A stretch of 64,000 nucleotides of DNA from Azolla caroliniana (lineage: Eukaryota; Plantae; Polypodiophyta). The position numbers and the translations under genes were made by a program. The stretch lies in assembly GCA_043228905.1 (NCBI GenBank), contig JBHGNT010000007.1, forward strand, positions 12,834,001-12,898,000. Reading direction: 5' to 3'. The notes beneath the pieces are model-generated. The model was not told the origin of the DNA, did not search any database, and was given only the letters and a program-made list of their open reading frames with translations. Positions within the stretch are counted from its first letter, which is position 1; the number at the start of each line of letters is the position of its first letter. This document shows, in pieces, positions 1 through 64,000 of this stretch.

Positions 1-3000
1 CCTGTCCAGCCTACGGGAGCCTCTATGAACCACTCCCGCACTTACAGATTTCTCCAACCAGACTATCGAGCAAGTCATCGCACGCGTCCTTGCAATCGAT
101 CGGACACAGCATACCACGGTTTTCTCCACGGGCTCTTTGCAAAACTTCCTTCCTCAGGAGGAGAATCGTTTCCAACAAGCCCTTCAATGCACGGCCTACT
201 CAGGCTCAGGCCATCTGGCTCTTGAGTGCCCTCACCGGCCACACTACCCCATATGTTTGTCCTAAGCTCACACGATCGCACAATGTGAGTACAACATGCT
301 CAACCGCACAATGACGACTCCGGTTCGCCAGATCGAGCTGCGCAATACATACTCCCGGCAGGATGAACGTCAGTCATACCGACATCAGGCAAACGAGCAA
401 CCACGATCCCCGGATCGCCAGCACCGTGACGACGACTACCGCCGTGACGACAACTATCGTCGCCACGACAATCGGTACCGCCATGACAATCGTAGGAGAT
501 CAGGCGACCGTGACCAGTACCACGACGACCAATATAGAGCAAACGATGAGTATGATCGGTATGACGACGACTGGGAGGACCGGTATGATCAACGGTATGC
601 ACGAAATGATCGACGAAACTCTTATAGAGGTTCGCGGAACAATCGACGTTAGAACGACAATCGTCGTTGGGAGCCCCCTCCAAACGCCCCGCACACCGCG
701 CCACGGGCCAAACGCCTACCCAAGCGGTCGGGAACCAATCACAACCCTTCCCACACACTGAGCATGGTGACACCAACAACTCGGCATCCGTTATCTGGTT
801 TAAGTGTAACCAACCCGACCACTAAGCTACCGAATGCCCAACCACAGACTGCGGAAAGGCCCCGACTGTGAATACTATTATGGCCAATGTCCAGCACGTC
901 ACTACATGTAGGAAGACCCACGCCAACCAATGGCAAGAACAAGATAACGTCCGACAAGTAGCCAAGGAATGGATTGACACCGCCAACAAAAGCAACGTGG
1001 TACGGATGCACACAGAGATGTAGGACGTGACCATCGACGCACCATCGGCCGTAGGACCATCCACCACGGCAGAAGATGACCATCTATGGGAAGCCCTTAC
1101 AAGCGCTAGGATCTCGCTGCCATTACATAAGCTGTTACCACTCATGCCGCGCTTTCAGGATACCTTGGCTAAGCTCACGGCTAACGACAAATCGGTCGTA
1201 CCCCCTGTTAACTTGACGGAGCCAGGGACGGGCCCACCCCTCATGGATTCCTAGAATCCAGCCGTGAAAATCATGATTAAAGGAAGCGACCTTCATGGGT
1301 GCATTATCGACGGTGGCTCCGGTGTGAACGTCATCAGCGAGGCCACATGTTACACCCTTGGCATAAACCAATGGGAGCCTTGCCCCTTCTGGCTGCGGAT
1401 GGTAGATACGTGATCGGTTCACCCCATCGGGTTAATCCGCCACCTTGATTTCACGTTAGCCAGCCACTTGTTCACTATCTCGGTAGTCGTGTTATGTCTC
1501 GAAGCTCCGGGTGCTTACCCAATGCTGCTTGGCCGACCCTAGTTGCGCACAACAAATATTAAACAACATTGGCAGCGGAATATGATCTCCTTCCGTTGGG
1601 GGAAGTCCAAGGTATGGCTAATAACTAAAGAACACCTAACCATGCCTCACAAAAGTACGCCCTTACTCGCGGAAGGGGTACACATGCTCGACGGCTTAGT
1701 CGACGAAGAGGTGGATGACTTCCTAGAAGATCACCCCACTATCATACCCCTCTTCGAAATAAATGCCATTTTGGGTGTTGGCACACCACTAGACGAGGAT
1801 GGCACGACATATTCCCTTCCCCAGGACGACGTCGATCCCACCACTATCGCAGAACTACGACAAGCGCGGGACGCGTTTGAATGAGAACTCGCCATTTCCC
1901 AATGGTTAAAAGCATCAACGCTCGAGTCATTGAACCTCGGCTTAGACGAGACACTTCAAATCGCTAATAACTTACCAGCCGACGAACGGTCAACCCTGAT
2001 ACGCCTGCTCACGGAATATCAGGATGTATTCGCCTGGTCTTACACGGATATGAAGGGATCCCCAATTTTACCAACACCAAGTACACCTCCTATCGGACAC
2101 TCGGCCGATCCAACAACGACGGTACTCTATGAATCCCAACTACGCGGCTAAGGTCAAAGAGGAAATCGACAAACTCCTTCGAGTAGGCTTTATACGCCTA
2201 GTGAAAAGAGCCACATGGTTAAGCCCAATCGTCGTGGTCCCCAAGAAAAACGGGAAAATCCGCGTTTGTGTTGATTACCGCAAACTCAATGCTGCGACAG
2301 TCACGGATGGGTTCCCTCTTCTGTTCACGAATAGTGTCCTCGACACGGTGGCTGGTCATGAATGCTACAGTTTCCTCGATGGGTTCAGTGGCTATAATCA
2401 AATCCGAATGCACCCGAACGATCAGGAGAAAACGAAGTTTGTCACGGATTGGGGTGTTTTCGTGGCTGAGGTAATGATGTTCAGATTAAAGACGGCACCG
2501 GGCACGTTCCAACGCATCATCTCAGAGATTTTCAACGTGTATATTCCGGCGTTCATGCAAGTGTTCCTCAACGACTTTGCCGTGTATGGCTAGCGGCTGG
2601 AGCATATGACCCAGCTACAACTCTATCTCGAACGATGCCGACACGCTCGCTTGAGCTTAAATCTGGCAAAATGCGCGTTCTTGATGACCAGCGGCAACCT
2701 GCTCGGGCACATAGTCAGCCAGGAAGGTATCGCCATGGACCCGGATGAAGTGCATGCCATTCTGAATGCCCCTGCGCCCTCTACTGCGAAGGCTCTCAGC
2801 TGATTCTTGGGCCAAATTAGATGGCATAGTCGGATGTTGCGACACTTGGCCGATTTCGCGACTCCTTTACATGTGGTGGTGCATAGACTCCCATTTCAGT
2901 GGTCTTCAACAGAAGACGAGGCGTACCAAGTCTTGAAGTTAATGTTCTCCCATGCTCCGGTGGTATAGGCACCGGTCTGGTCGGAACCTTTTCACGTCTT

Positions 3001-3669
3001 CGTAGATGCATCAGATATAGCCATTGGCAGCTCGCTCATGTAGCGCACACCACCAAATTTGTATCGGCTAATGTATTATGCTAGCCGACGACTCTCGGCC
3101 GTGGAGAAGAACTACTCAACCACTGAACGCGAGGCCCTCGGTATGGTTTACAGCATCAACAAATTTCGGCATTATCTCTTGGGCCGAAACTTCACATTCC
3201 ACGTCGACCACTCGGCCCTCCTCTACTTGGTTAATAAGCAGGCCGTCACAGGTCGCCTGGCCCGATGGATGCTTCTGCTACTGGAGTTTGATTTTCAGAT
3301 CCAGCATCGGCTCGACATCCAACACGTCGTAGCTGACTACTTGAGCCGCTTCGAGTCAGGCGAACCATCCGTGTCCACGTATGATGAATTACCCGACGCC
3401 GCCCTTTTTAGTCTCGCAACGGTGCCAAACGCAAATGAGGACGAATGGATCGTAGAGATGACCCATTTTCTCAGCACCGGCCTTCCTCCCAACCACTTGA
3501 CCCTCGACGCTTGAAAACGACTAGCTGTCAGGAGCCAAAAATTTTGTCTTGTCTCCGACACCCTTTACCACAAAGGCTCGGATGGCATCTGGCACCATGC
3601 AATCCGTCAATTTGAGAAACCCCCAATCCTCCAAGAGGCACATCACGGAATCGTGGGGGGACATTACGC
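1..3669 (+). pseudogene. Ty3/gypsy element A (Athila/OTA-like) gag-pol, 5' part: gag C-terminus, protease, RT, RNase H, integrase start; many stops and frameshifts
   Basis: Motifs IDGGSGVN (protease), WLSPIVVVPKKNGKIRVCVDYRKLN and FLDGFSGYNQI (RT), YYASRRLS..EKNYSTTERE (RNase H). Collinear with the near-intact ORF at 23728-29022. Confidence 0.93.
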
Positions 3670-4319
3670 TGTCGTGAAGAAAACCGTCCCTTAGCGCAAT
3701 CGGTGCATAGCGCGCGTGAACCGACTCTTCACGCGTGCACGCCCTTTAATGTATATAATAGGGAATTAGGTACATAGGCATATCCGGGGTAGTTAGATTT
3801 GGTAGGTAGGAAGTAAATGAGGGAGACGGCTCCCTTCCTGAAGATATAAAAGAGAGGGAAACACGGGGGGGAAAGGGATTGCGCATTGAGGAGGACGAAG
3901 TGCTGTCGAACCGTAACCGAACGCTTCTCCTCTGTTCATTCTCCATCGCTCTTCTCTGCAGGATTTCGGGAGGCTCGCGCTGCTTCGAGGAACACCCGTG
4001 TGCTTCCGGCAGCACCTCCATCCTATCCCCTTTCGTGCGCAGACGAACAGGCATCGACATCTGTTCGCCGGCCTATTCGGTTGTAACCGCTCGCGTGCTC
4101 TGTTGTTTTGTGTCATTTGTTAATATACAAACATTCGTGTCTCTCTGTCTCTCTGTCCATTCGTGTTTTCTACGCTGACGGGCCGTGCCCCTGTGTTTCT
4201 TTGCTCATACGTAACCGGTCGTCTCTCTCTTTCTCTTTCCCCTCCTATCACCTGCTCTTCGGTTCAAGACCCCGGTGGTTCCGCCTCGTTTCTCCACGCA
4301 CGCGCGTAGCAACGTGACA
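3670..4319 (+). repeat. 5' LTR of element B
   Basis: TGTCGTG...GTGACA; direct repeat of 9398-10047 with about 20 mismatches counted by eye, mostly transitions at CG sites. Confidence 0.95.
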
Positions 4320-4323
4320 TATT

Positions 4324-4340
4324 TGGTGAACCCGACGTGA
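4324..4340 (+). promoter_or_regulatory. Primer-binding site, tRNA-Trp
   Basis: TGGTGAACCCGACGTGA is complementary to the plant tRNA-Trp 3' end (UCACGUCGGGUUCACCA). An identical site lies at 47772. Confidence 0.85.
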
Positions 4341-7300
4341 ACAAGGCGGCAGAGGAGCAAAAGATGAGGGGGTTGGATCTTGCAGAGGTCATGGCTTCGG
4401 CCGTGGACCGGATAGTGAGCGCGCGCGAGGGCACCGGCGCCCTTGACAGGGCTATTGAGGCGATCGTCGGTACGATCGGCCGGTTCAGTGGAACGGATGC
4501 CACGAGTTATTTGGCGTCCTACCGGGCGGAGATGTTGATGAGGGATATTCCGGAAGAGAGGCGTCTTGCCGGATTCCCTCGAGTGGCGATGCCGGGCATC
4601 CATGCGGAGGTGCTCGAGGTCCGGGCGGAGAGCTGGACCGGGGAGGAGTTCGAAGGATGGCTCCTGGAGAAATACGGGCTGGATGACGCGCTTCGACTTT
4701 CGAAGCGGGGCTTCATGGAGTGGGTGGAGTCCCCCAACAAAGGAAGAAATGTGTCGGTACTCCTCCGGGAGTTTGAGGAACGCTTTGTGCGCGTTTCGGC
4801 GCTCGATCGGACCGTTCTGGACACAAGTCGTGTCCTAGTGTTTGTCAAATCGGTTGATGCACGGGATCGGGAGCAAGTGGGCTCCTTACTGGAAACCGAA
4901 GACGGGCTGACGGCCGACTGGGCCGCGGTAAAAAGAGTCTGCGACCGTTTTGACAAAAGGTGGGAGTGGGCTGATACAGGGGCGACCGGGGCGGGTCCTG
5001 TCGCAGCAAGGAAGCTCAAACCGATACCGCAGGCGCGACGGGAAGAGACCCGGGAGTGGCTCGAAACCGGTTCGGCTTCGACCGGCGTGGTCAGAGGCTC
5101 GTCCGGGGGGACAACTTTGGAGGAGTTGACACGGGCGGTAAAGGATCTCCAGATTGCCCAGGCTCGGAGGGAAGGTGGCGAACAGGCTCATGACCGAGGG
5201 CCTCCGGCAGGAAATAGGTGCATGTGGTGCGACGAGGTTGGCCACATCCGGAAAGACTGCGGGGACTTTGCGGAGGCTTTGAGAAGCCGGGTAGTGTACC
5301 TGTGGGAAGGTCGGGTGCACGCCAACGATACCCGGAGGGCGCTGAACCGAAACGACGGGCGAGGAGGAATGAAAAGGCTGATGGAAGAGGCGGCGGCCCG
5401 TCACGCGGAGACTGTCCACTACTCGGCGTCGGCCGGTATTCGGGTCGGTGGCAGCGAGGCCCGAAAGGGGAGGAAAGCCGGGTTCTGGCTGATGGTGCTA
5501 GAAGGCCTCGCCGGTGCCCGACTAAAGAAAGACGAGGCGGACCGCGCGGAGAAGCGGGTCCAGGAGGTAACCGGGTCCAGGTTGGATGCGCGCCACCGAG
5601 GAACTACACGGGGCCTGCCCAAACGTGCGAGTCAAGATCGGCGACGTCGAGATAGATCAGCACTTCTTTGTGCAGGAGACGTCCTCGCACCCGGTCATAC
5701 TGGGAGAACCGTACATTACGGCAGTGTGGATGGAGACCAAGGTGCTGGACAACGGGTCGGCTTACGCGAGGGTCAAGAGTCAGGACGGGCGTCATTCGGT
5801 CCAGTTCCTGACAGTGCGACCGAACCACGAGCGAAACCCCGAGTCCCTCGGTGGCGAGAACCGAGAGGATTTTTAGAGAGGGCTATCAAGGCGTGGGGCC
5901 GCGACAGTCCGGACACTCTGGGAAAACCCCACAAATGTACGATAGAGGCGAAACCGAAGAAACCTTGTACCATAAGTAGGAAGTTTTATTTCTCTGACAA
6001 CGGAGGGCGTCGTTGGCCGAGAAAAGACAAGGACAGAAGAGCGACTTCGGGCGTGCGGAGTTCTCGGGCCCAACGAGGAGATCAACGGAGCCGTGGAGGC
6101 GGTCTCCTTCGACGATACCATGGGAATACTGCGAGAGGTGGTCGGAGAAGGCCTTAAAGAGGACCGGACGATACTGGTTTGTTCAAAAGAAATGTACGAA
6201 GTCATCGCAGACTTCAGTCGGGGGCTCGAGTCGGATCGGACGGCCCGTGTTAACACGAAGTACAAGACTGTGGACCGGAAGGTAAGGCCAGTCGCGGCAC
6301 CCTTACTGGAGGGCAGCGAGTTGCGAATCGAGGGGGTCACGTCGGACCCAGTTTACGAGATCCGGCCTGCATAGGACACACCTTCACCGATAGAACGCTA
6401 CGGGAGCTCAAAATCGGTGGGGGCGGTTTCCTACTGCCGGCGGAAGAAGACCGGTTTCGGAGAATGCTCGGAAGGCACGGGAAAGCCTTCGCATTCTCGC
6501 CGGGAGAGATCGGGTGCGTAGACCCGACAGTCGTGAAGCCGATGGTGATATTCACGGTACCGCATGTGCCGTGGAATCTCAAACCAATTCCAGTACCGAG
6601 AGCTCACATCCCGGAGCTGATGGAGTTCTTGAGGCAGAAAGTCAATATGGGCATCCTCGAACCGTCGAGTGCCCCGTACTCGAACCGGTGGTTTACTGTA
6701 CCGAAGAAGAACGAGACGTTGCGCTTCATTCAAAACCTGCAACCGGTCAATAGAGTGACCATTCGGAACGCAGGAATCGGACCAACGATAGATGAGTTTG
6801 CAGAGGCCTTCGCCGGAAGGTCGATCTACTCGGTCGGTGATCTGTACTCGGGGTACGATCAGTTCCAACTAGCCGTAGAGAGCAGAGACATTACGACGAT
6901 GCGGACTCCTCTCAGCCTAGTGTGGATGTGTACCCTGCCACAAGGAGGGACGAACTCGGTGGCCCACATGGTGAATGCGATGAACAAGGTGTTGAGGGAT
7001 TGTATCCCGGACATCACCATGCCATTCTTGGACGACATCCCGATCAAGGGATGTCCGGTGGAGGAAAAGGACGAAACGATCGGACCGGACGGATGCCGGA
7101 AATTCGTGGCGACACACATTGACGACTACGAGAGGGTGTTGCAGAGGCTAGGGGACGCAAGGCTCACCTTCTCCGGGGAGAAATCGGCCTTCGGGAAATC
7201 AGAGATCATGGTCGTCGGACATCTATGCGGACCGTATGGCCGGAAACTGTCTCCGGCTAAGGTGGAAGCCATCTCCGCAATGAAGCCCGACTGTAACTCG

Positions 7301-9405
7301 GTCATGGAGGTACGGAGGTTCTTGGGAGCATGCGCGTTCTACCACATATGGATCCCGCATTAAACCCACGTTGTCGAGCCGCTATACGGGTTGCTGAAAA
7401 AGGGGCGAAAATTCGAGTGGCGAGACGAGCATACGGAGTCGGTCCGAAAGATGAAGGAGGCTCTTGCTGCAGCTCCGGCACTCCGGAAGGCTGTCTACGA
7501 GAAAGGCACTCCCGTCTACATAACGGTAGATACGAGTCCGACCGGGATTGGATGGGTTGTCAACCAAGAAGATGAGGACGGCAATCGGTTCCCAATCCGG
7601 TTCGGTGCGAAGGTCCTCAGTGAGCGACAACGAGGATACACCCAGGTTAAACGCGAACTCTGGGGTATCGTTTCGGCGGTGAAGGCCTATAAAGACTATC
7701 TGATCGGGACAGAGGTGATTATCGAGATGGATTTCCTACCGATTCTCGGTATGGTTTCCGGATGCGCAACCCCGGACCTGGCAATGCTCAGGTGGATAGC
7801 GTACATCAAGTCCCTGGATCCGGAAATACGACACATTTCCGGGAAAGACAATGCCATGGCCGACATGCTTTCGAGGGCGCGATTCAACGACGAGGGCGGC
7901 ATGGTTTTGGAGGACGAGTAACAACCGAGGGGGGGAGCACTCCAGCGCTTAACGATTTTAACGAGAGCAAGTACGATGGGGAGTGGCTGCAGATTGGAGG
8001 ATTCTTAAGGACGATGACGTCGGACGCGTCATGGACAAAGGACGAGGCCAACCGGATCTGGAAGAAAGCGTACCGATTCTTTCTCCGGGACGGATACTTG
8101 TGGAAGCACCCGAAGAAGAGAAACGGCATCCCGCTCTAAGTAGTGGCGATGAAGGAGGAACAGGAGGAGTTACTGAAGGCCTACCACGACAGCCCCTGGG
8201 CTGGACACCGTGGAACGTGGACCACGTTCGAGAAACTAAAGGGGAAGTACTGGTGGCCGGGACTGTACCGGGACGTGCATCGGTTCGTGACGACTTGTGA
8301 GAGTTGTAAGATACACTCCATAGTCCGACATCGGGACAAGCTTCATCCTACATACCCTCTGGCCGTCCACTTCAAATGGATGGTAGATTTGGTGACGATG
8401 TCGATGGGCATAGGGCAGATGCGATATCTGGTGCTGGCCCGAGAGGACCTGACGAACCAGGTGGAAGGCCGAGCCCTGCAGAACAAAATGACCACGGCCG
8501 TGTGTCGGTTCCTGATCGAGGACGTGATATGCCGGTACGGGTGCGTCGGGAAGATCGTGGCTGACGGCAGGGAGTTGGACGCCGAAGAGGCCGAGGAGCT
8601 ATTCGACCGGTTAGGGGTCAAGCTCTCGCTCACCACGGCGTACAATCCGGAGGCAAACGGGAAGGTGGAGCGCGGACACGGACCGATCGTCAAAGCGTTA
8701 GTCCGGGCATGCGGAGTCCAGGTCGGGAACTGACCACGACTGTTACCTTATGCCTTGTGGGCGGACAGGACAACACACAGTTCGGTAACCGGGTTCATGC
8801 CGTCAAAGCTCATGTTCGGATAGAAGCCGATCATGCCGATGGAACGGACGATCTCCTCTTGGGCGACAGTGGACTGGAGAGACGAGATGAGCCGGGAAGA
8901 ACTACTAGCGGCGCGTATACGACAGCTCGAGCGGAGGCCAGAGGACGCGGAACGAGCGGCGGAGAGACTTCGGATGGCGAGGATGAGGAACAAAGCCCGG
9001 TTCGACCGAACGCACCGGCTCCGGCCAAAGAAAATCGAGGAAGGCGACTGGGTGCTAGTCTACGACAGCAGCCTCGACAACCAGCACCGGGCAACACAGA
9101 AGTTTGCCAAGCGGAAGTTCGGGCCTTACGCGATGACGAGCGCCAATGAGAACGGGACGTATCACCTGGCGGAACTCGATGGTATGAGGATGGCGATACC
9201 GGTAGCAGGGAAGCGGATCAAAGCATTCAAGAAGCGCCACGACGGCGAACCGGATCTAAGAGGCCTGGACAGCGACGACGAACGATCCGAAACGGAGGAC
9301 GAACAGATGGACGAGGAACCGGAACCCAGACCGGTTTTCTCCAACCAGAGCGCAATTTTGGCGCATACCGGTGGATGCGCGGTTAGGTGGGGGCGGATGT
9401 CATGA
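4337..9405 (+). pseudogene. Element B gag-PR and RT-RH-INT, disrupted; internal deletion near 5575 removes the protease N-terminal half
   Basis: Zn knuckle CMWCDEVGHIRKDC; protease C-half HPVILG; RT DLYSGYDQ and FLDDIPIKG; RNase H TVDTSPTGIG; integrase HDSPWAGH..CESC and YNPEANGKVERGH; GPY module. Confidence 0.93.
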
Positions 9406-10047
9406 AGAAAACCGTCCCTTAGCGCAATCGGTGCATAGCGAGCGTGAATCGGCTCTTCACGTGTGCGCGCCCTTTAATGTATATAATAGGGAATTAGGTA
9501 CATAGGCATATCCGGGGTAGTTAGATTCGGTAGGTAGGAAGTAAATGAGGGAGACGGCTCCCTTCCTGAAGATATAAAAGAGAGGGAAACGCGGGGGGGA
9601 AAGGGATCGCGCATTGAGGAGGACGAAGTGCTGTCGAACCGTAACCGAACGCTTCTCCTCTGTTCATTCTCCATCGCTCTTCTCTGCAGGATTTCGGGAG
9701 GCTCGCGCTGCTTCGAGGAACACCCGTGTGCTTCCGGCAGCACCTCCATCCTATCCCCTTTCGTGCACAGACGAACAGGCATCGGCATCTGTTCGCTAGC
9801 CTGTTCGGTTGTAACCGCTCGCGTGCTCTGTTGTTTTGTGTCATTTGTTAATATACAAACATTCGTGTCTCTCTATCTTTGTGTCCATTCGTGTTTTCTA
9901 CGCTGACGGGCTGTGCCCCTGTGTTTCTTTGCTCATACGTAACCGGTCGTCTCTCTCTTTCTCTTTCCCCTCCTATCACCTGCTCTTCGGTTCAAGACCC
10001 CGGTGGTTCCGCCTCGTTTCTCCACGCACGCGTGTAGCAACGCGACA
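9398..10047 (+). repeat. 3' LTR of element B, preceded by PPT GGTTAGGTGGGGGCGGA
   Basis: Direct repeat of 3670-4319; purine-rich tract at 9381-9397. Confidence 0.95.
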
Positions 10048-11166
10048 ACGTTGGAGAGGCCACGGCAAGAAAAATATGGCAGAGTGGCTTGTGGTGGCGC
10101 ACAACAAAAAAAGATGCTCATGAATTCTGTCGACAATGCGATCTATGTCAACGCATGGACAACCGACCGAGCAAGCCCGGATGGCGCACCAACCTATTCT
10201 TCTATTAGAGCCATTTCAAAAGTGGGGGTTACATTTTGTAGGACCTTTTAAACCAGTCGCGGCCTGCACCAGTAACAAATACAACATCGTGGCCACGGAC
10301 CATTGCACAAAATGGGTCGAGGCTAAGGCACTATGGGACAATACCGCCGCATCCACGGCAAAATTCGTATACGAACATCTATGGTGCCGATATGGATGCC
10401 CAATCGAGCTCATTAGTGACCAAGGCAGGCATTTTCTAAACCACATAATTCGCGAACTCACTACACACTATGCGGTCGTACATAAGAAAATTACATCGTA
10501 CTATCCACAGGCAAACGGATTGGCAGAGTCGACTAATAAAATTTTGCAGAAAATCCTGAAAAAGATTTTCAATGAGAACAGCACCGATTGGGATGCGAAG
10601 CTCCAGAGTGCATTATGGGCTTATTGCACCACATTCAAAATGAGCATTCAGTCTACACCCTTCCGGTTGGCCTATGGTTTGGAAGCAGTCCTGCCGATCA
10701 AGTTCCAAGTTCCGAGTCTCTGAGTTCAGGATAAGGAGAGGCTAGCCATGGGTCAATCAAGCAATATCGGCTCGAACAACTCCTCGAACTCGGCGAACAA
10801 CGAGTGGCCAGCATGGCTCACCTAGAGCAACGCCAACGGCAATGCAAAGCCTTCATTGATCGACACCAAAAGGGTACGGAGAAAGCACTTACCATCGGCA
10901 AACCACTGCTGGTCTTCCAAACACGACTCGGTGCTATGCCGGGTAAATTACGATTCCGATGGACAGGCCCCTTCTGGATAATTGACGAGTTTAACAGCAC
11001 ATTCCAACTTGGCACACTTGCCGGAGACATCGTCAAGAGTTGGGCAAATGGCTTCCGTCTTCAACCTTACCTCGAGACGACCCCAGTTAATCCTTTCGCC
11101 GTGACCGACGTCACGAACCAGCTCCCAGACGACGCCTCGAATGAGGCCACGTGTCCCCATCGGTAA
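10048..11166 (+). pseudogene. Element A integrase core and GPF module
   Basis: PFQKWGL, LISDQG, YYPQANGLAE, RWTGPF; continues the frame interrupted at 3669. Confidence 0.92.
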
Positions 11167-11699
11167 AATCATGACCTACCCACCAAATGTATATGGTAGG
11201 AATGATTTTTAGTAGTTAAATTAGTATTACCTAGAATTACCTAACTAATCACCCCAAATCATGAGATTTTTTTAGGTGCATCAACTAGTCACATCCACTT
11301 TAAAATAGAATATTTAAGAAGCATGCACACTAGACTAGCACTCCTAGGAATCGTGGCCATAATACCTTATTATGGCAGCCACGACTAGGAATCTCAAAGA
11401 TCTTCTCCCTACACAAAACCCTAGGCAGTCTCATAAAAGAAACTACCCCACACGCAACGCGCCCACTCACTCAGATGTGTTCTTGCCTTCACCGTCTTCA
11501 AGCTCTGCAACTCTATCTCGTTCTCATCGCCCCTGCAAACGGACCCCTACCTCTCGCCCTCGTAGCCCTTGCATAGACCAATAGCATTCCCCCAACTCTC
11601 TGTCTCGCCCTCGTCTCATCGCTTCCCCCCACGCCTCCTGCCAGCAAACCTTCGCATCCACCATGCCTCTCGCTGCATCAGAGGAAACCTGTTCTTGGC

Positions 11700-14695
11700 T
11701 ACAACGATGAGGACTGGGTGGTTATTTATGGGTCATCGACGCCCCAATGCACCCTGATGCCCCAGTGATAGCACGCTGAATACACCCTGACACAGTATCC
11801 AACAACATGATTCGTGCAGCTCTGGACCTTGCGCGGGGTGGAGACCATGAGGTAGAAATCCCTCCCCATTCTATCATCAAGGAATATTTTGGGATGTATT
11901 TGATGTCGGGTAAAGCTTACCGCACTTACGAAGGGCCAAACAAAGCTTTTGGGGAGATCGCTCGGATTTTGATGGAATACGCCTTTGTGCATACCAATCT
12001 CACGAGTATGCCACAGAACAAAGCTGCTATCATCATCCGGGCGTATGAAGGTGACAAAATCGATTGGGGAATCATCACCGGCAAAGGAGTCCGTGCGGCG
12101 CTCGAATCTTTTCAAACCGGTAAGCATTTGTTGCCTGTGATTAATCACTTCCTCATAGTCCTCTACCCACCTCCTTCGGTTTCCCCTCGTCGCATCCTGA
12201 CCTCTCCACCACCACCAAGGAAACAACAGGAGAAAATCTTGGTGTTAACCCAGGAAGAATGGGAAGACCCCTCGCCTTCTCCACCTCCCTCAGCCGTTCG
12301 GAACCCTACTTCCGCCTCGGCACCACCCCCACCAAAAACACAGAAACAATGGGCGTTAACAATGACCCGTGTCGAATGGGACGAAGCCGAGGAGCCCATC
12401 TCCGAGGATGCCACCATATGCCAGAAAACGCCAAGGACATCAATGACCTCTCCACAACTGAGCCCACAGCCCACAAGCCAGCAGCCCTTGGCCATATGGC
12501 AACAAAAGAGGAAACAGAGGAAACAGGCCGAGGAGTCCACACCACCGGCCCCGGACGCACATGATCAGCCGCCAAAATGACGCCGCGTCATTCGCGAGTC
12601 AACCACATCAGCAATCAAAAGAGGCCAGCCCAACCTCCACGGCCATGGTACCAGCGGAGTCATGGCTCCAAGTCGGTAGGATCGAGCATGGACAAACCGC
12701 ACAGATATCAGAGGAGGAAGTCCTCAGTTACAAAGATCTCCCCGCGGAGGCATACGAGTTCAGTGCACTACTTCGACTGGGCACAACATATGAGTTAATG
12801 GATTTCCTCGTGTGCACCCAAGTAGTTGTCGCCGCTCGTATGGCCAAGGATCACGCTAAAACAAAGATGATTCAATGCGCTATAATGGGAGAAATTGAAC
12901 CTCACGAGGATCGAGCCTTACAAAAGATAGGACAGAAGAAGCAAGCACAGAATGCTTCGCTCCTCATTGAACTACCAGATCTGAACATGGCCTTAGTCGA
13001 GGCATATCGCAATCTACACCACACTACTCGAGCAGCCAAGGACATGGCCCGACGTATCAAAACGGCGCATCAACAAGCCAAACGGGCTACCGAGCTATGG
13101 CAAGCCACTAAGGAGAAACTGGCGACATTCAAGCAGCAACATCCAGAACAGCCGCCCTTAAGCCTCCCTGGGCCAAGTGACACTGTCTCACCAGCCACTC
13201 TTCCGAACCTGAGCCTGAGTGCTGCAGGTACCGAAGCACACAAAGATGACACCGCCCACCCCAGGGTAGCCACAGTCGATGCCAACACAATGACGGACTT
13301 GGTACAGACAAGCGAGCCATCGTCACGGGCAAATATCAGCCCGCACCCCCAAACCAGCCACGCCTCCACGCAAACGCCACCACCCTCGGTCATCATGGAA
13401 CGATCTACACAAACAGACAGGGAAACTTCTCCCCGAATCCAGCAAGCGGCAACCCAAACAGGGCCTCCTCTTCGGGACTACTAGGAGGAGCTTAAGGCCT
13501 AGATCACTCTGGCCAAGTTGGCAGAATAGAACCACCACAACATTCTTGGCCAGCTATGGAAACAAGTTGTGAGCCGCGAAGCTGACCTCAAGCGACTGCT
13601 TGCTGAAAGGTAGGCCGCACTTGAAGAACGAAAAAGAGAGGTGATGACCCTTCAGGTCTCTATCACTGAGGCCAAAGAACGTTTCATCAAAGAAGCAGAG
13701 TGGAATAGCCAACGGGAACAAGAGATCTTCGTAGACAACCAGGAATTACGACGTCATCAAAGGGCCTTACAAGACATGGCCAACGAACATATGCAGAAGT
13801 GGAGGATCTCGGAAGAGCAAAGGGCAGAAATTTCCGATGCGTATCACCAATTGCAAACCGAGCACATCGCCGCTAGAGAACAACATCGGGACGCTTGGCG
13901 ACAGGACATGGACGAAATTGTAGCTCAGCTCACCACACGTTATGAGCAGATAATTGCGCTCATCACCGAAAAAGCAAAAGATAATCAAGCTACTTTAGCA
14001 CTCCTCATCCACAAAAGCCAAGAAGAAGCCAAGGCTGCAAGGGAGGCAATGGAAGTTCACCACACTAGCATCGGCATGGACAATACTAAATAAAGATCCT
14101 AATAAACAAGTATCGCCAACAATTCACCACGAAGGTCAAAGAAACGCTTGACCATGTCTGGCAGGGGTGGTCAGCCCAAGCCGCGGACCTACACATACTA
14201 CGTGCGGATGCCGAGAACCGATGGAAGGAGGGCCGAGGGTTTTACAAGATGGATGACACCAGCATCCAGACCCTCCGTGAAGACTTAATTGAGGAATATC
14301 ATACCTTAGTAGCGTCCCACACCGCGGCCATCGAGCAACTTTTAGAGGAATTCAACGACGATCTAATGGTGTTTCTCTTAGAAGCCGAAGCTTACAAGGA
14401 GGAACACCTAGCTAGCGGGAGTAACAGAGCTCCCACAACCAACGAGTAAGGACCCGAGCAACCCACCACGGCAGCTAGACCGGAGGAACCTGCCCCTACA
14501 GACCTCCACATCCCACCCGAGCCACAGACTACAACAAGGACCCCGCATGAATTGGTCCCAACAGAGGAGGGCGCACACGACGACACAGCCATCCCCGACT
14601 CGGCAACAAAACCTCCATCACCAACCCCACCGTCCGAGCAGCCAGACCAATCCCATGCCCCCGAGGATATCCTCAGCATATTGGAAGAGGAATAA
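11700..14695 (+). pseudogene. Extra ORF between pol and the 3' LTR of element A (Pro-rich plus coiled-coil, function unknown)
   Basis: Chain of same-strand ORFs 11807-12580, 12561-13484, 13641-14093 and 14249-14449, broken by stops and frameshifts. Position matches the extra ORFs of OTA-clade gypsy elements. Confidence 0.7.
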
Positions 14696-14824
14696 AACAA
14701 ACCTATAAGCCCTCGTATGAACGGGCAATTTTTGTAATTTGTGTTGTTTTGCCAAATCCATGGTTACTCCACATTGTGAACCGTGGGTCCGACGGACAAA
14801 GTCCTGTCCCAAGGGCGTGCCAGG

Positions 14825-15315
14825 TGTTGTCCATAGGACAGAAATATAAATATATTATGTAAACTCGTCGTTAGGTAGAAGAGTAGGTGAGGAAATAGGT
14901 AAGACTAGAAATAGTCGTGTTTTAGCCCTCACAATCAGCCGATGGCTCGACTCTGTCTGAAGGGGAAAACTATATAACCCGAGTTATGCATACCTCAAGG
15001 GGGGATTATCTAGATCGTTCTTAGCGAGAGTAATATCACAACAGCAAGTTCTGTACGAACTGTTTCCGGTTGAGGCCAACTACTATAATCACTGTGAGCT
15101 TCATCATTTAATATAAGTTTTGTTTTTATTCTTCTATCTGTGTATTCTCCCCGTACTCGTAAATCAAGCTATGTTTATGCCTAACGGGTTGTAGCCGGGT
15201 ACGCTCCTCGTTCTCCTTTCTTCTCCCCGTGTAGAAGAGACTTCCACATAACACGATCCCTTGACACCGATAGCCTTTGGGCTCATCGAAGGTGTATTCC
15301 CAGAAACGGTTAACA
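14825..15315 (+). repeat. Probable 3' LTR of element A
   Basis: TGTT...AACA ends, TATA-like CTATATAA near 14970, follows the extra ORF. The partner LTR is outside the window, so it is unconfirmed. Confidence 0.6.
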
Positions 15316-17101
15316 TGTTGATGCAATCCATTCATATGTATTCGACATAGATGTGAATTGTTTCTCTATTGCCATCTCACCAAATGAAACTTCTTCCAAA
15401 TCCGCATGCAATGCTTGCATTTTTGTTTGCATGGAAGCTATACAACACAACAATCGCTTTTCAGTAAGTGTGGCTTTTTGTTTTGCAATCTGTTGAGTAA
15501 ACATAGATGTCCTAGTTGGGATTTCAATATGAGAGGTTCCCTCAGACTTCATAGTAATGTTGGTACTTTAGGACCCTCTATAATGTGATTATCGATGATC
15601 AGCAAAATCTTCCCAATCAACTTTAATGCCACCATGGAGTTCACATGCAAATGCACGTGCAAAGACAGATCCTACCTCATTGTTTAGGACATGTTTCATA
15701 TCATAAACTTGTCCATATCGTGACTTTAGTTCAGTGATATAATCCTTCTTCAATTGAGTGAGGTGGAAACCTCTCCTTGTCTTGGGTTGTGCTGAGCCCC
15801 AAGTTTTCATCATCCACATGTCTAGGTCTTCATAAGTGTCAGGTCGTGCATGAAGGAAATAACCCTATCCTAATTTTGTACCTTGAAGGATGTTTGTGTG
15901 AATCTTCTTGCCCTGAGTTGTTGAAAACTTCAACCTCCCTCTGGTGGGGGTTATCTTACTTTCTTTGATGGGGTCCTTTTTCTTTCCTTGCATGGTGTGT
16001 TGACATTTTCTTTGACCATTTTCTTCTTTGTGGGTGTCTTCCTTGTCATGTGAGTTTTGTCTCTCTTCTTCGCCTCACATGCACAAAAATAGTAAATAAG
16101 AGTAAATCATGCACAACAATAGTAAAAAATGGTAAAAAATAGTAAATAACAGTAAATCACAATAACATTTAACGCTAGGAAAACCACACAACGTACCCTC
16201 TTTCTATATGTCATGTACAAAATTCAAGGAGATGCCGAAAATGAAACATAATGTTAACTCCTGATACACAACATATAGATGTATCATAACCGTACTAAAT
16301 TAGGTAGCAAAACAAGAATAATAAGGATGACAAGAACAACTCGAACAACAAAAAGGACAAGAACAAGTACAAGAACAAGATCATTTAACAATAACCCTCT
16401 TTCTATATATCAACATGTACAAAATTCAAGCACCTGTAGAAAATGACATATGCATGTACAAGACTCTCAAATTCAAGAATATGCATGTACAAAGCTCTCA
16501 AATGATCACTGGAGAACAACAACGACGACAACAAAACCCTAAACGACAATAACAGATAGAATCAAACATATAGCAGAACATGTACCAAATGTCGTTATGG
16601 TTGGAAATGTCATTGTTGAAGTCTTTGAAGAGGGGACATGTTTGAAGCACAGGCTACAAGCAAACGAACACACCAGGTAGAGGGAACCAAGTAGAGGGAA
16701 CACCTGGAGGTAGAGGGAACACGACCAGCAAAGCAGAGATCAATGCAAAGGGGACACGGTGAGCAGAGAACACCTAAGATAGAGGGATGCAGATGGGTCT
16801 TGACAAGGAGAGTTTACAGAGAACGCCTGAGAGAGAGAACGTGGCCAACAGAGGGAAGGTCGATGCAATGAGGACACAATAGAACACTTGAGAGAGAACA
16901 CCTGCGAGAGAGGACGCGACGAGGACACAATTGAACACCTAAGGATGATGCAACGAGGACACAATAGAACACCCTAGGTCGATGCAGCAAGGACACAGTA
17001 GAACACCTGAGCGTATTGTTGTTGTAGAGAGGACAAGACGAGCAGGGAATGCTTGGAGTTTGCAGTGTGAGCAGAGAACGTGGAGAAACCTATGCAGAAG
17101 T

Positions 17102-17139
<38 letters not shown>

Positions 17140-17545
17140 AGGGACGAACATAGGGACTTAATGAGTAGAAGAGGGAAGGAAAGAGTGAGAGAGAGAGAGT
17201 CTAACTAACAGTTCGAGATAAACCTTTCAGCCAAGAGAGACAGAGAGACAGAGAGAGTGGGAGAGTGACAGATTGACTATCTTCATGATTGATTTGACTA
17301 CTCAACTTCTTATATAGTTAAGACCTCCTTACAACATTACCTAGGATTTTAAAGAAAGTGATGTTTTTTCATATTTGAAATCCATTTTCATTGAATGTGA
17401 CTTTTAATTTTAACACAAGTGATGATCAACTTTTTAAACCCAAATATTGAATCTATTTTTACATTTTTAAGTTTTTCCTCATAGAATTAGTACTAAACTT
17501 TTGGCCAAAAGTTTGTACACCAAAGCGTGCTCTGACCCCAATAGA
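15316..17545 (-). mobile_element. Unclassified repeat X, possibly a DNA-transposon remnant, with degenerate ORF and ~35-bp subrepeats
   Basis: 16670-17335 is repeated at 39100-39844; tandem GAACACCTGAGGTCGATGCAACGAGGACACA units; minus-strand ORF remnants at 15310-15819. Confidence 0.45.
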
Positions 17546-17549
17546 ATTG

Positions 17550-17771
17550 GTTGCAAGTCGAAAAACGACAATGGTTTCTCCCTTGTGCAAATTGCCGCCT
17601 GAATCGGCCCATACCTCTGTGCTCGACCACTGAGGCAAATCTAAACCATTTCATCCTCATCCACCGTCACATTTATGTATCCCAAGGCGTCACATATTTC
17701 CTTGATTTTGGTGGTGTAGTGGTCACTGTCATATCCCTTTCTCGAATATTGTTGAGCTCTTGACGGAGTTG
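17550..17771 (-). pseudogene. Ty1/copia gag fragment, target of element E
   Basis: Minus-strand QLRQELNNIRERDM; duplicated at 39845-39970. Confidence 0.8.
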
Positions 17772-18098
17772 TGTTGAGCAAGCAAGCTCAACCGGATCCG
17801 GATCGGCTGAATAAGCCAGAGCCGGATCGGTATCTGGATCAGTGTCCGGTATCATCCGGAACTTAGAGCAGGATTGGAGACCCAAATCGGATTGAAACCA
17901 GTAGGCCATTAGAGGGCTATGGATCCAGCCTAGTACGTAGGCGTATTTTTGGGAGCCAGTGATAGTCGCTCATGTGAGCATTGAAGTACATGTCAGTACT
18001 TCTGTCAGTCCTTCATGGACTTGTATAAAAGTGCTCTCTGAGCACATTCTGTGTATAGAATATTGACAATATTATTTTGAATAGAGTTTTATGTTCTG

Positions 18099-18143
<45 letters not shown>

Positions 18144-18249
18144 GTGCATGCTTATTCTCTATGTTAAGCTTCCATTAAACCTTCTTCTCTTTACTGTTAC
18201 TATCCGGCAGAGATGGTTTGGCATAAGCTTCCGCACGCTAACTTTCACA
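17772..18249 (+). repeat. 5' LTR of copia E
   Basis: TGTTGAG...TTCACA, TATAAAA, (CT)n, followed by the iMet PBS; homologous to 36537-36967 and 39971-40376. Confidence 0.92.
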
Positions 18250-18345
18250 TGGTATCAGAGCGTGAGGGTTGAGAACCTCTATAGCGGACGAGTGACTAGT
18301 GAAGACAAACCCTAACACCCGGTGAAGAATAGAAGAGAACCTAAG

Positions 18346-20796
18346 ATGGACAAAGGAATGACAAGGTCACTTCCAATCATATAAAATGCACAAGTACCTG
18401 CTGGGGCATGGATATTGGAGCTATGTGGAAGGAACCAACAAGGTAGTGCTAGATCCGAGACACGAAGACTTCCCGGCTTGGGAGCAAGGAGTGAGCCGAG
18501 TATTGTACTGCCTCGCGTCCTGTGCACACGATCAGATGCTCGGCTACATCAAGGATGCAAAAACGCCAAAGGAGGCTTGGGAAAATCTTTGGAAGATTTT
18601 CGACGTGAGTACCACAACATGTAAGTTGCTACTCCGACAGGAGCTGAACAACATCCGACAAAGAGATATGTCGGTTACGTACTACACCACTAAGATAAAG
18701 GAGATTTATGATGTGCTTGGGTCCATCAATGTGACGGTGGACGAAAACGAGATGGTCTAGATCTGTCTCAATGGTCTAGCACAATGGTACGGGTCAAATC
18801 CGGATGGTAATTTGCACCCGGGAGAAACCACCGTCCTTCTTCGATTTACAATCAATGTTGATGGTCGAAGAATTCCACGCAAGTGGGTCGAGGATCACTC
18901 AATCAAATAGACGGATGTTGCACATGGAAGCGGATCGACCCCGTGGGCGTGGAGGACGAGGTGGGTCGGCACGCAATGGAGGCGGCCGGGAAGAGTAGAA
19001 CCGAAGGCACAGAGACTGTGCTGACAATAGTTTCGGACCCTCCACAAGTAGGGGGAGTCATGCCAATGTCGGAAACCGGCAAGGAAAGGCCGACACAGAA
19101 TGCTAGTACTGTGGCAAGAAAGGTCACAGCGAAAGCGAGTGCTAGAAAAAGCGCGCCGATTCGGAAAAATCCGGATCTGGCAAAGTCGGTCGGGAAAACC
19201 AGCAAAGCTCGCACTACGTGGAAGGATCAGAAGGATCCGGAACCGGGAAGATCGGAAAAGGGCCAGTTTTTGTGATGAAGCACAAGGCGAACTCGATGAA
19301 GAAGACCACTTCTAGATTAGAGGAAGTATGGTACATTGATTCTGGAGCGTCCAACCACATGACAAGCCATGAAGAGTGGTTCTCTTTCTTGGAGAAGCCT
19401 GAACAACCGGGGATTATCAAAATTGGAGACGACACCCCTCATCCGATTGTGCATGTCGGACAAAAGGGAAAGCTGATGAACCTACTACACGTTCCGACTA
19501 TCACAAAGAACCTGGTATCGGTTGGACAAATCGTCGACCAGGGAATGCAGGTGCGGTTTACACACCTCGGGTGCTTCATCGAGGAAGAAAGTCGGATAAT
19601 TGCGCAAGGGCGTAGGAAGGGAGGATGTTCATCCTCAACAAAAATGACGACGACACCCCCATGTTTGCCAAAGGACAGAAGATTGAATCGGACATCGATC
19701 TCTGGCATAAGCGTATCAGCCACGTCAACTACCGGAGGCTTCAAGATCTGCAATTGAAACAAGTTGTGTTCGGATTGCCGAAGTTTAGTGGCCAGAAGGC
19801 CCAAATATGTGAAGCTTGCCAACTCGAGAAGCCACACCGGCTTCCATTCCCCACCGAATGAAACTAGAGCCGTAACAAGCTCGATCTAATCCATTTGGAT
19901 GTATGGGGAGTGGCACAAAACGTTAGTCTTGGCGGGAGTCGGTATTTTGTCTCCTTCATCGACAACTACTGCCGGCACATGTGGATCTATCTCATCGAGA
20001 AGAAAAGCGAAGTCATCGACTGTTCCAGAACCTTCAAAGTTTAGTCGAAAGGGGAATGGAGAGGATCAAGTGCCTACGGTCGGATGGTGGAAAAGAATAC
20101 TTTTCCAGCCAATTCAACATTGATCTGCAGCAGAACGAAATTCGGAGAGAATTCAGTTGCAGATACACACCGGAGCAAAATGGTATGGCCAAAAGGAAAA
20201 ACCGGTCGATTGTCGACGTGGCAAGGGCAATGCTGGAGGGTAAGAGCATGCCCCAATTCTATTGGGCTGAGGCAGTTCGGACGGCCGTCTACATCCAAAA
20301 CCAGATCGGACACAAGGTGTCAACACATGAGCTATATTTCGGGCAGAAGCCAAATTTGAGGCACCTTCGGATATTCGGTAGCATAGCATATATGCATGTA
20401 CTAGATGAGAAGTGGAAGAAGCTAGATCCGAAGTCGGAGAAGTGCATCCTAGTCGGTTACTCGCATAAGCAAAAGGGGTATAAGTGCTATAACCCCCCAG
20501 ACTAAACAGGTACGAGTAAGTCGAGATGTTGAGTTTGATGAGTCGGCATCATGGGACACCCTACCGACTCCAACTCCCGATGAAGACCCGATTCTGGAAG
20601 ATGAGGCTAGTGAGCCCGAGGAGGTTCAGGAAGAAGATGAAGACTTCGGCACTCTAGAAGAGAGTCCGATCTCATTCTGGGTAAGTGGACCGAATGAGCG
20701 GTTGAGTCGGGATGACTAGTCGGATGAAGAACCGGCGAGTAGTGGAGACTTTGTCGTGCTCGCCCCACGCAAGGAACCGAGGAGATGGTTCACGCG
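18346..20796 (+). pseudogene. Copia E gag-protease-integrase, degenerate
   Basis: YLLGHGYWSYVEG, WYIDSGASNHM, LRSDGGKEY, YTPEQNG, KCILVGYS. Confidence 0.92.
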
Positions 20797-22556
20797 TGTT
20801 GAGAGACAAGCTCAACATTCGGTGCGAAGTACGCAACGTAACCCAGTGTGTAGACTGGGTGCGTGAAAAGGTACGCAACACAGGGCCACATCGGTGTGAA
20901 AACCGAAGAGGTCGTTAGAGCGTTATTCCTCGTAAGGAATAATTTTGGGAGTGAGTGTCACGGCTCATTTATGAGTGTCAAGTATTGTTAGTACTTGTTT
21001 CAGCCCGATTGTCAAGGCTTGTATATAAGGTGCTCACTGAGCATGAAGTATGTACACAGAATAGAGAGTCATTATTTTTGAATCTGAGTTTTCTATTGTC
21101 TGCTCTCGCTCTCTCCATCTCCATCTCCATCTCTGCGTTTTTTGAGTTTACCGAACTGTGTACTCTGCGTTTACGCACACGCTTTCACACAACGTATTCT
21201 TTTACATGGTATCAGAGCGTGAGGGTTGAAGTCCTCTGCAGCCAACATCAAAAGTTTGTGACAAAACAGAGTTGAAGTTGTTCGCTTTCGAAGAAGAAAA
21301 AGATAGTACTATGGATAGAGGAATGGGAAGCTCACTTCCGACTGAAAAGCTTGACAAAAGCAACTACGCATCTTGTTCTTACAAGATGCACCAGTACCTA
21401 CTCGACCATGGCTACTGGAGTTATGTCGAAGGAGCAAACGATGTGGCACTCGACTCGACACAAAGGGACTATCCGGCTTGGGAACAAGCAGCAAGCAGAG
21501 TGTTGTACTGCTTCGCGTGCTATGTGAGCAATCAACTTTTGAGCTATATTCGGGATGCCAAGACACCGAAGGACGCGTGGGCGAATCTCAAAAGGATTTT
21601 TGCCGCTAGCACAACGGCCAGGAAGCTGCAGCTCAAATAGGAGCTCAGTAATGTACGACAAAGAGATATGTTGGTGGCTGACTACACCACCAAGATCAAA
21701 GAAATCTGCGACTCTCTCGCCTCCGTCAACGTGAACGTCAAGGAAGATGAAATGGTGCAGGTTTGTCTTTGTGGCTTGGCATCAAAGTTCGAACCTTTCC
21801 GAACGGCAGTCTACATGAGGGAGATTACGCCTTCGTTTTTCGAGGTTCAGTCAATGTTGCTCGTAGAAAAAAACCACGCAGGTGCATCGACGAGTGCGCA
21901 CGCCGATGGCAAGATGCTTTACACGGAGGATGATAGGCCCTATGGTCGTGGTGGACGAGGTGGATTGGAGCACAATGGAGGCGGCCGAAAAGAGCAGAAT
22001 GTACGACATAATAGAGATGTCAGAAGCAATTCCGAACCCTCCGCAAGCAGGGGGAGTCATGGCGCCGCTGGGAGACGGCAAGAGAAGACCGCGCCGGATT
22101 GCTGGTACTGTGGCAAGAAAGGCCACAAGGAGAGCGAGTGTTGGAAAAAGTGAGCTGATTCAGACAAAGCCGGATCGAGCCGAAGAGACGCAAAGAGGCA
22201 TTAGAGATCGCACTACGTTGTCGTAGTGTAATTCGCTCACTACGTGAAAAATTACATTTTTGGTTTCTCCGGATAGGATATGGAGTACCTAGTAAGAACC
22301 GGAAGGAAGAACCAGTGAGGACCGAAACCGATAAGGAGACCCGGCAAGAGCCGGATGAAGAAGGCCAGTGAGAGTCGGTGAGAAACGGATGAAGAGGACC
22401 AGTAAGGAGAATCCAGTAAGAACCGGATAAAGAAAACTAGCGAGAACCGGATGAAGCAGAACTGGCAAGAGCCAGATGAAGAAGGCCGGTGAGAGTTTCT
22501 CACCAGATGAAGAGACATATTTTCAAATAGAAGAAAGTATAAAATTATATATTACA

Positions 22557-22623
22557 TGCATAGGGCAAGATTCGAACCTTGCACCTCCATGTTAATAATG
22601 TCAAGCCTTATCATTATACTAGC
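22557..22623 (-). promoter_or_regulatory. tRNA-like Pol III A/B-box unit inside LTR G
   Basis: Minus strand TAGTATAATGATAAG (A box) ... GGTTCGAATC (B box), then TTTT; homologous to 47223-47290. Confidence 0.65.
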
Positions 22624-22871
22624 GTATTATGAATTTTAAAGTTATACTAAACTTTATCCCATGTAAATATTCTAGACATGCATGGTACAAAAAGTTATTC
22701 ATGCATAGACACTCGAGTTAAAAAGAAAAGATGAGATAGAAAGTTAATCATGCACATGCAGTGTGCATGAAAACTAAAGATAGGAAAAGCATGATGCTTG
22801 CATGTGATAAACTTAGACTCTTCCAACACTATATAAGGAAGAGAGAAAGATGTATAGAGGTTGTTGATTAT

Positions 22872-23378
22872 TGTTACCTCGTACGAGATGTACGGAGAGT
22901 CAAGTGTGATGAGCGAGGGTCGAATGTTATCATAATGTTGTGTATGTGTAGGGGGCATAAATGTAATTGTGAGTCAATACATATGTGAACACATGCACAC
23001 GTGTGTGCATGTGGATGGATACGAGGAGGTATGAGTGAGTGTCCAGTATGAATGCTCTAGGGGGCTTACACCCCTTTGTATCTACCCCCTCTTGTACTAT
23101 TTAACCCCCTTATGGGGAATGAATGAAAAATGAATCATTTCTCTCTATCTATCTCTCTTTTCATCTCTCTCTCTCTCTCTTCCCTCCCCTTAACGTTGAA
23201 CCCCCTTGGGAGGGGGGTGGAGCCATTCTAGGCACCACCCCCCACCCCGCAATGCTTCTCAATGCACATGATCTCTCTCGCCATCAATCCCACACTCTCC
23301 ATCATCATCATAACCACCATGTATATCTTTATCATGATTATCATCGTCCTTAACCCTAGCCCTAAAACATACAACACA
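22872..23378 (+). repeat. 5' LTR of gypsy element C
   Basis: Starts TGTT exactly where LTR G is interrupted; ends in CA just before PBS TGGCGACCACGA (23383-23394, tRNA-Arg-like). Confidence 0.8.
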
Positions 23379-23427
23379 GTTTTGGCGACCACGATTCCTG
23401 CTTTCTCGCAGCGAACGACGGTAATGG

Positions 23428-26400
23428 ATGACTAGACCAACGCACGACTTGGTTACAGACCGAGCTCGACGCCTCGCCGAACGGCAAAGACGGCGTGAGA
23501 CTTTCCAGCAAGCAGCCCAGGAAATTCGCTCGGATCGTTCGTTCTCCAACGAGATCCGGTGAGTCGCGGAGGAATCTCTCCGGTTACGGCAAACTCGCGA
23601 CCAGGACGACGGAAGCAGTCTAAGTAGTCTCCGGGAAACCGAACGCCTCCTGGAGGCACTGGCAAGCGGAGAAAACGAGGCAGAAGCCTTTTCAGCCTAC
23701 GAATCGGATTCCGAAGGGGGATACAGCGTGCACACGAACTACCGGAGCAGCAACGATACCCCCGGCGGCCCGGAGGACGACGGGTCGGATACCGTGCCGA
23801 CTCCAGAACCAGAACCGCTCAACCAAGGCGATCCGGAACCGCAAACGGAAGCCGTTAACCCACCAACACCGGAAGTGGAAGAAGCAAAGCCACCAACACC
23901 AACGAAAGAGCCGGCAAAGGTACCGGAAGAAGAGCCGGTGAAGGGACCGGAAAAAGAACCGGAAAAAGCACCGGAAGTGAAACCGGAGAGAAAACCGGAA
24001 AGATATCAAAGAACGCCACTAAACCGCGGCCTAATACTGGACGACGACATGCCGTTCCAATACTCAAAGTATCGCGATGATCCGGACGCGGAAGCGCATG
24101 TTGATGACTTCGAGCAGACATGGGAAGCAAATCACACGTCCCAGCGAATGACACCGGAGGAAGAAGAACGCTCGAAGATAGCGGAATTCGGAGTCACGTT
24201 GGAGGGACCAGCGACACGATGGCGGCGGTCGCAGGACCCGGCGACCATCACAACATTTGCCGAATTAAAAGCAAAATTCTTGCATTTTTTCCACAAGGAG
24301 GTCGACCAGACGACAATGGTGGGCTTGTTTTATACGATCCGACAGGAGGCAGGGGAAAGCATTCCCCAATTCGTCATCCGTTTCCAACGAATGCATAGCC
24401 AGCTTGCTCGTGCACCCCCGGAGGAGGAATTACGGACGATATTTTTAAACGCACTCCGGGAACCGTTACGCACGGTGTGTACGGTAATCGACTTTCGAGG
24501 ATGCACCATCGACCAGGTCATTGACCGGGTCAGAGAAATGGAAAAGACAAGCTCATGGCTTACGCTGGGAACACTGCAACGGGCGTTACCCACCGAGGAA
24601 AATCTCCGGTTCCGGCAGGCAATTCAATGCACAATCTGCTTGAATGCCGGACACTCGGCAGTAGAGTGCACCATGCGCACTCAGTGTGTGATTTGTCAAT
24701 CCAAGAGTCATACAACGGACCGGTGCGAGTACAACCTGTTAAATCGACAAGCACCACCCGTCCGACGGATCGAGCCAAGAAGCAGCCGAGACGAAGATGA
24801 CGATCGTTGGCAAAGAGTGAACCGGTACCCACCGGCACAGGATGTCCGGTACGGGGACAGGCAAGAGAATGATGGCCGGTACGGGAATCGGCGTGATAAC
24901 TACGACCGGTATGAGCGATCGGACCGTTATCGGGAGTCTAACAGACGACACGAGCAATACGACAGAGACCATTCCCCGGGTTACCGAAGGCACCAGGAGG
25001 ACTACGGCCGATTTTACGATCTACCACGACCGGACTACCGGAATAAAAACAAGAATAATAAGAAACGTAATTTCAAGAAAGGTGGTCACACTAGGGACCC
25101 GGAACATGGAGCCCCAAGGAGCCAACCGGCACAGAACGCACCACTCACTACGGGAACGACTCCGGCTACCAGCAATGCTGAATCCAGCAATACCCGTAAA
25201 GAGTACTGCTACTACTGCAGGCAGGAAGGCCACTACAGTAACCAGTGCTCGGTAAAGAGCTACGAGAAACGACCAGCAGTTAATATGGTGGTTCCGGAAG
25301 TGGCGGAGATACAGCAAGTAACCACACGGTCGAAAGGCGTGGCTAAAGAATGGGAAACACAAGAGGCCATACGAAAACAGGCAACGGAATGGGTGAAGGA
25401 AGCCAATGAAAGGAACGTCGCGGACGCGGAACGGCAAAAGGCGAATACCATAGGGAGTGCCGGCGGTAGCCACCCAGAAAACGAGACATGGCAAGCACTG
25501 CAGGAATGTCAGATCACGTTGCCGTTAGGACGACTCTTGCAACTCGTGCCGCGATTTACGGAAGGACTAAAAACGGGCATGACAGACGGTATAGCTCCAC
25601 CGGCACCAGTCCTTTTCTCGAACCCGGAGGAGGGACCGACGGTGGTGGACACTAGTAGTCCGGCGATTACAGCTATTGTCAAAGGGCACGAACTTCCCGG
25701 CACCGTAATCGATGGAGGTTCCGGGGTGAACGTAATAAGCCTCCGTACGTGTGATGCCTTGGGTATACATGAATGGGAGCCATGCCCGTTCTGGCTACGG
25801 ATGGCGGATACGAGCTCGGTACGGCCGACGGGCTTAATACGGAAATTGGAAGTCACCATAGGAGGTCACACATTTCACATCTCGGCTGTAGTGCTGCAGC
25901 TACAGGCGCAAGGCGCGTACCCTCTGTTGCTGGGCAGACCATGGTTGAAAACAGCACACATCAAGCAAAATTGGCGAAAAAATATGATTACCTTCCGTCG
26001 CGGAAAAGCCAAGGTCCGGGTACCGACACAACCACGGACAAGCAATGGTAAGGAATGCACACCGCTGTATGCGGAATGTGTGAACATGCTTGAAGGATTG
26101 GCAGACGACAAAGAAGCCCAGTACTTGGAGGAACACCCGAAGATCGTACCACTCTTCGAGATTGACGTAGCTGAAGCCGTAGCCCCATACTTGCCGCAGC
26201 GGGACGACACCGAAGCCGAACCAGACAAAGATGCGATTCGAGAATTACGGCAAGCACAGGAAGCGTTGGAACGGGAAATGGCCGTTTCCCAACGGGTAAA
26301 AGCATCCCAACTCGAAGAAGTGAACCTAGGAAGCAAGGACGAATCAAAGCCGGTTCACATCGCCAAAGAAATGAAGCCGGAAGATAAAGCGGCGATGATC

Positions 26401-29022
26401 GAACTTCTCACGGAGTTTCGCGACGTATTCGCCTGGTCATACGAGGACATGCGAGGGCTGGACCCTCAATTATATCAGCATCAGATCCACCTAGGCAAGG
26501 ACGCGAAACCAGTGGCGCAAAGACGTTACCGAATGAACCCCAACTACGCCGCCAAAGTGAAGGAGGAAATCGACAAACTCCTAAGAGTGGGCTTCATCCG
26601 GCCGGTAAAGAAAGCGACGTGGCTGAGCCCCATCGTCGTCGTCCCCAAGAAGAACGGTAAAATCCGTGTGTGTGTAGATTACAGGAAACTAAATGCTGCC
26701 ACAATTACGGATGCATTCCCTCTTCCGTTCACGGACGGAGTACTGGATGCCGTCGCCGGTCATGAAGTTTATAGCTTTCTAGACGGGTTCAGCAGGTACA
26801 ATCAAATCCGGATGCACCCGGACGACCAGGAGAAGACAGCGTTCGTCACCGAATGGGGGGTGTTTGTGGCCGAAGTCATGATGTTCGGCCTAAAAACGGC
26901 ACCAGCAACGTTCCAGCGAATCATCATGGAGATCTTCGGCGAATACATTCTTGCCTTCATGCAAGTTTTCCTGGATGATTTTGCAGTCTATAGCCGGGGA
27001 AAAGACCATTTGCAGCACCTACGGTTATGCCTTGAAAAGTGTAGGTTATACCGGCTAAGCTTAAACCCAGCAAAATGCATCTTTGGAGTTTCAAGTGGAA
27101 TATTGCTGGGACACATTGTAAGTAAGGAGGGCATTGCGGTCGACCCGGATAAAGTAAACGCCATACTAGGGGCACCGGCACCAAAAACAGCCAAAGCACT
27201 AAGCCGATTCTTAGGACAAATCCGGTGGCACAGCCGGATGCTCCGTCACTTGGCGGATTTGGCGACACCATTACACACCGCGGTACATCGGACACCGTTC
27301 CAATGGACGGAGACGGAGGATAAGGCATACAATGCCCTGAAGGTACTTTTGTCGCAAGCACCCATCGTGCAACCTCCGGATTGGAGCAAGGAATTTCATG
27401 TGTTCGTTGACGCTTCCGACATCGCTATCGGCAGCGCCTTAATGCAACTTACGGAGCCCAAATGGTACCGGCCGGTATATTACGCCAGCCGGAAGCTGTC
27501 CCAAGTGGAGAAGAACTATTCAACGACGGAACGGGAGGCCCTGGGCATGATCTACAGTGTAACAAAGTTTCGGCATTACCTATTGGGAAGGAAGTTCTCC
27601 TTTCATGTGGATCACTCGGCGCTCCTGTACTTAGTGTCCAAGGCGTCCCTGACCGGTAAGTTGGCCCGTTGGACCTTGCTGTTGCAGGAGTTTGAATTCG
27701 AGATTTTCCACCGGCCCGGTATCCAGCATGCCGTAGCAGACTATCTAAGCCGATTAGAGTCCGGAGAACCAGGCGACGGAGTAGCGGATGAATTCCCGGA
27801 CGCAGAGTTATTCCGTATCACCCCGGAAACGGCAGCGGACGACACGGTGGCATCAGAAGATAGGTGGCTGACAAACATGCACCAGTTTCTAAGCACGGGC
27901 CTGCCACCGGAGGAAATGAACCGGGACGAGAGGAAACGACTGGCGGTGCAGAGCCGCAATTTCTGTCTATTACGGGACACTCTCTACCACAAGGGAGCAG
28001 ATGGAATATGGAGACGGGCAGTCCGTAGTGACGAGAAAGAAGTAATCTTACGGGAAGCACACTGTGGGGTTGCCGGAGGACACTATGCCGGGGAAGCAAC
28101 GGCAAGGAAAGTATGGCAGAGCGGCTTGTGGTGGCCCACGACGTTAAAAGACGCCGTCAAGTATGCTAAGGAATGTGACCTATGCCAACGAATGGGCCAG
28201 CCTACGGAGCAAGCACGGATGCCACACCAACCGGTACTTCCACTAGAGCCATTCCAGAAGTGGGGGTTGGATTTTGTCGGACCGTTCAAGCCACCGGCAA
28301 TGAGAACGGGTAATCGTTATGTCATCGTGGCAACGGATTATTGCACTAAATGGGTGGAAGCTAAGGTCCTGAGAGACAACACCGCGTCATCCACAGCAAA
28401 ATTCCTGTACGAAAACATTTGGTGCCGATATGGATGTCCGATTGAATTAATCAGCGACCAAGGAGGCCACTTCCTCGGCCAGGTAGTGGAAAGCTTAACA
28501 ACGTTCTATGCTGTGGTCCATAAACGAAGCACACCGTATTACCCACAGGCGAACGGGTTAGCAGAGTCCACCAACAAAACGCTGCAGAACATTCTCCGCA
28601 AAATTGTCAATGAAAACCGGACGGACTGGGACACAAAGCTCCATAGCGCGCTATGGGCGTACCGAACGGCATACAAAACAAGTATCCGGACAACGCCGTT
28701 CCGGCTAGCATTCGGCTTAGAAGCGGTCATGCCGGTCGAGTTTCAGGTACCAAGCTTACGGATCCAACTACGGGAACGGCTGAATGAAAAGAAGTCGGAG
28801 GAATTGCGGCTAGCAGCACTATGCGAACTGGAGGAGCAACGGCTGGCCAGCATCCTCCACATGGAACTGGAGCAACGACGACGGAAAACGTTCGTTGACC
28901 GTCACCGGAAAGGTAACGAAAAGATGTTCGAAATCGGGAAGCCGGTTCTAGTATTCCAAACGAGGATGGGCAAAATGCCGGGTAAACTCCGGTTCAGATG
29001 GACAGGCCCGTACAAGGGTTGA
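23428..29022 (+). CDS. Gypsy element C gag-pol polyprotein (gag, Zn knuckles, PR, RT, RNase H, INT); one in-frame TGA at 23560; truncated after GPY
   Basis: 1764-aa open frame from 23728, in frame with the ATG at 23428. Motifs CYYCRQEGHYSNQC, VIDGGSGVN, FLDDFAVY, FVDASD, HCGVAGGH..CDLC, LISDQG, RWTGPY. Confidence 0.95.
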
Positions 29023-30062
29023 TTAATATAATATAATTGTGGGATCCACGAGTTTGCTAACTCACTAATACACTATACTCGTGGGATTCACGAGTTTTTC
29101 ATATCTTTCTTTCTTACAATATATTTCATATTCTTAATTGCCTTAGAATTTTCTTTCCTCCTAGTCCAAAACCCCAACGGTTCCCACCCGACTCAACAAC
29201 GATCCGGAGCCGAAAGGCACGACAACGTAGAAGGCTCTGAACGAGCCAGAAACAAATCGGGCCCAACCTTCGTAATGAAGCATAAGGCCAATTCTATGGT
29301 CGTGAACACCTCAAAATCAAGCGAGGTGTGTTATGTTGATTCCGGGGCGTCAAATCATATGACGAGTCACGAGGAATGGTTCTCATACCTGGAGAAACCA
29401 GAATCACAAGGAGTGGTCGAAACGGGAGACGACACTCCGCATACCATCGAACATGTCGGCGAAGTTCCTCTCAGCCATGTCGGGCAGAAAGGGAAACTCA
29501 TGAACGTGTTGCATGTCCCGACAATAACGAAGAACCTAGTGTCGGTCAGCCAGATCATCGACCAGGGAATGCAGGTTCGATTCACGCATCTCGGCTGCTT
29601 CATAGAAGAGGAAGGCAAAGTAATCACGCAAGGGCACCGTGAAGGGAGGATGTTTATCCTCAACACTAATCAAGCCGGAACCACATTGTACGCAAAAGGA
29701 CAAAAGGTCGAATCGGATATCGACCTGTGGCACAAGAAGTTCTGCCACGTAAATTTCCCACGGCTTCATGGAATGTAGACGAAGAGCATTGTTTTCAGGT
29801 TGCCGAAATTTCGTGGCCGGAGTGGTTAAGTCTGCAAAGCCTGTCAGATGGGAAAACAACACCGACTTCCATTCCCCAAAGAGTGTAATCGTAGTCAAAG
29901 TCTGCTGGATTTGATCCATTCGGATGTGTGGGGTTCGGCACAGAACATGAGTCTTGGTGGCAACCGTTACTTTGTAACCTTCATCGACGACTTCACTCGA
30001 CACACGTGGGTATGCACGATCGTGAAGAAGAGCAAAGTCTTCGCATGTTTCCTGAAGGTTAA

Positions 30063-30738
30063 TGTTGGGAGATAGGTCCCTCCGGATGGGAACTGAGAAG
30101 AACAGTGTTGATGAGCAAACTCGGCCGAGGTCGAAACTGGATGTGGAGTACCCAACTACGGAAGACCCGGTGAGAGCCGGACGAGGAGTACCCAGCTACG
30201 GAAGACCCAGTGAGAACCGGATGAGGAGTACCCGGCAAGAGCCGGATGGTGAAGGCCCGGTGAGAAGTGCTCATCGGGTGAAGGGACATATTCATAAATA
30301 TGTTTCCTGAGAGGCCATCAGGGCTATATTTGTAAATAGCCGAAAAGTCATATTAGTATAAATATGACTTAGGGCAAACTTAGAAATATAGTGTTGTTGT
30401 CATTCTTGTTGGTGCAAGATCAGAGAGCGCGTAACAGTGTACAGAGAGAGAGAGAGAGAAAGAGGTTGTTGCCTCTGTTGTAACCGTCGCCTGTGGCGAA
30501 GATTGTGAGTGCGAGGTCGTTGCCTCCGTGAGCTCACTGTTGTAACCATTGTGATAGAGTGATAGTTTGGAGTCTGTAGACTCCCGTGGTTTTTCCCCCT
30601 CTCAGGGTTTTCCACGTTAAACATCCTGTGTACTCTTCTCTCCTTTGTGTCGTGCGTTCATTATCCGTTTTTTCTGTGTTTGATCTGAGACTCGGTTGTG
30701 GCCAAGCGTTGTTCATCGGGAGCGTGTAGTTCTTGACA
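30063..30738 (+). mobile_element. Solo LTR H, related to the copia LTR at 50888, inserted in the F integrase
   Basis: TGTTGG...TGACA ends; perfect 5-bp TSD GTTAA; shares GCTATATTTGTAAATAGCC and CTCCCGTGGTTTTT with 50888-51422. Confidence 0.9.
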
Positions 30739-33700
30739 GTTAAGAGCCTTATGGAAAGGGAAACAGGGCGTAAGATCAAATTCCTACGGTCCGATGGTGG
30801 GAAGGAGTACTTCTCCGACTAGTTCACAAGTTATCTATAGAAGGAGGGAATTCGGCGCGAATTCTCATGTAGATATACGCCAGAGCAGAACGACGTAGCC
30901 GAGCGGAAGAATCGGACGATTGAAGAAGCGGCCAGGGCAATGCTTGAAGAGAAGCATATGCCGAAATTCTATTGGGCCGAAGCCATGAAGACGATTTTCT
31001 ACCTACAGAATCGGACTTCTGCTAATGGAGGAGTGTCTCCACATGAGCTGTATTTCAAAAAGAAACCGAATTTGGCACACTTGAGGATTTTCGGCAGCAT
31101 CACGTATGTACACATGTTGAAGGAGAAGAGGAGGAAGCTAGATGCCAAGGCCGAGAAATGTATCTTGGTCGGCTATCCAGACGAGCAAAAGGGGTATAAG
31201 TGCTATAACTCCCAAACAAAGGAAGTATGCGTAAGCCGCGATGTCGCATTTGACAAGTTCGCTTCGTGGTACTTGCCTTCTCCTCCAGAACCTCATGACT
31301 CCATTCCGATTTCTGAAGAAGAAATCAATGAGGTGGAAATGCCTCCGCATGATGAGGACGTCGGAGCTCTGAGAGAGAGTCCGATCTCATTTCGGCTAAG
31401 CGGGCCGAATGAGGGGTTGGGCCGAGATGGCCAATCAGATGATGAGACGGCAAGTAGTGCAAACTCAGTCATGATGTCCCTGTGTAAAGAACCGAGGAGA
31501 TGGTTTACGCATAAGGAGAAAGGGAAGAAGAAGACGCCGAAATACGTTTTTGGTAGTGCCGAGTCAGTTCGAAGCGAATCTGACCTCGAGCTAGTCGAGG
31601 AGGAACCTCCACGGAAGAGGTCGATAGTAGCCGAGAAGGTCGTTAAATTGGGTAATCACGAATTATGTCGATCTACCCGCCTCAAGAACCCCGTAAAGAG
31701 ATACGGGTATAATGAGTACATGGCGGAAGTGCGTGAGCCGGAGAGCTACGTAGAAGCGACGAGACGCAAATTGGCGTGCCGCAATGGAGGAAGAGATGCA
31801 CACATTATTGGAGAATGAAACCTAGGACCTAGTTGACGCACCGAAGGGTGTGAAGCCGATTGGATGTAGGTGGGTGTACAAGGTCAAGTACAACACCGAC
31901 GGCTCTATCAACCGATATAAGGCCAGGTTAGTAGCGAAAGGCTACGCACAGAAGCATGGCGTGGACTATGATGAGACCTTCACGCCTGTCGCGAAGATGA
32001 TTACTGTGCGAGTCCTACTAGCCGTAGCAGCGGTGAAGGGGTGGCACTTACATCAAATGGATGTAAAGAACACGTTCCTACAAGGTGATCTTGAGGAATA
32101 GGTGTACATGGTACAACCCCCCGGATTTCTATCCGAACGAAACACCTCAACAGTTTGCCGAATGAAGAAGTCACTGTACGGACTTAATCAAGCCCCATGA
32201 GCCTGGAACGCGAAGATTACGCAACAATTGCGTAGGATGGGCTTTAGAACATTGAAATCAGACTCTTCTCTATTTGTTCGGTAAGGTCAACACGACCCAG
32301 TTAGTCTCCTATTATATGTTGATGATTTAGTCATCGCCAGTGCCAACCTGGACGAAATCCATCGCGTAAAGTCTCAACTCGTGGCATCATTCGAAATGAA
32401 GGATCTCAGAGACCTTCATTACTTCCTTGGGATCGAAGTGATCTGCACCCCCGAAGGCATATTGATCGGTCAACGTCATTATGCGCTGAATATGCTCTTC
32501 AAGTTCGGGATGGCAAACTGTAAGCCCATCTCGACCCCTTTGGACAGAAACGTAAAGCTTCGCCGAGATTCGAGAAAAGTGTGCGACCCGATACGGTTCC
32601 AACAAATTGTCGAGAGCCTTATCTATTTGACGATTACTCGGCCAGATCTTAGCTACCCGGTCTGCTTAATCAGTCAATTTATGTTGTAGCCTACGGTCGA
32701 ACCCCTTCAGGTGCATTACGATTTTGTCCGTAAGTGGATCCTTTCAAGTGAAGTCGAACTAGCATATGTTTCAACGGATCAGCAAGTTGCCGACATCTTA
32801 ACCAAGCCTCTTGATCTCGACAAGTTACGGCATTTCTCGGGTGAGCTATGGTTGTGTCACCTCGATATGCCGAACTTGAGGGGGAGAAAGGAAGACGAAC
32901 AACAACAATAGCGTGAAAGGAGCGGAGGTGTGCATCATGGCGGAAGTGACCGTGATGAGGAATCGGATGAAGAATTCGATTTCGGACCGGCTGAAGAAGT
33001 CGAAGAAGAAAGCAAGGACCGCAATCGTAGGGAAGAGCCGAGGACAGCCAAATTAGGGGGAGATACATCCAAGAAGGGCGTAAAGGCCAAGATCAAGACG
33101 TGGTCTGAAGTAGTCAAAGTCCTGAGGATTGAGGACGAATTGGAGACAGCAAACTCGGATGAGAGTGAAATTGAATCGGAAGAGTTCGATTCGATCGGTA
33201 TGTTCGATTCGGATACGCTGAGTCAACTGAAGGCCATGCGGAGAAAAGGCCAGTGAAGGATGCGCCGACACCGCGACAGCAAGGGAGCTAAGAAGGGCCG
33301 AACAAGCAGACAAGCCGACTGCAAGGGTCGAAGCGCGCAGAATCAAAGGGGTTGAGGAGCGCGAGCGAGGCGTGAAGCCAGAAGGAACCGGAGTGTAGAT
33401 TTCACGGAGCAAGTGGAACCTCAAGTTGAGCTTGAGGGGGAGTGTTGAGAGACAAGATCAACATTCGGTGCGAAGTACGCAGCGTAACCCAGTTCGTAGA
33501 CTAGGTGCGTGAAAAGGTACGCACAACAAGGCCGCATCAGTGTGAAAACCGAAGAGGCCGTTAGAGCGTTATTCCTCATAAGGAATAATTTTGGGAGTGA
33601 GTGTCGTGGCTCATTTATGAGCGTCAAGTGCTGTCAGTACTTGTGTCAGCCCAATTGTCAGGGCTTGTATATAAGGTGCTCACTGAGCATGAAGTATGTA

Positions 33701-33886
33701 CACAGAATAGAGAGTCATTATTTTTGAATCAGAGTTTTCTGTTGTCTACTCTCGCTCTCTCCATCTCCATCTCCATCTCCATCCCCATCTCCATCTCTGC
33801 ATTTTCTGAGTTTACCGAACTGTCTTATTTCCGAACTATGTACTCTGCGTTTGTGCACACGCTTCCGCACAACGTATTCTTTTACA

Positions 33887-36536
33887 ACGCACAAAGAGAA
33901 GGGGAAGAAGAAGATGTTGGAATACGACACCGGTAGTGAAGGGTCAGATCAGAACGAATCTGATGCCGGAAAGGAAGAAGGCGAATCTTTAGAAAGGAAG
34001 TCTGAACCGGTAAAGAAGGGACTCAAACCGGCTAACGAAAAGTTACGCCGGTCAACCCATCAGAAGAAAACCGTCATGAGGTACGGGTACAATGAATAAA
34101 TGGCGCATCACTATGCGTACATGACTAAGATGGCAGAAGTGCGTGAGCCGAAGAGCTACACAGAAGCAGCAAAAGACGCAAATTGGCATGCTGTTACAGG
34201 CATGACCATATAATATCTCGTGGTGAGAATTTACCGTTGTATTCTTTACACTCTTGTTTAACCCTCACACTTATCCACGTGTATAGAATACTACGGTAAA
34301 TTCTCACCACGAGATATTATATGGTCATGCGTATTCTATACACGTGGATAAGTGTGAGGGTTAAACGAGAGTGTAAAGAATACTATGGTAAATTCTCACC
34401 ACAGGATATTATATGGTCATGCCCGTAACACATGCTGCTAAGGAGGAAGAAATGCGGGCACTAGATACCAACGATACATGGGACCTTGTTGACCCTCCCT
34501 GACGGTGCAAATCGATCGGTTGCAAATGGGTGTACAAAGTAAAGTACAACGCCGACAATTCGGTCAACCGGTCCAAGGCCCGGTTAGTGGCGAAGGGATA
34601 CACATAGACCCACATAATTGACTACGATGAGACCTTTGCTCCGGTAGCGAAGATGACGACGGTTCGTGTGGTACTGGCGGTTGCTGCGGCAAGGGGATGA
34701 CATCTTCACCAAATGGATGCAAAGAATGTGTTTCTTCAAGGTGACCTTGAAGAACGGGTCTATATGATCCAACCCCCCCGGTTTCCAATCGGAGATGAAC
34801 AAGTTGGTAGTGTGCCGACTCAAGAAGTCGCTTTACGGTTTGAAGCAAGCCCCTCGAACTTTGAATGTGAAGATCACGCACCGGCTGCGTAAGATGGGGT
34901 TTGCGGCCTCAAAGTCCGACTCTTCATTGTTCATCCAGAATGGTCTGGACGGTCCGGTTTGCATTTTGCTTTATGTAGATGATTTAGTCATCACCGGACC
35001 CGGACTCCTTGCAATTGGCCGAGTGAAGTCCCAACCGTTGGACGCATTTGAAATGAAGGACTTGGGGGACCTTCATTATTTTCTTGGGATCGAGGTGATC
35101 TGAACCCCTGATGGCATATTGCTCTCACAACGCCATTATGTGTTGAATATGGTGTACAAGTTCAGCATGACAGAATGTCGACCGATCTCCACACCCCTGG
35201 ATCGAAACCTAAAGCTACGTCCTAACTTCGGCTCGACCTGCGATGAGAAATGGTTTCGAAAAATTGTCGAAAGCCTCATATACTTGACAATCACTCAACC
35301 TGACATCAGTTACTCAGTCAGAGTGATCAGCTAGTTCATGTAGAACCCGACCGTCGAGCACCATCAGTGCACACACCGGATACTCCGGTATGTTAGCAGC
35401 ACGAAGGATTGGGGACTGTTATACCAAAATGATATAGCTAGGAAGCTAGTCGGATATACTGATGTCGATTGGGATGGTGATGCATTGGATCGCCGATCCA
35501 CCTCCGGTTACATGTTTTCTCTTGGTAGAGTGGTTGTTGCGTGGAGCAGCAAAAAGTAGCCAACAGTGGCTCGGTCGAGCACTGAGGCTGAATACCGGGG
35601 CGCTACCATTGCCACCTGTGAAGCCATCTGGCTTCGGCGACTGCTACGAGACCTCCGGATCGAGGTGCCGACCCCAATCCTGATTTATTGTGACAACGTA
35701 AGCAGCATACATCTCGCCAAGAACCCTGTATTCCATGCTCAGACAAAGCACATAGAAGTGCATTATCACTTTGTTCGCGAGCGGGTCCTGAGCAGTGAAG
35801 TTGAACTTCGGTAAGTTCACAAGGATTGGCAAGTTGCTAACATCTTCACCAAGCCCCTCGGATCGAACAAGTTGCAGCATTTTTCGAAAAGATGCTCGGC
35901 ATTCAGCATCTCGATGTGCCGCACTTGAGAGGGAGAACGAGAACGAGAACGAATGGCACCAGACAAGGAGCTAGAGAGGAAGAAAGAACCAAGGGGGGAG
36001 ATAAGCATAAAAAGGAAGTCGAACCGACCGAAGGAATCGGCACATCCGAACAAGTCGGAGCAAGCAACAATGGAGGCAGAGTCAAGAAGGACAGAGCCGA
36101 CCAGAAGAAGGCCAAGACCCGAATGTGGTCCGATGTGGTGAAGGGCCTAAAAACGGAAGACGAGTTGGAAACTACCAACTCGGACAAGAGCTGGAATGAA
36201 TTGGAGGAAGCTTATTCGGTTCCAGATTCGGAGAAATCGGATCAACTAAAGGCCAAGCGGATGAGAAGGCAATGGAAGTCGACACTGACACGGAGGAACC
36301 GATGGATCGACAAGCGCAGGAGTCATAACAGCAAAGGAGCTGAAATGGGCATGTTGAGCAGACAAGCCGACCAAGGAGGTCGATGTGCGCAATACCGGAC
36401 GGGTCACGGGAAGCGGAACCGAACCGGACAAGGAGTGCGAGCAAGCCGGGAGGACGTCAGAAGGAGTCGGAGGAAAGGATCGGCTACTGGAGACACTAAC
36501 ACCACGATCCGACCTCAATGTGAGGTTGAGGGGGAG
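33887..36536 (+). pseudogene. Copia E RT-RNase H and charged 3' extension
   Basis: KKSLYGLKQAPR, LLYVDDL, ARSSTEAEY, CDNVSSI, KHIEVHYHFVRE. Confidence 0.92.
34192..34430. mobile_element. 239-bp palindromic (foldback/MITE-like) insertion
   Basis: TGTTAC...GTAACA ends; perfect 5-bp TSD CATGC; internal A-B-A'-B'-A' inverted-repeat structure. Confidence 0.9.
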
Positions 36537-36827
36537 TGATGAGCAAGAAAGCTCAACTGGATCTGGATCGGAGAGCCGGATCGGTCTCTGGATGATATCC
36601 AGAACCAGGAGCCGGATTGGATACCGGGATCGGATTGAAACCAGTAGGCCGTTAGAGGCCTACTATCCAGCCTAGTACGTAGGCCTATTTTTGGGAGTCA
36701 CTGATAGTCGCTCATGTGAGCATTGAAGTACTTGTCAGTCCTTTAGGGACTTGTATAAAAGTGCTCTTTGAGCACATTCTGTGTATAGAATATTGAGAGT
36801 ATTATTTTGAATAGAGTTTTATGTTCT

Positions 36828-36861
<34 letters not shown>

Positions 36862-36967
36862 GTGTATGCTTATTCTCTGTTTTAAGCTTCCAATAAACGT
36901 TCTTCTCTTTACAGTTACTATCCGGCAGAGCCGGTTTGGCATAAGCTTCCGCACGCTAACTTTCACA
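36537..36967 (+). repeat. Shared LTR: 3' LTR of E and 5' LTR of a second tandem unit
   Basis: Preceded by a PPT and followed by a degenerate PBS TGGTACCATAGC and a new gag. Confidence 0.88.
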
Positions 36968-37063
36968 TGGTACCATAGCGCGAGGGTTGAGAACCTCTGC
37001 AGCTGATGAGTGACTAGTGAAGACAAACCCTAACACTAGGTGAAGAACAGAAGAGAACCTAAG

Positions 37064-37480
37064 ATGGACAGAGGAATGGCAAGTTCACTTCTGACGAAAA
37101 AGCTCGACCAGAGCAACTATGCATCCTGGTCATATAAAATGCACCAATACCTATTGGGGCATGTATATTGGAGCTATGTGGAAGAAACCAACGAGGTAGC
37201 ACCGGAACCGGCACACAAAGACTTCCTCATGTCCGGTGTGCATGATTGGATGCTCAGCTACATCAAGGATGCAAAAACGCCAACAGAGGCCTGGGGAAAT
37301 CTTCCGAAGATTTTCCCAACAAGTACCATAACCCGTAAGTTGCAGCTCTGATAGGAGTTGAACAAAATCCGGCAAAGAGATATGCAGGTTACGAACTACA
37401 CCACTAAGATAAAGGAGATTTGTGACGCGCTCAGGTCCATCAATGTGATGGTGGACGAAGATGAGATTGTCTAGATCTGT
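37064..37480 (+). pseudogene. Copia gag of the tandem unit, truncated at a PLE-derived insertion
   Basis: MDRGMASSLLTKKLDQSNYASWSYKMHQYLLGH. Confidence 0.88.
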
Positions 37481-38281
37481 TCATGTGTTTTTGTTGATCT
37501 TCCAGCCGGTACAAGGAGTGCGAAACAGTGAAATCATTGATGGGTTGTAGATAAGTCGAGAGGGAGAAGAGACCACCAAAATTGATTTGAGCTCACCCGA
37601 ATTGTAGACAAAACTTGGTGTAGGCGAGGATTAGACGAGATAAAGGGAAGGGAGAGGGAGATGAGGGATCAAAACACTAATAATAAAACTCTAATTAAGA
37701 ATAAAACACTAAATAAGATTAAAACATACCCATATGCTTGAGAGAGAGATAGAGGGATTGAACAAAACTAATATTCATTAAGATAGGGTTTACAATGAGA
37801 TTAGGGGAAATGGGAAGGGCCACGAGCAAACTAGTTTCGCCCCCTATGGGGCTCAGCAGTGGTAAGTGGTCTTTGGGGTATGATGGTGTTTATATAGGGA
37901 GGTTTAGGAGAGGCATTAGAAAAATGAGAATAAGGAGTGTTGAGTGGAGGTGTGTTGAGTGGAGGTGTGCTAATGGGTATGATTGAAAAGGGGAAGGAAA
38001 GAAGAGAACGCTATATAATATAATGAGGGGGAGAGGATTTAATGTCAAGGGGTAATAGTGGGTGTTTAAAAAAATCTAAGGGGATGAAAAGGTAACAATA
38101 AAGGCAAAAATGGGAAACAAAAGGGGAGAGTAAGGGAGGTATAGAACTAGAGAGAGGGGAACTTAAAAAAAATGAAGAGGGGAAAAGAAGAAAGGGAGAG
38201 AGAGAGGGAGAGAGGGAGAGAGAGGAGTGATTGGTTATAGGGAAGAGAGTGGAGAGAGGGGAACTTAGAAAAAAGGAAGAA

Positions 38282-38328
<47 letters not shown>

Positions 38329-38788
38329 TGATTAGTCATAGGGAAGAGAGTGGAGAGAGGGGAACTTAGAAAAAAGGAAGAGGGGTAAAAGAAGAAAGGG
38401 AGAGAGGGAGAGAGAGAGGGGTAGGGAAAAGAGAAAAGGGAGGGATATGAATGAATATAAGAGAAAGTAAGAGACGATTAAAAGGAAACAAGGATTGGAA
38501 AAACCATTAGAGGGGGGCGAGAAATACTAAAGTAGACATTAAAATTAAATTGAAGGGGCTAAAAATAAAAAGGCTAGAAAGTAAAAAATCTCAAGGAAAC
38601 AAATGGAGAAGGTTAGGGAAAAGAGAAAAGGGAGGGGTACGAATGAACACAAGAGAAAGTAAGAGAAGATTAAATGAAAAATCAAAATAACATAAAGTAA
38701 ATTGCAAAAGGTGGGATTGGAAATAGGAGAGGGTGGGGCAAGGGTAGAGTTGAAATTAGGAGGAAGTGTGGAGATGTAAGCTCGTGAC
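37481..38788 (-). mobile_element. Non-coding Penelope-like derivative carrying a hammerhead ribozyme
   Basis: 37481-37718 is homologous to 54183-54420; pyrimidine-rich sense strand like the PLE UTRs; hammerhead at 37818-37871; no RT remnants. Confidence 0.65.
37818..37871 (-). ncRNA. Minimal type I hammerhead ribozyme (core variant CUGCUGA)
   Basis: Minus strand CCAC-UUAC-CA CUGCUGA GCCCC-AUAG-GGGGC GAAAC-UA-GUU UG-CUC-GUGG. Confidence 0.75.
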
Positions 38789-38789
38789 A

Positions 38790-39661
38790 AACACCATGTT
38801 ATGCAATAGAGAGTAGGGTTGAAGATACAACATTTCTAAAATGAATACAAAGTCCCAATTACCAAGTGTAGTCCCGGGTATATGAACTAAAAGAGAGATA
38901 AAGAGATAAAATGGAATGCATGGCTACTAAATGTAGTCTCATGCTTACAATAGTGTTGAGTGCTTGTGATGCAAGAGGATGGGCAAAAACCGATGATGTT
39001 GCAAACGCCACGTAACTCCTAGTGGGGGCACTCAACATGAACGAAGGCTCGACGAATGACGATGCGACCTCGATGTGGATGCCTATCCCCGATATGTACA
39101 CACACCAGGTAGAGGGAACACCTGGAGGTAGAGGGAACACGACCAACGGATCAAAGATCAATGCAAAGGGGACACGGTGAGCAGAGAACACCTGAGACAG
39201 AGAACACTTGAGAGAGAGAACGTGGTCGACAAAGAAGACCTAGAGGATCCAGATGGGTCTCGACAAGGAGAGTTTGCAGAGAATGTCCGAGAGAGAGAAT
39301 GCGGCCAACAAAGGAAAGGTCGATGCAACGAGGACACAATAGAACACCTGAGAGAGATGACGCAACAAGGACACAGTTGAACACCTAAGGTCGATGCAAC
39401 GAGGACACGGTACAACACCTGAGGTCGATGCAACGAGGACACAGTAGAAGACCTGAGCGTATTGTTGTTGCAGAGAGGACAAGATGAGCAGGGAATGCTT
39501 GGAGTTTGCAATGTGAGCAGAGAACGTGGAGAAACTTGTGCAGAAGTTGGAAGAGAGAGAGAGAGAGAGAGAGAGGTACGAACCTAGGGACTTAACGAGT
39601 AGAAGAGGGAAGGAAAGAGTGAGAGAGAGAGGAGGTACGAACCTAGATAATCATCAAGTGT

Positions 39662-39702
<41 letters not shown>

Positions 39703-39844
39703 CCAATTGACAGTTCGAGATAAACCTTTGAGTCAAGAGAGAAAAATAGACAGAGAGACAGAGAGAGTGGGAGAGTGACAGACAGACAATCTTCATGATT
39801 GATTTGACTACTCAACTTCTTATACATTTAAGACCTCCTTACAA
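38790..39844 (-). repeat. Second copy of repeat X
   Basis: 39100-39844 is collinear with 16670-17335. Confidence 0.75.
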
Positions 39845-40990
39845 CCATTTCATCCTCATCCACCGGCATATTGATGTATCCCAAGGCGTCACATATTTCC
39901 TTGATTTTGGTGGTGTAGTGATCATTGTCATATCCCTTTCTCGGATATTGTTGAGCTCTTGACGGAGCTGTGTTGAGCAAGCAAGCTCAATTGGATCCAG
40001 ATCGGCTGAATAAGCTAGAGTTGGTTCGGTATCCGGATCGGGGACTGGAGATCCGGATACTGATCCGGTGTTCGGATGATATCCGGAGCCGGATCGGATT
40101 GAAACCGGTAGGCCGTTAGAGGCCTACGGATCCAACCTAGTGATAGTGATAGTGATAGTCGCTCATGTGAGCATTGAATAAAAGTGCTCTCTGAGCACAT
40201 TCTATGTACAGAATATTGAGAGTATTATTTTGAATAGAGTTTTATGTTCTGCTCTCTCTCTCTCTCTCTTGTTTATGCTTATTCTCTATGTTAAGCTTCC
40301 ATTAAACCTTCTTCTCTTTACTGTTACTATCCAACAGAGCCAGTTTGGCATAAGCTTATGCACGCTAACTTTCACAGGTTGCAACTTCTAGGGCCATTGT
40401 ACTCGTGACAAAAATCTTCTTCAGATTTTCGTAGGCCTCTTTCAGCGTCATTGCATCTTGACATCTAATCGTGCACATAGGATCAAGGCAGTACAAGACT
40501 CGTCGCTTGCTACCACGCCGAAAAATCCTTGTGTGCCGGCTCTGGTGCTACTTTGTTTTCTCCATGGATGTAACTCCAGTAGCCATGCCCGAGTAGGTAT
40601 TGGTGCATCTTGTACTCCCAAGATTCATAGTTGCTTATGTCCAAGTTCTCTATTGGAAGAGCACCACCCATTCCTTTGCCCATTTTCTTCTTGTCGGTTC
40701 TCGACCGGTGCTTAGGGTTCATCTGTGTTTGAAACGCTTGTCGGCAGCAAAGGATTCTCAACCCTCGCGCTCTAATACAATGTAAAGATTAACGTGTGGA
40801 AGCTAAATAGAACTCAACCGGCTCAGCTAGATAACAATAGAAAAACACAGAGAAACAATGGATGAACACACAAAACACTTAAGAGAGAGAGAGAGAGAGA
40901 GCAAAAGACTAAAAATCTCAATTGAAAATAATACGTTCTCTGTACATACAAGTGTGCTTAGAGAGCACTTTTATACAAGTCCTGAAGAAC
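39845..40990 (-). mobile_element. Minus-strand copia 5' end (partial LTR 40781-~40990, degenerate iMet PBS 40769-40780, gag), interrupted by a solo LTR
   Basis: Minus-strand gag MGKGMGGALPIENLDISNYESWEYKMHQYLLGHGYW; PBS TTGTATTAGAGC. Confidence 0.8.
39971..40376 (+). repeat. Solo LTR of the copia E family
   Basis: TGTTGAG...TTCACA; degenerate TSD AGCTG/GGTTG; host gag continues on both sides. Confidence 0.85.
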
Positions 40991-41002
40991 AGGTAAAAAC
41001 CG

Positions 41003-42015
41003 ATGGATAAAGGAATGGCTAGCTCGCTTCCGACGGAGAAGCTCGACAGAAACAACTACGCATCTTGGTCCTACAAGATGCACCAATACCTACTCGGGCA
41101 CGGTTACTGGAGCTATGTCGACGGAGCAAATGACATAGCACCCAAATCGACACACAGAGATTTCTCGATTTGGGAACAGTCGGCGAGTAGAGTATTGTAC
41201 TGCTTCGCGTCTTGTGTGGGCGAACAGCTCCTAAGCTACATTCAGGATGCAAAAATGCCAAAAGATGGTTGGGGAAATCTGAAGAAGATTTTCGCCGCAA
41301 AGATTACAGCTAGAAACTTCAACTCCGACAGGAGCTGAGCAACCTACGACAACACGACTTGTCGGTGGCAGACTACACCTCCAAAATCAAGGACATTTGC
41401 GACTCTCTGGCCTCCATCGATGTGAATATCGAAGAAGCCGATATGGTGCAAATCTGTCTCGGAGGTTTGGCGTCAAAGTTCGGAGCGTTCCGAACTGTTG
41501 TGTGTACACGGGAGAATACGCCGTCATTTTTTGACTTACAGTAGATACTCCTTGTAGAGGAGAACCATGTCGGTGCGTCAACAAGTGCACTCACTGACAG
41601 CCAAATGTTGTACACGGAGGCGGATTGGCCCCGTGGGCGTGGTGGACGAGGCAGGTCGGCTCGCAATGATAGCGGCCGGCAAGAGCATGAACAAAGGCAC
41701 AAAGAAAGTGCCAATATCAATTCCAGACCATCCACAAGGAGGGGGAGTCAAGGCGGCGGCGGAGGCCGGCAAGCAAAGGTTGACACGGAATGCTAGTACT
41801 GTGGTAAAAAGGGCCACAAAGAAAACGAGTGCTGGAAGAAGCGCGTCGATTCGGACAGATCCAGATCCGGCAAGGCTAGTAGAGAGAACCGGCAATACTC
41901 ACACTACACAGAAGGATCGAGAGGATCCAAAACCAAAAAAGCCGGTAAAGGGCCAGCCTTGGTGATGAAACACGAGGCTAACTCTATGAAGAAGACCACT
42001 TCCGAATCAAAGGAG
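41003..42015 (+). pseudogene. Ty1/copia gag fragment without LTR
   Basis: MDKGMASSLPTEKLDRNNYASWSYKMHQY; Zn knuckle YCGKKGHKENEC. Confidence 0.88.
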
Positions 42016-42529
42016 GCGATTTGGAGACCCTGATATAGCCCTCAAATCCCTTTTCCAGGAGCCATCGGCGGAGGGCTGCAGAGATAACAATCGTCATTGG
42101 AAGTGAAGAGGGTTCGTGGGGGTTGGGCGATGTCTGTGGATTTGGGAAGGCTCAAGCTCTGTGATCAGAGGAAGAGCGAGGGGAGTAGGAAGAGCGATGA
42201 GAGCGCGGAGATTGAGCAGAGTGAGGGGAGTGGGAAGAGCGATGAGAGTGAGAAGAGGTACAGGTTGAGGGTTGTTTTCTGTAATGTGTAGAAAACCTTC
42301 TATTTTCTTCTTTTTGTGCCCTAGGGTTCATTGGTTTATGAGCCATCGTGGTGCCGCGTGTTCTTGCTCTAGAAGTTTGTACATGCATTGAGTCCTTTTA
42401 ATAGCGTCGCTATCTTCTCTTCTTCTTCTTCTTTTTCTTTTCTTTTCTTTTTCTTTTTGTAACGATTAAGTACAATAGTACTTTTACACTATAGTACAAG
42501 TAGGTCTCTATAATTACTCCGTGGATTCT

Positions 42530-45500
42530 CCGGCTTTGTCTTGTTCGGCGAGGAACGGGTTAGGTGGCGTAGGCCCCATGTAGGGTTTTAAGTGAAACCC
42601 ATTCACCTTTTGTCATAGCATTTCTCCGGCCAAGGTGCCAAGTTGAAACGTGTTGTTTTCCGCTCCAACTATCTAGTATGGGCCTATCCATCAGAATCTT
42701 AATTTTACTGGCATTTGCCCCATTCATGTTTGAAAAACTAACACCGCTTTCCCAACCGTAAAATACTTTTCATGCACATGCCGATGTCGGTCCATGAATG
42801 CTTTGCGTCACCGCTGAATTTGTTCCAATATGGCCATACTGTGTAACCGTGTTTCGCCTAGTTCTAACAGTTGTTGTAGCCACATTTGTTCAGATTTGTC
42901 CTCTAACAGCTGGTCTCGTACTTGAATCCGCAGACTGGGTACCTGGAATTTGACTGGCATTACGGCCTCCAGCCCAAATGCTAGCCTGAAAGGCGTGGAT
43001 TGTATGCTGGTCTTATAGCTAGTTCAGTATGCCCATAACGCGTTGTGCAATTTGGTATCCCAATCTGTTCTATTCTCATTGACTATCTTTTTGAGGATAG
43101 TTTGTAATGTTTTGTTCGTGGATTTGGCCAAGCCATTTGCCTATGGGTAATACGGCGTACTCTTTTTGTGGACCACGGTGTAGTGTTGGGTTAGTTCGTT
43201 GATGACTGTATTTAGAAAGTGACTCCCTTGGTCACTGATGAGCTCAATAGGGCAGCCAAAACGACACCAGATATGTTCGTAAAGAAATTTTGCCGTGACT
43301 GCCGCGGTATTTTCGCGTAGTGCTTTCGCTTCTACCCACTTGGTGCAGTAATCCGTAGCCACCAAGATATACTTATTGCCGGTTCAGACAACCGCCGGTG
43401 TAAACGGCCCCACAAAATCGAGCCCCCACTTTTGGAAAGGATCCAACGGCAATACCGGTTGATGTGGCATTCTCGCGACTTCCGTGGGTTGGCCCATCCG
43501 TTGACATAAATTGCACTGTTTGCAATATTCATACGCATCCTTTTGCATAGTCGGCCACCAAAGTCCTACTTGCCAGATTTTCTGGGCCGTAACATCGCCT
43601 GCGTAATGTGCTACCGCCATACCACAATGAGCTTTGCATAAAACCGTTGCCTTCTCATCCTGCCGTATTCCGCACCTCCAGATGTCGTCACTGCCTTTGT
43701 GATATAGAACGTCTTTGACTAAACAGAAATTATGACTCTAGACGGCCAGCCGTTTTTTCTCATCCGTCCTTAATTGTGGTGGAGGTAACCCCGTGGTCAA
43801 AAAGTAGGTCATTTCCATCCACCACCGATCCGGAAAAGTCTTTTCTATTCTTGTTGCTAAAGTTGCTACTCGCAGAATGTCCGCATCCGGAAAGTCGTCA
43901 TCATCCTTTTGCGCCATTTCTCCATTATCTAATCTGCTCAAGAAATCCGCCACCGCGTGTTGCGCACTCAGTCGGTGTTGAATTACAAAGTCGAATTCTT
44001 GGAGCAACAACATCCATCTAGCCAATTTTCTTGTCAGTACATGTTTCTCCACCAGATATAACAATGTCGTATGATCCACGTGAAACGTGAATTTTCGCCC
44101 TAGCAGATAATGCCGGAATTTATTGATGTTGTATATCATACCCAACACTTCACGTTCCGTTGTGGAATAGTTACACTCAACCGTTGATAGTTTCTAACTG
44201 GCATAGTACACTGGTTAGTACCAATTCGGCTCCGTGAGCTACATCAGCACACTACCTATTGCTATATCCGAGGCATCCACAAAAACGTGAAATGGTTTCG
44301 CCCAATCTGGTGGTTGTACAACCAATGCCTGCGTTAGCATTGTTTTTAGCGCATCTTACGCCTTTTCTTCCGTTGCTATCCATTTGAAAGGAGTACGGTG
44401 GACAGCGGCATGCAATGGTGTGGCGAAATCCGCTAAATAGCGTATCATCCAACTGTGCCATCGTATTTGTCCCAGAAACCGATTGAGTGCTTTGGCATTT
44501 GTCGCCGTCTTTGCGTGAGTAATCGCGGAGATTTTGTTTGGATCTACCGCTATCCCCTCCTTACTAACTATGTGGCTGAGGAGGGCTCCACTAGTGACGC
44601 CGAAGGCGCATTTGGCGGGATTCAGGCTTAAGCGTGAAGTTCGGCAACACTCTAGGCAAAGCTGTAGATGCATAAAATGTTCGGCTATTATCCCATACAC
44701 CGCAAAATTGTCTAAAAAGACCTGCATGAAGGCGGGTATATATTCCCCAAAAATCTCCGTGATTGTCCACTGAAATGTAGTCGGCGTCGTCTTTAGCTCG
44801 AACATCCCAATCCGTGACAAACGTCGTTTTCTCTTGGTCGTTGGGATGCATGCGTACTTGATTGTACCCATTGAAGCCATCTAGAAAGTTGTACATGTCA
44901 TGCCCTGCGACTGCATCCAGTACGTTGTCGGTAAAAGGTAAAGGGAACACATATGTATTGGTTTCGAATAGTGGAATGATTTGGGGGTGCTCGTCCAGGT
45001 ATGCTTCCAACTCTGTATCCTCCACCCCATCCAGCATATTTATATCTTCCGCATATAATGGTGTTATCCCCTTGGGTTGTGTCGTCATTTCCTCTATGGG
45101 TACGCGAACCTCGGTGCGTCCTCGGCGAAAACTAATGCACTTATGTTGCCAGCTTTGTTTGATATTCGCCGAACAAAGCCAAGGTTTGCCAAGCAGCATT
45201 GGATACGCTCCCGGAGCATTGACGGTGAGGATTACCGCCGAGATGTCAAAACAATGTTCGCCAATAATGATGCCTAATTTTCGGATTAAGCCTAAAGGCC
45301 AAATTGAGTTGGTATCTGCCATGCGAAGCCAAAACGAGCAAGTTTCCCATTCTGAAATTCCCAATTGTTCTCATGTCTTCGCGTTAATTACATTGACGCC
45401 AGAGCCCCCGTCAATTACGCATCCTGTGATTTCCTGACCGCGTAATACCAACTTAATAGCTGGATTGTGGTGATCCACCATCGTTGGTCCATTGCTGGTG

Positions 45501-46737
45501 TCCGTAAAATTGGCGGAGATGCTGACCCCAAGTTTGCACATTATGTGATCCTCTACAGCTTGACGGAACCATGGAACTAATTGAAGTAGTTTCTCCATGA
45601 TCAGTGTTATTTCACAGCCTGCCAGTGCCTGCCATATGGGATCCGGGGATATTATGTCTTCCTCCAATGGCCCCACATTGTTTGTGGACTCCTGCCGCAT
45701 GCGCTCCATATTGGCCGCATTCACTTTTTCGACCCATGCTTGGGCCATCTTACGTACCTCATCTTGGGCGGCCCAATCAACATTTTTTGTTTGTTGCCTT
45801 GTCGTAACTTGATGAACTTCCGCCATAATTGTATTGACGGCGGGGCCCTTGCCCTTACATAGTGGACATTGAGTGGCATAATGTTCGGGTTGTTGGCAAA
45901 CGAAACAATGGATGTTGGATTCGCCTTTCTCGACAGTCGATGGCGTGTTCCTTTCCCCAGGTGTGGCTTGCTCCTCCTGGTCTTGGTTTATTCTTCTGAA
46001 ATTCCGTGGTGGTTGTTGTTGGTACCAGCGCAACTCCTGGTGTCAGTCATCTTCCGAACTTTCGTCGTAACATCGTTGGTCCCTATACTATCGATGTTTC
46101 CCGCGAGGCCCATTGAAGCCACCACATTTGTTTGCTGAACAGTAGTTTTCGTAATGGCGCCCGCCTTTATTATATCTGCGGTTGCCCCAGTAGTCTTCGT
46201 CCTCCGGCTCTTCTTCCTCAGAATCGTTGTTATTCCGGTGATTCCGGTAGTGCCGGTCATCGCGTGGATTCCGATCCGTATATCGGGGTCGTTCTTCTTG
46301 GCGCCTTTGATCATTATGGCGAGATGGTCGTTGTGTTTCTACGCTTCGTACTGTGGGCGTGGGTTTGTTCAGCATATTGTACTCACACTACTCGACCGTG
46401 TGTGCTTTCAAGTGACAGATTGGGCAGTGGATTCGCATGTTGCATTCCACTACGGAATGCCTAGAATTGAGGCAAATCGTGCATTTGTTTGCCTGGCGAA
46501 AATGTCGTTCCTCATCCTAAGGTAACGCTTGTCGTAATGAGGACATGGAAAACCTTTCCTTTTCTTCATCCAGCTCGAGCTGTAACGATCGCTCTATGAC
46601 CATATCGGTTGTTTCTCTTCATACTATTTTTGTTGAGTGTCGTCCATATAGGTCGTCGTAAGGCTGCCATAAATGTCTCCCGAGCCTTGTCCTCTATCGG
46701 ACCCCATTCTAATTTCCGCCGCAGATTTTGGAAGCGT
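42530..46737 (-). pseudogene. Degenerate gypsy gag-pol of the A/C family, with a deletion before RT
   Basis: Minus-strand CFVCQQPEHYATQC, VIDGGSGVN, FLDGFNGYNQV, PFQKWGLDFVGP, LISDQG. Confidence 0.92.
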
Positions 46738-46860
46738 TGTCATGGCGATTTTCGGCTACGGTGTGAAACCAAGTGAGACGAATAATCCAAGGATGTGCAA
46801 CATTGCACACGCACGTAGCAAATAAGCCTAAGTCCTAGTGGCACTTGAGTTCATACAGAG

Positions 46861-46928
46861 GGGTGCAAGCAAGGTTTGAACCTTGCACCTCTAAGATACA
46901 AGATGTTTGCCTTACCACTAGGACAACT
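46861..46928 (-). promoter_or_regulatory. tRNA-like Pol III A/B-box unit 1 in the J LTR (copy at 48895-48962)
   Basis: Minus strand TGTCCTAGTGGTAAGG ... GGTTCAAACC. Confidence 0.65.
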
Positions 46929-47222
46929 ATCATATAATGTAGATTTTATGTATTTCCTTTTCATATACAAATTATAGATGAAACAACCATAGAAAACCAT
47001 GTGCACAAAACCATGGTTCTAAACCCATGGATTGTGCATGTCATAAGCATGTCCCCAAAACCACGGTTCTAATGAAGGATGGAATCGGCAAGGAGGAACT
47101 GGTAAGGAGACACGGTAAGAACCGGATCAAGTAGAACCGGCAAGAGCCGGATAAAGAAGGCCGGTGAGAGTCTCTCACCGGATGAAGAGACAAATTTGTA
47201 AATAGAAGAAAAGATTGTTACA

Positions 47223-47290
47223 TGCATAGGGCAGGATTCGAACCCTATACCTCAATGTTAACGATTTTTAAGCCTTACCACTATACTAGC
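47223..47290 (-). promoter_or_regulatory. tRNA-like Pol III A/B-box unit 2 in the J LTR
   Basis: Minus strand TAGTATAGTGGTAAG ... GGTTCGAATCC, followed by TTTT. Confidence 0.7.
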
Positions 47291-49099
47291 ATATTATGAA
47301 TTGTAAAGTTATACTAAACTTTATCCCATGTAAATATTCTAAATATGCATGGTACAAAAAGTTATTCATGCATACACACTCGAGTTAAAAGAAAAGATGG
47401 GATAGGAAGCTAATCATGCACATGCAATGTGCATGAAAACTAAAGTTAGGAAAAGCATGATGCTTGCATGTGATAAACTTAGACTCTTCCAACACTATAT
47501 AAGGAAGAGAGAAAGATGTATATGTGGTTGTTTTTTATAAGGATTGATTAATACAAAATATTCGTGGGATTCACGATTTTACCATCTAATTCTCTCTTAC
47601 AATCTAAGTATCCATTAATACATTATACTCGTGGGATTCACGAGTTTCGTATCTCCATTTTGAAATCTATTCGAAACAAAACTATCTCATATTCTTCTTC
47701 TCCTAGTCCAAAACCTCAGTGGTTCCCACCCGACTCACGCAACGATCCGGAGCCGAAAGGCACAACACAAGTGGTGAACCCGACGTGAAGATGAAGGCCC
47801 AACACAAGGAGGAAGAAGATCAAGGACGAAAGGATATCCCCACACCTATTCTAGAGACTTCGGCGGTTGTGCACGTGCACCAACGTGAGATCGGAGAGAC
47901 GGAATGTGTCGACGGAAAAGCAGAGGACCAGAAGGGCGATGAGGAAGACAAGGTAAATGTGCATGAACGAAGGGGTTCCTTCACACCGGTTCCAGAGACT
48001 TCGACAGTCGAGACCGTGTGTCGACATAAGACTGAAGATAAAGGAGGTGGCGGAGAGGAGACAATATGGCTCGAGGCGAGCATACACGGAGGGAAGGATG
48101 TGGCTGATGAGGAGGCCAAGGATGAAGCCGTCGTTGAGTTTGATGGAGATGTGGCATGCGCGAAGGAAGGAAGAGTTGAGAACCGGTCGAACCGGTCGAA
48201 CCGGAAGACAATCCGGCCGGGATTCCGGCCCGAATGAAGGAAGATCCACATGGGAGCCGATCGACCGGGGAAATCGATCAGACGATCCTGATCCAAAAGC
48301 GGGCTGACCTGGACGGAATCAATCGGTCGAGCCCGACTTGGCGAAATGCGAATGCAAACGAAGGCCAACCGAGCCGAGAAGCGATCTGTAGAGACCGATC
48401 CGGACAAGGGCAAACCCGGCCTAATCGGAGATCGACACGAATGATCCACAACACCTAGTTGAAGACGGTGAGCGCGAGGAGTGGCCTGGAGTTCAATCGA
48501 AGGACACGCGCGGTGGATGAAGGAAGAGTGGTCGGATTGACGACATCATTTGGTAGATCTACTACAACCAACCTGGGAAGAAGGTGTGAGCGCCGGATAT
48601 GGTGGATCGGGTGGCTACGGCGGTTTGGTTGGAAAGATTGGGCATACTTGAAGTGGAAGACGAAGTTAGACGAGCATGCGGAGGAACTCGGTTGATCACC
48701 ATTGCCAAAGATCTCACCTCTTCAACTTTCTCGACACATACCGGAGGATGTGCGGGTTTGGTGGGGGTGGATGTCGTGGCAATTTTCAGCTATGGTGTGA
48801 AACTGAGTGAGACGAATAAACCAAGGATGTGCAACATTGCACACGCACTTAGCAAATAAGCCTAAGTCCTAGTGGCACTTGAGTTCATACAGAGGGGTGC
48901 AAGCAAGGTTTGAACCTTGCACCTCTAAGATACAAGATGTTTGCCTTACCACTAGGACAACTATCATATAGTGTAATTTTATGTATTTCCTTTTCATATA
49001 CGAATTATAGACGAAACAACCATAGAAAACCATGTGCACAAAACCATGGTTCTAAATCCATGGATTGTGCATGTCATAAGCAAAACCATGTCATAAGTA

Positions 49100-51422
49100 A
49101 TCGGATGACACTCGACGAACCGGCTGGATATGGACAAGAAACTGAACCGACCAAAGAAGAAGAAGAAGAAGACACCAGAACCAGACAAGATCCTGAATCG
49201 GATTCAAATTTGGAACAAACAGAGGAACCGGGATATCCTCTCCGAGAGAGAAGAGCCCCCCAAAGATTTCTGGATGCATAGCATGTGTTGCTAACCGATG
49301 AGGGGGAGCCGGAAAACTTCGAAGAAGGAAAGAGAGACACCCACAACTGCAAGTGGTTGAGTGCCATGTAGGATGAGATGGATTCCCTACATGAGAACCA
49401 CACATATGAACTGACGGAGTTGCCGAAAGGAAGAGAGCACTCCGGAACAAGTGGGTGTACAAGTTGAAACCAGGAGATGCCAGAAATCCACCCAGTTATA
49501 AGGCCCGAATCGTGGTGAAGGGCTTCCAACAAAAGAATAGAGTGGACTTCGATGAGATCTTTGCCCTAGTAGTAAAGATGACATTCATCCGGACGGTATT
49601 GGGCATAGCGGCAAGCATGGACCTCGTGGTAGAGCAACTGGACGTCAAGACGGCATTCCTACATGGCGACCTCGAAGAAGAGATCTACATGCATCAATCG
49701 GAAGGATTTGAGAGGAAAGGGAAGGAGCACTTGGTGTGCTGGCTGAAGAAGAGCCTATACAGACTAAAGCAAGCTCCCTTGCAATGGTACCAGAAGTTCA
49801 ACTCCTTCATGACTGACCAAGGGTACCACAAGACGCAGGCCGATCACTGCGTGTTTGTGAAGAAATTTGATGGAGGAGATTTCCTGATACTCCTCCTATA
49901 TGTGGATGATATGTTGATCGTCAGACGAGACCAAGGCAAGATTTGGATGCTGAAGAAGGCTTTGAACCAGACCTTCTCAATGAAAGACTTGGGGCCAGCA
50001 AGATAGATATTGGGAATGCACATCATTTGGGACCGGTCAAAGAAGTTGTTGTGGTTGTCACAGGAGAAGTATGTGACAAAGGTGCTTCAACGGTTCAACA
50101 TGTCAGAGGCGAAACCGGTCGGATCGACACTTCTGGCAAACTGCAAGTTATCCGGAAAACAAAGCCCGAGGGACAGAGGCGGAGAAGACGAATATGATGA
50201 AGATACCATATGCCTCTACCGTCGGGAGCTTGATGTACGCGATGATATGTACCCAACCAGATATCGGATATGCAGTCGGAGTGGTGAGCCGGTTCATGAG
50301 CAATCCCGGAAGAGAGCACTGGAACGCGGTCAAGTGGATACTCTGGTATCTGAAAGGCACATCGAGTATGTGCCTCCGGTTTGGCTCTGGAAAACCCCAA
50401 CTTGATGGTTTCACGGATTCGGATATGTCGGATGATGCAGATATTAGCCGATCGACATCCGGATATGTCATGACTTATGCAGGGGGAGTTGTTTCATGGC
50501 AGTCAAGGCTGCAAAAGATGGTTGCATTGTCAACCACGGAGGTAGAGTACATGGTAGCTGTAGAAGCCGGCAAGGACAAAATCTGGATGAAGGACTTCAT
50601 CGGAGAGCTAGGGATCCAACAGGAGGAATACCGGCTCTAATGTGATAGTCAAAGCACCATCCACCTTGCAAAGAATGCAGCCTACCATTCCCGGATGAAA
50701 CATATCCAGCGGAGGTACCACTGGATCCGGGAGAAAGTAAAAGATCAAGAGTTTGTGTTGATGAAGATCCACACGGAGGAGAATGGGTCGGATATGTTGA
50801 CCAAGGTGTTGACAACCGACAAGCTGGACGTGTGCCGAAAGCGGATCGGGCTGATGAGACATCCCATGCCGGAGTGAAAGGGGAGATTGTTGGGAAATCG
50901 GTCTCTTCGGATGGGACCCGATGATGAATGAAGAGGACTTGGTGAGAATTGGAAGAGATTCGGAAATCGGAGGAGACGCGGTGAGAACCAGAAGAGAGAC
51001 ATATTTGTAAATATGTCTTGACCAAGCCTATAAGCTATATTTGTAAATAGCCCTAAGTTCATATAAGTATAAATATGACTTAGGGCAATCACTTTACGGG
51101 TGTAGTTGTATTGTTGTACAGAGAGAGACAGAGACAGCGAGAGAGTGTGAGATACAGAGAAATACTTTGTTGTAACCACCGGTTGGCGAAGAAACAGAGC
51201 TTGAGGTCATTGCCTCCAAGTCTCTGATTGTACCCCCTTTTCTTCATAGTGATAGTTGGAGTCTGTGGGCTCCCGTGGTTTTTCCCATTCAGGTTTTTTC
51301 ACATAAACATCTTGTGTACTCTCTTTTATGTGTACTTCTATTCCCATTCCTGTGTTGCACTCTTATCGAAGTAATTCAAGACTCGGTCGTGGCTGAGCAA
51401 TATTCCGCGCTATTTCCTAACA
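49100..51422 (+). mobile_element. 3' half of a Tnt1/Tork-like copia element (RT-RNase H, PPT, 3' LTR 50888-51422)
   Basis: QLDVKTAFLHGDLEEEIYM, LLYVDDML, VSWQSRLQKMVALSTTE; PPT GAAAGGGGAGAT; LTR TGTTGG...CCTAACA. Confidence 0.9.
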
Positions 51423-51750
51423 CTTTGTACTATTGTAGTAAGTTAGTGACGGTGTTGTTTTCTTTCTTAAGAAAGCCATTGTTTGAGAGAGAGAGAAAGA
51501 AAGAAATATTAATCTCTTCAAAGTTATCTCAAGATTCGAACTCTTGACCGCTTGTACTATAGTCAAGTGTTACAGCACATCCAAATACATGGTCAAGTAT
51601 TATTTGAGAGAGAAAGAGAGAGAGAGAGAGAGGTTATTCTTTCCCATAGATTAAAAAGCAAGAAATCCCATTTTTATTTACTCACATACATGCATACATG
51701 GTCTGCATATTTGCTTTTTGCTTAAAAGCGTAGAATTTCTTCCTTTCACA

Positions 51751-51809
51751 ATGCGATGGGTTCAGTCTGCAGTGGGAGATTTTCGAGGTATCCCACCATC
51801 GCCGCGAAG
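51751..51809 (+). CDS. GPA3: Exon 1 of a host kelch-repeat protein, GPA3-like
   Basis: ATG..MRWVQSAVGDFRGIPPSPR then a GT donor. Resembles, from memory, the N-terminus of plant GPA3/AT2G36360-type kelch proteins. Confidence 0.75.
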
Positions 51810-52151
51810 GTCTGTTGTTAACTATCGATTATCTTCTGATTTGGCCGCTGAATCTGCAGTTTTTTACTGTATTTCAGCTTTCTGCTTTACTTTCATTTAA
51901 TTTAATTTTCATTTTTGCATGTGATTTCTCTTTAGGTTGATGCTGCTAATGTTCTTTCCCTCCCGTTATTTCTCGCATTTGATATTTCTGCGTTAGTCGA
52001 TTTATTTATTTAACTGAGCTTTCTGTGAATACTTTCATTGACGCAAACTTTTTGCATCCCTTCTTATTATACACATACACGCCTATTTGAATTGATCTGA
52101 TTTTTCAACATTTTATTTATTTGTTTTCTATCTGATCTAATTTGTGAGCAG

Positions 52152-52249
52152 TGGGCATTCGGCTGTCAAAGTGGGAAGATCGTATCTACTAATATTTGGA
52201 GGCCTCTTCGAGAAGAAGTTTCTGAATGATCTCACTGTATATGACATTG
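52152..52249 (+). CDS. GPA3: Exon 2 of the GPA3-like kelch-repeat gene
   Basis: CAG acceptor and GT donor; splices in frame to give SGHSAVKVGRSYLLIFGGLFEKKFLNDLTVYDI (kelch SGH..FGG motif). Confidence 0.8.
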
Positions 52250-55030
52250 GTATGCCCTCTTTACATTAACGTTATATTAAATTAATGTCTGTAGAAGTCC
52301 AAATTGGCTTATGATGGAACCAAATGTTACATCCGAGTGAATCTTATAGAAGAATGGTAGAAGAAGAAAAACTAGATAGTATCCAAGTTTTAACAATAGG
52401 CAAAAGCCATATTCCTTCTAATGACTCTTTCGAACAGTAGGGAGTTTCGTTCTCCAATAACCCCAACCTCACATTCAATGGGGATAAGGGCTGTATGTTG
52501 AATAAAGACATGAGAATGTCAATGGTGATAGTAGTGGCCCGGCCAATGTTGCTTGCAGAAGAAGGAACAAAATATCAAATGCAGAACAGAGAAACAAGAG
52601 TAAGAGCAAAGAAAATTATGATATTATATGCTACCAGTGTGATAGGAAAGGCTATAAGAAGCTTGAATGTAGGTACTTCAAGAAAGAAGTTGAACGTAGA
52701 GAAGAGGCTCTCGGGGACCTATATGTATCCCTGCCTTAAAACATTTCAATTGCCAAGGTCCTTATCTGGTTAGTAACTGTCTACCAAACACAATTACTGT
52801 ACAAGGAATGCTAACTGAAATTTCGGGTTCATGACAAACCAGTCATCAATCTTCATCATCCCAACAAGCCATGCAAGACCTAGCAACTTGGTTCCAAGGG
52901 GTATCTGTTGAGAATCAAGCTCAACTTGTGTGAACATGTACTTATGAAGAAAAGGACGATGTGTGAAAAAGTGTGTGAGGACACTTTATTGTAATCCGTG
53001 TAGTTGTCGAGTGTTAGTGTGGTCAAAGAATATTAGATATTCTTATGACAAAATCGTACTCAAGTGAATATCTTGGTTAGATTTCACCAACACATTTAAT
53101 AGGGCAGTCCCTTGAGGACTTCATTTAGTTTAGTTGATGATCTTTAGTTAATTAATATAGCTCTCTTAAGTGCATAAGCTGTCATCCCCCTACTGTGTGT
53201 CTTCTTATTTTTTGGTTATTCTCTCTAATCCTTCTCTTGCGTATACACTCACTCTCTCTCTCTCTCACTATGCTTCTGAATACTCAACTCTACTAGAGTT
53301 CGATTCTTTACATGGTATCAGAGCATAAGGGTTAGAGATCCTTCACTGAGTTCTACCATTGAAACTGTGTGAGCAGCTAGAGACGTTGTTCAAAACTTGC
53401 TATCGTCGCTGTAGTGTTGCACAGCAAGAGGCTCACGTTAACAGGATCATATGAATCAAGCTAAATCAGAAAAATGAATGCACAGATGGGTAGCACACTT
53501 CTAACAGAGAAGCTGGATAGGCACAACTACGCATCTTGGGAATATAAGATGCAGCAATACCTAGTTGGGCAAGGGTATTGGAGTTATATCGAGGGAGCTC
53601 AAGAAACAGCCCCCGATATTACAAATCCCAACTACCCCACATGGCAGCAAGGCACCAGTAGGGTGATGTATTGTTTGGCAACATGTGTGCAAGATCACAT
53701 GTTAAGCTATATTCGTGATGCGAAAGCCCCAACAGAAGCGTGGAAAAACTTGAAGAAGATTTTCGCGGCGTCAACCACAGCCAGAAAACTTCAACTCCGG
53801 CAGGAGTTGAACAATATTTGGTAGGGGGATATGTCCATGACGGACTATACCCTCGGATCAAAGACTTATGCGATACCCTTGGCTCCATCAATGTCGCAGT
53901 TGATGATGACGAGATGGTGCATATCTGCCTTGGCGGCCTTGCACAAAAATATGGCTCATTTCGAACTGCCATAACAACAAGAGAGAACCCCCCAAGCTTT
54001 TTTGACTTGCAATCCATGCTAATGGTTGAGGAGAACCATACACGGTCGAAAAGCACAACATCTGATGGGCAGATGCTATATACACATGATGATCTCGGTT
54101 GAGGTCACGGTCATGGTCGTGGAATTTGGGTGAGGAATGATTGAAGAAGAGGTGGACGATGTCCACAACAGTTTAATTCCTCTTCATGTGTTTTTATTGA
54201 CCTTCTGGCCAGTACAAGGAGTGCGGAACGGTGAAATCATCAGTGGGTTGTGGATAAGTCGAGAGGGAGAAGAGACCACCAAGATCGATTTGAGCGCACC
54301 TGAATCGTCGACAAAACTTGGTGTAGGCGTGGATTAGACGAGATAAAGGGAGGGGAGAGGGAGATGAGGGATCAAAACACTAATAATAAAACTCTAATTA
54401 AGAATAAAACACTAAATAAGAGTATCGGATTGTGTTGGACAGCCATCTCGTGCACCCTTCCCCCTCCCTATATGGCGCGCTGTTTGGGACTGCCCAAGGC
54501 AGCCGATAGACATTCGCGCCGTCCCTCCTTCCAACCCCTCATCCATGCTTACAACAGCCTCACCTCTCACGTTTTTAGAACCCTTACTCCCCTTTCTCTG
54601 TTCCCTCCTCACATCCCCCTTTGTCTTCATATGGAGGCAGTCTCTATCCTCCCCTCACCTCTCCCTCTCAATTATTTCCATATCTCATCCATGCCTCTGC
54701 ATTACTTCCCGATAATCTAACTCATGCCCCCCCCTATTTTGCCCCTAATTCACATAATACCCCTCCCCCTCCTTTATCTAATTTTCATTCGCCCCCCCCA
54801 CCTTTTTTTACCCCATTTGTTGAAAACCCCCCCTCTAACTCATACTCTACCCCTCCCTCGTATCTTAATAAACCCCCTTCTTATTATCCCCTATAATATA
54901 AAAACCCCCTTCACCCACCACACCACCCCTCCCTCCTATCCTAATCATAAACATTATAGAAATACACTACACCCCACTAATCCTCCCCCTACCACACACC
55001 ATAGGAACCCACCTTCTAGCCGACCAAAAA

Positions 55031-56987
55031 ATGACTAGCACGGCGTGCTAAGCGTGTTAACAAACACTTTAGACACGCTGTGCATCCTTGTAGACGCCTA
55101 TTTTATCTTCTTAATAGGACCACCTCCACCCCAGACACTTTTATGTGGCTAGGTAATACAAATACATCTTTCCCCTTCCGCCCATGCCAGAAAATATCCA
55201 ATAGTAATAAACTACAAAAAAAGTTTTGGAAACCGCTTAATGCTACCCTTCGAATAGAAAGTAAAATTCACAATTTATCTAAACACCCCCTCACAAATAA
55301 TGAAACACAATTGTTAAGCTTAGGACTCAAATACATTCTACCACCCTCTCTACCTTCCACTAATACTATCATTAAAGAATTTGCTAGTTTAAGTAGATCT
55401 TTACGTTTAAAACATTTCTTTAGAGACATGGACTCACACCCCCTTAATCCATTTAAACTACCAAATCCTAACTGGAATCCACCATCTCAATATCCCCATC
55501 TTGAAAATATTATTAAAAAACATGAAACCCTCCTTTTGTCTAAACTCCAACAACCTAAACTCAAACCCGTTAGGACACCATTTCACCTTCGCATAGCCCT
55601 TAAGAGACTTAGGAAAAACAACCAAATTATCATTCTTCCGGTTGATAAGAACATGGGAGTATGTGTTCTAGACAAAGATACCTATTATGAAAAAGCTATA
55701 AACAACCTCTCGGATACCACCACCTATAGAAAAGTAACCCATTTTCCATTAGAAGAACTCTTATATTGCCTTAATAGTATAGTGCAAAAAAATCTAGGAA
55801 CACTTTCCTTTATCGAAGCTAATTACATACTCCATAAACCCCTAAAGGGATATCAAGTATCTAATATTTACTTTCTCTCTAAACTCCATAAAACACCCAT
55901 TAGCTTTAGACCCATCTGTTCTTATATATAACTCGATATTCGAGCAAACCTCGAAATGGCTACATTTTCAACTTTTACCCATCCTAGTACTCCAAAAACA
56001 ATACCTAAAAGACTCACACTCCCTCATCGAGAAACTAGAACAACTAATCCCCCCTCCTAACAGTTTCATCTTCTCTTTTGATGTAGAATCCGTTTATCCT
56101 AGCATCCCCCTAAGTTAGGACTCGAAGCACTTCGCCATATCATCTCCCCACATTTTTCCTTAGCCAAGTCTAATCTTATCTATACCCTTAGCGCTCTAAC
56201 CCTAGAGTATCACTACCTAACCTTCGATAATCAAGTATACCAACAAATCAAAGGAACAACCATGGGTAGCAACTTCTCAGTTGTCTATGCATGCCTTTTC
56301 TTATCACACGTAGAAAACTCACAAACCACACCCCATCTCTTCCATTTTACTAGGTACATACATGATGCATTTGGGGTTTGGACAGGTACGAAACCCTAAC
56401 ACTTAGACTACCTTAGTTTCTATAGCCTTATGACCAATAACTCTATTATCCTTACGATCCATACACCCCCCACTAGGCTCCCTTTCTTGGATATTTGGAT
56501 CAATCTGAGAACTCTAAGTTCTCCTTCAATTGTTTCCAAAAACCATTAAATTCCTATCAATATCTTCCCTTCTCTTCAGACCATCCCATGCATGTTAAAC
56601 AAAATTTTATTTCGAACGAATTAAAACGTTACCTAGTTAGAGAAAGCACACCTATAGGGTACCTAGAAATGAAAAAACGTTTCTTCCTTAGACTCATTAG
56701 CTGAGGTTACCCACCCCATTTCATCCTTAAAGCCTTTAAAAAACATCCTTTCTCCCTTAGGAATACTCTCATCCATAAGCATAAAAACAAATGTTCCCTT
56801 GCTTAGGTACTCTAAAAACTCCCCTAAATTAGGCATCCACTCGTTTTTACAAGACTTACACGCCGACCTCAGCCTAGATCCCCAACTAAAAGACATTCCT
56901 AAGCCTTTCATATGTTGGACTAAGTCCAAATCACTCTATTATTATCTAGTCAAAACTAAATATATTAGATCCCCAAATCCCCATTAA
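55031..56987 (+). pseudogene. PLE reverse transcriptase; no C-terminal GIY-YIG
   Basis: IHNLS..LLSLGLKY, LRLKHFF, ILPVDKNMG, KLHKTPISFRPI, FDVESVYPSI, YQQIKGTTMGS, RYIHDAF (from YIDD), LPFLDI, QKPLNSYQYLPFSSDHP; stops after YYLVKTKYIRSPNPH. Confidence 0.88.
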
Positions 56988-57186
56988 AACATCACACTTA
57001 CTATGTATTGCTATCTATCTATTAGAACTAAATATAATAGATCCCCAAATCATCCCTTCCCATCAAACTCATTAGGCTATCCCTCTCTACATTCACTACC
57101 TCCCTAACTCCCACATCCTCCTTTATACACATTCAAAACCCCTCTCTCCCTCTCATCCATCCCCACCACTCCCCTTCTCTCTTCCC

Positions 57187-57467
57187 CGCCATCGTAGGTG
57201 CTTCCCTCGCTTCGGAGACATTTCCATTCTGGATCGACCTATGCTAGAGACAATATATCTAACTTGAGGATGTCACATGTGCCAAAAACCAGATTCCCTC
57301 ATTTCTTTTCTTTTCATGTTATTTACTTTTATATTTACTGTGTAGTATTTATTTTATTTTGATTTGTTCTTAAAGATGAGACAACACTTAAGATGTAATC
57401 TCTTATTTGGTCTTATAGGCCAGTTTGGCCTCTTAAAAGACGTTAATATATCTTTCTTTCTTCTTTC
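57187..57467 (+). mobile_element. 5'-truncated RTEX-like LINE 3' end inserted in the PLE 3' UTR
   Basis: Reverse complement of 60870-61180; (TTTC)n tail; flanked by TCTTCCC on both sides. Confidence 0.75.
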
Positions 57468-57504
57468 ATCTTCCCTTATATAAGCCTCTCACATTTTTGT
57501 ATAT

Positions 57505-57557
57505 GGTCTTTAGCACTGATTCGCTCATATAGAGCGAAACATGTTTGCCAAAAGACC
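57505..57557 (+). ncRNA. Minimal type I hammerhead ribozyme with a mutated core (CUGAUUC)
   Basis: GGUCUUU-A-GCA CUGAUUC GCUC-AUAUA-GAGC GAAAC-AU-GUU UGC-CA-AAAGACC. Confidence 0.72.
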
Positions 57558-57612
57558 TTTTCTTACATAAATTGAAATTTGAATTCTCTCTCTCTCTCTC
57601 TCTCTAATGCTA

Positions 57613-57853
57613 GAAGTCAACCCAGGGATACAAAAATGGGCTTCAGACCAGGACATAACAAAGGGGTTACAATTGATCAGGCAATGACAATTTGCCGTGC
57701 ACGTAGGCCTTGGCCCCATGGACCACGACCTCGACACCCTTGTCATCGACAGATAAAAGCCATTATCTCCCGCCATCGTAGGTGCTTCCCTCGCTTCGGA
57801 GACATTTCCATTCTGCATCGACCTATGCTAGAGATCTTCCAAAGACAAAAGTG
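57613..57853 (+). mobile_element. Internal fragment of the same RTEX-like LINE
   Basis: Reverse complement of ~61095-61338. Confidence 0.75.
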
Positions 57854-60286
57854 TTTCCCAACCTGATGATGTATGGTTCGTGGACTCAGGTGCCTCAAAT
57901 CACATGACAAGTCATCAAGAATGGTTCATGAATTTGAGGGAACTCGAGAGACTTGGCGTGATGGAGATCGGTGATGACTCCACACACATGATTTAGCACA
58001 TTGGAGATGTGGCCCTTAACAATCACGACAACAAGGGCTACATGAAGGATGTACTCCATGTATCGACAATCACAAAGAATTTGGTCTCGGTTGGCCAAAT
58101 TGTCGAACAAGGAATGCAAGTACGATTCAACCAGGAAGGTTGCTTCATTGAGGATAAGGGCCAACTTATCGCTCATGCAAGAAGAGAAGGTCGCATGTTT
58201 ATTCTTGATGCGACTGAGGTGAACACAACAATGTATGCAGAGGGACTCAAGGCTGAGTCTGATATTAAGTTGTGGCACAAAAGGGTTGGCCATGTAAACC
58301 TCGGTAAACTGCGATCAATGCAAACAAAAGGGGCTGTGCACAGATTGCCACGATTTACTTACGAAACATCCTGATAAAGTATGTGAGGCGTGCCAACTAG
58401 GCAAGCAACATAGGCATCCATTCCTAAGTGAAAGAAATGTGAGTAAAGGCTTGCTGGACGTCATCCACTCAGATGTATGTGCCCAGCTCAAACAACGACA
58501 ATCGGTGGGTGTAGGTACTTCGTTACCTTCATTGATGACTATTCGTGGCATACTTGGATATGCCCGACGAAGTCGAAAACTGAGGTCTTCTCCCACTTTC
58601 TCAAGTTAAAGAATCACGTGGAAAATGAGATGAATCGCAATATTCGATGCTTACGGTCTGATGGTGGCCAAGAATACTTCTCAACCGAGTTCAAGGCCTT
58701 TCTAGAAGAGAAGGGGATTCGCCGGGAATTCTCTTGCCAGTACACACAACAAAACGGTCTTGCTGAGCGGAAGACGCACAATTCTTGAGATGGCCTGCAC
58801 CATGTTACATGAAAAGAACATGCCCAAGATCTATTGGGCAGAGGCAGCAGTTACGGCTGTGTATCTCATCAATAGGTGCACGACCCAAGGTGTCCATGAC
58901 ATCACCCCTCACAAGAAGTATTTTGGGACAAAGCCAGACCTTTCGCACTTGAAGGTTTTTGGCAGCATTGCATTTGTGCATGTACCCGATGAGAAGGGGA
59001 GAAAGCTTGACCCAAAATCGGAGAAGATGATCTTTGTCGGTTACTCACTTGAGCAAAAGGGTTATAAGTGTTTTAACCCTATCACTTGACAATCATGAGT
59101 AAGCTGAGATGTGGTATTTGATGAGGTGACATCATGGTATGGCCCAACATTAGTGACCCCCACTGTGCTCGAAACAAGTAGATCTGGAGCAGATTGTGAG
59201 AGCGAAGAAGAAGAGATGCTGACGACCATTATGGGTGGAGAACCAATAGAGAGTCTGCCTGCACTCCAGCTGACTGGACCTGAGGAGTCATCCAGCAATC
59301 AGAGTCTTGCACAACATGAAGAAACCTTTGATGTGGTGCTACACCCGTAGAAAGAAAAAAAGGGCAAGATGCCTGTGCAAGAGGCCAAAGACATGACATC
59401 TGGTGAAGACTCAGATCATTCACCTCGATCGGTCGACAACAAGTATGAAATGAATAAGGCCCTGGAGGTGACCAAAGGAAAACTCCGTCAATCGAACTGA
59501 CAAAAGAACCCGATAGTTAGGTTTGGGTACAATGAGTACATGGCTCACCACTATGCATTCATGATGAAGGTCGCAGTAGACCAAGATAACAATACTTGGG
59601 ATTTAGTCCCATCCTCTGAAATCAAGAAAAAGCCAATTGGTTGCCGCTGGGTGTTCAAGATAAAGCATAATATGGATGACATGGTCAATCGGTTCAAGGC
59701 TCGTCTAGTCACCAAAGGGTATGCTCAAACCCATGGCATAGACTATGAGGAGACATTTGCCCCGGTGGCAAAAATGACCACCATGAGGACGGTAATTGCA
59801 CTCGCAGCACGGATGCTGTTTGGGTGGGCAATGCATCTGATAGGCGAGCACTGAGGCGGAGTATAGGGCCACAATTGTAGCTGCTTTGGAAGCTGTATGG
59901 CTTAAAAGACTGTTGAAAGACTTCAAAGAATTGGTGAACAAGCCAATATTGATTCACTGCGATAATCTCAGCAGCATCCAGCTCGCAAAGAATCCGGTGT
60001 TTCATGTCCGGACTAAGCACATAGAGGTGCACTATCATTACATCCGTGAGCGCATATTGGTCGACGACATTGACCTCCAATACATTGGCACCAACATGCA
60101 AGTGGCTGATATTTTCACTAAGGCACTTGTCTCGACAAGCTACGGCAATTTTCAGAGGATCTAGGCCTTAGACCACTCAATATGATGAGCTTGGGGTGGA
60201 GTACAAGTACAAAGACGTAGAGGACGACTTTCCAAAGCCCGGAATTTTTGAAGTTAGAGATAAACCCGACCCTTTAAGTGGGAGTT

Positions 60287-60580
60287 TGTTGGGTACAAAG
60301 GTTCAAGAACTCTCCATTTGTACGTTAGGCCCCTTCGCACTATAGCGCTTTTAAGATCTCTGGGACATATTTGGGTCACTTGGACAGTGTGATTTGACTT
60401 AAGTGCCCTCAAATCACGTTGTAATAAAATAATATACCTTTACCCCTGAAACAGATTATTAAGGGACTCCAAAAACCTATGTATGTTTCTTCTCCTTCTT
60501 TGTTTTCTTTGCATCTCAGCTATTTTCTCTCTTGTCACTTTTTCTCCAAGTCTGTTAAACACAATTGGTAGCAACACACA
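60287..60580 (+). repeat. Possible copia LTR fragment
   Basis: PPT-like TTAAGTGGGAGTT followed by TGTTGGG; end and partner not identified. Confidence 0.35.
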
Positions 60581-60865
60581 CCTGTTGGTCTCCTCTTATA
60601 GCTAAATGGATAACTACTACATTATACTCAAGGGCCGTCATGAGAGAAAATGATCTCATTATGCATTCCTTAATTAGACTGAACTCGATACGTTTGGGTG
60701 CCTAAAGGCTAGATAAAGAGCCTTAGAATACACACTTGCAACCTTGCTTAATTTTGATAACTCTTTATTTGTGATAGCCAATTCAGAGCCAACACCCTTG
60801 ATAGAAAGATGTGATGGTGTGGTCAATTGCTCCAAAACACCAAGGGAGTGGGCTGCTGTGTGAGG

Positions 60866-62300
60866 AGAAAGAAAGAAGAAAGAAAGAAAGAAATATTAAC
60901 GTCTTTTAAGAGGCCAAAATGGCCTATAAGACCAAATAAGAGATTACATCTTAAGTGTTGTCTCGTCTTTGAGAACAAATCAAAATAAAATAAATATTCC
61001 ACAGTAAATATAAAAGTAAATAAGATGAAAAGAAAAGAAACGAGGGAATCTGGTTTTTGGCACACGTGAGATTCTCAAGTTAGGTATATTGTAGCTTTTG
61101 TCTTCGAAAGATCTCTAGCATAGGTCGATGCAGAATGGAAATGTCTCTGAAGCGAGGGAAGCCCCTATGATGGCTGGAGATAATGGCTTTTATCTGTCGA
61201 TAACAAAGGTGTCGAGGTCGTGGTCCATGGGGCTAGGGCCTACGTGCACGGCAAATTGTTATTGCCCGATCGATTGTAACCCCTTTGTTATGTCTTGGTT
61301 TGGAGCCCATTTGTGTATCCCATGATGGACTGGACTTGTAGCATTAGGAGTGATGGGGCTAAAGAAAGTTGTGATTGTTCTTTGTGGATGAGCTTGTGTG
61401 GCTGTATTCTTCAACAACTTTTCGCGATGTCTCTTGAGCTCTAGCAAGAAAAGTCCTAGGCATCGTTGGTCCTCATATTCGATTACCTTGTGTAGTGGGC
61501 CAAAACCTTGTTTAGAGAGGCAATGGTATCTCCCTGTGATTTCATAAAAGACACTACAATGACAAACATAGTGTTCCTCAGATTCCACTCCTTGATTACA
61601 CAATTGGCAAATTCTCTCTTCTAGAGGTAGTCGTGTATATCTGCCTACCTCAATCTGTAGCTGATGTGATGAAGTTCTTAGCTGCCCTATCACACTACGC
61701 AACGCATAGGATAGATGTATGTCCATATAAGGTGTCCTGATGATGAATCCATCCTCCAATGTATGTAAGAAGTGCGTCTTATAGTGGGCCATCTTTGTAC
61801 CAAGTGGTATTTTGGGGCTGATCCATGTTATCTTGTTTTCCAAGTTAATAATATCAGTCCGGATCACTCTATTCTTTTCCACTTTGGTTGTATTTTGGTG
61901 GGGACAGTCCAAGCTATATTGGAATGGCGGTAGTGCATTTATACTCATGCCATGTGACTCGAACCATTGCAAAGAAAGAAAGAAGCCAAAATGGCCTATA
62001 AGACCAAAGAAGAGATTACATCTTTAAGTGTTGTCTCGTCTTCGAGAACAACAAATCAAAATAAAATAAATATTCTTAGTAAATATAAAAGTAAATTGGA
62101 TAAAAAGGGACGAAATAATTTGGTTTTCGGCACATGTGAGATTTTTAAGTTAGATATATTATAACTTTTGTCTTTGAAAGATCTCTAGCATAGGTTGATC
62201 CAAAATGGAGAGGTCTTTGAAGCGAGGGAAGCACCTGCGATGGCAGGAGATAATGGCCTACTTGCGCAACAAATTGCGGTTGTCCGATCTATTGTAACCT
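60866..62300 (-). mobile_element. Two tandem 5'-truncated RTEX-like LINE copies (61970-60866 and ~62300-61971)
   Basis: ORF 61259-61972 has LRTSSHQLQIEVGRY..ERICQLC..VESEEHYVCHC (C-terminal Zn finger); duplicated 3' UTR; each copy ends in (TTTC)n. Confidence 0.8.
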
Positions 62301-62363
62301 CATAGAGAAAAGTGTGCAGAAAAATGAAGAGGAAACCCTAGCCGCTAAAAGTCCCTATCTCAT

Positions 62364-64000
62364 TGTTGAGAATGATTAAAAGTTATAACAGCTAGCCCAA
62401 CGGCTAGTTAACTCCAACAACTAGTTAGCCCAACAGCCAGATCTTGGCCTTTATAAAGAGGAACTTTCCCCTCATGTAAATATGAGTGATCTCTGTATTT
62501 TCTCCCTCCTGTTGTGACATACCAATTTATATTATTGAACAAATGTGGCTTCTCATTTTTTCTATTTGGTATCAGAGCATAGATCCGCCCCTCTGCAAAA
62601 CCTTAGATCAGCCCTCTGCAAAACCCTAGATCCACCCCTTTGTTGGTATGTCAACAATCGTAACAACACTGTCCTAGAATCCAAGAGAAGAAAGGGGGTT
62701 TTTCCTTTTGGGATGACATTGCAATGTGATTGAGAGGTGACTTGAGAAAAGAAGTCAGAAGAGGAGAGCAGAGATAGGCTAAGTTGAGAAGACGGATGAG
62801 GTGTTCTCAAAATTGAATGAGGATGAGGTGAAAACATTGGTGAAATACATGAAGCAGGCTGAGATTGTAGCATATGGAGGTCTGACAGGAACACAACCAC
62901 CACCTTGACTTGAACTCCTCCCAATTGAGTTCAAACTCGATGGACCAACCGCATACTTGAGTTGGTCGCATCGGATTACGGGTGCCTCGGCAAGGAGAAG
63001 CCTTGACGGCTACATAACGGGAGAAGAGAAAGAACCTCATGTTAAAATGAGTAGTGAATGGAAACCATGGAGAGCTACCCACATGTCTTTGTATATGTGG
63101 TGTCTCAACTCCATGGTTCCATCAATCGCCACAACTGTTGATGGAATTTTGAGTGTGAAGGAGATTTGGGAGAAATTGCAAAAGACGTATGCTGGGAGGG
63201 GAAATAACATGAGAGTATTTCAAATCGAGCAGGAGATAGATGCCGTCTGGCAGGGAGATAGGATGATTTAGGGATATGCCATAGAGCTGGAGCATCTATG
63301 GGCAGAATATGATCATTTCTTGCCTGTGACAATGTGCAATGATCCTCAATGTAAGAGCAAGGAAATTTCTGCTCAAAGAAAAACCATGCAATTTTTGAAA
63401 CATCTCAACCTGTCGTTTGATCAAAGAAGGGCAGTTCTTCTAGCCAAGGCCCAAATTCCCACGCTTGATGAGGCAATTGCGACTATGATATAGGAGGAGA
63501 GTAGAATGAAGTTGCTCTTTGACACCACCGAACTTCCAGGGGTATGATCGGTACTAATGGTGTCAAATTCAAGCGGAAGTGAAAATCGAAAATGCTACAA
63601 TTGTGGTGAAGCTGGTCATTTAAAGAATGTTTGCTCTAAACCATCTAAGGAGAGAGAATATGGAGAACGTGGACAAACTAGAGGTCGTGGTCGAGGGGGC
63701 TGAAGAGGTGGAAGAGGAGGTCACCAAGCAAACCTGATGGTAGCAAAAGAAGAGGAAGGAACTAAGGTGGTGTTCACGAAAGAGGATCAAGCTCTCTTAG
63801 AAATACTTAGGAGGAAGCAAAGAGCTGCAGATGATACTTCATTCATGTCAAGAGGTAATGTTGCCACCTAGGCTTATTCGGCTACAAGTACTAGCAACAC
63901 AAATACTCTTGCCTCTACACTAGAATGGATAATTGATTCTGGTGCATCTAGGCATGTGACAGGTAATGCTAGTGAATTCTCCTCGTATACCCACATAGCA
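62364..64000 (+). mobile_element. Ale/Retrofit-like copia 5' part (short ~200-bp LTR, iMet PBS 62567-62578, gag, protease start)
   Basis: TGTTGAG start; TGGTATCAGAGC; gag YLSWSHR..WCLNSM; Zn knuckle CYNCGEAGHLKNVC; WIIDSGASRHVTG. Confidence 0.88.

What the first reader, a model, noticed from the sequence alone, without database searches (positions are those of the whole stretch)
34187..34435. 239-bp palindromic insertion with integrase-type ends (TG...CA, 5-bp TSD)
Seen: TSD CATGC; ends TGTTAC/GTAACA; layout A-B-A'-B'-A' (A ~45 bp, B ~53 bp), which allows two alternative hairpins (~100-bp outer stem, or A/A' around B). Known: TG..CA with 4-5-bp TSDs marks retroviral-like integrases (LTR elements, Ginger DNA transposons) rather than the usual plant MITE superfamilies. 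Inference: a foldback MITE mobilised by a gypsy or Ginger-type integrase, expanded by template switching, and a likely siRNA source.
Basis: partly seen in the sequence, partly recalled or inferred. Interest (0 to 1): 0.7.

Follow-up and report, generated by a model that had tools for sequence, protein, structure and literature searches.

The report
Retrotransposon-end palindromes that mimic MITEs
This 239-base palindrome is built from two copies of the left tip of a common plant retrotransposon joined back to back, one of at least 110 such inserts in the genome, and it likely arises when the element's integrase inserts two stray DNA ends that the cell's repair machinery then joins, so it imitates a DNA transposon without being one.

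Summary
The insert is made wholly of the first 97 nt (U3 end) of the LTR of an abundant chromodomain-bearing Ty3/gypsy element with PBS and PPT. A 10-bp inverted repeat (LTR nt 51-60/88-97) marks a recurrent fold-back, and the window copy is two such hairpins joined.

The genome holds 110 U3-U3 inserts against at least 1,945 LTRs. Of 62 examined, 46 have exact 5-bp TSDs, 43 lengths occur and no two are identical. Arm variants track separate LTR lineages, so they look like repeated one-off products, not an amplifying MITE. Three loci join a hairpin end to retrotransposon cDNA inside one exact TSD, one a full-length element that keeps its unprocessed U5 dinucleotide.

Best model (inferred): the gypsy integrase inserts two unlinked ends from one particle and host end-joining seals them. 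One insert is a U3-bounded RNase H-integrase fragment, a Ginger-like layout. Ten literature searches found no description. The scan noted a similar 72-bp hairpin in another genome (unchecked). siRNA output is untested.

The parts
34187..34191 (.). Left 5-bp target-site duplication CATGC
   Evidence: Sequence; family-wide 5-bp TSDs
34192..34241 (+). Left U3 end = LTR nt 1-50 (complement of the fold-back arm of the left hairpin); starts with TG
   Evidence: 3 differences in 50 nt from a real LTR copy; decomposition
34242..34330 (-). LTR nt 97 to 9, reversed: loop and trimmed original arm of the left hairpin; the fold-back junction uses the LTR inverted repeat nt 51-60/88-97
   Evidence: 96.6% identical to LTR nt 9-97; inverted repeat found
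34331..34380 (+). LTR nt 48-97, forward: trimmed original arm and loop of the right hairpin; joined to the left half at 34330/34331 without clear microhomology
   Evidence: 100% identical to LTR nt 48-97
34381..34430 (-). Right U3 end = LTR nt 50 to 1 reversed (intact fold-back arm ending TAACA). This is the U3 end, not the family's U5 end TAATA
34431..34435 (.). Right 5-bp target-site duplication CATGC
34503..34697 (+). Host sequence: fragments of a decayed Ty1/copia reverse transcriptase region into which the palindrome inserted
   Evidence: Pfam RVT_2, E 1.7e-6 and 2.1e-4, both below the curated cut-off

Best explanation
The insert is a back-to-back pair of U3 ends of a chromovirus gypsy LTR, likely made when that element's integrase inserts two unlinked DNA ends from one particle and host end-joining seals them. 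SHOWN: all sequence is LTR U3. The family has 110 members with 5-bp TSDs like the parent. Arm variants match LTR lineages. Hairpin ends are found fused to retrotransposon cDNA within one TSD. INFERRED steps: (1) plus-strand synthesis from the PPT stalls early in U3, often at nt 97, and folds back on nt 51-60 to give a hairpin with one double-stranded U3 end ending CA-3'; other short U3-end pieces also arise. (2) The integrase pairs two ends from separate molecules (hairpin plus hairpin, hairpin plus cDNA piece, or two U3 pieces) and inserts them 5 bp apart. (3) The host opens, trims and joins the free inner ends, which gives the variable middles. The window copy is two hairpins joined after trimming. 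The products are predicted to be dead ends that do not transpose again.
For: LTR origin with PPT, PBS-Met, RT, RNase H, integrase and chromodomain. 110 U3-U3 inserts genome-wide, control 0; 0 U5-U5 with the young-subfamily pattern. 46 of 62 exact 5-bp TSD, 58 of 62 within one mismatch, 0 at 4 or 6 bp; shuffled pairs 0.2% and 2.4%. 43 lengths among 62, and 13 of 62 carry LTR beyond nt 100. Same-length pairs differ at 7-14 sites. Rare LTR haplotype C19+C34 occurs in 8 LTR copies and in both arms of hairpin L020. Older-subfamily diagnostics occur in both LTRs and hairpins. L139: full-length element + unprocessed TT + hairpin end inside TSD GGGAT, sharing a private variant with its own LTRs. L147 and L060: hairpin end + 3' cDNA piece inside exact TSDs. 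At 46 fold-back junctions the fold-back arm is intact and the original arm cut in 25, the reverse in 2 (p = 6e-6, or 0.002 length-weighted). Of 33 two-segment junctions, 14 have insertions and 9 have microhomology of 3 nt or more, against 7% in a simulated null; L182 joins arms of 93 and 95 nt. Ty1 integrase inserts two separate 22-30 bp donors concertedly in vitro and prefers U3 (PMC8487063, passages).
Against: Arms are concordant at diagnostic sites (nt 34: 44 of 44; nt 19: 48 of 49). This fits a single folded-back molecule as well as two ends from one particle, and it rules out mixing of unrelated cDNAs. The predicted minimum-energy DNA fold of LTR nt 1-97 does not form the 51-60/88-97 stem, so priming would rest on transient pairing. 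L019 has a whole hairpin in the orientation the model does not predict, and L024 and L082 have the fold-back arm cut. Some junction 'insertions' (L155, L161, L172, L124) may be alignment artefacts from nearby SNPs. Sequence alone cannot tell joining after integration from joining before it. No intermediate was observed.
Confidence: 0.66

Rival explanations
1. Same LTR origin and same integrase, but the two-ended molecule is finished before integration. Reverse transcriptase folds back, makes a second strand and switches template within the particle, or the host ligates free cDNA pieces in the nucleus, and the integrase then inserts one short U3-U3 duplex.
For: Arm concordance. Recurrent junctions at 97/50 (at least 14 of 62), 80/68 (L136, L179) and about 69/50 (L104, L124, L191, L197). 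The right 100 nt of the window copy is the reverse complement of its left 100 nt, as a second fold-back would give. L019 needs a double-stranded hairpin copy.
Against: Junction insertions in 14 of 33 and near-symmetric arms in L182 are hard to get by self-priming. The 25:2 asymmetry and the unprocessed TT at L139 are what one-ended hairpin substrates predict. In the window copy the left hairpin carries T27 in both arms while the right end has C27; this is weak, as the site is often mutated.
Confidence: 0.25
2. A true MITE: it arose once from the LTR and has since been copied by a Ginger-type or other DDE transposase.
For: TG...CA ends, long TIRs and dispersed copies; 12 of 62 are 146-148 bp.
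Against: No two copies are identical. Haplotypes map to at least five LTR haplotypes. 13 of 62 hold LTR sequence that the 147-bp form lacks. The TSD is 5 bp like the parent's, not 4 bp (Ginger1 and Ginger2; PMC2836005 passages) or 6 bp (GingerRoot; PMC6839031 passages). Hairpin ends are fused to cDNA. No search for a Ginger transposase in this genome was run.
Confidence: 0.05
3. Rearrangement after insertion: ordinary solo LTRs were turned into palindromes in the chromosome by replication template switching or repair.
For: The starting material (about 2,000 LTRs) is abundant, and the inverted repeat is present in the chromosome too.
Against: The right end is U3 to the base and abuts an intact TSD in 46 of 62. 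A chromosomal fold-back would run on into the left flank and would have no reason to rejoin exactly after the U5 end.
Confidence: 0.04

Closest known systems
Solo LTRs and truncated or aberrant insertions of Ty3/gypsy chromoviruses (own knowledge; att-site background PMC4029996, passages read)
   Same: Sequence is LTR; TG start; 5-bp TSD; made in the retrotransposon's cycle
   Different: Both ends are U3 in inverted orientation; U5, R, PBS and PPT are absent from the short forms; not a recombination product of two LTRs
In vitro concerted integration of two separate LTR-end oligonucleotides by Ty1 integrase (PMC8487063, passages read)
   Same: Two unlinked short ends inserted at one site, with U3 preferred over U5
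   Different: That is a test-tube reaction with a copia-type enzyme that linearises the target; here the products appear fixed in a genome, with the inner ends joined
Ginger1/Ginger2 and GingerRoot DNA transposons (PMC2836005; PMC6839031; passages read)
   Same: TG...CA termini with TIRs; gypsy-type integrase chemistry. L149 has a U3-bounded RNase H-integrase fragment, which resembles the layout
   Different: TSD 5 bp rather than 4 or 6; no transposase of its own; no sign of cut-and-paste; ends trace directly to a coexisting LTR
MITEs and foldback elements, including Arabidopsis Hairpin elements (recalled, not read; PMC5172404 seen only as a search listing)
   Same: Small, TIR-bounded, hairpin-forming, dispersed
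   Different: Lengths and junctions are heterogeneous, with no amplified uniform family, and the origin is class I
TRIMs (PMC4717578, search listing only)
   Same: Small, non-coding, dependent on retrotransposon enzymes, 5-bp TSD (recalled)
   Different: No direct terminal repeats, PBS or PPT, so it cannot be reverse-transcribed as a unit

Membership tests
MITE (non-autonomous class II) | Short, non-coding, TIRs with a TSD | tested here: met
MITE (non-autonomous class II) | Amplified family uniform in size and sequence, descending from a MITE founder | tested here: not met
   43 lengths in 62, no identical pairs, haplotypes track LTR lineages
MITE (non-autonomous class II) | Ends shared with an autonomous DNA transposon | tested here: inconclusive
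   Ends are shared with an LTR retrotransposon; no genome-wide search for a transposase element with these TIRs was made
Ginger / GingerRoot | TGTNR...CA termini with TIRs | tested here: met
   TGTTA...TAACA (PMC2836005 passages)
Ginger / GingerRoot | 4-bp (Ginger1, Ginger2) or 6-bp (GingerRoot) TSD; TDD-4/5 have 5 bp | tested here: not met
   0 of 62 exact at 4 or 6 bp, 46 of 62 exact at 5 bp; only the TDD length fits
Ginger / GingerRoot | Cut-and-paste movement by its own integrase-like transposase | not testable with these tools
   No excision data; L149 holds only broken RNase H and integrase pieces
Solo LTR | Complete U3-R-U5 with TSD | tested here: not met
   Only LTR nt 1-97 of 455 are present; the right end is U3, not U5
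TRIM | Two direct LTRs, PBS and PPT | tested here: not met
   None in the element; flanks differ between copies
Chromovirus (parent element) | gag-protease-RT-RNase H-integrase order, chromodomain, PBS-Met, PPT, direct LTRs, TSD | tested here: met
   RT closest to Ty3 in the PDB, E 5e-50. The clade within chromoviruses was not tested
Known microRNA family | Rfam gathering score reached | tested here: not met
   Best hit MIR6217 at 92 bits against a cut-off of 110; generic hairpin matches

The most novel reading that the evidence does not exclude
A general, overlooked class of retrotransposon products: LTR integrases in vivo routinely capture two unlinked DNA ends, break the chromosome and leave U3-U3 palindromes. 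These would account for some 'unknown-superfamily' TG...CA, 5-bp-TSD MITEs and TE-derived hairpin RNA loci in plants, and would seed silencing of their own family. When an integrase segment is trapped between the ends (L149), the process would supply the missing step from a gypsy retrotransposon to a Ginger-type DNA transposon.
Probability: 0.3. Interest if true: 0.82.

Novelty: new variant of a known kind. Interest (0 to 1): 0.63.

Why it matters
It shows that a MITE-shaped element can come from a class I life cycle, which matters for how repeats are classified. It would be a genomic record of a reaction known from the test tube, two-donor concerted integration, at a rate of about 110 inserts per at least 1,945 LTRs. 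That would imply that retrotransposition often makes a transient double-strand break. Bao et al. 2010 (PMC2836005, passage read) call the path from LTR retrotransposon to Ginger-type DNA transposon unclear; U3-U3 capture makes TIRs from one LTR in one step, and L149 shows such ends around an integrase fragment. If transcribed, each palindrome would give double-stranded RNA matching the promoter end of some 2,000 LTRs, a testable route to self-silencing.

Tried and rejected
Rfam: only sub-threshold microRNA hairpin hits.

Solo LTR or TRIM: rejected, flanks are unrelated and there is no PBS or PPT.

A first pattern for older-subfamily LTRs found 0. Most of those LTRs carry an extra base, and a shorter pattern then found 93 places.

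The first junction census used a loose probe that also matched plain LTRs (133 rows). It was discarded and redone strictly; the strict probe misses junctions with SNPs, including the window's left one.

Idea that the non-canonical TA U5 end drives U3-U3 capture: not supported, since the older subfamily ends in CA and makes the same products.

U5-U5 palindromes and a LTR-LTR junction: 0 with young-subfamily patterns only.

Expression: no RNA holder listed, so nothing either way.

Polymorphism: empty-site joins cannot be told from paralogues. One search did not list the 97/50 joint among the rows shown (25 not shown).

Six junction-bearing loci (L005, L024, L073, L081, L082 and L065) had no recognisable partner end in the roughly 9 kb fetched on the open side, and L145 had no matching TSD. 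These were left out of TSD counts.

Papers read in passages that proved irrelevant: PMC10085805 and PMC11044480. No supplements were read.

Full report
OBSERVATION. The element lies at 34192-34430 with ends TGTTAC/GTAACA and CATGC on both sides. It has 100-nt outer arms (94% complementary) and 52-nt inner arms (96%), and folds at -172.8 kcal/mol, z = -26. It interrupts a decayed copia RT region (weak Pfam RVT_2 hits). Rfam gives only sub-threshold hairpin matches.

SOURCE OF THE SEQUENCE. A search of the own genome (523 Mb; a plant to judge by its repeats and run labels) returned many shorter relatives, most often 147 bp, with unrelated flanks. Several of these loci also held a longer repeat that starts with the same 97 nt. 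That repeat is preceded by a polypurine tract in some copies and followed by a tRNA-Met primer site in others (both motifs identified from my own knowledge). It is a 455-bp LTR. Paired copies enclose gag, protease, RT, RNase H, integrase and a chromodomain, and are flanked by 5-bp TSDs; the RT is closest to Ty3 in the PDB. The family is young: paired LTRs differ at 0-7 of 455 sites. An exact 19-nt LTR-specific word occurs 1,945 times; the matching hairpin-junction word occurs 42 times. The window element is LTR nt 1-50, then 97 to 9 reversed, then 48-97, then 50 to 1 reversed, with 7 differences in 239 nt from one real LTR copy. Its right end is TAACA, the inverse of U3; the young LTR's own right end is TAATA. 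So both ends are U3.

THE FOLD-BACK POINT. The LTR has a 10-bp inverted repeat with one mismatch at nt 51-60 and 88-97. The 147-bp form is exactly nt 1-97 followed by nt 50-1 reversed, with the mismatch kept. This is what a plus strand started at the PPT would give if it stopped at nt 97 and primed on itself (inference). The predicted minimum-energy DNA fold of nt 1-97 does not contain this stem, so any priming would be transient.

THE FAMILY. A pattern for two inverted U3 ends 84-424 bp apart matches 110 places, with 0 for the reversed control; the corresponding U5-U5 pattern, for the young subfamily only, matches none. One search listed 50 of the 110 places. I fetched 40 of them as L166-L205 and, with loci held earlier, examined 62 unique inserts. 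Of these, 46 have an exact 5-bp TSD and 58 are within one mismatch; none is exact at 4 or 6 bp; shuffled flank pairs give 0.2% and 2.4%. There are 43 different lengths. Twelve are 146-148 bp, at least 14 carry the 97/50 junction, and 13 contain LTR sequence beyond nt 100, up to nt 253, which the 147-bp form lacks. Same-length pairs differ at 7-14 sites.

REPEATED ORIGIN. Variants at LTR nt 19 and 34 segregate among LTRs and appear in both arms of the inserts (44 of 44 concordant at nt 34, 48 of 49 at nt 19). A rare haplotype, C19+C34, is found at 10 places: 8 LTRs and the two arms of one hairpin. G21 is found in 2 LTRs and 2 different inserts. An older LTR subfamily has its own hairpins carrying its diagnostic bases. 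The inserts therefore look made again and again from different LTR lineages, not copied from one founder.

LINK TO THE INTEGRATION COMPLEX. At L139 a full-length 7.0-kb element ends in its U5, then the two bases TT that normally precede the primer site, then LTR nt 56-97 and the fold-back arm. The TSD GGGAT encloses the whole, and the added piece shares a private variant with the element's own LTRs. At L147 and L060 a hairpin end is joined to a 3' piece of the element, inside exact TSDs AGTGT and TGTGG. At L149 two U3 ends enclose RNase H and integrase fragments. Among 46 fold-back junctions, 16 have both arms intact, 25 have the fold-back arm intact and the original arm cut, 2 the reverse and 3 both cut. 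This is expected if the fold-back strand's 3' end is the one joined to the target. Among 33 two-segment inserts, 14 junctions show inserted bases (some perhaps alignment artefacts), 9 show microhomology of 3 nt or more (simulated null 7%), and one joins arms of 93 and 95 nt. By my own knowledge of repair junctions this pattern resembles end-joining more than self-priming.

MECHANISM. I favour insertion of two unlinked ends from one particle by the element's integrase, followed by host opening, trimming and joining (0.66). Ty1 integrase inserts two separate short donors concertedly in vitro and prefers U3 (PMC8487063, passages). HIV integrase is cited as recognising U3 and U5 independently (PMC4029996, passages). 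The main rival is a two-ended duplex finished before integration (0.25). Arm concordance, recurrent junctions and L019 favour it, and sequence alone cannot exclude it. A true MITE (0.05) and rearrangement of solo LTRs in the chromosome (0.04) fit poorly. The LTR origin and insertion by this family's integrase are common to the first two readings and are much more certain than the order of joining. The TA end of the young U5 is not the cause, since the CA-ended older subfamily makes the same products.

COMPARISON AND NOVELTY. It works like an aberrant gypsy integration and looks like a MITE, but fails membership of MITE, Ginger (TSD length; PMC2836005 and PMC6839031, passages), solo LTR and TRIM. 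Ten full-text searches found no description of U3-U3 palindromic inserts. The library lacks most subscription papers and repeat-database entries, and I read no supplements, so prior description cannot be excluded. No earlier scan note matched by sequence. One note from another genome describes a 72-bp hairpin as the detached end of a retro-parasite (e1-9921375, unchecked). Notes from this genome concerned another element. Contigs from two differently labelled organisms also carry the short form (weak). Expression and small RNAs could not be tested.

VERDICT. A real feature and a new variant of a known kind: a recurrent by-product of chromovirus replication that mimics a foldback MITE, with a direct bearing on how an LTR element could acquire terminal inverted repeats. 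Interest 0.63.

Noticed in passing
L149:392-2577 (G000:C13, about 15.447 Mb): A 2.2-kb insert bounded by inverted U3 ends (TSD ATAAG/GTAAG) holding broken RNase H, integrase zinc-finger, core and SH3 pieces but no RT: a Ginger-like layout made from a gypsy element.
   Followed up: partly
L139:2407-9512 (G000:C3): Full-length element with identical LTRs whose right end is an added hairpin U3 end after an unprocessed TT, all within TSD GGGAT.
   Followed up: yes
Parent LTR, e.g. L062, L063: The young subfamily ends TG...TA (TAATA in 34 of 46 matches, the rest mostly spurious), with TSDs directly after; the older subfamily ends in canonical CA.
   Followed up: partly
L061:174-836: The 3' LTR is followed by TT and a second piece, LTR nt 251-455, before the TSD GTGCT; possibly the same two-molecule integration with a U5 end.
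   Followed up: partly
L062, L064: Internally deleted derivatives of about 3.4 kb (LTR spacing about 2,965 bp); in L062 a gag piece is joined to the integrase end and chromodomain.
   Followed up: no
L156:2801-3005 and 3108-3286: Two separate U3-U3 inserts about 100 bp apart, each with its own exact 5-bp TSD.
   Followed up: no
window 3670-4319 and 9398-10047: A 650-bp direct repeat pair at 97% identity, probably the LTRs of an unrelated young element.
   Followed up: no
window 57185-57852 and 60880-62257: Several inverted and direct repeats of 250-300 bp at 78-90% identity, nature unknown.
   Followed up: no
Public runs X1, X2, X6: Contigs from two differently labelled organisms continue past 34330 with the 147-bp form's end in 17-30 contigs each, so the short hairpin form is not confined to this assembly (contigs of repeats can be chimeric).
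   Followed up: partly

Follow-up and report, generated by a model that had tools for sequence, protein, structure and literature searches.

Hammerhead motifs of the window and the elements that carry them

The window, i.e., the whole stretch of 64,000 nt analysed from Azolla caroliniana (assembly GCA_043228905.1, contig JBHGNT010000007.1, positions 12,834,001 to 12,898,000), contains two hammerhead ribozyme motifs located ~37 nt downstream of TATA boxes, within terminal repeats of Penelope-like elements (PLEs). Their coordinates, and those of the surrounding features, are listed in Table 1.

Table 1. Features of the two PLE-related regions of the window (positions are those of the window)
Feature	Position	Strand	Remarks
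Non-coding, non-autonomous PLE derivative, subfamily G	37480..39104	-	~1.6 kb, between Copia pieces; resembles L061, L064, L066
3'-terminal signal: CGCACTCCTTG, 4-bp hairpin, then fixed 3' end	37480..37522	-	inferred RT start
Motif 1, type I hammerhead with decayed core	37818..37871	-	canonical layout
Predicted cut of motif 1	37829/37828	-	U17 = 37829
Core of motif 1, CUGCUGA	37859-37853	-	
TATA box TATATAAA	37889..37896	-	37 nt upstream of motif 1 core
Inverted 3' tail of subfamily G (family of motif 1)	54180..54424	-	91% to 37477-37721
5'-truncated dead autonomous endonuclease-less PLE copy, subfamily F	54420..57605	+	94% to L063 element
Predicted -1 frameshift signal, ORF1/ORF2	55026..55083	+	slippery run and long stem-loop
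Unrelated repeat fragment in F pLTR, upstream of TATA box	57185..57453	.	gap in F alignment; matches window 60880-61177, inverted
TATA box TATATAAG	57478..57485	+	38 nt upstream of motif 2 core
Motif 2, type I hammerhead with decayed core	57505..57557	+	canonical layout
Core of motif 2, CUGAUUC	57516-57522	+	
Predicted cut of motif 2	57545/57546	+	U17 = 57545

Motif 1 has stem II GCCCC/GGGGC followed by GAA and stem III ACUAGU, while motif 2 has GCUC/GAGC and ACAUGU; in both, stem I is bulged and the triplet is GUU. The two motifs, with their coordinates, strands and cores, were found as the first-pass annotation had described them. The fold of motif 2 stands out (z -5.3), and that of motif 1 alone is not above background (z -0.5). 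No hammerhead family was matched in an Rfam scan of the window at E up to 10. A looser hammerhead pattern recognized motif 2 and gave a match in none of 100 shuffles of the window; it misses motif 1 because that motif carries a stem I change of its own. The cores CUGCUGA and CUGAUUC were each found in just one of 207 genomic copies, and they alter conserved positions of the core (A6, and G8 with A9, respectively, in the usual hammerhead numbering). Both ribozymes are probably impaired, as had been suspected.

By sequence, motif 1 belongs to a non-coding derivative and motif 2 to a dead RT-coding copy. The element of motif 1 has a 3' end common to its relatives and gave no match in tblastn against RT and ORF1. 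The subfamily F copy contains the end of ORF1, the RT ORF2 and part of the 3' pLTR; stops and frameshifts interrupt ORF2, YIHD replaces YIDD, and the slippery run is AAAAAAT instead of the AAAAAAC of its relatives. At about 54420 this copy is joined head-to-head with the inverted subfamily G tail.

Autonomous copies and classification

Autonomous copies encode an ORF1 of 745-850 aa and an RT ORF2 of 660-679 aa, with a predicted -1 frameshift signal at all 15 distinct ORF1/ORF2 junctions in other loci. ORF2 stops after the thumb, and no GIY-YIG match was obtained when four ORF1 and five ORF2 proteins were searched against Pfam. Homologues carry PF28514 and PF26215, and many of them GIY-YIG as well. 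In RT motifs A and B the family is very close to Selagine1 as aligned in Craig 2021 (PMC8557442, Fig. S1). The nearest named RT relatives are proteins of Cryptomeria and Ginkgo (40-42%), which form with the family one clade without GIY-YIG (SH-aLRT 99). The placement is based on the motif comparison with Selagine1 and on this tree, a quick one built from database hits. A sequence search of PDB with the RT gave no match. An ORF1 homologue search gave two near-identical matches and nothing more, and a model of the ORF1 domain, of low confidence (pLDDT 57), consists of helices throughout. Copies have the anatomy of PLEs, with pLTRs, 5' truncation, and tandem and inverted arrangements; pairs within 6 kb are head-to-head in 12 cases vs. 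tail-to-tail in one. On these features, the family is classified as an endonuclease-less PLE related to Selaginella Selagine1.

Two other assignments were considered and rejected. In PLE-X and the Naiad/Chlamys group the distinguishing features are a CxC motif, which is not conserved among the five ORF2 proteins, and an insertion-in-fingers, which is missing here (short motif A-B spacing, Selagine1-like). A plant LTR retrozyme, which has true LTRs, a short target duplication and a type III hammerhead, does not fit the type I topology, the variable 5' ends and the lack of regular target duplication; an LTR-retrotransposon or retrozyme host was rejected because the copies end in the manner of PLEs and a PLE RT is encoded by the partner ORF.

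Ribozyme in the genomic copies

The motif does not arise by chance: a search of the genome with an intact-core pattern gave 265 exact matches, and the reversed control none. The 207 copies retrieved for comparison are a subset of the whole family, and the pattern used to find them itself favours the letters of the core, GUU and palindrome; with this bias, core CUGAUGA is present in 161 of them, GAAA in 191, the GUU triplet in 206 and a palindromic stem III in 202. A TATA-like 8-mer lies 36-42 nt upstream of the core in 195/207. These copies support the earlier assignment of the motifs to type I hammerheads of PLEs with palindromic stem III, and their consensus is CUGAUGA/GAAA, the opposite of the consensus without CUGANGA/GAAA that the first-pass annotation had named as contrary evidence.

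In the alignment, 99% of cells are paired in three helices with helix I open, and one pair is changed on both sides. Six of the 14 rows show a U-A/C-G swap in stem II. The distal part of stem I, 6-11 bp long in 12/12 representatives, is GGUC/GACC in some subfamilies and flipped to GACC/GGUC in others. The palindrome swap arose once and therefore counts as one event. The letters of the catalytic core are common to all subfamilies, whereas the stems vary from one to another. A co-folded pair of copies formed an intermolecular helix via the palindrome and not a full double hammerhead, which is not decisive.

Helix II has 4-5 bp, helix I is extended and bulged, and helix III consists of 2 bp with a palindromic loop. 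The motifs had been called minimal and family-specific, and neither term holds. In PMC4209133, the minimal PLE hammerhead has a helix II of 7-8 bp, a short helix I, and helix III/loop 3 absent or reduced, dimensions that differ from ours; in the canonical layout described there, helix III is short and closed by a small palindromic loop and helices I and II touch, and this layout is already reported from Selaginella PLEs. The family ribozyme is classified as a canonical type I hammerhead, with predicted self-cleavage 3' of position 17. U at this position makes a poor substrate.

Genomic distribution and 3' ends

The elements are dispersed along all chromosomes, unlike their telomeric relatives. 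Copies are present on all 22 large contigs, and 178 of 197 are more than 1 Mb from a contig end. Regular target duplications were not found: 12 of 130 scored junction pairs, among which are 5' pLTRs and internal breaks, gave any match, and several of these are weak or internal. It is unlikely that these are ordinary telomeric Coprina-type PLEs, whose interstitial copies were passively carried inward or owe their insertion to the endonuclease of another element. Several young copies do lie within a subtelomeric 178-bp satellite, some tails bear CCCTAA-like repeats, and the known relatives are telomeric (PMC4209133; PMC13159263). On the other side, most copies have one fixed 3' end with a unique flank of their own, and 15/197 are within 500 kb of an end, a zone that makes up 4.6% of the length. 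Telomere-like repeats follow 2 of 202 3'-motif ends, neither of them a terminal tract. At the contig ends inspected, the sole copy touching a telomere tract (L249) faces outward and is broken in ORF1. An endonuclease may still have been borrowed.

5' ends at the predicted cut

Lists drawn without selection from six subfamilies, five of them countable, comprise 184 copies, and 13 of these begin at the predicted GUU/UGC cut. Independent starts number 11 against ~1.7 expected (P about 2e-6); when the densest other bin is taken as background, the excess has a P of only 0.004. Scoring of 218 copies placed 15 5' ends at -4..+3, and 69 over the 281 nt from -290 to -10. As a control, 39 tails of subfamily A (roughly 200 nt) hold two independent internal 5' ends. 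In L149, L150, L152, L154, L233, L234, and L235 the entire insertion spans the element from the cut to the 3' end; L155 consists of a tandem pair of such pieces, L151 is a head-to-head fusion of two subfamilies whose arms both lie at the cut, and L136, of full length, has its first position at +2. Only about 6-7% of copies start at the cut site, and subfamily G, to which motif 1 belongs, has no such start in 13 copies. The 17 sequencing runs listed consist of assembled contigs with small shares; four of them were aligned to L136 and count neither for nor against cleavage, as they do not register RNA ends or expression. Exact breakpoints are blurred, since the junctions spread from -2 to about +6 and a T directly precedes the site in 8/11.

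The excess at the cut likely records ribozyme cleavage of element RNA in living cells. A conserved fold that stalls the RT or favours template switching on uncut RNA could also pile up 5' ends, and this we consider improbable. At -31 to -46, the other edge of the ribozyme, 9 ends form a second, weaker cluster (P 0.02), which means that copies are also terminated by structure or by the start of transcription, and the ribozyme of a lizard PLE was unneeded for insertion in vitro (PMC11167929). Yet an RT moving upstream would meet stem I ~15 nt before the cut, while the junctions retain at most two exact letters upstream of the bond; just one end is found at -8 and one between -10 and -30, and the catalytic core is conserved through changes of the stems.

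Somewhat less improbable, but still doubtful, is that cleavage mainly produces unit-length RNA that is ligated to circles, whose rolling-circle copying would give pLTRs and tandem arrays, with cut-site starts as by-products. Such a route is proposed in PMC4209133, and it would agree with tandem arrays whose whole units are almost identical (99.9-100% for units of 5.58 kb, 99.2-99.9% for units of 4.67 kb) and with 5' pLTRs running upstream of the TATA box (L063). Read-through transcripts with internal priming (PMC11167929) account for identical structures, however, and in L068, L155 and L156 the cut end is joined to another tail, as template jumping would do. A ligated circle restores an intact ribozyme and leaves DNA without a trace, and therefore the genomic copies give no evidence of circles.

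Proposed mechanism

We consider it probable that motifs 1 and 2 are decayed type I hammerheads of dispersed endonuclease-less PLEs, whose intact ribozyme cuts element RNA at GUU/UGC in vivo, the cut RNA then being copied into DNA. Family, anatomy, dispersal, fixed 3' ends, and the 5'-end excess at the cut were observed; the following steps we infer. Transcription would start from the TATA box just upstream of the ribozyme, and the -1 frameshift would yield an ORF1-RT fusion. The RT may bind the CGCACTCCTTG-hairpin signal and start copying internally, 10-20 nt upstream of the ORF1 ATG, using as primer a free DNA end, for instance at a break. Most RNAs would be uncut when copied, and the RT would therefore pass the ribozyme; on cut RNA it would run off at the scissile bond, with microhomology joining or a jump to another RNA following. 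Cutting may require two ribozymes paired via the palindromic stem III, or help from a protein, and for this reason would stay partial. Non-coding derivatives such as the element of motif 1 would borrow the RT.

A wider reading, for which we see even chances, is that a lineage of endonuclease-less PLEs of vascular plants left the telomere and spreads genome-wide by patching DNA breaks with priming at an internal RNA signal, while the hammerhead cuts in the germ line and cut RNA is retroposed, even when it is just the short stretch between the cut and the 3' end. The genome would then document the activity of the Penelope ribozyme in fossil form and provide a natural system, free of nuclease, for RNA-to-DNA insertion.

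Comparison with known systems

The closest system is that of the telomere-associated endonuclease-less PLEs of Selaginella moellendorffii (Selagine1; Coprina Sm1/Sm2), whose RT motifs A and B are nearly the same (PMC4209133; PMC8557442, Fig. S1). Both have the DKN motif and a canonical type I hammerhead in the pLTR, and both are without insertion-in-fingers and GIY-YIG. The Azolla elements differ in being dispersed along all chromosomes without telomeric 3' junctions, in 5' ends at the cut site, in having two ORFs and a predicted -1 frameshift between them, and in several non-coding subfamilies. Coprina elements typically have one ORF, with exceptions (PMC13159263). Conifer EN(-) PLEs (Lin et al. 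2016, as cited in PMC9033089) offer a parallel, the nearest named RT relatives here being Cryptomeria and Ginkgo proteins without GIY-YIG. PLE-X of Chara and Selaginella (PMC8557442) is likewise endonuclease-less, with canonical hammerheads, and genome-wide in Chara, but is a Naiad/Chlamys member with the CxC motif and the insertion-in-fingers domain.

Non-coding, ribozyme-bearing, and partner-dependent units are also known as animal non-LTR retrozymes (bioRxiv 10.64898/2026.07.22.740005) and plant LTR retrozymes (PMC4918200). The Azolla units (~1.6-3 kb) differ from retrozymes and retain a remnant of the beginning of ORF1; the retrozymes of plants belong to the LTR elements, and their ribozymes are mostly of type III (PMC4918200), while the Azolla ribozyme is type I. 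In R2 with its HDV-like ribozyme (PMC3774820), the ribozyme cut likewise coincides with the 5' junction of the inserted copy, but both ribozyme and element class are others, and in Azolla such starts are confined to a minority of copies.

Poseidon PAc of Anolis carolinensis (PMC11167929) also has a hammerhead in the pLTR, and its 3' ends are likewise fixed, close to the beginning of the ORF and at a stem-loop rich in AC, which fits internal RT initiation; it differs in its GIY-YIG endonuclease and one ORF. In vitro it can do without its ribozyme, and RNA ends at the ribozyme site were not found (Frangieh 2024, PMC11167929), whereas genomic copies in Azolla start at the cut. The role of the Penelope hammerhead in vivo has been called unclear (Craig 2021, PMC8557442), and the copies of five subfamilies that start at the scissile bond allow a prediction on it that is exact and can be tested. 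They are likely genomic evidence for the in vivo cleavage that published RNA data of the lizard PLE failed to show. Endonuclease-less PLEs have been described as mostly telomeric; here, young, intact, and dispersed copies have a defined priming signal, and through them break-primed retrotransposition becomes testable in a plant.

Ribozyme motifs

Both hammerhead motifs described in the first-pass annotation were found in the window sequence, one in subfamily G (motif 1) and one in subfamily F (motif 2) of a Penelope-like element (PLE) family. The intact-core pattern had 265 exact matches in the Azolla genome versus 0 for the reversed control. Among 207 distinct copies fetched from the genome with a search pattern biased toward the CUGAUGA/GAAA/GUU and stem III letters counted, 161 have the core CUGAUGA, 191 the second box GAAA, and 206 the triplet GUU; stem III reads ACUAGU in 171 and ACAUGU in 31. 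Remaining variants are mostly C-to-T or G-to-A. Each window core was seen once among the 207, so both window copies are decayed, as the suggested impairment had anticipated. Six of 14 aligned rows have C-G in place of U-A in stem II. Distal stem I has 6–11 bp in 12/12 representatives, with orientation flipped between subfamilies. The motifs had been called minimal, but by the definitions in PMC4209133, which also records such hammerheads from Selaginella PLEs, their layout is canonical type I. A TATA-like box lies 36–42 nt upstream of the core in 195 of the 207 copies. Cleavage may depend on a dimer, judging from the palindrome of stem III, whose swap is a single event.

Host elements and coding capacity

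Both motifs sit among nested Copia and Gypsy elements. Neither ORF1 nor ORF2 was matched in the motif 1 element, and its relatives retain pairs of terminal repeats (pLTRs) along with a remnant of the start of ORF1. At ~54420 the motif 2 element is fused head-to-head with an inverted tail from subfamily G, a junction that links the two window families.

Features of the window and genomic loci mentioned in the text
Feature	Position or loci	Remark
Unbroken Gypsy-type gag-pol frame	23563-29022	1819 aa, surrounded by decayed elements
Long palindrome	34200-34420	miRNA hairpin model matches weak, far under thresholds
Non-coding PLE element	37480-39104	1.6 kb; holds motif 1
Motif 1	37818-37871 (-)	
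Dead RT-coding PLE copy	54420-57605	5'-truncated; holds motif 2 in its 3' repeat
Two pieces of one repeat	57185-57453, 57604-57851	either side of motif 2; related to 60880-61347; order swapped, 66-bp duplication
Motif 2	57505-57557 (+)	
L060-type satellite loci	L067, L132, L138, L140, L249, L257, L259, L260	
Interstitial tandem array	L129, L130, L254, L255 (contig C22, 8.945-8.969 Mb)	four 5.58-kb units, 99.9-100% identity

The genome search for reverse transcriptase (RT) gave 135 matches, and an open frame of ~660 aa is present in many of them. In intact copies, ORF1 (745–850 aa) has a helical domain followed by a Pro/Asn-rich part, and ORF2 (660–679 aa) overlaps it. AAAAAAC followed by a long stem-loop is present at 15/15 distinct ORF1/ORF2 junctions found, and a -1 frameshift is therefore predicted. 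The GIY-YIG endonuclease domain had no match in any of 9 element proteins. The DNA behind the Asn-Pro repeats in ORF1 of proteins P0003, P0005, and P0007 is CCTAAC-like and resembles telomeric repeats.

5' ends at the predicted cleavage site

The full-length element L136 starts at +2 from the predicted GUU/UGC bond. Copies were retrieved by post-cut sequence and the upstream letters were inspected for the ribozyme, which was missing in 4/56, 1/61, 3/32, 5/22, and 0/13 rows of five lists. This gives 13 cut-site starts in 184 rows, or 11 once two duplicates are removed, and the post-cut patterns overlook about a quarter of such junctions. With a background of 69 breakpoints over 281 nt from 218 scored copies, 1.7 independent starts were expected versus the 11 found (P ~2e-6); with the densest other bin as background, P is 0.004. 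Against a tie to the cut, such starts are a minority class, with none in the subfamily of motif 1 (0/13 rows), and their exact breakpoints are blurred by microhomology. At seven loci the insertion is whole and runs from the cut to the 3' end. L155 is a tandem of two cut-to-3'-end pieces, and in L151 two subfamilies meet head-to-head; both of its arms lie at the cut and overlap by three letters. Among 39 subfamily A tails, just 2 independent 5' ends fall inside the tail. A second, weaker cluster at -31 to -46 (9 ends, P 0.02) is a further point against the tie to the cut. GTATT directly precedes three independent cut-site junctions (L149, L150, and L155), possibly as an untemplated addition.

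3' ends and genomic distribution

In all subfamilies, the 3' end lies ~30 nt past a common CGCACTCCT(T/C)G motif and a small hairpin, 10–20 nt upstream of the ORF1 ATG. This fixed position agrees with the internal RT start demonstrated for the lizard element PAc in PMC11167929. Sequences flanking the 3' ends are mutually unrelated; of 202 3'-motif ends, internal pLTRs included, just 2 run into telomere-like repeats.

The genome (523 Mb) has 22 chromosome-scale contigs and CCCTAAA telomere tracts. On the 22 contigs, 178 of 197 copies are >1 Mb from a contig end and 15 within 500 kb. A subtelomeric 178-bp tandem satellite, seen at the L060-type loci, adjoins the telomere tracts and contains several young PLE copies. 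The sole copy in contact with a telomere tract (L249:3713, start of contig C7) points outward and has a broken ORF1; capped directly by telomeric repeats, it resembles a healed break. Three of the four units of the interstitial array keep an unbroken 668-aa RT frame, which together with their near-identity indicates very recent activity.

Proposed mechanism

Transcription would start from the TATA box in the pLTR and translation would proceed via the frameshift. RT would start at the internal signal and extend a free DNA end; templates would be mostly uncut, and cut RNAs would yield run-off copies. Priming at breaks is suggested by the missing endonuclease, the head-to-head fusions (12 pairs versus 1 tail-to-tail), and the irregular targets. 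Alternatively, a borrowed endonuclease may serve insertion. Long duplications of target sequence are seen around some insertions, at L235 and also at L041 and L248; they measure 433 bp (99.8% identity), 68 bp (97%), and 60 bp (100%), the 433-bp one counting among the irregular targets.

Comparison with known elements

Cryptomeria and Ginkgo proteins are the named relatives nearest to the element; a quick tree of 46 proteins places them in one clade without GIY-YIG. The related RT in Cryptomeria (P0026 cluster) has eight copies, most on small scaffolds of 15–52 kb, a pattern that might reflect insertion into tandem repeats, e.g., rDNA or satellite. Neither PLE insertions starting at a hammerhead cut nor a fern-like genome with dispersed Selagine-type elements was reported in the literature covered; Gladyshev 2007, Arkhipova 2017, and Lin 2016 lie outside it and may contain such reports. 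In RT motifs A and B, the element comes close to the Selagine1 row of Fig. S1 in PMC8557442. The ribozyme and its host element belong to a known kind; judged from sequence, likely novelties are that the copies are dispersed without endonuclease, that the layout comprises two ORFs, and that the genome bears a probable trace of cleavage.

Follow-up and report, generated by a model that had tools for sequence, protein, structure and literature searches.

An endonuclease-less Penelope-like element with two open reading frames in Azolla caroliniana: a decayed copy, its relatives, and the likely use of existing staggered breaks

The window, by which we mean the whole 64-kb stretch of Azolla caroliniana DNA that was analyzed, contains a reverse transcriptase (RT) region of the Penelope-like element (PLE) type at 55020-56987 on the forward strand, which ends just past the thumb/linker. 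The region belongs to a decayed, 5'-truncated copy of an endonuclease (EN)-less PLE, and the whole PLE insertion is nested in a Copia element. Homology to intact copies extends over 54420-57184 and then again over 57459-57605. The annotated features are as follows.

37477-39060 (-): longer copy of family E, with a degenerate hammerhead (approximately 37879-37812) and the same terminal motif as the next feature; 5' boundary approximate
54170-54420 (-): inverted 3' end of non-autonomous family E, from a repeat match; left boundary approximate
54420-55038 (+): 5'-truncated 3' remnant of ORF1 with a Pro/His/Asn-rich tail; blastn match to the intact copy L032 from 54413/54420, 94%
55020-56987 (+): ORF2, PLE RT (DKN motif, no IFD, no endonuclease); decayed here, 661 amino acids and open in L002 and L003
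55026-55083 (+): predicted -1 frameshift signal, with heptamer at 55026-55032, 5-nt spacer and hairpin at 55038-55083
56988-57184 (+): first part of the 3' UTR, pyrimidine-rich, from homology to intact copies
57185-57458 (+): 3' end of a LINE, a secondary 274-bp insertion foreign to the PLE, from a repeat match
57505-57557 (+): type I hammerhead with palindromic helix III (ACAUGU) and a mutated core; predicted cleavage after 57545
57546-57605 (+): start of the pseudo-LTR, with (CT)n at its end; the last ~125 nt including the terminal motif are absent
57606-57851 (+): second LINE fragment, after which Copia pol continues; Copia gag lies to the left of 54170

An earlier note on this DNA had described an RT ORF with all PLE motifs; the assignment to a PLE RT region ending after the thumb/linker was upheld, but the window copy itself is not open. 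It carries four indels (55927, 56106, 56507 and 56801, the last of 17 nt) and several in-frame stops, the catalytic YIDD is changed to YIHD (56355-56366), the hammerhead core has CUGAUUC in place of CUGAUGA, and AAAAAAT stands where intact copies have the heptamer AAAAAAC. Identity to intact copies is 96% (78 mismatches in 1,967 aligned bases), and the stop codon of the ORF1 remnant is TAG at 55036-55038. The family E piece at 54170-54420, which contains the GCACTCCTTG motif at 54224-54215 together with a hairpin, adjoins the 5' truncation of the RT copy and is the other half of a head-to-head insertion. No flanking duplication was seen for the window copy, the right end of which has been lost to the LINE.

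Both LINE pieces (57185-57458 and 57606-57851) show a match to the 3' end of the LINE whose zf-RVT-like ORF occupies 61259-62023 in the window, and the repeat at 57185-57851 was therefore ruled out as a non-autonomous partner of the PLE. The same LINE (57185-57458, 57606-57851 and 60875-62023 in the window; L203) was seen in or near the family A 3' UTR at two loci, inside the pyrimidine-rich part and beside its end. Separately, two nested near-perfect inverted repeats with arms of 52 and 100 bp, resembling a MITE or foldback element, are located at 34192-34430.

A genome search yielded 50 matches from the best 40 of 284 candidates. L032 is full length, at approximately 4.9 kb, and comprises, in order, a pseudo-LTR (~200 bp), ORF1, ORF2 (661 amino acids), a UTR, a hammerhead and a pseudo-LTR. 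ORF1 of L032 spans 768 codons from stop to stop, has a tail ending in PKND* and overlaps ORF2 at the heptamer A_AAA_AAC, 5 nt downstream of which lies a long hairpin. The heptamer is present in 39 of 45 junction matches, across families with differing ORF1 tails; the six misses were four truncated or edge matches and two AAAAAAT copies, one of them the window copy. The hairpin had a free energy of -18 to -32 kcal/mol in the nine folds computed. A -1 frameshift at the heptamer and hairpin is thus predicted to fuse ORF1 to the RT, and the sections of Craig 2021 (PMC8557442) dealing with EN-less PLEs also note a frameshifted ORF1. The ~80 codons preceding the IHNLS motif, previously taken as the N-terminus, are instead the post-frameshift segment, which is preceded by the overlapping ORF1 in the 0 frame. 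Nor did a proposed CxxC..CxxC motif there hold up, with the first 90 residues containing one, two and zero cysteines in families A, B and C, respectively.

ORF1 consists of a conserved domain predicted to be all-helical (pLDDT of 59, a low-confidence model) and a low-complexity tail. The structure model gave no fold match, a homologue search returned only two near-identical proteins, and no nuclease was detected in ORF1 by Pfam, Atlas or fold matching (the best Atlas value, 0.83, being a lead only). Contigs of four runs, presumed to be RNA, cover parts of the element and are uninformative with regard to expression or splicing. As a separate observation, NPNPN repeats of ORF1 are encoded in frame by (CCCTAA)n, a telomere-like hexamer (L110:4440-4710; L064:6434-6463).

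The presence of a ribozyme, as claimed in the earlier note, was confirmed: the hammerhead lies at 57505-57557, with its core mutated in the window copy. The hammerhead core gave 149 exact matches in the genome compared with zero for the control, with many loop-II variants, and helix III forms a palindrome of the dimer type, with the sequence ACAUGU in family A and ACUAGU in most others. In an alignment of ten sequences, 89 of 90 pair cells were intact, with covariation not above that of shuffles. Rfam matches for the hammerhead fall under the gathering score, and an Rfam scan of the window from 45 to 64 kb missed the mutated copy. The 5' end of L032 is located 2 nt past the predicted hammerhead cut, whereas L041 and L045 begin upstream of the cut, which suggests that uncut or circular templates are also used. 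The 3' ends of all families cluster 30 to 45 nt past the GCACTCCTTG-hairpin, just upstream of the ORF1 ATG, as expected from internal initiation; PMC11167929 describes such initiation near the ORF start for an anole PLE in vitro.

The RT shows the features of PLEs (DKx motif, GxAMG, YxDD and thumb), and the structural traits of PLEs (pseudo-LTRs, partial tandems and inverted 5'-truncated partners) are also present. In an RT tree for which 107 of 115 RT cores were kept, and which included no named Coprina and no Athena sequence, families A to C fell in a 27-row EN-less clade (100/100) together with four Cryptomeria proteins and one Ginkgo protein, with this clade being nested in a wider, all-EN-less DKN group. 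Comparison by eye of RT3-RT4 with the 'Selagine1' row of Fig. S1 in Craig 2021 revealed identity at approximately 40 of 75 positions, and the other rows, that of Athena included, matched less well by eye. The IFD between RT3 and RT4 and the CxC motif and/or N-terminal GIY-YIG, traits of Naiad/Chlamys including PLE-X, are absent, as is the C-terminal GIY-YIG with CCHH of Dryad, Penelope-Poseidon and Neptune. An Athena-like trait, a CC-ORF1 with a frameshift signal to the RT, is present as a sequence signal. Telomere repeats in reverse complement, which Coprina places beside the hammerhead at the 3' terminus, are degenerate in families B and G, where they lie upstream of the terminus, and are represented by one partial unit in A. 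The restriction to telomeres and subtelomeres that characterizes Coprina was not observed, with family A being dispersed and family G subtelomere-biased. The element likely belongs to the plant Coprina group. EN(-) PLEs are listed for Selaginella, Pinus taeda and Picea abies in PMC9033089, and type I hammerheads in Selaginella EN(-) PLEs are reported in PMC4209133. Given the grouping with gymnosperm EN-less proteins, the partial match to the Selaginella Coprina row and these listings, the suggestion of an undescribed lineage is not supported; the lineage has probably been described already, and the RT probably nests within a known plant family. A more distant EN-less two-ORF family (L273-L278; RT ~43% to family A), which is dispersed on chromosomes, has the same ORF1 helical motif and no match to the terminal-motif or hammerhead patterns used.

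The earlier observation that the RT lacks a C-terminal GIY-YIG was borne out. ORF2 stops at one common linker motif in families A to C, family G, the divergent family and the gymnosperm homologues, and the same end point is retained down to ~40% identity, whereas an EN-bearing protein runs on from there into a zinc finger and GIY-YIG. An endonuclease HMM built from 12 PLE endonucleases, which as a positive control matched 36 of 112 database homologues, gave no match in local ORF1 or ORF2, in any of the 24 closest homologues (best E of 3.3) or in 203 loci translated in all six frames (best E of 0.7), and neither of two matches for longer fused proteins contained an endonuclease. A clear GIY-YIG was thus sought and not found in intact ORF1 and ORF2, and the FYLL..WLGNT segment, put forward as a weak echo of this domain, has no GIY-YIG signal. 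A genome search with the Pfam GIY-YIG model, in which top candidates were scored, found only SLX1-like exons, but this search was insensitive, having missed two real GIY-YIG ORFs on unplaced contigs. A protein query recovered these ORFs, which come from Poseidon-type PLEs with an endonuclease, on C476 and C626 (L257 and L258, respectively; L279), both 19-24 kb in size. They have no close chromosomal copies among the scored candidates, the shared terminal motif is absent from the stretches read, and neighboring ORFs look animal. Assembly contamination is the probable source, with horizontal transfer being possible.

The GCACTCCTTG terminal motif is also common to the non-coding families D, E and S. 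Non-autonomous partners, as proposed earlier, do exist, in the window as the pieces at 54170-54420 and 37477-39060, but the repeat at 57185-57851 that had been put forward as one is the LINE. Family D is a 2.3-kb unit with a hammerhead. Families D and E (L188:5343-7919; window 37477-39060 on the reverse strand) retain the ORF1 start as a relic and are plant counterparts of non-LTR retrozymes. Family S, with 142 candidates, is a tandem non-coding unit of 434 bp that ends at the PLE terminal motif (L033:4399-4905 on the forward strand, L167:2815-3025, L227-L256); it has no hammerhead and contains a 5S-rRNA-like box (36.7 bits, slightly short of the gathering score, 38), and 3 of 30 loci have duplications, 22-44 bp in length. 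From its sequence, family S resembles a PLE partner of the Pol III SINE type. In one member, L243, a CCCTAA of the element itself forms the join to a short telomere tract.

The locus lies 12.9 Mb into a host chromosome of 22.7 Mb, in the interior, and there is no telomeric tract within the 64-kb window, in agreement with the earlier description of a non-telomeric site. A survey of insertion sites, which the note had called for, showed family A to be dispersed, and 15 of 39 PLE insertions to be flanked by host duplications. Family A occupies 37 loci on 17 chromosomes, at a median of 5.2 Mb from an end, and three loci fall within 500 kb of ends versus 1.7 expected; for hammerhead loci the corresponding numbers are 7 and 4.1 (90 loci from the 100 hammerhead matches listed). 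Neither set shows a clear chromosome-end bias. Families A and C interrupt Copia and Gypsy internal regions as well as unique DNA, and exact duplications of host sequence lie on either side of them. Among 44 chromosome ends read, eight have telomere arrays, one of which has a family B copy in its last 10 kb, and the 36 with no assembled telomere are uninformative. This family B copy, against the left telomere of C7, is a partial tandem (L110:3716-7890) with its sense strand toward the end and a GGTTTAGGG relic at the inner junction; the classical Athena/Coprina orientation at telomeres is reportedly the opposite. Family B also forms near-identical head-to-tail arrays of three to four full 5.6-kb units with open RT frames (L204-L206, C400; L216-L217, C22), which suggests recent rolling or multimeric templating. 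Seven of nine family G copies examined are located in a 177-bp subtelomeric satellite, and one, on C60, runs straight into (TTTAGGG)n. ATATGGA is common to the satellite and the family G terminus (L208-L213, L165), and among copies on small contigs all six that were viewed have one orientation with respect to the satellite. The lineage, with 681 RT candidates for the group in the genome, thus spans subtelomeric and dispersed habits.

Host direct repeats flank 15 of the 39 insertions for which both junctions were defined, starting at the 3' end and stopping at the 5' junction; given that the 15 cases were chosen after inspection, this is a rough, not a blind, rate. Their lengths are 18, 20, 35, 42, 90, 112, 119, 127, 150, 229, 286, 445, 590, 1,275 and 3,046 bp (median of 127). 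In a control, 0 of 342 swapped pairs passed the duplication criterion. The remaining 24 insertions have no flanking duplication. Seven loci (L045, L147, L152, L176, L196, L199 and L209) were kept out of the positive set as ambiguous, with an upstream copy not abutting the element or with a tandem or satellite context; L147 was counted among the 24 negatives, and L198, which duplicates L197, was counted once. The two copies of the 3,046-bp duplication share 99.4% identity, with a gap of 10 nt between its end and the element. That of 1,275 bp (L211) is 99.8% identical inside a satellite of ~90% identity, with this length having been taken from closer reading in place of the 2,170-bp array match in the automated list. 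Artefacts of assembly, or unequal exchange at a later time, might account for the longest duplications. For comparison, EN-bearing rotifer PLEs have duplications of 8-10 bp (PMC3846280).

An inverted second 3' end is present at the left boundary in 5 of the 15 cases, in three of which (L031, L033 and L167) it derives from another family; at L046 and L177, the paired ends are of one family. At L031, a family B element and a family A element lie head-to-head between the two copies of a single 42-bp duplication; each of them is truncated and telomere-capped in the orientation that telomerase would add, with 217 bp of templated filler between them. At L033 and L167, an autonomous copy is paired with the 5S-like family S. 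At L155, (TTTAGGG)3 separates the host duplication from the element. Telomere tracts at junctions are rare (five loci), and all six short internal telomere tracts in the 1.56 Mb examined, which was sampled around PLEs, were at junctions of PLEs or their partners. At the 3' junction, template and target were judged by eye to have 0-6 nt in common.

A duplication requires 3' overhangs on both sides, twin ends require both of these as primers, and telomere caps require free ends, so the junctions point to the action of the RT at two-ended staggered breaks. We therefore consider it probable that the window contains a decayed copy of a two-ORF EN-less PLE, likely of the plant Coprina group, the RT of which extends the 3' overhangs of existing staggered breaks throughout the genome. 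The use of existing breaks, which had been suggested before, is the mechanism best supported by the long duplications, twin ends and telomere caps. In the proposed sequence of events, a -1 frameshift would yield an ORF1-RT fusion and tandem transcripts would be cut by the dimeric hammerhead, with the RT then binding the motif and starting internally, aided by a match of 0-6 nt to the broken end. The other end of the break might undergo fill-in and joining, might serve as primer on a second RNA of the same or another family, or might be lengthened by telomerase before it is joined. The distance between the two strand breaks would set the duplication length, breaks with no usable overhang would give rise to insertions without a duplication, and non-autonomous families with the motif would use the RT in trans. 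Tandem duplications at breaks with 3' overhangs have been described for mammalian cells (PMC8355091), and PMC3846280 had earlier put forward double-strand breaks as priming sites of EN-less PLEs.

An unlikely alternative, which also requires no nuclease, is that the RT uses as primers Okazaki fragments or the 3' ends of nascent strands at replication forks that have stalled or collapsed, with re-replication or fork restart generating the long duplications. Duplications of 100-3,000 bp are indeed long for staggered nicks, and the residence of family G in the 177-bp satellite, with a single orientation in the six small-contig copies, would fit such an origin; two free 3' ends, as a two-ended break would supply, are nevertheless needed for head-to-head composites that share a duplication and for telomere repeats found on cDNA ends as well as host ends (L031, L155 and L184). 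We judge it somewhat less probable still that the breaks are made by a trans-acting or hidden nuclease, whether a host enzyme, such as SLX1, that ORF1 recruits, a LINE endonuclease or an EN-bearing PLE. The abundance of RT candidates is high for an EN-less group, SLX1-like exons exist, LINE pieces recur at PLE loci (the window and L203) and Poseidon-type ORFs are present in the assembly. The spread of duplications from 18 to 3,046 bp and their frequent absence are nevertheless a poor fit to one nuclease, and no target consensus was apparent by eye at the 3' junctions. A PLE nuclease acting in trans, as the earlier note envisaged, is unsupported, given that the EN-bearing PLE ORFs found among the scored candidates are confined to two small unplaced contigs with animal-looking neighbors and, in the stretches read, lack the shared motif. 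That these are ordinary telomeric Coprina copies, with interstitial ones marking former chromosome ends or having been moved by other transposons, seems very improbable. Sister families do touch telomeres (family B at C7 and family G on C60), and the family B pseudo-LTR contains degenerate C-rich telomere repeats, but the interruption of Copia and Gypsy interiors and of unique DNA with exact duplications on both sides largely refutes this explanation, and the single copy near eight assembled telomeres and the lack of clear end enrichment also stand against it.

Priming at existing breaks is our preferred reading; it has been proposed before for EN-less PLEs, and dispersed EN-less PLE-X are already known. 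We give roughly even chances to the broader proposition that, in a land plant, a PLE lineage of telomeric type that lacks a nuclease has come to patch breaks throughout the genome; in this view it primes at both staggered ends, can join two different RNAs, shares ends with telomerase, duplicates up to 3 kb and mobilizes partners, including a SINE-like unit with a 5S promoter, by means of one RNA start signal. If true, this would answer how EN-less PLEs disperse and would provide a genomic record of natural staggered breaks; insertion of PLE-X away from chromosome ends is treated as an open question in Craig 2021 (PMC8557442). The many young copies that record their junctions, the intact two-ORF copy, the defined start motif and the natural partners render the insertion question testable. 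PLE RTs are the sister group of telomerase, and competition between the two at internal breaks would bear on the evolution of telomerase. For genome engineering, an RT that can copy any RNA with the motif onto a 3' overhang provided to it could be of interest, and duplications of hundreds to thousands of bases would be a route to local gene duplication.

In endonuclease-independent L1 insertion and telomerase healing, an RT patches double-strand breaks, with telomere repeats at junctions. For L1 this is a side reaction that usually leaves no duplication, whereas for the Azolla PLE it appears to be the main route and is accompanied by long duplications. The partner families resemble non-LTR retrozymes, MRC1, 5S-derived SINEs and Cassandra in their short tandem non-autonomous units and in a hammerhead (D and E) or 5S-like box (S). 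Cassandra and SINE3 are said to have TG..CA LTR ends or a LINE tail, whereas family S ends at the PLE terminal motif. PLE-X (EN-minus Chlamys; Chara and Selaginella), which is genome-wide in Chara, is likewise EN-less and hammerhead-bearing, but belongs to the IFD-bearing Naiad/Chlamys clade and has CxC motifs, neither feature being present in the Azolla element. Athena/Terminon of bdelloid rotifers share a coiled-coil ORF1 with a frameshift to the RT, a hammerhead near the 3' end and tandem arrays (legend to Fig. 1 of Craig 2021; PMC6431247). Athena forms a distinct RT clade and attaches to telomere overhangs by complementary repeats, whereas attachment in Azolla is mostly internal, with 0-6 nt of homology. 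In the literature surveyed, which covered part of the key papers, we found no account of plant elements of the Coprina type that are dispersed and show long duplications, twin insertions of different families or a partner resembling 5S. Coprina (Sm1 and Sm2 of Selaginella moellendorffii and conifer EN(-) PLEs) shares with the Azolla element the lack of GIY-YIG, the DKN motif, the absence of an IFD and the type I hammerhead, as well as 5' truncation with telomere caps in some copies; the C-rich repeats of telomere-like sequence that follow the hammerhead of family B, degenerate and upstream of the terminus, are a possible further likeness. Coprina elements are typically single-ORF with fungal exceptions, according to PMC13159263, whereas that of Azolla has two ORFs and a slippery heptamer; its copies are, moreover, mostly interstitial, with long host duplications, several non-autonomous partners and 3' ends at a conserved motif that lies beyond the telomere-like repeats.
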